From positions 286,914-318,913 of the forward strand of contig NZ_BMYO01000003.1 in the NCBI RefSeq assembly GCF_014652315.1: DNA of 32,000 nucleotides. Direction: 5' to 3'. Source of the DNA: Jeongeupia chitinilytica (lineage in GTDB: Bacteria; Pseudomonadota; Gammaproteobacteria; Burkholderiales; Chitinibacteraceae). Of this stretch, positions 1-32,000 are shown piece after piece. A model generated the notes under the pieces. The model was given only the letters and a program-made list of their open reading frames with translations. It was not told the DNA's origin and ran no database searches. Both the position numbers and the translations under genes were made by a program. Each line of letters begins with the position of its first letter. Within the stretch, counting starts at the first letter, position 1.

Positions 1-825
1 GACGACGGTGTCGCCGGAAAGGTAGTCGAAGAGTGTCGCAGTGTGGTCAAAAAACAGCGGCAGATAGTATTCGATGCCTGCCGGCGTTACGCCGTTGCTG
101 ATGTCCTTGTAAAGTTGTGACTTACTCGGATCGCCTTCGAACACTTCTCGGAAGCGTTGGCGGAAACGGGTGCGACCGGCGTCGTCCAGCGGAAACTCGC
201 GGGCAGGCAGAAGCCGGATGTCCGGCACCGGATAAAGGCTGCGCTGGGTGTCGACGTCGAAAGTGCGGATGGTCTCGATTTCGTCATCGAACAGGTCCAG
301 CCGGAACGGCAGGGTCGACCCCATCGGGTACAGGTCGACGAGGCCGCCACGAATGGCAAACTCGCCGGGGCTGAACACCTGTGTGACATGACTGTAGCCG
401 GCAAAGACCAGATCAGCCCGCAGCTTTTCCGGATCGAACTTGCTGCCCTTGGTGATGTTGAAGGTGTAAGCCGTGAGGAACTCGACCGGCGCGAGCCGGC
501 CCATGGCGGTCTGTACCGGCACGATGATGACGTCGGCCTGCTGTTGCCGGATCTGCCAGAGGCTGGCCAGACGCTCGGAAATCAGGTCGTGGTGCGGACT
601 GAGGTGGTCGTAGGGCAGGGTTTCCCAGTCCGGCAGCTGTACGACGGTGCGTTGCGGGGCGAAGAAGCGGATTTCGTCCCGGATGCGGCTGGCATCTTGC
701 GCAGACGCTGTCAGGATGAGTAATGTTTGTGCGCCAAGCCGGTCGAGGAGCCAGGCGTCGGCCGACCCGTGCGGGGTAGCGAGAAGCAGGCGTTCGCCGG
801 CGCGAGGCAGGACTGGGGTGGTCAT
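1..825 (-). CDS. mfd: Transcription-repair coupling factor Mfd, N-terminal 275 codons (gene runs off the left edge)
   Basis: Absent from the ORF track because it is open at the window edge. My minus-strand translation from the ATG (complement of 823-825) reads MTTPVLPRAGERLLLATPHGSADAWLL...GEFAIRGGLVDLYPMGSTLPFRLDLFDDEIETIRTFDVDTQRS...NGVTPAGIEYYLPLFFDHTATLFDYLSGDTVV. This matches the UvrB-like N-terminal module of Mfd as I recall it from E. coli (GEFAVRGG..D.FP, DFFGDEID..R.FD..SQR, PAGIEYW.PLFF). Frame is consistent (825 nt = 275 codons). The plus ORF 157..723 is its antisense shadow. Confidence 0.9.
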   Translation of the reverse strand, partial: MTTPVLPRAGERLLLATPHGSADAWLLDRLGAQTLLILTASAQDASRIRDEIRFFAPQRTVVQLPDWETLPYDHLSPHHDLISERLASLWQIRQQQADVIIVPVQTAMGRLAPVEFLTAYTFNITKGSKFDPEKLRADLVFAGYSHVTQVFSPGEFAIRGGLVDLYPMGSTLPFRLDLFDDEIETIRTFDVDTQRSLYPVPDIRLLPAREFPLDDAGRTRFRQRFREVFEGDPSKSQLYKDISNGVTPAGIEYYLPLFFDHTATLFDYLSGDTVV

Positions 826-854
826 GGCATGGATGCTGTGATCGGATGGGGCCG

Positions 855-860
855 ATTATA
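855..860 (-). promoter_or_regulatory. Candidate -10 box (TATAAT on minus strand) for mfd
   Basis: The minus strand reads CCGGTATAATCGGCC, 30 nt upstream of the mfd ATG. The same CCGGTATAAT-N-GGCC string occurs at the same distance upstream of prfB (7051-7056). No convincing -35 seen. Confidence 0.3.
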
Positions 861-939
861 CCGGCGTAGCAGCATCAGGAACGCGAACCGGACAGGTCGC
901 CGATAACAAAGCGCAGGCTGGCGCAAAAGAGGAGGGGCA

Positions 940-3480
940 ATGTCGGCACGATGGCTGCGCGGGGCGCAACTGGCCTCGCTCTATGCGCTGGCGCAATACC
1001 TCTGCTGGCTGTTCTTCGCGCCCGGACAGTATGGTGCGCTGGTTGCCCCGCAGGTCGGCATTGCGGTTGCCGGCCTGTTGCTGCTCGGATCGCGCACCTG
1101 GCCCGCCATCGCCGCCGCCGCCTGGGTGCTGCCGATGCTCGGCGGGCTGTCACTCCCTGCTGCACTGATGGTCGCAACAATCCAGGTGCTGCAAGCGCTG
1201 CTGATCGTTGGTCTTCTGCCGGGACTGGCCGCTTCCGGCGATGTTCGCGTTCGTGATGCGCTGCGTCTGCTGGTCGCCGGGCCGCTGACCGGCGTTCTGC
1301 TGTCGGGTACGCTCGGTGCCGTCGTATTCGGACTGTTCGAGCCGGCGCGCAACCTGAATACCTTCGACGGCTGGGTCGAGCGCGCAATGGGCGAGGCGCT
1401 GGGCATCCTCATCGTCGTGCCTTTCGTCGCGGGCCTGCGCTCCGAAATGCGCAGCTTCAGCGCCAACCGGCTGATCGAGTTGACGCTGCTGGTGACGGTC
1501 ACCGCCGTCAGCACCATGCTGATCTACCGCCATTACGGCGACGGCATGGCCAATCTGCAGTTCCTGCTGTTCCCGCTGATCATCTGGTCATCACTGCGCC
1601 TCGGTCACGTCGGCAACGGCTGTACGATGCTGACCGCCATCATGGTCGCCTCGGCCACGCTGCAGACCCGCAGCCTTCCCGGTGGTGACGACCTGTCGAT
1701 CATCCTGCACCTGTTTACCGTCACCGTCGCCGGCCTGCTGATGGCGGCCTCGTACCGCGACGAAGCGGCCGCGGCGCGCAGTGTCCGACTGGCGGCGCAG
1801 GTATTCGACAACGCCTCGGAAGGCATCCTGATCACCGATGCACAGGCACGCATCGTCGCGGTGAATCCGGCCTTCAGCCGGATTACCGGCTTCGAGCAGG
1901 GCGAGGCCATCGGCAAGATTTCACGCATGTTCGGCGAACACCGGCGCTCGCGCGAACGCAACCGCGAAATGGTTGCCAGGCTTGCCGAGCTCGGGCACTG
2001 GGAAGGCGAGATGCTCGATCGCCGCAAGAACGGCGAAACCTATCCGGCCTGGCTGTCGATCAGCGCGGTCCGCGACGAGCTGGGCGGTGTCAGCAACTAT
2101 GTCGGCGTTTTTTCGGACTACACGCACCGGAAGGAAGCGGAAATGCGCCTGCATTTCCTTGCCAATCACGACGCGCTGACCCAGCTGCACAACCGCAGCG
2201 CGATGCACGCGGCACTCAAGCAGGCGGTCGCCCGCGACGGCGCCAAGCCGTTCGCACTGCTGTTCCTTGATCTCGACCGCTTCAAGGCGATCAATGACAG
2301 CCTCGGTCACGACGTGGGTGACGAGCTGCTCAAGGTCATCTCGCAGCGCCTGCGATCATCACTCAAGGAGTGCGACATCATCGCCCGGCTGGGCGGCGAC
2401 GAGTTCACCGTGATCCTTGACGACATTTCGGGGGCGGACGATGTCGCGGCGGTCGCCGAGCGCCTGCTGTCCAGACTCGGGCAACCGGTCCTGATCCAGG
2501 GGCAGGAGCTGTTCGTCACCTGCTCGATCGGCATCAGCCTGTACCCGAGCGATGACCTGCAGCCTTCGCAGCTCTTGAAGAATGCCGATGTGGCGATGTA
2601 CCGCGCCAAGGAGCTCGGCAAGAACACCTACCAGTTCTTTGCGCCGGAAATGAACGTTCGCGCCTTCGAGCACCTTGTGCTCGAAAACAGTCTGCGCCAC
2701 GCACTCGAGCGGGACGAGCTGTGCCTGTATTTCCAGCCGCAGGTCGACCTTGCGGCCGGCACGCTCTATGGTGTCGAGGCTTTGCTGCGCTGGTCGCATC
2801 CGCAGCTGGGCCTGGTGCCGCCGGCGAGCTTCATTCCGCTGGCCGAGGAAAACGGACTGATCGTGCCGATCGGCGAATGGGTGCTGATCGAGGCATGCAG
2901 GAACATGCGCCGCTGGCTGGACGCCGGCCACGACATTCCGCGCGTCGCGGTCAACCTGTCGCCGAGACAGTTCATGCGCGAGCAGCTGCCGCAGCAGGTC
3001 GCCACGGCGCTGGCACTGGCCAACCTCCCTGCGGCGCGGCTGGAGCTGGAAATCACCGAAAGCATGATCATGCAGAACCCGGAGCGGGCGGTGCGCATTC
3101 TTGCGCAGCTGCGCAACATGGGGGTCCGGCTGGCGATCGACGATTTCGGTACCGGATACTCGTCGCTGTCCAACCTGCGCCGCTTCCCGCTGGATACCCT
3201 CAAGATCGACCGCTCGTTCATCGAAAGCATGCCGGAGGACGAGGATAGCGGCGCCATTGCCGAAGCCATTGTCGCCATGGCGCGCAAGCTGAGGCTCAAG
3301 GTGGTTGCCGAAGGTGTCGAGACGCAGCAGCAGGCCTATTTCCTGCGCCGCACCGGCTGCCATGTCGTGCAGGGCTACCTGTATGCGCCGCCGCTTGCCG
3401 AGGCGGACCTGCTGCGTTACATCGACCAGTACGCACTTCTGAGCCCGGTCGACGGCGAAGTCCGCACACTGGCGGGGTGA
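940..3480 (+). CDS. Membrane c-di-GMP signalling protein: MASE1-like sensor, PAS, GGDEF and EAL domains
   Basis: 846-aa ORF with SD GAGGAGG just upstream of ATG 940. The N-terminal ~270 aa are polytopic and hydrophobic (MASE1-like). PAS-like segment [34 protein letters not shown]. Intact GGDEF (RLGGDEFTV). EAL hallmarks [23 protein letters not shown] and EGVET are all present. Confidence 0.9.
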
Positions 3481-3562
3481 AGTCGCGCCGGGCCGGCGGC
3501 GGAGTTTGCTAGAATCGCGGTTTCCTTTCGCGATTGCCGGCCTGCCGGCGATGGTGCACGCC

Positions 3563-4306
3563 ATGCAAAACAAACTCATCCACGGCTTTCACGCCGTTTC
3601 GTCTCGCCTGAAGCGCTTCCCCGACAGCGTGCGCGAGCTTTACCTGAATGCCGCGCGCATCGACGCCCGCGCCAAGGAGCTGATCAAGCTGGCCGAAGAG
3701 CAGGGTGCCAAGGTCGTGCTGGTGGACGCAGCGCGTCTGGACGGCCTGACCGGCAAGGCACGCCACCAGGGCGTTGCAGCCCTGATCGACCCGACCAAGT
3801 CCTATGTCGCGCTCGACGACGTGCTCGACACACTCGACGAGCCGCCTTTCCTGCTGGTGCTCGACGGCATCACCGACCCGCACAACCTTGGCGCCTGCCT
3901 TCGCGTTGCCGATGCCATGGGTGTGCATGCGGTGATCGCCCCGAAGGACAAGTCGGTCGGCATCAACGCCACCGTGTCCAAGGTCGCCTGCGGCGCGGCA
4001 GAAACCGTGCCCTACGTGATGGTCACCAATCTCGCGCGCACGCTGCGCGAACTGAAGGATCGCGACGTCTGGATCGTCGGCACCGCCGCCGAAGGCGATG
4101 CCGATCTGCACCACTTCGAAGTCCGCGGCGGCATTGCCTGGGTGCTCGGCAACGAAGGCGAGGGCATGCGCCGGCTGACGCGCGAACACTGCGATCAGCT
4201 GGTGTCGATCCCGATGTACGGCTCGGTCGAGAGCCTCAACGTCTCGGTTGCAACCGGCATCGTGCTGGCCGAAACCCGTCGCCAGCTCTCGCTCGCCAAG
4301 CGCTGA
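3563..4306 (+). CDS. rlmB: 23S rRNA (guanosine-2'-O)-methyltransferase RlmB (SpoU/TrmH family)
   Basis: SpoU motifs [34 protein letters not shown] and [18 protein letters not shown], plus an N-terminal substrate-binding-like region. About 248 aa from ATG 3563 ([12 protein letters not shown]). The track start at 3506 adds an unlikely leader. Confidence 0.8.
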
Positions 4307-4313
4307 ACGCGAA

Positions 4314-4347
4314 CAAAAAAAGGCCGGCAATATGCCGGCCTTTTTTA
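4314..4347. terminator. Bidirectional rho-independent terminator between rlmB and lysS
   Basis: A7 run, 9-bp stem AGGCCGGCA / TGCCGGCCT with a 3-nt loop, then T6 run. It lies between two convergent genes. Confidence 0.8.
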
Positions 4348-4359
4348 CGTCCGAAGCAC

Positions 4360-5868
4360 TCAGTCTTCGCGGCGCATTTGCGGGAACAGGATGACGTCGC
4401 GGATGCTGGCCGAGTCGGTCAGCAGCATCACCAGACGGTCGATGCCGATGCCGCAACCGCCGGTCGGCGGCAGGCCGTATTCGAGTGCACGGATGTAGTC
4501 GGCGTCGAAATGCATGGCCTCGTCGTCGCCCTTGTCCTTCAGGTCGACCTGCGCCTGGAAGCGCGCAGCCTGATCTTCGGGGTCGTTCAACTCCGAGTAG
4601 CCGTTGGCGTGCTCGCGACCGACCATGAACAGCTCGAAACGCTCGGTGATGCCCGGGTTGGTGTCGTTGGCGCGGGCCAGCGGCGACACTTCGGCCGGGT
4701 AGTCGACGATGAAGGTCGGCTCCCAGAGCTTTTCCTCGGTGGTTTCGTCGAACAGGCTCAGTTGCAGACCGCCGATGCCGTCGGTCAGGACCGGCTTGGC
4801 GCCGAGGCGGGCCAGTTCGGCCTTGAGCCACGCGCGGTCATGCAATTGCTCGTCGGTGTACTGCGGGTTGTAGTGCTTGATGGCGCCGGCAATGGTGAAT
4901 CGCGCGAACGGCTTGGACAGGTCGACCGGCTTGCCCTGATATTCGATTGCGGTGTGGCCGATGACTTCGCGCGCGGCATAGCGGATGACGCCTTCGGTCA
5001 TGTCCATCATGCGCTGGTAGTCGGCGTAGGCCTCGTAGAACTCCATCATCGTGAATTCGGGGTTGTGCCGCGTGCTCATCCCTTCGTTGCGGAAGTTGCG
5101 GTTCACCTCGAATACGCGCTCCATGCCGCCGACGACCAGACGCTTCAGGTACAGCTCCGGCGCGACGCGCAGGAACAGCGGCATGTCGAGTGCGTTGTGG
5201 TGCGTCACGAACGGCTTGGCCGTAGCGCCCCCCGGGATCGGGTGCATCATCGGGGTTTCGACTTCGAGATAGGACTCGTTCACCATGTATTCGCGGATCT
5301 TCTGCACGATGCGCGAGCGCTTGATGAAGGTGTCGCGGCTGACCTCGTTGGTGATCAGGTCGACGTAACGCTGGCGATACTTCTGTTCCTGGTCGGCCAG
5401 GCCGTGGAACTTGTCCGGCAGCGGGCGCAGCGACTTGGTCAGCAGGCGCAGCTGGGTGACCTGCACCGACAGCTCGCCGGTCTTGGTCTTCATCAGCGTG
5501 CCGACTGCGCCGAGGATGTCGCCCATGTCCCAGGTCTTGAAGCTGGCGTAGACGTCTTCACCGACCGAGTCACGGCTGATGTAGAACTGGATGCGGCCGC
5601 TGACGTCCTGCACCGTGGCGAAGCTGGCCTTGCCCATGACGCGCTTGAGCATCATCCGGCCGGCAACGCTGACGGTCACGTTCCTGCCTTCGAGGTCTTC
5701 CTTTTCCAGGCTGCCGTACTTGGCGTGCAACTCGCCAGCGATATCCTCGCGCCTGAAATCGTTCGGGAAGGCGACGCCCTGTTCGCGCAGTGCGCCGAGC
5801 TTGGCCCGGCGCTCGGCCATGATCTGGTTCTCGTCCTGCTGGACGACGTTGTCTTGTTGTTCGCTCAT
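4360..5868 (-). CDS. lysS: Lysyl-tRNA synthetase (class II)
   Basis: Full-length match in style to LysS (MSEQQDN...FPNDFRR..., class II motifs, C-terminal [15 protein letters not shown]). I prefer ATG 5868 (MSEQ, as in E. coli LysS) over the track start TTG 5883 or ATG 5880. It lies downstream of prfB, as in the classical prfB-lysS operon. Confidence 0.95.
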
Positions 5869-5917
5869 CTTGCTTTCCATCAATGCGGGGTCGGTCTCGA
5901 CCCGGTCAGATTCTGGG

Positions 5918-7024
5918 TTAGACGCCCTGCTTCAGGCTGGCCTCGATAAAGCCGTCCAGGTCGCCATCCATCACGCCCTTGAGGTTGCCCACTTCGTAGC
6001 TGGTGCGCAGGTCCTTGATGCGGCTCTGGTCGAACACGTAGGAGCGGATCTGGTGGCCCCAGCCGATATCGGCCTTGCCGGCTTCCAGCGATTGCTGGGC
6101 TTCCATGCGCTTGCGCAGCTCGAGTTCGTACAGCTTGGCGCGCAGCATGGCCCAGGCTTCGTCACGGTTGCGGTGCTGGGAGCGGTCGTTCTGGCACTGG
6201 ACGACGATGCCGGTCGGCGCGTGCGTCAGCCGGACCGCCGAGTCGGTCTTGTTGATGTGCTGGCCGCCAGCACCCGAGGCACGGTAGGTGTCGGTGCGCA
6301 CGTCGGCCGGGTTGATTTCGATCTCGAAACTGTCGTCGACCTCCGGGTAGACGAAGACCGAGCAGAACGACGTATGCCGGCGCGCGTTCGAATCGAACGG
6401 CGACACCCGTACCAGCCGGTGCACGCCGGTCTCGGTGCGCAGAAAGCCGTAGGCGTATTCGCCGGTCAGCTTGATCGTTGCACTGGTGATGCCGGCAACT
6501 TCGCCTTCGGACTCTTCCATCACCTCGACATTGAAACCCTTGCGCTCGCCGTAGCGGACATACATCCGCAGCAGCATGCCGGCCCAGTCCTGTGCCTCGG
6601 TGCCACCGGCGCCGGACTGGATGTCGATGAAGCAGTTGTTCGGGTCGGCCGGATTGCTGAACATACGGCGGAATTCGAGCCTGGCGATCTTTTCTTCCAG
6701 CACCTGCGCATCGTCGTTGATCGCGGCGCAGGTGTCGTAATCGCTTTCGCCGCGCGCCATGTCGAACAGCTCCTTGGCATCGGCGGCACCGCCGGCGACT
6801 TCGTCGAGCACGAGCACGACGTCTTCGAGCGCCTTGCGCTCGCGGCCGATTTCCTGGGCTTTTTTCTGGTCATTCCAGATGTCCGGGTCTTCGGAGAGGC
6901 GAACAACCTCCTCGAGACGGTCACGCTTGCCCGGGTAGTCAAGGTAACGCTTCAGCTCCTCGGCGCGGCTGGCCAAGTCTGCGAGGTGGTTGTCGATCTG
7001 GTTGAGCTGTTCGGCTTCCATCAC
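5918..7024 (-). CDS. prfB: Peptide chain release factor 2, encoded in a single frame with no programmed +1 frameshift
   Basis: SPF tripeptide (RVSPFDS) and GGQ motif ([16 protein letters not shown]). The N-terminus ...[18 protein letters not shown] is read continuously (CGT TAC CTT GAC TAC on the minus strand at 6935-6949). Start is GTG 7024 or ATG 7021. Confidence 0.95.
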
Positions 7025-7050
7025 GGTCTGTATCGGTCGGAAAACCGGCC

Positions 7051-7056
7051 ATTATA
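7051..7056 (-). promoter_or_regulatory. Candidate -10 box (TATAAT on minus strand) for prfB-lysS
   Basis: The minus strand reads CCGGTATAATGGCC, 27-30 nt upstream of the prfB start. It shares the motif seen upstream of mfd. Confidence 0.3.
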
Positions 7057-7132
7057 CCGGATTGCCCACCCGGATCGGGGCAATGCTTGCGCTCGCCGGC
7101 GGCAATTTTCTCCGGACGGGCCGACGAGCGCG

Positions 7133-7166
7133 ACACAAAAGAAAAGCGGCACCCGCAGGTGCCGCC
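7133..7166 (-). terminator. Rho-independent terminator of the NAD-GDH gene
   Basis: The minus strand reads GCGGCACC-TGCG-GGTGCCGC followed by TTTTCTTTTGTGT, starting about 20 nt after the stop at 7187. Confidence 0.7.
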
Positions 7167-7186
7167 TTCGGTCCGGGCGACGCCGG

Positions 7187-10100
7187 TCAGGCGATCAGCC
7201 GCGCCCGCAACTCGCGCTGCGCGGCCGAGATCATGGCCAGATCCGGCTGGCTGTCGCGCAGCTCGTCGAGCATGCGCAGCCATTGCGCCAGCGACTCGGC
7301 GATCTCCTCCTGCCACGTCGCCAGCTTGGCATCCGCATCGGCTTGCGGACGCCCCCAGACCCGATCGGTCAGCGTCGCATGCAGGCGCTGCAGGTCGTCA
7401 CGCGCCGCGAGACGGGCCAGGGTCTGCCAGCGGTTTTCGCGCGGCAACTTCTCGATTGCCGTCGCCAGCCAGTCGAGCGACAGCACCTGGCCGAGCGCAA
7501 GGAAGAGCTTCATCCGCTCGGCCAGCGTACCGGTGTCGGATGCGCTGCGTGCCAGCTCGATAAACGGCATCGCATGTTCGATCGCCAGCACCTGACTGGC
7601 CAGCACACCCGGCACCCCGGCATCGACCCATGCCTCACGACGTGCCTGCGCATCAGCGCTGCCGGTCAGCCACTCGGGCAGACGCGGCAGGCACAGCTCG
7701 GCGCAGGTGCGCAGATGCTCCTGTGCAGCGGTGTCGAGCGGATGCTGGAGCAGCCAGCGCGCCACGCGCTCCGTCTGGCGACGCGTCGACATCAGCAACT
7801 CGTACTGTTCGGCCACCGGCACCGCAGTCGCAGCTTCGATCTCGGCCAGCAGGCGGTCGGCACTCAGCAGTTGCTGCGCATCGATCAGCGCAGCCACTAC
7901 CGCATCGGCGGGGCGCTCGACCTCTTCGGCCAGACGGAACACGCAGGTAATGCCGTAGCGGTTGACGACGTGATTGGTCAGCAGGGTCGCCACGATCTCG
8001 CGGCGCAGCGGGTGCTCGGGAACGCGATCACCGTAGCGCTCGACCAGCGCGGTCGGGAAGTAGTCGACCAGCATCGGGTTCCAGCGCGCCTCGTCCGGCA
8101 GCGCACTGGCGAGCAGTTGCTGCTTCAGGACGATCTTGGCGTAGGCCAGCAGCACCGACAGCTCCGGCCGGGTCAATCCAAGCTTGGCCTGCTGGCGTTC
8201 GAGCAACAGCGTGTCGCCCGGCAGGTATTCGAGCCGGCGGGACAGCTTGCCCTGGCGTTCCATCGCCAGCATGAAGCGCTGATGCACCGACAACAGCGAC
8301 GGCGCCTGCATCCGCTCGAGCGAAATCGCTTGGGTTTGCAGCCGGTTGTCCTCCAGCACCAGATGGCCGACCTCGTCGGTCATTTCGGCCAGCAGCTGGT
8401 TGCGCTGCTTCAGCGTCATGTCGCCGCTGGCGACGATGCGGTTGAGGAAAATCTTGATGTTGACCTCGTGGTCCGAACAGTCGACCCCCGCCGAATTGTC
8501 GATCGCATCGGTAAAGATCCGCCCGCCCGACAGGCCGTACTCGATCCGCCCCAGCTGGGTGAAGCCGAGGTTGCCGCCTTCGCCCACCACCTTGCAGCGC
8601 AGCTCGCGACCGTCAACGCGGACAGCATCGCTGCCGCGGTCGTTCGCCTCGGCGTGCGTCTGCGTGCTGGCCTTCACGTAAGTGCCGATGCCGCCGTTGT
8701 AGAGCAGGTCGATCGGCGCCTTCAGGATGGCCTGGATCAGCAGATTGGGTTCGAGCTCGTCGTCCTCGACCTGCAACAGCGTCTTCATTTCCGCCGAGAG
8801 CGGAATCGACTTGGCGTTGCGTGGCCACAAGCCACCGCCTTGCGACACCAGTCTCGCGTCGTAATCGGCCCAGCTGGAGCGGGGCAGGGCGAAGAGGCGC
8901 TCGCGCTCCTTGTACGACAGCGCCGGATCCGGATTCGGGTCGATGAAGATGTGCCGGTGATCGAATGCGGCCACCAGCTTGACTGCGGTGGAGCGCAACA
9001 GGCCGTTGCCGAACACGTCACCCGACATGTCGCCGATACCGGCAATGGTGATCGGATCGACGGCGACGTCGATACCCATCTCGCGGAAGTGCCGCTCGAC
9101 CGACACCCAGGCGCCGCGAGCGGTAATGCCCATCTTCTTGTGGTCATAACCGACCGAACCGCCCGACGCGAATGCGTCGTCCAGCCAGAAGCCGTACTCC
9201 TGCGACAGTGCGTTGGCGACATCGGAGAATGTCGCCGTACCCTTGTCGGCGGCAACGACGAGATAGGGGTCATCCTCGTCACGTCGGGTGACCTGTGCCG
9301 GCGGCACGACCTTGCCGTCGACGAGGTTGTCGGTCAGGTCGAGCATGCCGCGGATCAGTGTCTGGTAGCACTCGACGCCCTTGGCAAGAAAGGCCTCGCG
9401 CTCGGCCGGCGGGTTCTTGACGACAAAGCCACCCTTGGAACCGACCGGGACGATCACGGTGTTCTTGACCATCTGCGCCTTCACCAGCCCGAGCACTTCG
9501 GTACGGAAGTCTTCGCGCCGGTCGGACCAGCGCAGGCCGCCGCGGGCCACCTTGCCGCCACGCAGGTGGACGCCCTCCATCTCGCTCGAATAGACGAAGA
9601 TTTCGAACAGCGGTACCGGCTGCGGCATGCCCGGAATCTGCGCCGATGCGATCTTGAACGACACATAGGGCTTGGCATCGCCTTCGGCATCCGGCTGCCA
9701 GAAGTTGGTGCGAACCGTCGCTTCGATTGCCGCGCGGAACTGCGACAGCATTTTCTCGTCGTCGAGGTTGGGCTGATCGGCAGCGAATTGCGCGATCCCG
9801 GCGCTGAGCACCTCGACCTGCGCGGCATCCGTCGTCCCCGGCTTCAGGCGGCCGTTGAACAGCGCGACCAGCTGTCCGGCCTGCTGCGGGAAACGCAGCA
9901 AGGTGTCGGCCAGGGTCTCCTGACTGAACCGCAGGCCGATCTGCTTCAGGTAGCGGCCGTACGCGCGCAGCACCAGTACGTCGCGCCAGGCGAGGCCGGC
10001 CTGAAGAATCAGCCGGTTGAAGCTGTCGTTTTCGCTGCGGCCGGCAAAAATCGCCTCAAACGCCGCGAGCACACGGCTGCGCGCTGCCGGGCTTTCGAGT

Positions 10101-11932
10101 TCGCCCGACAGTGGCAACTGGATGCCGATGTCGATGATCCATGCGGCGCTGCCATCGGCAAAGCCCAGCTTGTAGGGGCGCTCGTCCAGTACGCGCACAC
10201 CAAGGTTTTCCAGCAGCGGCAGGCAGTCGGACAGCTCGATGGCGGTGTTGCGGTAAAGCTTCAGCCGCCAAAGCCGGGTATCGGACTGGCTGCCCGGTAC
10301 GATGGTCGTCGCCAGTCTGCCGGTTTCCAGCGCGGTCTCGAGCGCATCGATATCGTGCACCGCGACGCGGGCAGGGTAGTCGGCGCAGTACGCGGCCGAG
10401 AAGGCATTTGCATAACGCTGGTAGCGGACCGCGCCTTGCTCTTCGCCGCCATGGGCGACCAGCTGACGACGAAGCTCGTCCGGCCAGCGCCGGGCGATCT
10501 CGGCGATCTCCGCCTCGATCTCCTGTGCGTCGTACTTAGGATGGGTGCCGTGCGGAATCCGCGTGATGAAGTTGATTCGCGCCAGCGGGCTGTCCGAGAG
10601 CAGGACGTTGAATTCGCAGCTTTCACCGGCCAGCCGTTCGAGCAACAGCTGCTGCACCTTCACCCGGACCTCGGTGGTGTAGTTGTCGCGCGGCACGTAG
10701 AGCATGGCCGACACGTAGCGGCCGTAGATGTCGTCGCGGAAGAAGATGCGGGTCCGGTTGCGCTCCTGCAGACCGACGATGCCGGTAGTGATCCGCGCCA
10801 GCTCGTCGGCATCGGTCTCGATCAGCTCTTCGCGCGGATAGGTGTCGAGCACGTTCAGCAATGCCTTGCCGCGATGGCCGGCCAGATCGGCGCCGGACTG
10901 GACAACCGCGCGAGCGATCTTCTGCCGCAGGATTGGAATCTGCCGCGGCGGCGCATTGTAGGCGCTGGCGGTATACAGGCCGAGGAGGCGCAGCTCGCCA
11001 ACCACCTTGCCCTCGGCGTCGATGCGCTTGAGGCAGACCATATCAAGATATGTAGGCCGATGGATCACCGAACGGGTATCTGCCTTGGTCAGGATCAGCA
11101 GCGTATCGGGGCGATAGGCGATCTTGCGCAGCTCGGGCGTCAGCGACGCCCAGGTGCGCGACGGGCCGCCGACCCCATCGTCACGCAACATGCCCAACCC
11201 GGAACCCGGGGTGATCCACATATTGCCGTCGCCCTGGGCATCATCGATTCGGTAGTCGCGGCAGCCGAGGAAAATGAAGTGGTCGTCACGCAGCCACTCG
11301 AGGTAAGCGACGGCTTCGGCGATTTCGTCCGCGGCCAGTGGCGGCGGGCTCTTGCGCAATTGTTCGAGCGTCTGGCCGAGGTGTTCGGTCATTCTGGGCC
11401 AGTCGGCAACGGCCACCGAGAGCACTTCCAGCGCGCTACGGATTTCCTGCTCGAGCGCGGCCAGCGTCTCCGGGCGGGTCACGCGGTCGATTTCGAAGTG
11501 CATCCATGATTCGTGCGTGCCCGCATCGTCAAGGCCATCAGCCTGGCCGGCGGCATCGCGCACGACACGCAGTACCGGATGAATGACGAGGTGCACGCCG
11601 TAACCGAGGCGGTTGATCGCCATGCCGACGGTATCGACGAGGAAGGGCATGTCATCGACAACCAGCTCGATCACCGTGTGCCGGCACTCCCAGCCGTGCT
11701 CGATCAGCGTCGGATTATTGACGCGGACCAACAGCTCGCCGGCAACGCGCCGCGCGCCAAAGCGCCAGTGCGACAGGGCCGCGCCGGCCCAGTTTTCGGC
11801 ATCCCGGGCGTCAAAGTCCTCGGCGGGAAGATCCGCGTAATAGCGCGCAAACAGCGAGCGGATGTTGTCGGCGAGGGGTTCGCGGGCCTGAGCCAGTGCA
11901 TCGAGCTGCGAACGGGGAACGGAAAAGGTCAT
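7187..11932 (-). CDS. gdhB: Large NAD-specific glutamate dehydrogenase (approx. 180 kDa bacterial GDH class)
   Basis: 1581-aa ORF. Size and sequence style match the giant bacterial NAD-GDH family, e.g. central catalytic region ...[40 protein letters not shown]... and ...[13 protein letters not shown].AN.... The symbol follows Pseudomonas usage. Confidence 0.9.
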   Translation of the reverse strand: [1581 protein letters not shown]

Positions 11933-12141
11933 TTCAGCCTGCTCTGCGTCGTTGAAGCTGACTTGACTCTATACCCCGACCTATGGCGTCGCCAGACCGG
12001 GTTTTCCTCAACCTTGTTTTCCCCAATCGCTAAAGCGCCACAAGGCCGAAACGCCCATCGGTGTCTCTTTGCCGCCCAGCTGTCGGCAATCAGGATTGAC
12101 CGGCAAATTAACCAAACATTACCATAACCTAATATACGTCA

Positions 12142-14388
12142 ATGACATGCCGGCCCCCCATGCACACCGTACGCGCCCGAACCGAAGCCAGCCCGCAAGC
12201 GGGAACGCTGATCGCCTGCCGCGACCTTGCGCTGGAGATGCTGACCGAGTCGCTGGATGACTTCTTCGAAGAGCTCGAGGAAACGTTCTTCCAGCTCGCC
12301 GAAACGACGACGGAGCGCGGCCTGCGCGACCAGTATTTCGATGCCCGGGTCGAAGCGCGGACCAAGAAGGACGCCATCGTGGCAGCCTTCAAACAGCAGT
12401 TTCTGGCCAGCTTTGAAGCCAGCCTGCAAACGCGCGATCCGCGCAACGAAAGCAGTTTCTACCAGGTCAGCCTGACACCGGACGCGCTGTCGCTGGTGGC
12501 CAACGACGAATACGAAGCTTCGCTGACGCTGAGCAGCGTCACCAATGCCATGCAGCAGAAGGGCGGCGATACGCTGACCCAGCTCGAGCAACGGCTGGCA
12601 ACCCTGCTGCCCGAGCGCAGCGAATCCACCGGGCCACTGAGCCCGAAAGCCATCTGCGAAGCCTTTCTCAATGCCTGCCAGCAGCTTGAAAGCGGCCTGG
12701 CCGCGCGTCTCGTTGCCTTGCGCACATTCGAAACCGAGCTGTCGGGCCGCGTCGCGGGCGTTTATCAGCAGCTCAACCAGTATCTGATCCAGCAGAACGT
12801 TGCACTTCCCGGGTTGACGCGCCGGACCGGCTCGCGGGGCGAGCCGCATACTGCGACATCACAGGCAGGGAGCGATAGTGCGTACGCACCGCAAGGCGAC
12901 TTCGGTGCGAGGGGCGGAGAGGGTACAGGCAGCGCTCCCGTCACGCCGGCATCGTTGTTGCGTCCCGAGCTGATTGCCCACCTGAACCAGCTCTTCTCGG
13001 CCGGCGCGCCATCAACACGGCGCCCGGTTCGCCCGGACTGGTTCAACTTCCTCGATCACCTGCAGCAGGATTCGTTTGGCACCTCGCAGGACCTGTTCGC
13101 CCAGCCGGAAAACCTGCTGGCCCTGCTGCGCGGCAGCCGCTGGACACAGGAACTCGACCGGGTCGACACGATGACGGTCGAACTGGTCACCCTGCTGTTC
13201 GATCGGCTGTTCGACGATACCCGCCTGCCCAGTGCAGCCAAGGGGCTGCTTTCACGCCTGCAGGTGCCGGCCCTGAAAGCCGCCATGCTCGACGCGGGTT
13301 TTTTTAGCGACAAGTCGCACCCGGCGCGACGGCTGATCGACCGGATTGCCGAGGCCAGCCTCGAATGGCAGGAAGAACCGTCCGAAAACGACGCCCGGCT
13401 GCGCAAGTTTGCCGAGCTGATCGCCGAGGTTGCGGCAACCTTCAGCGACGACGCCGGCGTTTTCCAGACGGCACTGGATTCGCTCAATCGCTGGCTCGAA
13501 GCCGAAAGCAGCGCGATCGATGCATCGATCAGCGAGCAGGCAGAAGCACTGCTCGCCGGAGAGATCAGCGAACTGGCGCAGGCCACGGTGCAGGCACTGC
13601 TGGAGCAGCGGCTTCAACCGTCGCACCCGCCCGTTGTCGTCGCCTTCATCTCGGAGCAATGGCATGTCGCGCTTGTGGCAGCCTACGACGCCAGCGGTGA
13701 GTCGGCACCGCTCTTCGTCGAACGACTCGCGGTTGTCGACGACCTGCTGTGGAGTGTCGCCCCCAAGGTCCGTCCGGAAGACCGGTTGCAGCTCGTCAAC
13801 ACCCTCCCGGCCTTGCTCGCCCGGCTTGAAAAAGGCATGCGCGACACCGGGGTAGCCGACGAAGTTCGCAAGGCGTTCTTTGCCGAACTGGTGCAACTGC
13901 ACGCCAGCGCAATCCGCCAGGGCTTGAAACTCGCCCTGACCGTCACAGTGGAAACGGCGCCGCAAGTACCTGCAGCGCGCACGCCCGTGCCGGCCACGCC
14001 GATCGAGCTGGATGTCATCGTCCCGGCACGTCCGGCGACGCCTGAAATCGAGTACATCACCGACGAGCCAGCACCGGTGGAGATCGGCGCTTCACACGCG
14101 TCCGAGCCGGAGACATCCACCGAGCCGGCCGTTGTCGCAGATCTTCTGGCGCGTGGTGACTGGGTCGAATGGTATGACGGCGATGCGCCACCACGGCGCC
14201 TGCGGGTCGGCTGGGTCAGCCCGCAGGGCACCCGCTTCCTGCTGACCAGCCGTACCGACAAGGGCCTGACACTGATGCGGAACGAGGTTGAAGCGCATCT
14301 GGCCAGCGGCGCACTGGTCCGCATCGACCTTGGTGCCGGAGTGACCGAAGACGCATTCAGCCAGTTGCGGGATGCGCTGACCGTCTGA
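12142..14388 (+). CDS. Conserved protein of unknown function, DUF1631-like
   Basis: 748-aa ORF. The N-terminus (...ACRDLALEMLTESLDDFFEELEETFFQLAETTTERGLRDQYFDARVEARTKKDAIVAAFKQQF) and C-terminus (GDWVEWYDG...LRVGWVSPQGTRFLLTSRTDKGLTL) resemble what I remember of the DUF1631 family of beta/gamma-proteobacteria. Family assignment is from memory and needs an HMM search. An alternative start is ATG 12160. Confidence 0.6.
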   Translation: MTCRPPMHTVRARTEASPQAGTLIACRDLALEMLTESLDDFFEELEETFFQLAETTTERGLRDQYFDARVEARTKKDAIVAAFKQQFLASFEASLQTRDPRNESSFYQVSLTPDALSLVANDEYEASLTLSSVTNAMQQKGGDTLTQLEQRLATLLPERSESTGPLSPKAICEAFLNACQQLESGLAARLVALRTFETELSGRVAGVYQQLNQYLIQQNVALPGLTRRTGSRGEPHTATSQAGSDSAYAPQGDFGARGGEGTGSAPVTPASLLRPELIAHLNQLFSAGAPSTRRPVRPDWFNFLDHLQQDSFGTSQDLFAQPENLLALLRGSRWTQELDRVDTMTVELVTLLFDRLFDDTRLPSAAKGLLSRLQVPALKAAMLDAGFFSDKSHPARRLIDRIAEASLEWQEEPSENDARLRKFAELIAEVAATFSDDAGVFQTALDSLNRWLEAESSAIDASISEQAEALLAGEISELAQATVQALLEQRLQPSHPPVVVAFISEQWHVALVAAYDASGESAPLFVERLAVVDDLLWSVAPKVRPEDRLQLVNTLPALLARLEKGMRDTGVADEVRKAFFAELVQLHASAIRQGLKLALTVTVETAPQVPAARTPVPATPIELDVIVPARPATPEIEYITDEPAPVEIGASHASEPETSTEPAVVADLLARGDWVEWYDGDAPPRRLRVGWVSPQGTRFLLTSRTDKGLTLMRNEVEAHLASGALVRIDLGAGVTEDAFSQLRDALTV

Positions 14389-14431
14389 AGCGCCGGGCCG
14401 GGGCTTGTCCCGGTCTGGTAAACTCCGGGGC

Positions 14432-16333
<1,902 letters not shown>

Positions 16334-16340
16334 TCCGTAC

Positions 16341-16371
16341 AAAAAAAGGGAGCCTGCGGGCTCCCTTTTTT
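16341..16371. terminator. Rho-independent terminator after yheS (A7 / T6 flanked, bidirectional shape)
   Basis: Stem GGGAGCC-TGCG-GGCTCCC followed by TTTTTT, 8 nt after the yheS stop. Confidence 0.8.
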
Positions 16372-16400
16372 CATGCGGCATGATCAGTGCCCCCATAAAC

Positions 16401-16433
16401 AAAAACCCCGGCAACTGTCGGGGTTTTTGTTTT
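16401..16433. terminator. Rho-independent terminator after adhE (minus strand), bidirectional shape
   Basis: AAAAACCCCG-GCAACTGT-CGGGGTTTTTGTTTT, immediately downstream of the adhE stop (16446). Confidence 0.75.
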
Positions 16434-16445
16434 CAGCACGGCGAC

Positions 16446-19073
16446 TTACTTCGCCTTGGCTTCTTCGCGCTCGTACGCCTCGACATACGGACGGCCGTAG
16501 TAGCTGTCGAGCAGCAGCTGCTTCAACTCCGAGATCAGCGGGTAGCGCGGGTTGGCACCGGTACACTGGTCATCGAATGCTTCTTCGGCTACTTCGTCGA
16601 GCTTGGCGAGGAACTCCTTCTCCGGCACGCCGGCCGCCTGGATCGACATCGGAATGTCGAGGCAAGCCTTCATCTCGTCCACCCAGGCGATGAGCGACTC
16701 GACCTTCTGGTCGTCGTTCTTGCCCGGCAGACCGAGGTATTCGGCGATGTCGGCGTAGCGGCACTTGCCGATCGGACGGTCGTACTGGCTGAACGCGGTC
16801 TGTTTGGTCGGAATGTCGGCCGAGTTGTAACGGATGACGTTCGAGATCAGCAGGGCGTTGGCCAGGCCGTGCGCCAGATGGAACTCGGCACCGATCTTGT
16901 GCGCCATCGAGTGGCAGACGCCGAGGAATGCGTTGGCAAACGACATGCCGGCAATCGTGGCGGCGTTATGCACCTGTTCACGGGCCTTCGGATCCTTGGC
17001 GCCGTTGGCGTACGAGGAGGGCAGGTAGTCCTTCAGCAGCTTCAGCGCCTGCAGGGCCTGCGGGTCCGAGTACTCGGTCGCCATCACCGAGGCATAGGCT
17101 TCCAGTGCGTGCGTCACCGCGTCGATGCCACCGTAGGCGGTCAGGCTCTTCGGCATGTCCATGACCAGGTTGGCGTCGATGATTGCCATGTTCGGCGTGA
17201 GCTCGTAGTCGGCGATCGGGTACTTCACACCGGTCTTCTCGTCGGTCACCACGGCAAACGGCGTCACTTCCGAACCGGTACCCGAGGTGGTCGGGATCGC
17301 AATCAGCTCGGCCTTCACGCCCATCTTCGGGAACTTGTAGATGCGCTTGCGGATGTCCATGAAGCGCAGGGCCAGTTCTTCGAAGTGGACGTCCGGGTGC
17401 TCGTACATCACCCACATGATCTTGGCCGCATCCATCGGGCTACCGCCGCCCAGTGCGATGATCACGTCCGGCTTGAAGGTGTTCAGCAGCGCTACGCCTG
17501 CACGGACCACTTCCAGCGTCGGATCGGCCGGCACGTCGTAGAACACTTCGACTTCGAGGCCCATCTGCTTGAGGATGCGGATGGTTTCGTCGCAGAAACC
17601 GTTGTTGAACAGGTAGTGGCCGGTGACGATGGCGGCGCGCTTCTTGTTGCTCAGTTCCTCGAGTGCGATCGGCAGGCAACCGCGGCGGAAATAGATGCTC
17701 TTCGGCAGTTTGTGCCACAACATGTTTTCGGCCCTCTTCGCGACGGTTTTCTTGTTGATCAGGTGCTTCGGACCAACGTTCTCGGAGATCGAGTTGCCGC
17801 CCCAGGAACCGCAACCCAGCGTCAGCGACGGCGCCAGCTTGAAGTTGTACAGGTCGCCGATACCGCCTTGCGACGACGGCGTATTGATGAGGATCCGTGC
17901 GGTCTTCATCTTGTCGCCGAAGTAGTTGATACGCTCGCCCTGCAGATCCTGATCGGTATACAGCGAGGAGGTGTGGCCGATGCCGCCCAGCGCGACCAGC
18001 GCCTCGGCCTTGGTCACTGCATCGTAGAAGTCCTTGGCGCGGTACATGCCCAGCACCGGGCTCAGTTTTTCGTGCGCGAAGGCTTCTTCTTCACCGACCG
18101 ACGTCACTTCACCGATCAGTACCTTGGTGTACGGCGGCACCTTGACGCCGGCCATCTCGGCGATCTTGATTGCGGACTGGCCGACAATGTTGGCATTCAG
18201 GCCGCCATTGATCAGGATGACTTTGCGGACTGCTTCGGCGTCCTTTTTGCTAAGGATGTGGCCACCGTTCTTCGAGAAGCGCTCCTTGGCAGCTTCATAG
18301 ACTTCGTCGACGATGATCACGGCCTGTTCGGACGCGCAGACCACGCCGTTGTCGAAGGTCTTCGACATCAGGATCGACGCCACCATGCGCTTGATGTCGG
18401 CGGTTTCGTCAACGACGACCGGGGTGTTGCCGGCACCGACGCCGATCGCCGGCTTGCCGGACGAATAGGCGGCCTTGACCATGCCCGGACCACCGGTCGC
18501 GAGGATCAGGTTCACATCCGGGTGCTTCATCAGGTGATTCGACAGCTCGACGCTCGGTGCATCGATCCAGCCGATGATGTCGCGGGGCGCACCGGCAGCA
18601 ACAGCGGCCTCGAGCACCAGACGCGCAGCGGCGTTGGTCGAATCCTTGGCGCGCGGGTGCGGGCTGAAGATGATGCCGTTGCGGGTCTTCAGCGAAATCA
18701 GCGCCTTGAAGATCGCGGTCGACGTCGGGTTGGTCGTCGGGACGATGCCACAGATGATGCCGATCGGCTCGGCGATGGTGATCGTGCCGAACGCATCGTC
18801 GGTCGACAGTATCCCGCAGGTCTTTTCGTCCTTGTAGGCGTTGTAGATGTATTCCGATGCGAAGTGGTTCTTGATGACCTTGTCTTCAAGCACGCCCATG
18901 CCGGTTTCGGAAACCGCTTGCTTGGCCAGCGGAATGCGCGCATCGGCAGCAGCCAGCGCCGCACAGCGGAAGATGTTGTCGACTTGCTCCTGGGTATAGG
19001 TTGCAAACAGTTGCTGCGCTTTTTTGACACGGGCAACCAGTGCGTCGAGTTCTTGCACCGAGGTAACGGCCAT
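16446..19073 (-). CDS. adhE: Bifunctional acetaldehyde-CoA / alcohol dehydrogenase
   Basis: 875-aa ORF with an N-terminal aldehyde dehydrogenase domain and a C-terminal iron-type alcohol dehydrogenase domain (..GGGSPMDAAKIMW.., ..HSMAHKIGAEFHLAHG..). Length and order are typical of AdhE. Confidence 0.95.
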   Translation of the reverse strand: MAVTSVQELDALVARVKKAQQLFATYTQEQVDNIFRCAALAAADARIPLAKQAVSETGMGVLEDKVIKNHFASEYIYNAYKDEKTCGILSTDDAFGTITIAEPIGIICGIVPTTNPTSTAIFKALISLKTRNGIIFSPHPRAKDSTNAAARLVLEAAVAAGAPRDIIGWIDAPSVELSNHLMKHPDVNLILATGGPGMVKAAYSSGKPAIGVGAGNTPVVVDETADIKRMVASILMSKTFDNGVVCASEQAVIIVDEVYEAAKERFSKNGGHILSKKDAEAVRKVILINGGLNANIVGQSAIKIAEMAGVKVPPYTKVLIGEVTSVGEEEAFAHEKLSPVLGMYRAKDFYDAVTKAEALVALGGIGHTSSLYTDQDLQGERINYFGDKMKTARILINTPSSQGGIGDLYNFKLAPSLTLGCGSWGGNSISENVGPKHLINKKTVAKRAENMLWHKLPKSIYFRRGCLPIALEELSNKKRAAIVTGHYLFNNGFCDETIRILKQMGLEVEVFYDVPADPTLEVVRAGVALLNTFKPDVIIALGGGSPMDAAKIMWVMYEHPDVHFEELALRFMDIRKRIYKFPKMGVKAELIAIPTTSGTGSEVTPFAVVTDEKTGVKYPIADYELTPNMAIIDANLVMDMPKSLTAYGGIDAVTHALEAYASVMATEYSDPQALQALKLLKDYLPSSYANGAKDPKAREQVHNAATIAGMSFANAFLGVCHSMAHKIGAEFHLAHGLANALLISNVIRYNSADIPTKQTAFSQYDRPIGKCRYADIAEYLGLPGKNDDQKVESLIAWVDEMKACLDIPMSIQAAGVPEKEFLAKLDEVAEEAFDDQCTGANPRYPLISELKQLLLDSYYGRPYVEAYEREEAKAK

Positions 19074-19159
19074 GGTGTATCTCCTTGGTTTTCACGGACT
19101 TGCTTGGCTGATGCGATACGGAAGGGACAACCAACCGGACCCAAATCATTTCGTAGTCA

Positions 19160-19199
19160 TATTAATCCCTGAGCGCCACGATAGTTTGATCTGGATCAA
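19160..19199 (-). promoter_or_regulatory. adhE promoter: perfect FNR/Anr-type box TTGAT-N4-ATCAA plus candidate -10
   Basis: TTGATCTGGATCAA at 19186-19199 is a perfect match to the FNR consensus half-sites. The minus strand reads TAATAT at 19160-19165. This places the box centre roughly 40 nt upstream of a predicted start site (class II geometry). adhE is classically induced under anaerobiosis. Confidence 0.55.
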
Positions 19200-19222
19200 G
19201 TCGCAATCTGCAATTAGTTACA

Positions 19223-19250
19223 GAGTCGTATAATGTATATTATGTCAAGT
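19223..19250 (+). other. dif-like XerC/XerD recombination site, left prophage junction (attL; probably the functional chromosomal dif)
   Basis: GAGTCGTATAA-TGTATA-TTATGTCAAGT compared with E. coli dif GGTGCGCATAA-TGTATA-TTATGTTAAAT (from memory). The central hexamer is identical, the XerD arm matches 9/11 and the XerC arm 7/11. Confidence 0.7.
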
Positions 19251-19252
19251 TA
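19232..19252 (+). repeat. Left copy of the 21-bp perfect direct repeat (att core)
   Basis: AATGTATATTATGTCAAGTTA is identical to 26385-26405. The flanking bases differ on both sides. Confidence 0.95.
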
Positions 19253-19345
19253 CATCCTAATCCTGATCGGACTGACCCGATTTCGAGCCCATCAAGCCCA
19301 CCCCGTTTTCAGCCCTCTTTAGCCGCACTTTCTTGTGCCGAAATA

Positions 19346-19374
19346 ACAACAGCCGCCCGATGGGCGGCTGTTGT
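19346..19374 (+). terminator. 13-bp perfect hairpin at the dif-proximal phage end (candidate terminator of the repressor gene in the circular form)
   Basis: ACAACAGCCGCCC-GAT-GGGCGGCTGTTGT. It lacks a strong T-run on the plus strand, so a function as terminator, attenuator or structural element is uncertain. Confidence 0.4.
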
Positions 19375-19393
19375 ACTTCTAGGGAGAAAAACA

Positions 19394-19861
19394 ATGAAAA
19401 TGAACGTACCGACCGCTCAATACAAAGTCTCAACGCAGGATCTCATCTTCGCCATCACCAGTTTGCCGCCGTCTACGGTCGCCGATGTATGCGGCGTCGG
19501 CATCGATCAGGTGCAACGGTGGAAAGTCGGTGCCGATCCGCTGCCGTTCGCCGTCTACCAGCTGTTGCGGTTTTTCGGCATGCGAACGGTCCCCAGTGGA
19601 TTCGGCGCGTGGTCTGGCTGGCGATTCACCGAGGACACGATCATCCCGCCCGGTGGCGGCCGACGAGATGGCGCGCGGATACAGGACGTGATGTTTATCC
19701 GGCACTGGTACATCGATCGGCAGCTTCTCGAGAGGCAATCGAACCTGATCGACGATCTGACGCGGCAGCTCGACTTCTACAAGCGTCAGTGCACGCTGGA
19801 AGCCCGTTACGGGCTGATGCTCGCCACGCTATTCGGCAATGGCGGCCATCTGGCAACTTAG
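19394..19861 (+). CDS. Small phage protein, putative HTH regulator (DUF3653-like, from memory)
   Basis: 155-aa ORF with SD GGGAG 8 nt upstream. HTH-like segment SLPPSTVADVCGVGIDQVQRWKVG followed by a GWRF...IIPPGG segment. Homologous to the N-terminal ~148 aa of ORF 26507 (shared SLPP.T.A...G, .GFG...G.R., NLI..L....DFY.RQC....RYG). Confidence 0.6.
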   Translation: MKMNVPTAQYKVSTQDLIFAITSLPPSTVADVCGVGIDQVQRWKVGADPLPFAVYQLLRFFGMRTVPSGFGAWSGWRFTEDTIIPPGGGRRDGARIQDVMFIRHWYIDRQLLERQSNLIDDLTRQLDFYKRQCTLEARYGLMLATLFGNGGHLAT

Positions 19862-20376
19862 TTTGATAGCTCAGCCTGCGGCTTCGCCTCCTGCGGCCGC
19901 GGGATCAGCAACGCTTGCCGTAGCTGGTCGACCGACGGGTTTTGCCGGAATCTCAGGGTTTTGATGCCGGCCTCGCCCAGAAAGGCGTCGCGCTCGGCGT
20001 CCTTGTCCAGCTTGCTGTTGTGGGTCGAGTCGTCCAGCTCGATGACGGCCAGTACACTGAAATCCTTCTTGCAGACCACGAAGTCGGCCGACTTCTGGCT
20101 GATTCGCTTGAACTTGGCGTAGTTCTCCTTTTGGCTTCCGCCCTTGGCAACGACCAGCTGCGAAAAAGATACCTGAGCCAGAACGATGTGATCGGGAGAA
20201 AGCGCTTCGACCAAGCGGAAGTAAACCGGCTGTTCACGCTCGGTTAGCACGGGCTTCCGCTGGAAGCGCGACGAACCGGTAGAGGCTCCCTTCCCTGCCC
20301 CGTTTTTCTTCATCACCGTGCCAAGGACGGCAGCAACCACGACCATCAGGACAGCAAAAGCCAATGCGCCAAGCAT
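19858..20376 (-). CDS. N-terminally membrane-anchored DUF2726 / PD-(D/E)xK-like nuclease-fold protein
   Basis: Strong SD AAGGAGG 5 nt before ATG 20376 (the track GTG 20382 is less likely). One N-terminal TM helix (LGALAFAVLMVVVAAVLGTV) is followed by a basic stretch (KKNGAGKGAS..RFQRKP), which implies a cytoplasmic domain. The core ...LSPDHIVLAQVSF...SADFVVCKKDFSVLAVIELDDSTHNSKLDKDAERDAFL..AGI has the D...E.D...H/K arrangement I associate with DUF2726. Confidence 0.65.
   Translation of the reverse strand: MLGALAFAVLMVVVAAVLGTVMKKNGAGKGASTGSSRFQRKPVLTEREQPVYFRLVEALSPDHIVLAQVSFSQLVVAKGGSQKENYAKFKRISQKSADFVVCKKDFSVLAVIELDDSTHNSKLDKDAERDAFLGEAGIKTLRFRQNPSVDQLRQALLIPRPQEAKPQAELSN
19875..20325. 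repeat. 451-bp direct repeat, copy 1 (about 93% identical to 26964-27414)
   Basis: Hand alignment at a constant offset of 7089 bp gave about 33 mismatches and no indels. It covers most of the nuclease-like gene. Confidence 0.9.
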
Positions 20377-20442
20377 AATCACCTCCTTTTCAAAGGTGGA
20401 AAGCTTGGCACAACGGGCGAGGAAGCTGCAAAAGGTTGTGCG

Positions 20443-20541
20443 TGAGGGGTGAACCGCGCGACCGCGCGGCCGGGACGCCCCGGCCCCTCATGGCACCGTA
20501 GCGGACTGCTACGGCCTTGGGTCTGCAGTTAACGACTGCAG
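20443..20541. other. Highly structured phage intergenic region (Y-shaped GC-rich multi-hairpin plus two further hairpins); candidate packaging signal, origin or terminator
   Basis: Outer stem TGAGGGG (20443-49) / CCCCTCA (20484-90) encloses CCGCGCG..CGCGCGG (20454-69) and CCGGG-ACGC-CCCGG (20470-83). Then CCGTAGC-GGACT-GCTACGG (20496-514) and CTGCAG-TTAACGA-CTGCAG (20523-41). Confidence 0.45.
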
Positions 20542-20669
20542 GCGTCCCACGATGGCGCGCTGTAGCCGCATGACCACCATGCCCAAAAGTCTGCGCGGCG
20601 ATCCTGCTCGGATTTGTCCAGGTGCGCACAACCGGTCAGCATCAGCGCGATCAGCGCGGCGCGGATCAT
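20529..20669 (-). CDS. 46-aa predicted lipoprotein, translationally coupled to zot
   Basis: MIRAALIALMLTGCAHLDKSEQDRR... has a lipobox L-T-G-C after a short hydrophobic signal. Its ATG overlaps the zot stop (ATGA at 20666-20669). Confidence 0.55.
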   Translation of the reverse strand: MIRAALIALMLTGCAHLDKSEQDRRADFWAWWSCGYSAPSWDACSR

Positions 20670-21730
20670 GCCGACACCTTCAAGGTCGTGACTTTGGTCT
20701 CGACCGGCGCGGGTGGCTGACTGGAGACCTGCACCGGGGTCGTCGTAGTGTTCTGCATCGGCTGCTGCCCGGGTTTCCACGGCAGGTAGATCCCGTTGCG
20801 GACGATATTCTCGCACATGTCCTTGTCCATCTGGACCGGCGTGCCTTGATCGGTGTAGCACTTGCAGCCCTTGGCGCTCGATACGCACGCCTGCGGCGCG
20901 GGGACACTTTGCGGTTTGGTCAGGTCGTCGTATTCAGGCGCGGTATGCGGCAGGCCGGCGATACGCGGCTGCTGGTCCTGTACCCACTGCTCGAGCGTGC
21001 GGTGCTCGTTCCTTCGGTCGTCGCGGGATGCGCTCGATATCGCCTTGCCGTGCGACTGCGGCGCTGAGGCTTCGGCTGTCGGCGTTGAGCCCGGCGCAAA
21101 CTTGTGGTCGAAATTGGCGAACCACCGGTAGGCCATGAAGCCGAGCACGGCCAATGCGATCGGCAGCAGGCAGAACAGCCAGAACTTCATCGGAATCCGC
21201 GCTTTGTACGTATCGAGCTCGGTCGATTTGTACTTGCCGAACAGCACCTTCGGATAACTCCAGTCGTGCCGCACCGAATCCTTGGTGGACTTGTCGCAGT
21301 TATCGCGGCACTTGTTCCACTCGTGCACGACAGCGCGGCGCATGTTGAACGTACGGTTGACGTGGAAATGCCGGCCGACGAGTCGTCGAACGTTGCCATC
21401 AATCAGTAGCGGGTGCTGCGTAGTAATCCAGAGGTCGACGCCCATGTGCCGGTGCGTTTCCAGCTCGGACACGCACTTGGGGACGGCCGAGCCGTTGGCG
21501 CGGGGCCGGAACAGCCGCTGGCATTCGTCAATGACGATGATTGCGCCCTTGGGGCAGTTGAACCACTCGGCTTCGTTGTCGAGCTTTGTCCAGGGCAGAT
21601 ACACCTCGTCAAGGATTTCGAGTCCGGCATAGAACACGGGGCGGTTCTCTTTCTCGGCTTGGGCCTTGACCTCTTGGACCATCCGCAGCGTTTTGCCTGC
21701 GCCGGGCAGGCCTGTTGTCATGATGATCAT
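20666..21730 (-). CDS. zot: Zot-like / pI-type filamentous phage assembly ATPase
   Basis: MIIMTTGLPGAGKT (Walker A at the extreme N-terminus) and AIIVIDECQ (Walker B). A central TM segment (FWLFCLLPIALAVLGFMAY) precedes the C-terminal periplasmic part. ATG 21730 overlaps the upstream gene stop (ATGA). Confidence 0.85.
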   Translation of the reverse strand: MIIMTTGLPGAGKTLRMVQEVKAQAEKENRPVFYAGLEILDEVYLPWTKLDNEAEWFNCPKGAIIVIDECQRLFRPRANGSAVPKCVSELETHRHMGVDLWITTQHPLLIDGNVRRLVGRHFHVNRTFNMRRAVVHEWNKCRDNCDKSTKDSVRHDWSYPKVLFGKYKSTELDTYKARIPMKFWLFCLLPIALAVLGFMAYRWFANFDHKFAPGSTPTAEASAPQSHGKAISSASRDDRRNEHRTLEQWVQDQQPRIAGLPHTAPEYDDLTKPQSVPAPQACVSSAKGCKCYTDQGTPVQMDKDMCENIVRNGIYLPWKPGQQPMQNTTTTPVQVSSQPPAPVETKVTTLKVSA

Positions 21731-22026
21731 TTGGTCACCAGCTTCTTGATGGAGCCGGACTGCAGGCCACTGATGAGTAGGCGCGCCGAGCAAGCCGAGA
21801 ACAGCATCGAGACGCAGATATCGACCTTCATCGCCCCCATGATCGCCGCGACGTCACTGGGCACGGACTGCAGATAGTTGGTTGACTGCGCCAGTGCCCA
21901 GTCGAGCATGGCCGAGAAGCCGGTATAGGTGGCGAAGCCGAAGCCAAGGCCGATCAGGACACGACCGGCAAGGCTTGCGGCGACTTCAATCAACGCGCCA
22001 ATCAGCGCGGCAATAATCATTGGCAT
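21727..22026 (-). CDS. pVI-like minor coat / membrane protein
   Basis: 99-aa hydrophobic protein (MPMIIAALIGALIEVAASLAGRVLIGLGFGFATYTG...) located directly between the pIII-like gene and zot, the canonical gVI position. Confidence 0.5.
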   Translation of the reverse strand: MPMIIAALIGALIEVAASLAGRVLIGLGFGFATYTGFSAMLDWALAQSTNYLQSVPSDVAAIMGAMKVDICVSMLFSACSARLLISGLQSGSIKKLVTK

Positions 22027-22030
22027 GGGG

Positions 22031-23398
22031 TTACCTCACAACGATGAAGACGCAAGCGATGAACGTAATGGCAACGAGGATGTTGCCGAGGACCTGCAGC
22101 CACGAGCACATGCCCGAGAGCGGCATCGTTACCGAGTGCCCCATCAGGCTGAATGACTTGTCGGACGGACAGCCGCCGGACAGGAATCGGTCCTGCTTGA
22201 ATGCCCGTGACAAGTCGCGGTCACCGATATTGAGTGAGTCGCGCACTTCCTGATCCGATTTGCCGACTGCATCGTTGCCTTTCTTGGACCAGTCGTTTTC
22301 CTTGGTCATTGCGCAATAGGATTGCCAATTGACCTTGGCAATTTCACAACCAACAACATCATCGGACTCACATTTAAACGAATCACAACCACCGGAAACG
22401 TTACTTTTTTCCTTTGTCTTGCAAATCGGAGAGGTTGGATTGAGCTTGCAATACTGATCAACTCGGTCCGTCGTAGTCTGAGTAGTCGTACCAGTCGGGC
22501 CTGTCGTATTAGTCGTCTGAGTTACCGTGCCATCAGGATTGGCAGTGGTTGTAGTTGTCGTAGTTTCAGAAGTTGTAGTGCCATCCGGTCGTGTTGTCGT
22601 ATTCGTACCAGTGGTCTGAGTTTGAGTGCCGGTCGAGTTAGGAACACATTGAGTTGCTCCATTCATTGTCACGCTACCCATTGCCTTTTCAGCGCACGAT
22701 GACTCTGTTTCACTGCCGGGGCTAGCACTATCACCAGTTTGATTACCCGCCTCGCCAGTAAAGGTCGCAACTACGCCTTTGGCGAAATAGCATTTTTTTA
22801 CACCATCAACAGGGGCGCAATAGTAATCAGACGACGACAGAGAAACCTTGCATCCCTCAAAACTACACGCCATCGCACCTTTACCAACGCAGGACCCAGT
22901 GTAACCACCAGCAGCAATTGTTTGGCCCGCTTTTGACGCGCACGGGTTCTGACAAACGCCGTTGATAAGCTGCTCTCCCGCTGGGCATTTCTGCTGGCAC
23001 TTACCCCCAACCAGTTCTTGCCCAGACGGACAGCCGCAATTGCCGGTAACCGGGTCCTGCGTTTGTCCGGACGGGCACGTATTAGTGCAAGCGGCATTGG
23101 GCAACACCAGATTATCGGGAGCACATTGTTTTCTAACGCTACCCACGTTTGCACCGGATAAATCAAGGCACAGCCCCGCGCCCATTGAAACGGAGTACGA
23201 ACTGGAACGCTTGGCCTTGCATGCCTGCAATGGGTCTGAATTGCAATACGGGTAGTTGGCCGAAGTTGGAGTGCCACTGCCCGCGCAGTAATAATCGGCA
23301 TATGCCAACCCGGAGGCCCATGACGTGGCAATCAGGAAAAAATAAGCCAGCACGCTCCGCAAATTGAGACGATGTAGAACCAGCCATCCATTTTTCAT
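22031..23398 (-). CDS. pIII-like adsorption / minor coat protein
   Basis: I prefer ATG 23398 (MKNGWLVLHRLNLRSVLAYFFLIATSWASGLAYA, signal-peptide-like; SD GGAG upstream). Cys-rich N-terminal part with repeated C-P-x-G-Q modules, a Thr-rich low-complexity linker (TGTQTQTTGTNTTTRPDGTTTSETTTTTTTANPDGTVTQTTNTTGPTGTTTQTTT), and a C-terminal anchor LQVLGNILVAITFIACVFIVVR. In the gIII position after the major coat gene. Confidence 0.65.
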   Translation of the reverse strand: MKNGWLVLHRLNLRSVLAYFFLIATSWASGLAYADYYCAGSGTPTSANYPYCNSDPLQACKAKRSSSYSVSMGAGLCLDLSGANVGSVRKQCAPDNLVLPNAACTNTCPSGQTQDPVTGNCGCPSGQELVGGKCQQKCPAGEQLINGVCQNPCASKAGQTIAAGGYTGSCVGKGAMACSFEGCKVSLSSSDYYCAPVDGVKKCYFAKGVVATFTGEAGNQTGDSASPGSETESSCAEKAMGSVTMNGATQCVPNSTGTQTQTTGTNTTTRPDGTTTSETTTTTTTANPDGTVTQTTNTTGPTGTTTQTTTDRVDQYCKLNPTSPICKTKEKSNVSGGCDSFKCESDDVVGCEIAKVNWQSYCAMTKENDWSKKGNDAVGKSDQEVRDSLNIGDRDLSRAFKQDRFLSGGCPSDKSFSLMGHSVTMPLSGMCSWLQVLGNILVAITFIACVFIVVR

Positions 23399-23411
23399 TT
23401 CTCCAATCTCC

Positions 23412-23443
23412 GGAAAATAAAAAAGGGCGAGTTGCCCCGCCCT
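23412..23443 (-). terminator. Rho-independent terminator/attenuator immediately after the major coat gene
   Basis: The minus strand reads AGGGCG-GGGCAACT-CGCCCT followed by TTTTTTATTTT. A terminator between gVIII and gIII is classical in filamentous phages. Confidence 0.65.
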
Positions 23444-23462
23444 GCAATCGGCTTTTGACCGA

Positions 23463-23672
23463 TTAGCGGCCCATGGCACTGGCGATCCACGGCCAGACCT
23501 TGATACCGATCTTGACGCCGAGGTAGGCCGCACCGACCACGCCGATTGCCGCAACGGCTTCGGTCATCCCGGTCGTTACCGACGTGGTATCGATTGCAGC
23601 TTGTGCACCGGCAGCGGACAGAGCAGCAACGCCAGCACCGGCGCGCACGAAGAAACGTTTGGTTTTATTCAT
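23463..23672 (-). CDS. Major coat protein (pVIII-like, Xf/Pf class)
   Basis: SD GAGGTG precedes ATG 23672. Signal peptide MNKTKRFFVRAGAGVAALSAAGAQA, then a ~44-aa mature peptide AIDTTSVTTGMTEAVAAIGVVGAAYLGVKIGIKVWPWIASAMGR. It has an acidic/polar N-terminus, a hydrophobic core and a basic C-terminus. The GIKV..W....AM tail resembles the Xanthomonas Xf coat as I recall it. Confidence 0.75.
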   Translation of the reverse strand: MNKTKRFFVRAGAGVAALSAAGAQAAIDTTSVTTGMTEAVAAIGVVGAAYLGVKIGIKVWPWIASAMGR

Positions 23673-23883
23673 CTGAATCACCTCTATGGTTGAATAGTTG
23701 AGCGAGGGCACGAATTACGGCTCCGGCACCCCAACAGGTGACGATTGCCATTGCTACCAGCTTGCCCTCATCGCTGGTCATTTCAAAAAATCCGGGCGAC
23801 GAAATTGCCAATTGGCAAGGGCCTGATGCGGCCATTGCACGGACAATTCCGTCGGCGGCAATTTCGACGCATTGCGTGACCAT
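23665..23883 (-). CDS. Small phage protein with one hydrophobic segment (gVII/gIX position)
   Basis: SD AGGA precedes ATG 23883 (MVTQCVEIAADG...KLVAMAIVTCWGAGAVIRALAQL...). It overlaps the coat gene start by 8 nt. Function is inferred only from position. Confidence 0.4.
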   Translation of the reverse strand: MVTQCVEIAADGIVRAMAASGPCQLAISSPGFFEMTSDEGKLVAMAIVTCWGAGAVIRALAQLFNHRGDSDE

Positions 23884-23891
23884 CTGTCGTC

Positions 23892-24107
23892 CTAGTGAAC
23901 GTTCGGTAAAGCGCACGAGAAGATGACGAACTCACCGCCGAGCACACTGACCGCCGTATCGAATGCGTCCTGATATTCCGGAAACGGACCCGCATTGATG
24001 ATCAGCTTGGTGAATCCCACATCGCCTTCATGCGGACACAGGAACTTGCCCGTATCCGTGTCCTGGACGAAGTACACCGGCCGATAAGCCGGGGCACTCA
24101 TGATCAA
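23892..24107 (-). CDS. Small hypothetical phage protein (71 aa)
   Basis: ORF coupled by an ATGA overlap (24104-24107) to the upstream gene. No recognisable motif. Confidence 0.4.
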   Translation of the reverse strand: MIMSAPAYRPVYFVQDTDTGKFLCPHEGDVGFTKLIINAGPFPEYQDAFDTAVSVLGGEFVIFSCALPNVH

Positions 24108-24430
24108 CCCTGCTTGACTTCACCGATCTGGCGATTCAGGCCAGTGCCGGTGATGGGCTTGTAACCGACCACGACCGTTTTCTGGGTGCGGCCACTGGTC
24201 ACCAGTTCCAGCTCGAGTTCCGCCTCATGCGGATACGACATGCTCTTCATCGACTGGAACAGGCTTTCGTCCTTGTACTTGTATTCATTGACGGCAAAGC
24301 CCTTTGCGGTGCCGCGCGATTCATCCAGCGCGGTTTCCACAAACAGCGTGGTCTGATTGATGACCTGTCCGTCGATCGTGCCATTGAAGCCCTTGACGCC
24401 GAGTACCTTAGCTTGAGTCTTGAAACGCAT
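24104..24430 (-). CDS. Candidate ssDNA-binding protein (gV / RstB position)
   Basis: 108-aa ORF 13 nt downstream of Rep. Size and position fit inovirus ssDNA-binding proteins, and the sequence looks beta-rich. There is no motif-level proof. Confidence 0.45.
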   Translation of the reverse strand: MRFKTQAKVLGVKGFNGTIDGQVINQTTLFVETALDESRGTAKGFAVNEYKYKDESLFQSMKSMSYPHEAELELELVTSGRTQKTVVVGYKPITGTGLNRQIGEVKQG

Positions 24431-24443
24431 GATGGATTACCTT

Positions 24444-25910
24444 TTAAAAGGGCGCAGCATTGCCACTAATCCGCGATTGCGCCTTGAACGCGGGGACAGT
24501 AATTTCCGGATTGTTGAGCGACATCAATTCGCTCCAAGTCATGTATTGCTTGTATTCAGCGTGCATCGGCTCAGGACTGACATTGAAATCAGCCACTTTG
24601 AAGCGCGGTGGAATCTTGTCGGTACGCATGATCAATTGCATTGCCTTGTCGGCATCGCGTCCGCACATTTCCCAGATCATCCAGATATGGCATCCGAACT
24701 GATGCTGGACGATTTCAACCGATTTATTCAGGTCGATTTCCTTTTGCACCCGGTAGCCGGTGATCCGCTCGCATTTGTGATCGGCGATCCATTGCAGCGC
24801 CGGATACGTTCCCGCGAGGTACGCACCCGCTTTGAGCAGCACCTCAAACGGGATGACGCAGCCGTCGTTTTTCAGCTCGACTTCGACCCGCAGCCATGGG
24901 TGCCACTTGTGGCCCAGCTGCATGCCCTTTTCGTAGATACGCGCGTAACGCGAGCTGGCACGTGTGCCGATATAGACCGTCCGACCAGTGCCGTCCGGAT
25001 ACTCCCAGTCTCCCCTGCCCTCGTACTTGGGCCGGCGACCACCGTTCATGAAGAAACCGTTGCGATGGTCATCACGGGCTTGCTCGACGCTGTAGTGCTT
25101 GCCCTCGACGTCGTCGTACGCCAAGTCACAACGGGTGATCCGAGGGCGTACCGCTTGCTCGCTCAAGAAGTCATAGAGCCGTTGTTCCCACCCTGCTTTC
25201 GCGGCCTGCAGACCCGTACCGCTGACCATCAGCAGCATCGTGTCCTCTTGACCACCAATGCCGACCGTTCCCCAGTCGTCGCCGAGGATGTAGGTGGACG
25301 TGTAGTAGTTGCGCAGCTTGTGGTCGGTCTTGGACGTGACGCCGAAGCCGAAAATCTGTTCCAGCTTCATGCTGAGGGCCATGACGAGCACCTCGTCATC
25401 GACCTTGTCGCCCTCTTGGGTGATCGCTGTAGGACGAACTCCGGGCAACCCGGTCAGGTCATCGACGAACGACTGGGAGCCGAACACCCGGTACGCCGAC
25501 AGGTACTGGTTCGCCGTCGATTTGTGGATCGTGATGTTGATCCAGTCAATGAAGGCCGCGTCATCACCATGACCGTGCCGTTTTGGCACCTGGAGGAGAT
25601 TCCCCCGGTCATCAATCACGAGGGTGATGAACTCCGGTTCGCTCTCCGGCGCCACCTTTTCCCCCATGTTATTAGGGGGGGAAGTCCCCGCGCCGCCCGC
25701 CTGCGCGTCGGCTGCGCCTGCCGCGACGGCCGCCCGGCGCTTGGACTGACGCACAAACTCGCCGGCCAAGTAGTTGACATAACCGGCCCGAAAACCCCGC
25801 TCAGTCGGCACGTAAACGGCCTTGGCGCTGTCGGCCGTGACTTCGGCACGATTTGCGGCCTCGTCGGCACGGCTCACTGCTGGCTGAATAGCGCGGATTT
25901 TGCGGGGCAT
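24444..25910 (-). CDS. Rolling-circle replication initiation protein (RstA / Rep_trans type)
   Basis: Segments AFIDWINITIH, RITRCDLAYDD, TVYIGTRASSRYARIYEKG and WLRVEVELKN match the conserved blocks of the replication initiation factor family used by CTXphi-, Xanthomonas- and Ralstonia-type inoviruses (from memory). Confidence 0.85.
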   Translation of the reverse strand: MPRKIRAIQPAVSRADEAANRAEVTADSAKAVYVPTERGFRAGYVNYLAGEFVRQSKRRAAVAAGAADAQAGGAGTSPPNNMGEKVAPESEPEFITLVIDDRGNLLQVPKRHGHGDDAAFIDWINITIHKSTANQYLSAYRVFGSQSFVDDLTGLPGVRPTAITQEGDKVDDEVLVMALSMKLEQIFGFGVTSKTDHKLRNYYTSTYILGDDWGTVGIGGQEDTMLLMVSGTGLQAAKAGWEQRLYDFLSEQAVRPRITRCDLAYDDVEGKHYSVEQARDDHRNGFFMNGGRRPKYEGRGDWEYPDGTGRTVYIGTRASSRYARIYEKGMQLGHKWHPWLRVEVELKNDGCVIPFEVLLKAGAYLAGTYPALQWIADHKCERITGYRVQKEIDLNKSVEIVQHQFGCHIWMIWEMCGRDADKAMQLIMRTDKIPPRFKVADFNVSPEPMHAEYKQYMTWSELMSLNNPEITVPAFKAQSRISGNAAPF

Positions 25911-25938
25911 GCTAGGCTCTAAGTGAATTCAACATCCC

Positions 25939-25995
25939 GATATCGCTAAGTCGATATCGACAAGCCGAACTTTAGATATCGACATCGCGATATGT
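25939..25995. promoter_or_regulatory. Operator array in the divergent rep / repressor control region
   Basis: Five CGATATCG-like octamers within 57 bp: CGATATCG (25939-46), CGATATCG (25952-59), AGATATCG (25974-81), CGACATCG (25980-87) and CGATATGT (25988-95). Confidence 0.5.
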
Positions 25996-26010
25996 CAACA
26001 GGAGCGCAGC

Positions 26011-26487
26011 GTGAACACGCTTAACGAAATCTTGGATTCAGCGAAAGAATCCATCGGGACGACGCAAGACCAAGAACTTGCAAGGAAGCTCGGAATCGGG
26101 CAATCAACACTCAGCGGATACCGACACGGTAAGAGTACGCCTGACGCCTATGCGCTTATGCAGCTGTCAGCCGTACTGAAAAAAGATGCTCGCGAGCTAC
26201 TCGCCGTGATCGAAGCCGAACGCGCTAAAACTGAGGAAAGACGGGGCTACTGGGAGGGGCTCAAGACCCAATTTCGAAAAAGCTCGAAGACGCTGGGTGC
26301 CTTGGCGGCGGCTGCCCTAGTCCTAGCGTTCGCGCCTAGCGATCAACATATTTACATGTTTGCTTTCACGGAGCTGAGCGCACCAATGTATATTATGTCA
26401 AGTTATCTACTCGAATGGCTCGACAGACTGCTCAAATCACTCCTTACGCCGAAGAAAGAAAACCCCCGCTGGTCGGGGGTTTTTTAA
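26011..26487 (+). CDS. XRE/cI-type HTH repressor-like protein with a hydrophobic C-terminal half; the ORF runs through the att/dif core
   Basis: SD AGGAG lies 6 nt before GTG 26011. HTH segment TQDQELARKLGIGQSTLSGYRHGKSTP. Hydrophobic segment TLGALAAAALVLAFAP. Codons SAPMYIMSSY are encoded by the dif-like site 26376-26405. Confidence 0.7.
   Translation: MNTLNEILDSAKESIGTTQDQELARKLGIGQSTLSGYRHGKSTPDAYALMQLSAVLKKDARELLAVIEAERAKTEERRGYWEGLKTQFRKSSKTLGALAAAALVLAFAPSDQHIYMFAFTELSAPMYIMSSYLLEWLDRLLKSLLTPKKENPRWSGVF
26376..26403 (+). other. Second dif-like site (attR-type hybrid with a degenerate phage-derived XerC arm)
   Basis: GAGCGCACCAA-TGTATA-TTATGTCAAGT. The central region and XerD arm are identical to site 1. 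The left arm matches the dif XerC arm only when shifted by 1 nt (TGAGCGCACCA vs GGTGCGCATAA, 7/11). Confidence 0.65.
26385..26405 (+). repeat. Right copy of the 21-bp perfect direct repeat (att core)
   Basis: AATGTATATTATGTCAAGTTA is identical to 19232-19252. Confidence 0.95.
26455..26486 (+). terminator. Rho-independent terminator at the end of the repressor-like ORF
   Basis: CCCCCG-CTGGT-CGGGGG followed by TTTTTT, with an A-rich run upstream. It occupies the same relative position as hairpin 19346-19374 in the first module. Confidence 0.6.
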
Positions 26488-26506
26488 CGTTGGGAGAAAA
26501 CAACAA

Positions 26507-27211
26507 ATGAAGAGCAAAACTCTGCTTCCGCTCCCGGTGTTCGACTTCGCGCCGGCACCGAATCCGTCCGAGACCTTGATGATGATCCGCAGCCTGCCGC
26601 CGGCGACGCTCGCCGAGTCGATGGGCATCGAGGTCGACGAGCTCGAGTGCTACGCCCGCGGCCGGAAGAAAATCACCCGGATGGTCTACGCCTTCATCCG
26701 TTGCGTGACTGGGGCCGAATTGCCGGCAGGCTTTGGCGAGTTCGCCGGGATGCGCATCGAGCGCGGCCGGATCATCGCTCGGCCGAACCAGCACCACAGC
26801 TGTGGCATCCGCTATGACGACCTGGTGCACATGGAGTATCTACGCACCTGTGGCGAGCTGGCCAAGGGTCAGGCGAACCTGATCGAGCGACTGAGCAAAG
26901 AGCGCGATTTCTATCGCCGGCAGTGCTCAAAGGATTCGCGCTACGGGATGCCCGTCGGCTCTACCTGCGGCTTAGCTTCCTGCGGCCGCGGGATCGGCAA
27001 CGCTTGCCGGAGCTGGTCGACTGACGGGATTTGCCGGAATCGCAGGGTTTTGATGCCGGCCTCGGCCAGAAAGGCATCGCGCTCGGCGTCCTTGTCCAGC
27101 TTGCTGTTGTGGATCGAGTCGTCCAGCTCGATGACGGCCAAAACGCTGAAATCCTTCCTGCAGTCTACGAAGTCGGCAGACTTCTGGCTGATCCGCTTGA
27201 ACTTGGCGTAG
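26507..27211 (+). CDS. Diverged paralog of the small HTH/DUF3653-like protein; the stop codon present in the prophage copy (19859-19861) has no counterpart, so the ORF reads 270 nt into the convergent gene
   Basis: The first ~148 aa align with ORF 19394 (SLPPATLAESMGIEVDEL, AGFGEFAGMRI, NLIERLSKERDFYRRQCSKDSRYG). After about 26950 the frame continues antisense to the nuclease-like gene. The true 3' end is uncertain, and it may be decaying. Confidence 0.5.
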   Translation: MKSKTLLPLPVFDFAPAPNPSETLMMIRSLPPATLAESMGIEVDELECYARGRKKITRMVYAFIRCVTGAELPAGFGEFAGMRIERGRIIARPNQHHSCGIRYDDLVHMEYLRTCGELAKGQANLIERLSKERDFYRRQCSKDSRYGMPVGSTCGLASCGRGIGNACRSWSTDGICRNRRVLMPASARKASRSASLSSLLLWIESSSSMTAKTLKSFLQSTKSADFWLIRLNLA

Positions 27212-27474
27212 TTCTCCTTCTGGCTGCCGCCCTTGGCAACGACCAGCTGCGAAAAAGATACCTGAGCCAGAACGATGTGATCGGGAGAAAGCGCCTCAAC
27301 CAGGCGGAAGTAGGCCGGTTGTTCGCGTTCGGTCAGCACGGGCTTGCGCTGAAAGCGTGACGAGCCGGTAGAGGCTCCCTTCCCTGCCCCGTTTTTCTTC
27401 ATCACCGTGCCAAGTACGACGGTAACCACAATCAAAACAGCCAGGAGGGCGCAAAAACACGCGCCACGGGCCAT
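26941..27474 (-). CDS. Second copy of the membrane-anchored DUF2726 / PD-(D/E)xK-like protein
   Basis: SD GAGG precedes ATG 27474. 177 aa with the same TM anchor plus core (SADFVDCRKDFSVLAVIELDDSIHNSKLDKDAERDAFL). About 93% nucleotide identity to 19875-20325 by hand count. Confidence 0.65.
   Translation of the reverse strand: MARGACFCALLAVLIVVTVVLGTVMKKNGAGKGASTGSSRFQRKPVLTEREQPAYFRLVEALSPDHIVLAQVSFSQLVVAKGGSQKENYAKFKRISQKSADFVDCRKDFSVLAVIELDDSIHNSKLDKDAERDAFLAEAGIKTLRFRQIPSVDQLRQALPIPRPQEAKPQVEPTGIP
26964..27414. repeat. 451-bp direct repeat, copy 2
   Basis: See copy 1 (19875-20325). Constant offset of 7089 bp. Confidence 0.9.
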
Positions 27475-27530
27475 AAGCACCTCAGGTCACGTATGGCGTC
27501 AGCAAGCTGCCGCCGCCCTGCCCTGAAATG

Positions 27531-28181
27531 TTATCGCCGCACGCCGGCCTGACCTGCCGTCAACGGCCACGCTGCGAAGGCGAGTTGAATTCCGGCATGC
27601 AGCAGCGAGAATGCCAGCATGCTCAGCAGCATTGCGCCAACCATGCCATTGGCCACCCAAGGCAAACCCAGGCTCAGGGCCAGGCCTTTGAACGCCACCA
27701 TACCCAGCGCCATCACCAGCAGCATGGCGGCGAACTCGACCATCACCCAACCTAGCGCCGGCAGCGCGAATCGGCCGTCGACACGTTCCTGCACGACCAC
27801 TGCCAGCATCAGTAGTGCGGTAAAGGGGAACCAGCGCAGGTGCTCCAGCGGTAGACCCAGCCAATCGGCAGCCGCGGACGTGGTGCAGAATGACAGCAGA
27901 GCCTCAGGGGCGATACGGCTGAAATCCAGCCAGGTGCCGACACCGACGGCCGCCAGACAGGCCAGCATGGCGCTGCGCCGGCAAGGCGGCAGCACACGCA
28001 GCGCGACGGCAGCCTCGATTGCTGCGCAGGCAAGTGAACCCAGCACGGTCCAGCTCCAGGCGGCCGAGGCACCGTGCAGGCGCACTGGCAGATCGAGCAC
28101 CAGCGCACCTAGCGCGGCTAGCAACAGCACGCGCCAGCCGCCGGCAGGCGGCACCGTCAACCAGGCAGATGGTAAGCGCAT
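27531..28181 (-). CDS. Polytopic inner-membrane protein of unknown function, last gene of the tyrosinase operon
   Basis: 216-aa ORF that is almost entirely hydrophobic, with several predicted TM helices. It starts 15 nt after the stop of the upstream ORF on the same strand. Confidence 0.6.
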   Translation of the reverse strand: MRLPSAWLTVPPAGGWRVLLLAALGALVLDLPVRLHGASAAWSWTVLGSLACAAIEAAVALRVLPPCRRSAMLACLAAVGVGTWLDFSRIAPEALLSFCTTSAAADWLGLPLEHLRWFPFTALLMLAVVVQERVDGRFALPALGWVMVEFAAMLLVMALGMVAFKGLALSLGLPWVANGMVGAMLLSMLAFSLLHAGIQLAFAAWPLTAGQAGVRR

Positions 28182-28196
28182 GGCGCGGCCTAGGCC

Positions 28197-28631
28197 TCAG
28201 TCCGGCGTATTGTCCAACACGGCATACCAAGTGCAGGCCACGCCTGCCGGCGATACGCCGCCGGAGCCGCTGGCATGCGGAATGGTACGCACGATGGAGC
28301 CGGCCAGCGCCGGGCGCTGATCGATGCCATTGGGCCAAGGCGGACTGAGGTAGCCGATATAGTCGTAAATCCATTCCTCGCCGCCCACCACGCCACGCCC
28401 CTGGAAACGCACGGTGCTGGGGTTGCCATAGCTGATCGAGCCATTGAGCTGCAGCTCCCAGCCCGGACCATAAATACGGCCCTTGAACACGCCTTGCGGT
28501 GCCGGCTCGATATCAATGTTGCCGCGACCGAACTCCAGATCGTTGAATGCCGTGTTCAAGTCCGGATCATTCTGCAGACTGCGGTAAGTCCAGGTGCCCG
28601 TCAGCGGGCCTATTTCCGGAACGAAACTCAT
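28197..28631 (-). CDS. 144-aa soluble protein of unknown function (predicted beta-rich), co-transcribed with tyrosinase
   Basis: Strong SD AAGGAG lies 6 nt before ATG 28631 (MSFVPEIGPLTGTWTYRSLQNDPDL...). The track start at 28694 is unlikely. No signal peptide and only one His, so it is not an obvious copper chaperone. Confidence 0.65.
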   Translation of the reverse strand: MSFVPEIGPLTGTWTYRSLQNDPDLNTAFNDLEFGRGNIDIEPAPQGVFKGRIYGPGWELQLNGSISYGNPSTVRFQGRGVVGGEEWIYDYIGYLSPPWPNGIDQRPALAGSIVRTIPHASGSGGVSPAGVACTWYAVLDNTPD

Positions 28632-28694
28632 GGCGGACTCCTTACTGGCATCAGGTGAAACAGCCTGCCTCGAAGGGCAGGCTGCTTGGCGCAT

Positions 28695-30323
28695 TTAGCG
28701 TACTTCGACGCGGAATGCCTTCTGTGCCGGTGCGGGCGCCGTGCCGGCTGGTACGGCAACCGCCTGTAGCAATTGCGGCGGGTTTTGCTGCACCTGACCG
28801 TCACGGGTGTGGACTTCCACTTCGAAGTCGGCCGTGCCCAGCGCCTGCGCGCGCAGGCCGTACAGCGGGAACGCGGCCTTCACTTCCAGATGGGTCTGGC
28901 AGTTGGCGCACCCCTGAATCGCCCAGCGGCTCAGCACGGCCTCGGTACCAAGGTGGTAACGCTTGCCGCCAATGTTGGCAAAGGCCGAAATCAGGAACGA
29001 GCCGCGAATGCGCGCGCGGTTCAACGCAGAGACACGGATCACCTTGTTGCTGTGGCCCTCTTCAACGGCCGTGGCAGTCAGCTTGGGCGCCTCTTGCGCC
29101 AGCTCGTCCAGCGAGCCGGGGGCATAGGTGAATCCAAGCTGTTTTTCGATGTTGATGTAGTCGCGCGAGGTTGCGGCACGCTCGTGGCCGTTGTGATGCA
29201 CCTTGAACGGATCGAGCGGCGAATCAAGCGTCAGCCACGAATTGGGCACCACCCCCGGTGTCGGCCCCTGGTTGTCGACCGAATTGGTACCCGGATAGCC
29301 TTCGATGACATCCAGATGGTCTGTGTACCCGTGCTTTTTCTGCCATTGCCAGAACACGTAATCGATGAAGCAATGGTGGAAGTAGAAGATCGGGTCAAGG
29401 CCCGCAGTGTCGTTCTCGCCCATGTCGCCGTTGGCGCCGGCAATCGGCGAGTAATCGCCGGAATTTGGGCCGGTCGGCACATCGAAGCCCCCCACGGCAA
29501 GGTGGATGCTGTTGTGCGGCGACTCCAGCGGCACTACGGCCTTGGTCCCGGCCGGCAGGTTGTCGTTCCATTCCGCAGCCGAGGTAGTGTTGGAAAACAC
29601 CGTGTAGTTGGGCGCGTTCAGGCAGTTTTCAAACTTGTTCTTCACGTTTGTCGGGATCACCTGCTTGTCGACCACGATGTACGAACCCAGCCAGTTGGTG
29701 ATGTTCTGGTTCAGCAGACGCACATTGGTGTCGTAGTCCGGGAATTTGGCATTGTGCGCCTCGGTCGCCGCGCGATCGTCTGGCGTGCCGACAAGTCCGG
29801 ACAGCGGATAGCGCACGGTTTCATAGCCGTTTGCCTTGCTGTAGTTGGGATCATCACCGTTGACGTGGTCCTTGATGTTGCGGTTGAACACAAAGGAGCG
29901 CAGCGGGTTCGGAATGGTCTGACCGTCGAGCACGAAATCCTTCTGCGTCAATGCCCAAGGAATGCCGTTCTTGACCGAGTCTTCGCTGGTTTCGTCCCAG
30001 TACGGCAGCATCACGTCATGGCAACCCTCGATGCTTTGCAGCGCCTGCTCAAGGCGCGCCAGATAGGCGCGGTGCCAGGTGGGGAAGAGCACATTGCCAT
30101 GGTTGCAGTACCCCCCCCAGTACGAGGCATTGCCCCAGCCAGCGCCACGGAACGGCTCTCCGTGGTATCCGCCGATCATGAAAAAGGAATTCGGATCGCT
30201 GGCCGGGAGCGCCTTGATCCCCTTCCACGCCCGCATCAGGTCTTCCAGCGGTTTCTTGTTGCCGTTGCTGTATTCGGTTTGCAGCTCGACGAGGGATCTG
30301 CGCACCCGCAATGCTTGAGTCAT
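28695..30323 (-). CDS. Tyrosinase / polyphenol oxidase (type-3 copper protein) with C-terminal lid domain
   Basis: CuA region GGYHGEPF...YCNHGNVLFPTWHRAYL and CuB region PHNSIHLAVGG...DPIFYFHHCFIDYVFWQW. The C-x-H motif (YCNHG) is the type that forms a Cys-His thioether in eukaryote-like PPOs. About 170 extra C-terminal residues follow the copper domain. Confidence 0.85.
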   Translation of the reverse strand: MTQALRVRRSLVELQTEYSNGNKKPLEDLMRAWKGIKALPASDPNSFFMIGGYHGEPFRGAGWGNASYWGGYCNHGNVLFPTWHRAYLARLEQALQSIEGCHDVMLPYWDETSEDSVKNGIPWALTQKDFVLDGQTIPNPLRSFVFNRNIKDHVNGDDPNYSKANGYETVRYPLSGLVGTPDDRAATEAHNAKFPDYDTNVRLLNQNITNWLGSYIVVDKQVIPTNVKNKFENCLNAPNYTVFSNTTSAAEWNDNLPAGTKAVVPLESPHNSIHLAVGGFDVPTGPNSGDYSPIAGANGDMGENDTAGLDPIFYFHHCFIDYVFWQWQKKHGYTDHLDVIEGYPGTNSVDNQGPTPGVVPNSWLTLDSPLDPFKVHHNGHERAATSRDYINIEKQLGFTYAPGSLDELAQEAPKLTATAVEEGHSNKVIRVSALNRARIRGSFLISAFANIGGKRYHLGTEAVLSRWAIQGCANCQTHLEVKAAFPLYGLRAQALGTADFEVEVHTRDGQVQQNPPQLLQAVAVPAGTAPAPAQKAFRVEVR

Positions 30324-30664
30324 GTGGAATCCGTCCAGTAAATGAGTAAGAAAGATTGCCGACCGGACTGCACTGCCTCCGGCCGGGTGCGCGCAAACGC
30401 CGTCCTTTGGACGGCGATCATCGCAAGCAATTTATGACAATGGCATTTATCAGATCAAATTTCTTTCTTGTTGCGTATGATTGATAGGATAACAATCGTA
30501 AGAAATAAAGAATATTCTGTTAATTTAAATTCCGAACCAAGACAGAATTTCCGACAAAATCCCGCACCACACCCCCCCCTACAGGCAAGGGCGGCTCCGT
30601 TACACCACTGACTGCATGGCCGCTGGACGGTGGCTCGACTCACAGCAGCACCCGAGGAAAACGC

Positions 30665-32000
30665 ATGAAGCCCTTCCCCGCCCCGCGCCACTTCGCTCCC
30701 GGCCTGCTGCTCAGCATCCTGGCCAGCGTCAGTGCCACATCGTCGCTGGCTGACGAACCCCAGCAGGTGGGCAACCCGCCACTGCTGCACGCCGCCATTT
30801 CCCCGCAGATGAATGCCGGCCACGCCAAGCTCCGGGTCAACCTGCTGGCCAAACCGGCGACTACCGAGCTGGAACCTGGCATTCCGCGCGAGGTGTATTT
30901 CGACCTTGCCATCCGCTATGTGAACGGCTGGATTCGCAATCCTTCGGTAGAAAAGCCTGGCGAGGTGAAGTACGACAAGGTGCAGTTGCGCAGCTATGTG
31001 CAGGGCGATGGCAGCAAGGCCAAACCACTGGATCCCCCTACCAGCTGGAGCAAACCCGGCCAGACCGTATACGTTGCGCCGCAGATCGAGGCCTATCCGG
31101 GCCAGACGGTGCGCATCACGCTCAACAACGACCTGCCGCAGGATCCAAGCTGCAGGCCGCAAGGCGGCAGCGCCAATACACCGCACTGCTTCAACGGCAC
31201 CAATCTGCACTCGCACGGCCTGTGGGTGAACCCGGCCGGCAACAGCGACAACGTGTTGCTGGCCATCAACCCCGGCGTGGGTTTCCAGTACGAATACAAC
31301 ATTCCGCCCACGCATCCGGCAGGTACTTTCTGGTATCACACCCACCAGCACGGCTCGACCGCGCTGCAGGTATCGAGCGGCATGGCCGGTGCGCTGATCG
31401 TGCGTGGTACACGCGTGCCGACGCCAAACGAAAATGGCGATATCGATACGCTGCTCAAGCCCTATGGCAACACCACCTTTCCCGAGCGGGTGATGGTGTT
31501 CCAGCAGATCCAGTATGCCTGCCGCTTCAAGGAAGGCGATCTCAAGGGCCAGATCAAGACCTACGGCAACGACCCGCTGCCGGGCCAGAAGCCCAACCCG
31601 GAAGACAACCGCTACAAGTGCGATGAAGGCGACGTGGGCGCCATCACCGGCTATGACCAGTTCGGCCCCGGCACATGGCAATCGTCCGGCCGCTATACCA
31701 GCATCAATGGCGTGGTGCTGGGCACGCTGGGCACGCTGGGCAAAGCCAAGGTCGGCACCATCGAGCGTTGGCGCATGATCCACGGTGGCGTGCGCGATAC
31801 CATTTCGCTGCAAATCCGTCGCCGCGCAGCTGGTGCGCCACGCCTGGGCGCATTAAGCGCAGCGGACACCAGCGACTACGTGAAACGCTATTGCACCGGT
31901 GCGGCGTTGGACCTGCCGCTGGTGGCGGCCGACGGCCTGACCATGGGCAAGGCGCTGTTCAAGAAAACCGCCGTATTCCAGCCCGGCTATCGCTGGGACG
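30665..32000 (+). CDS. Secreted multicopper oxidase (laccase-like), N-terminal about 445 codons; continues past the right edge
   Basis: Not in the ORF track (open at the edge). My translation from ATG 30665 reads MKPFPAPRHFAPGLLLSILASVSATSSLADEP... (signal peptide), then ...NGTNLHSHGLWVNPAG... and ...PAGTFWYHTHQHGSTALQ... (the two N-terminal HxH copper motifs of MCOs). The minus ORF 30455..31813 is its antisense shadow. Confidence 0.8.
   Translation, partial: MKPFPAPRHFAPGLLLSILASVSATSSLADEPQQVGNPPLLHAAISPQMNAGHAKLRVNLLAKPATTELEPGIPREVYFDLAIRYVNGWIRNPSVEKPGEVKYDKVQLRSYVQGDGSKAKPLDPPTSWSKPGQTVYVAPQIEAYPGQTVRITLNNDLPQDPSCRPQGGSANTPHCFNGTNLHSHGLWVNPAGNSDNVLLAINPGVGFQYEYNIPPTHPAGTFWYHTHQHGSTALQVSSGMAGALIVRGTRVPTPNENGDIDTLLKPYGNTTFPERVMVFQQIQYACRFKEGDLKGQIKTYGNDPLPGQKPNPEDNRYKCDEGDVGAITGYDQFGPGTWQSSGRYTSINGVVLGTLGTLGKAKVGTIERWRMIHGGVRDTISLQIRRRAAGAPRLGALSAADTSDYVKRYCTGAALDLPLVAADGLTMGKALFKKTAVFQPGYRWD

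Follow-up and report, generated by a model that had tools for sequence, protein, structure and literature searches.

Two described settings bear on this locus. In the CTX-I filamentous prophages of Vibrio, the region between zot and xafT (pHVR) is an accessory hotspot rich in defence genes (PMC12715192, PMC11630473), and XafT-like genes are the usual terminal gene of such elements, whatever cargo they carry (PMC12715192). XafT and DUF3653 proteins adjoin dif in IMEXs (PMC6744903); XafT itself (VC1465 of the Vibrio cholerae element TLCphi; PMC6744903, PMC9226527) combines a helix-turn-helix (HTH) domain with DUF3653 and is encoded beside the dif-like att site of a dif-integrated element. The second setting is the inner membrane: the membrane-anchored nuclease SNIPE, whose N-terminus lies outside and whose catalytic part lies inside the cell, cuts phage DNA as it enters (PMC13190303).

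Here we describe an integrative filamentous prophage of 7.15 kb, inserted at dif in the Jeongeupia chitinilytica chromosome and lying in a 32,000-nucleotide stretch of DNA (the window); protein matches at 100% to Jeongeupia chitinilytica identify the host. It has a slot equivalent to the Vibrio pHVR: ORF B (19858-20376) is placed between zot (20666-21793) and the XafT-family gene ORF A (19394-19861). This setting is already known from Vibrio filamentous prophages, and slot content differs between related phages here as it does in the Vibrio pHVR. Unlike the Vibrio cases, the host is betaproteobacterial (Jeongeupia), the phage belongs to another lineage, and the slot holds one 172-aa gene, which encodes a DUF2726 protein. 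The Vibrio hotspot papers (PMC12715192, PMC11630473) do not address the function of DUF2726. We give about an even chance to the combined proposal that this is a dif-site prophage in which ORF A is an XafT-family Xer helper and ORF B is a separate membrane nuclease that excludes incoming DNA.

The prophage and its borders

A sequence-only reading of this DNA had noted two ORFs, on the plus strand at 19394-19861 and on the minus strand at 19858-20376, lying between an att site and the morphogenesis genes and outside the inovirus core. Both ORFs are real. They converge, with stop codons overlapping by 4 nt, and their placement was borne out by a dif-like att site on one side (19222-19252) and zot on the other (20666-21793). 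The features of the locus are as follows.

19222..19252, no strand: attL, left prophage border, AGTCGTATAA-TGTATA-TTATGTCAAGTTA, dif-like, with ATAA-N6-TTATG geometry
19347..19372, plus strand: GC-rich hairpin AACAGCCGCCC / GGGCGGCTGTT, upstream of ORF A, read from the sequence
19394..19861, plus strand: ORF A, 155 aa, XafT-family, in which an XRE-type HTH is followed by a DUF3653 motif and, at the C-terminus, a long helix
19858..20376, minus strand: ORF B, 172 aa, with an N-terminal membrane helix and a DUF2726 (Vsr/DUF559-like PD-(D/E)xK) nuclease domain
20454..20541, no strand: cluster of four perfect hairpins with 7-bp stems, upstream of ORF B
20529..20669, minus strand: lipoprotein-like ORF, 46 aa, MIRAALIALMLTGC..., whose ATG overlaps the zot stop (ATGA)
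20666..21793, minus strand: zot / pI-like assembly ATPase (Pfam Zot, E = 1.1e-19; PHROG 197, E = 3.4e-76)
24444..25910, minus strand: rolling-circle replication initiator (Pfam Rep_trans, E = 2.9e-30; PHROG 453, E = 1.1e-77)
26011..26487, plus strand: HTH repressor gene (Pfam HTH_3, Phage_CI_repr; PHROG 638)
26375..26405, no strand: attR, right prophage border, GAGCGCACCAA-TGTATA-TTATGTCAAGTTA
26507..27211, plus strand: second XafT-like ORF, 234 aa, outside the prophage, starting 102 nt past attR
26941..27474, minus strand: second DUF2726 gene (64.8 bits), an apparent relic copy

attL shares an exact 21-nt repeat with 26385-26405, 7153 nt away, where none would be expected by chance. In the attP of the prophage the XerD-type arm is canonical and the XerC-type arm deviates, which is the opposite of TLCphi, where the XerD-type arm is the deviant one; this counts against the combined proposal. 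attR falls within the repressor ORF, which reads through it. The hairpin at 19347..19372 probably ends the repressor transcript when the phage is in circular form, and a matching hairpin stands at 26462-26487, ahead of the second XafT-like gene. No third dif-like site, which would make the second pair an intact mini-element, was found in the window.

A megablast search with the entire prophage region found no match among deposited phages. The prophage is recognisable at the protein level only, its Zot being less than 40% identical to those of Ralstonia, Xanthomonas and Stenotrophomonas inoviruses and, more broadly, to that of any deposited phage. zot is the last core gene ahead of the accessory slot. 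The small lipoprotein-like ORF that follows it has no relatives in the genome loci retrieved, and the hairpin cluster, whose single-strand DNA fold has a z score of -2.4, is a candidate packaging signal, minus-strand origin or set of terminators.

ORF A and the question of a cassette

ORF A begins (ATG at 19394) 142 nt from the end of attL (19252). The NCBIfam profile VC1465_fam (NF040522) aligns with its residues 26-98 (model positions 12-83 of 111), spanning the HTH and the DUF3653 region, at E = 1.1e-10 and 41.6 bits; as the curated cut-off is 70, we place ORF A as a relative within the superfamily, outside the curated VC1465 subfamily. Pfam DUF3653, whose motif in ORF A reads GFGAWSGWRF, covers residues 72-103 at 19.4 bits against a cut-off of 22.4, so that "DUF3653-like", the earlier label, is a fair one. 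A word-indexed homologue search returned nothing beyond ORF A itself, and an exhaustive profile search was therefore needed; it yielded only 60 relatives at E ≤ 0.001, mostly of about 120-190 aa. VC1465_fam matched 41 of the 53 relatives scanned (best E = 9.4e-31) and DUF3653 matched 11 of them.

The AlphaFold2 model of ORF A (pLDDT 94.7) combines an XRE-like N-terminal domain of four helices with a small beta-hairpin and a helix of about 50 residues (102-153). Foldseek matches to it were weak and none was significant; all were lambda cI/XRE HTH domains. ORF A thus resembles XafT in its HTH and DUF3653 parts, in a predicted dimerising helix and in lying beside the dif-like att site of a dif-integrated element, and differs in falling below both curated cut-offs and in being about 45 aa longer owing to its long C-terminal helix. 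Since it is of the XafT family and adjoins attP, it belongs with the lysogeny/integration module of the element (PMC6744903, PMC12715192), and we read it as a component of that module and not as a cargo gene. By analogy with XafT of TLCphi, ORF A would most likely activate host XerD, allowing the phage to recombine with dif without FtsK.

The DUF3653 motif also invites comparison with PSB15, a DUF3653 protein from Xanthomonas phage phiLf-UK that binds the packaging signal through its WAGFXF motif and is not needed for phiLf-UK integration (bioRxiv 10.1101/2024.03.19.585677). ORF A and PSB15 share a W-x-G-[FW]-x-F DUF3653-type motif (WSGWRF in ORF A), both come from integrative, XerCD-using filamentous phages, and the hairpin cluster at 20454-20541 lies near ORF A. 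A PSB15-type ORF A would bind the packaging signal and bring phage DNA to the inner membrane for assembly, and would be no Xer activator. We think this rather unlikely, because ORF A has the XafT architecture of a fused HTH and DUF3653, whereas the DUF3653 of PSB15 is N-terminal and its HTH is a separate gene (bioRxiv 10.1101/2024.03.19.585677). PSB15 is also very basic (pI 10.5-11.4), with a basic, lipid-binding C-terminal tail, whereas the pI of ORF A is 9.06 and its C-terminus (...LFGNGGHLAT) is not basic; the best curated match of ORF A is VC1465_fam.

The sequence-only reading had grouped ORF A and ORF B as a two-gene cargo cassette. On that reading they would be a DNA-binding regulator or partner and a nuclease, with selection acting on the two together and retaining them whether or not the phage is present. 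The convergent arrangement is indeed seen twice in the window, and convergent pairs also adjoin dif in Povalibacter (L046), Propionivibrio (L051) and a Pseudomonas MAG (L033), where no other phage genes seem to be present; at L046 and L051 no second dif-like site was found beside the nuclease gene. A wider survey gave a different picture, and the two genes are seldom neighbours: a convergent XafT-like gene lies within 300 nt of the nuclease at only three of 80 genome loci (the best 80 of at least 491) and on none of 65 viral contigs. These neighbour counts derive from a truncated second XafT-like ORF together with the family profile. An apparent second XafT-like protein at 21 loci in a phmmer search proved false, as the 234-aa query ORF includes antisense translation of the nuclease gene. 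Other inoviruses carry the nuclease beside Rep or the repressor, or after zot; XafT-like genes are terminal in such elements irrespective of cargo (PMC12715192); and the two partners in the window are far more diverged than the two nucleases (30% versus 87% identity). We accordingly regard a cassette selected as a unit as very improbable. A toxin-antitoxin pair with ORF A as the antitoxin was likewise rejected: the loci show no conserved partner, and ORF A has its match in an Xer-factor family.

The copy at 26507-27474 had been described as the same pair, retained because it is selected independently of the phage. A pair does exist there and its nuclease is shared, at 87% protein and about 93% DNA identity, but its partner is of a different XafT lineage, the first ~155 aa of the second XafT-like ORF being 30% identical to ORF A. 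The high-identity block between the two copies is the nuclease ORF alone. With a nuclease dS of ~0.30 and partners this divergent, a recent duplication was rejected. Core dN/dS between the two nucleases is 0.08, showing that the nuclease has been under strong purifying selection. The second nuclease also carries two substitutions, V to D and T to I, at otherwise almost invariant positions, and the second XafT-like ORF lacks a stop at the place equivalent to that of ORF A and continues through the antisense of the nuclease gene. Given these substitutions and the lost stop, together with a position beyond attR and the lack of a second att site, the second copy looks like a decaying relic rather than an independently selected unit, much as degraded elements that keep their cargo have been described for the Vibrio hotspot (PMC12715192, PMC11630473). 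It is possible that XafT + DUF2726 stubs adjoining dif (the second copy in the window, L046 and L051) are domesticated dif-site guards kept by their hosts.

Predicted fold and membrane anchor of ORF B

The longest frame of ORF B runs from 19858 to 20382 on the minus strand (174 aa, GTG start). We take the ATG at 20376 as the true start because a near-perfect Shine-Dalgarno sequence, AAGGAGGTGA, stands 3 nt upstream of it; no promoter was predicted for the gene. ORF B matches Pfam DUF2726 (PF10881) at 71.9 bits (cut-off 24.7, E = 5e-20, 122 of 126 model positions) and DUF559 at 31.4 bits (cut-off 20.6), its remaining Pfam matches being weak ones to MTES_1575 and a pneumovirus matrix protein. 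It carries the motif SADFVVCKKDFSVLAVIELDDSTHNSK. An alignment of 32 sequences shows no variation at E48, D98, E113, D115, D116 and H119 (172-aa numbering), and across 174 relatives each of the active-site columns (E, Q, D, E-L-D-D, H, D) reaches at least 97% conservation. The AlphaFold2 model (mean pLDDT 87.7) has an alpha-beta-beta-beta-alpha-beta core, and its top Foldseek matches in the PDB are all PD-(D/E)xK nucleases (BsaXI, PvuRts1I, TnsA, VRR_NUC), with probabilities of at most 0.92 and none at E ≤ 0.001. A search of PDB sequences with the nuclease-family profile found no solved relative. We infer that ORF B has nuclease activity.

Like the Vsr and DUF559 endonucleases of the PD-(D/E)xK superfamily (PMC3424549), ORF B has a D ... 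E-x-D ... H signature and a DUF559 score above the cut-off, and several sources name its homologues "very-short-patch-repair endonuclease". Unlike these enzymes, it is membrane-anchored, travels on mobile elements and lacks a linked cytosine methyltransferase.

The anchor is a helix that AlphaFold2 predicts over residues 2-25; the best 17-residue window has a Kyte-Doolittle value of 2.9 and is followed by KK. An N-terminal hydrophobic helix recurs in 88 of 90 homologues, and in 86 of the 90 lysine and arginine are richer after the helix than before it, which fits an N-out, C-in topology and would place the nuclease domain in the cytoplasm. The sequence-only description of ORF B as a membrane-anchored DUF2726-like protein with a probable restriction-endonuclease fold is supported by the DUF2726 match, the predicted helix and the motif. 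Across the two proteins the profile and fold searches were divided: DUF2726 scored above its cut-off, DUF3653 fell below its own, and no Foldseek match reached significance.

In its predicted single N-terminal membrane helix and its predicted N-out, catalytic-domain-in topology, ORF B is like SNIPE. The two differ in their domains, SNIPE being a much larger protein with DUF4041 and GIY-YIG, whereas ORF B is Vsr-like PD-(D/E)xK; there is no sequence relationship, Pfam finds neither DUF4041 nor GIY-YIG in ORF B, and 172 aa leave no room for DUF4041. ORF B is thus at most an analogue of SNIPE and not a member of that system, although the shared arrangement suggests the same location-based logic for telling self from non-self. 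A PADLOC scan of four proteins, which has no model for ORF B, gave only DpdF matches at chance level, placing ORF B outside the catalogued defence families.

Distribution of the nuclease and its candidate functions

The nuclease family is closely tied to inoviruses among viruses and is widely scattered elsewhere. Inovirus hallmark genes identify 58 of the 65 IMG/VR contigs that carry it as inoviruses, and relatives occur on 213 plasmid records and at diverse chromosomal sites. Among the best 80 of at least 491 genome loci, 12 have a dif-like site within 10 kb (against 2 in shuffled sequence); about 55 of the same 80 copies have no phage, dif or clear defence-island context, and many of these flank housekeeping genes. 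All-against-all clustering of flanking ORFs across 79 genome loci revealed no conserved neighbour, and known defence proteins make up only a few of the neighbours.

Within inoviruses the position of the nuclease varies: beside Rep, beside the repressor, or after zot. At 13 loci it is divergent from Rep, on the repressor side, and at four it lies directly against the repressor gene, in the same orientation; from these repressor-side positions the gene could plausibly be expressed in lysogens. ORF B follows the assembly genes on their strand and so may be expressed with them instead of in the lysogen. Deposited inovirus records, including some from Vibrio, annotate DUF2726 in the zot-xafT slot, and in the Vibrio element PQ189324 the DUF2726 gene in this slot adjoins a PD-T7-4 defence gene. 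ORF B is, in this light, mobile accessory cargo, a separate single-gene module in the zot-xafT slot.

In line with the sequence-only reading, no published role for such a protein in a filamentous phage was found: none of the eight papers mentioning DUF2726 in the literature searched deals with a filamentous phage, and that literature reports no experiments on DUF2726 proteins of the ORF B type. By analogy with SNIPE, ORF B most likely acts at the inner membrane to exclude incoming DNA. It would sit in that membrane in the lysogen and cut foreign DNA on entry, which could be plasmid DNA, DNA injected by a phage or the naked single strand brought in by a superinfecting filamentous phage. The tether would hold the nuclease away from the nucleoid.

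The close association with inoviruses (58 of 65 virus contigs) and the enrichment near dif might reflect a part in the phage's own cycle, either in processing DNA at the membrane during entry, replication or extrusion, or in resolving the Holliday junction of Xer integration at the septum, where XerCD-dif recombination is controlled by the anchored translocase FtsK (PMC9226527). The variable position of the gene in inoviruses speaks against such a role, as do the many copies on plasmids and at phage-free chromosomal sites and a relic copy kept under purifying selection without a phage, and we consider it highly unlikely. A toxin-like effector, which would kill on loss of the element or degrade host DNA in abortive infection once released or activated, has somewhat more to recommend it: toxin-antitoxin genes are the commonest cargo of filamentous-prophage accessory loci (PMC11630473), SNIPE becomes toxic without its membrane helix (PMC13190303), and plasmid relatives of ORF B are frequent. 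Yet the nuclease has no conserved antitoxin-like neighbour, and its many copies standing alone among housekeeping genes fit poorly with an unneutralised toxin; this, too, we judge improbable. Exclusion or defence remains the best reading of the evidence for ORF B.

A more specific version of the exclusion reading, which we offer tentatively and with considerably less confidence than the general proposal, is that the ORF B family amounts to a minimal exclusion system made of one gene and adapted to filamentous phages and other elements arriving as DNA at the inner membrane. Incoming naked DNA would be cut at its point of entry. Coating by the phage DNA-binding protein (24104-24430) would protect the outgoing single strands of the resident phage, and the chromosome would escape by being out of reach. 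If true, inoviruses would gain their first described nuclease-based superinfection exclusion, and SNIPE a 170-aa counterpart with a different fold.

dif-site filamentous prophages shape virulence and genome plasticity in many pathogens, and their small accessory loci are an emerging source of defence genes. Placing ORF A in the XafT family is of use in annotating where dif-integrated elements begin and end in genera other than Vibrio and Xanthomonas. The nuclease defines a family of 150-200 aa, with a membrane helix and a Vsr-like nuclease domain, that recurs as a passenger on inoviruses and plasmids in both beta- and gammaproteobacteria, and ORF B is a very small, easily tested candidate from it. 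If ORF B does exclude DNA at the membrane, the location-based self/non-self principle of SNIPE would extend to a second nuclease fold and would also reach phage-phage competition among filamentous phages.

A filamentous prophage between dif-like sites

Positions 19232-19252 and 26385-26405 carry an exact 21-nt repeat, AATGTATATTATGTCAAGTTA, with a spacing of 7153 nt; no such repeat would be expected by chance. Each copy is enclosed by a dif-like site, and inovirus genes lie between the two.

Features of the prophage
19222-19252: attL, dif-like, AGTCGTATAA-TGTATA-TTATGTCAAGT, enclosing repeat copy 1
19394-19861, + strand: ORF A, 155 aa (ORF list)
19858-20382, - strand: ORF B, convergent with ORF A (ORF list)
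20666-21793: zot, inovirus gene
21727-22026: DUF2523 gene, inovirus gene
22031-23554: pIII-like gene, inovirus gene
23463-23711: coat gene, inovirus gene
24104-24430: single-strand-binding-like gene, inovirus gene
24444-25910: Rep_trans initiator, inovirus gene
26011-26487, + strand: HTH repressor, ORF crossing attR
26375-26405: attR, dif-like, GAGCGCACCAA-TGTATA-TTATGTCAAGT, enclosing repeat copy 2

Only the left (XerC-type) arm distinguishes the two att sites (AGTCGTATAA versus GAGCGCACCAA); their central region and right (XerD-type) arm are identical. In TLCphi the situation is reversed, with an attP that is deviant in the XerD arm (PMC9226527). Because the repressor ORF crosses attR, its last ~27 codons in the prophage would, on our reading of the frames, derive from the neighboring relic; in the circular phage it would terminate in sequence beyond attL, and the two states would yield proteins with different C-termini. 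Both ORF A and ORF B match Jeongeupia chitinilytica proteins at 100%, which identifies the host. No close relative was found among deposited phages, and the prophage Zot is <40% identical to Zot of Ralstonia, Xanthomonas, and Stenotrophomonas inoviruses. Cumulative GC skew over positions 1-20000 peaks at ~6.5-11.5 kb and declines afterwards, which, with the dif-like site at 19.2 kb, is consistent with a position at the replication terminus.

A 46-aa ORF (20529-20669, - strand) carries a textbook lipoprotein signal (MIRAALIALMLTGC followed by AHL); its ATG and the stop codon of zot overlap (ATGA), suggesting translational coupling, and it has no relatives in any retrieved locus. Between this ORF and the nuclease gene start lie four successive perfect 7-bp-stem GC-rich hairpins (20454-20541). 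As single-stranded DNA, the 283-nt hairpin region folds better than shuffles (z = -2.4), and the cluster may serve as packaging signal, as minus-strand origin, or as a set of terminators.

ORF B as a membrane-anchored DUF2726 protein

The sequence-only reading had located both ORFs correctly, and the nuclease motif it quoted is found in ORF B. The two stop codons overlap by 4 nt in coordinates, and the ORF B start is almost certainly the ATG at 20376 that this reading had used (172 aa), since 3 nt upstream of it there is a near-perfect Shine-Dalgarno sequence (AAGGAGGTGA). ORF B matches Pfam DUF2726 (71.9 bits; cut-off 24.7) and DUF559 (31.4 bits; cut-off 20.6), families that the PD-(D/E)xK superfamily groups with each other and with Vsr (PMC3424549). 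It has all of the columns conserved at ≥97% in 174 relatives: E, Q-V, D (in ADF), E-L-D-D, H, and D. Its AlphaFold2 model (pLDDT 87.7) comprises a helix at residues 2-25, a flexible basic linker, and an alpha/beta core. An N-terminal hydrophobic helix is present in 88/90 homologues, and in 86/90 K/R residues are more numerous after the helix than before it, so that by the positive-inside rule the nuclease domain is predicted to be cytoplasmic. Sequence search detected no relative of solved structure. By these matches ORF B is a membrane-anchored DUF2726 protein with a predicted nuclease fold and activity; the top Foldseek matches to its model were all PD-(D/E)xK nucleases, none of them significant.

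Among the best 80 of at least 491 genome loci with ORF B relatives, 16 carry inovirus hallmark genes, and in 12 a dif-like site lies within 10 kb (shuffled sequence gave 2 matches). IMG/VR holds 65 viral contigs with relatives, 58 of which carry inovirus hallmark genes; 60 of the 65 retrieved stretches are ≤16.1 kb. Deposited inoviruses with a DUF2726 gene include Vibrio phage Vaf1 and Vibrio cyclitrophicus elements such as PQ189324, where the gene lies downstream of the assembly genes and ahead of a PD-T7-4 defense gene. Plasmid records with relatives number 213 (85 conjugative, 75 mobilizable), mainly from Acinetobacter, Escherichia, Vibrio, and Pseudomonas, which makes the family cargo of mobile elements in general. 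Its chromosomal neighbors include a few known defense proteins but are mostly housekeeping genes.

Placement within the phage varies between loci: the gene follows zot/pI/pIV at 6 loci, and at 13 it lies on the repressor side, transcribed away from Rep. In four unrelated inoviruses it has the orientation of the repressor gene, which it abuts or overlaps, and is divergent from Rep (L063, 8120-8898; L072, 9995-10975; L104, 6702-7506; L105, 7577-8690); exclusion genes expressed in the lysogen classically have this position. A further locus (IMG/VR UViG_2882106972_000001, 1298-14265) is one inovirus in tandem array; in every unit a DUF2726 gene and an XafT-like gene share one strand and face zot, an order unlike the window's.

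ORF A and the pairing

Word-indexed search found no homologues of ORF A. An exhaustive search with a profile built on both window copies returned a small family, 60 representatives at E ≤ 0.001 among 1.8 billion proteins, mostly ~120-190 aa. The NCBIfam model "VC1465 family Xer recombination activation factor" (VC1465 being XafT) matches residues 26-98, covering the HTH and DUF3653 parts (E = 1.1e-10; 41.6 bits, under the subfamily cut-off of 70), and Pfam DUF3653 scores 19.4 bits, under its 22.4 cut-off; among relatives, 41/53 match VC1465_fam (best 9.4e-31) and 11/53 DUF3653. The AlphaFold2 model (pLDDT 94.7) is made up of an XRE-like domain of four helices, a small beta-hairpin where the W-S-G-W-R-F motif lies, and a C-terminal helix of 50 residues; its Foldseek matches were weak, all lambda-cI/XRE HTH domains.

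TLCphi XafT combines HTH, DUF3653, and dimerisation domains, binds XerD, and activates it without FtsK, and many such elements have a DUF3653 protein encoded beside dif (PMC6744903, PMC9226527). Vibrio "CTX-I" filamentous prophages have rstR and xafT as fixed terminal genes (PMC12715192). The window has a matching layout, in which the repressor gene occupies one end of the prophage and ORF A, 142 nt from attL, the opposite end. We therefore read ORF A as an XafT-family protein, not cargo, with one caveat: in Xanthomonas phage phiLf-UK the DUF3653 protein PSB15 binds the packaging signal, and integration does not require it (bioRxiv 10.1101/2024.03.19.585677), although PSB15 has no HTH fused to it and is much the more basic of the two proteins (pI of ORF A, 9.06).

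A true two-gene cassette, as the sequence-only reading proposed, carries less weight than the exclusion role considered below. No neighbor family is conserved in the pairing survey (the best 80 of at least 491 genome loci with ORF B relatives), and an XafT-like gene converges on the nuclease gene at only 3/80 (L033, Pseudomonas MAG; L046, Povalibacter MAG; L051, Propionivibrio MAG). Within the window, the nuclease copies are 87% identical in protein and ~93% in DNA but their XafT-like partners only 30%, and the high-identity block is the nuclease ORF alone. ORF A and ORF B are not a unit.

Nor does the second pair (26507-27474), which lies beyond attR with no third dif-like site found after it in the window, look like an independently kept cassette. 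Only the nuclease is shared, and its outer copy shows signs of decay, judged from V->D at a column that is V/I/L in 171/174 relatives, T->I at one that is S/T in 173/174, and a partner that has lost its stop codon. With dS ~0.30 and core dN/dS 0.08, the nuclease copies are diverged alleles under purifying selection; recent duplication was rejected on that dS and on the low identity of the partners.

Two surveyed loci (L046, 9989-11390; L051, 9935-11201) show the minimal arrangement of the window's second pair: chromosomal gene, DUF2726 gene converging on an XafT-like gene, dif-like site. No further phage genes or second att site were detected there, and the arrangement is either a recurrent decay route of these prophages or a domesticated stub.

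The zot-xafT slot and its passenger

In its behavior ORF B resembles a mobile accessory module of one gene, carried by elements that come into cells as DNA across the inner membrane. Here it occupies the zot-xafT slot, an accessory and defense hotspot in Vibrio filamentous prophages, of which degraded elements still holding slot cargo are also published (PMC11630473, PMC12715192). We infer that the most likely role of ORF B is to exclude incoming DNA at the membrane, because its catalytic residues are conserved, it is membrane-tethered, its relatives frequently adjoin repressor genes, and competing mobile elements carry them. That ORF B handles the phage's own DNA, or is a toxin or addiction factor, are readings to which we give less weight than exclusion. 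SNIPE, a membrane-bound anti-phage nuclease with its N-terminus outside and catalytic domain inside, cleaves phage DNA during entry while its tether protects the chromosome (PMC13190303). The predicted architecture of ORF B is alike in outline, but with another nuclease fold and no DUF4041; ORF B is an analogue of SNIPE, not a member. No PADLOC model covers it, and no study of a membrane-anchored DUF2726 protein of its kind was found in the literature searched.

The original observation is confirmed; its interpretation is partly right on the nuclease and wrong on the pairing and on what the second copy means. This locus provides a fresh example, in a new host lineage, of an already known type of prophage accessory slot, and the passenger in that slot belongs to an uncharacterised, widespread, and readily tested protein family.
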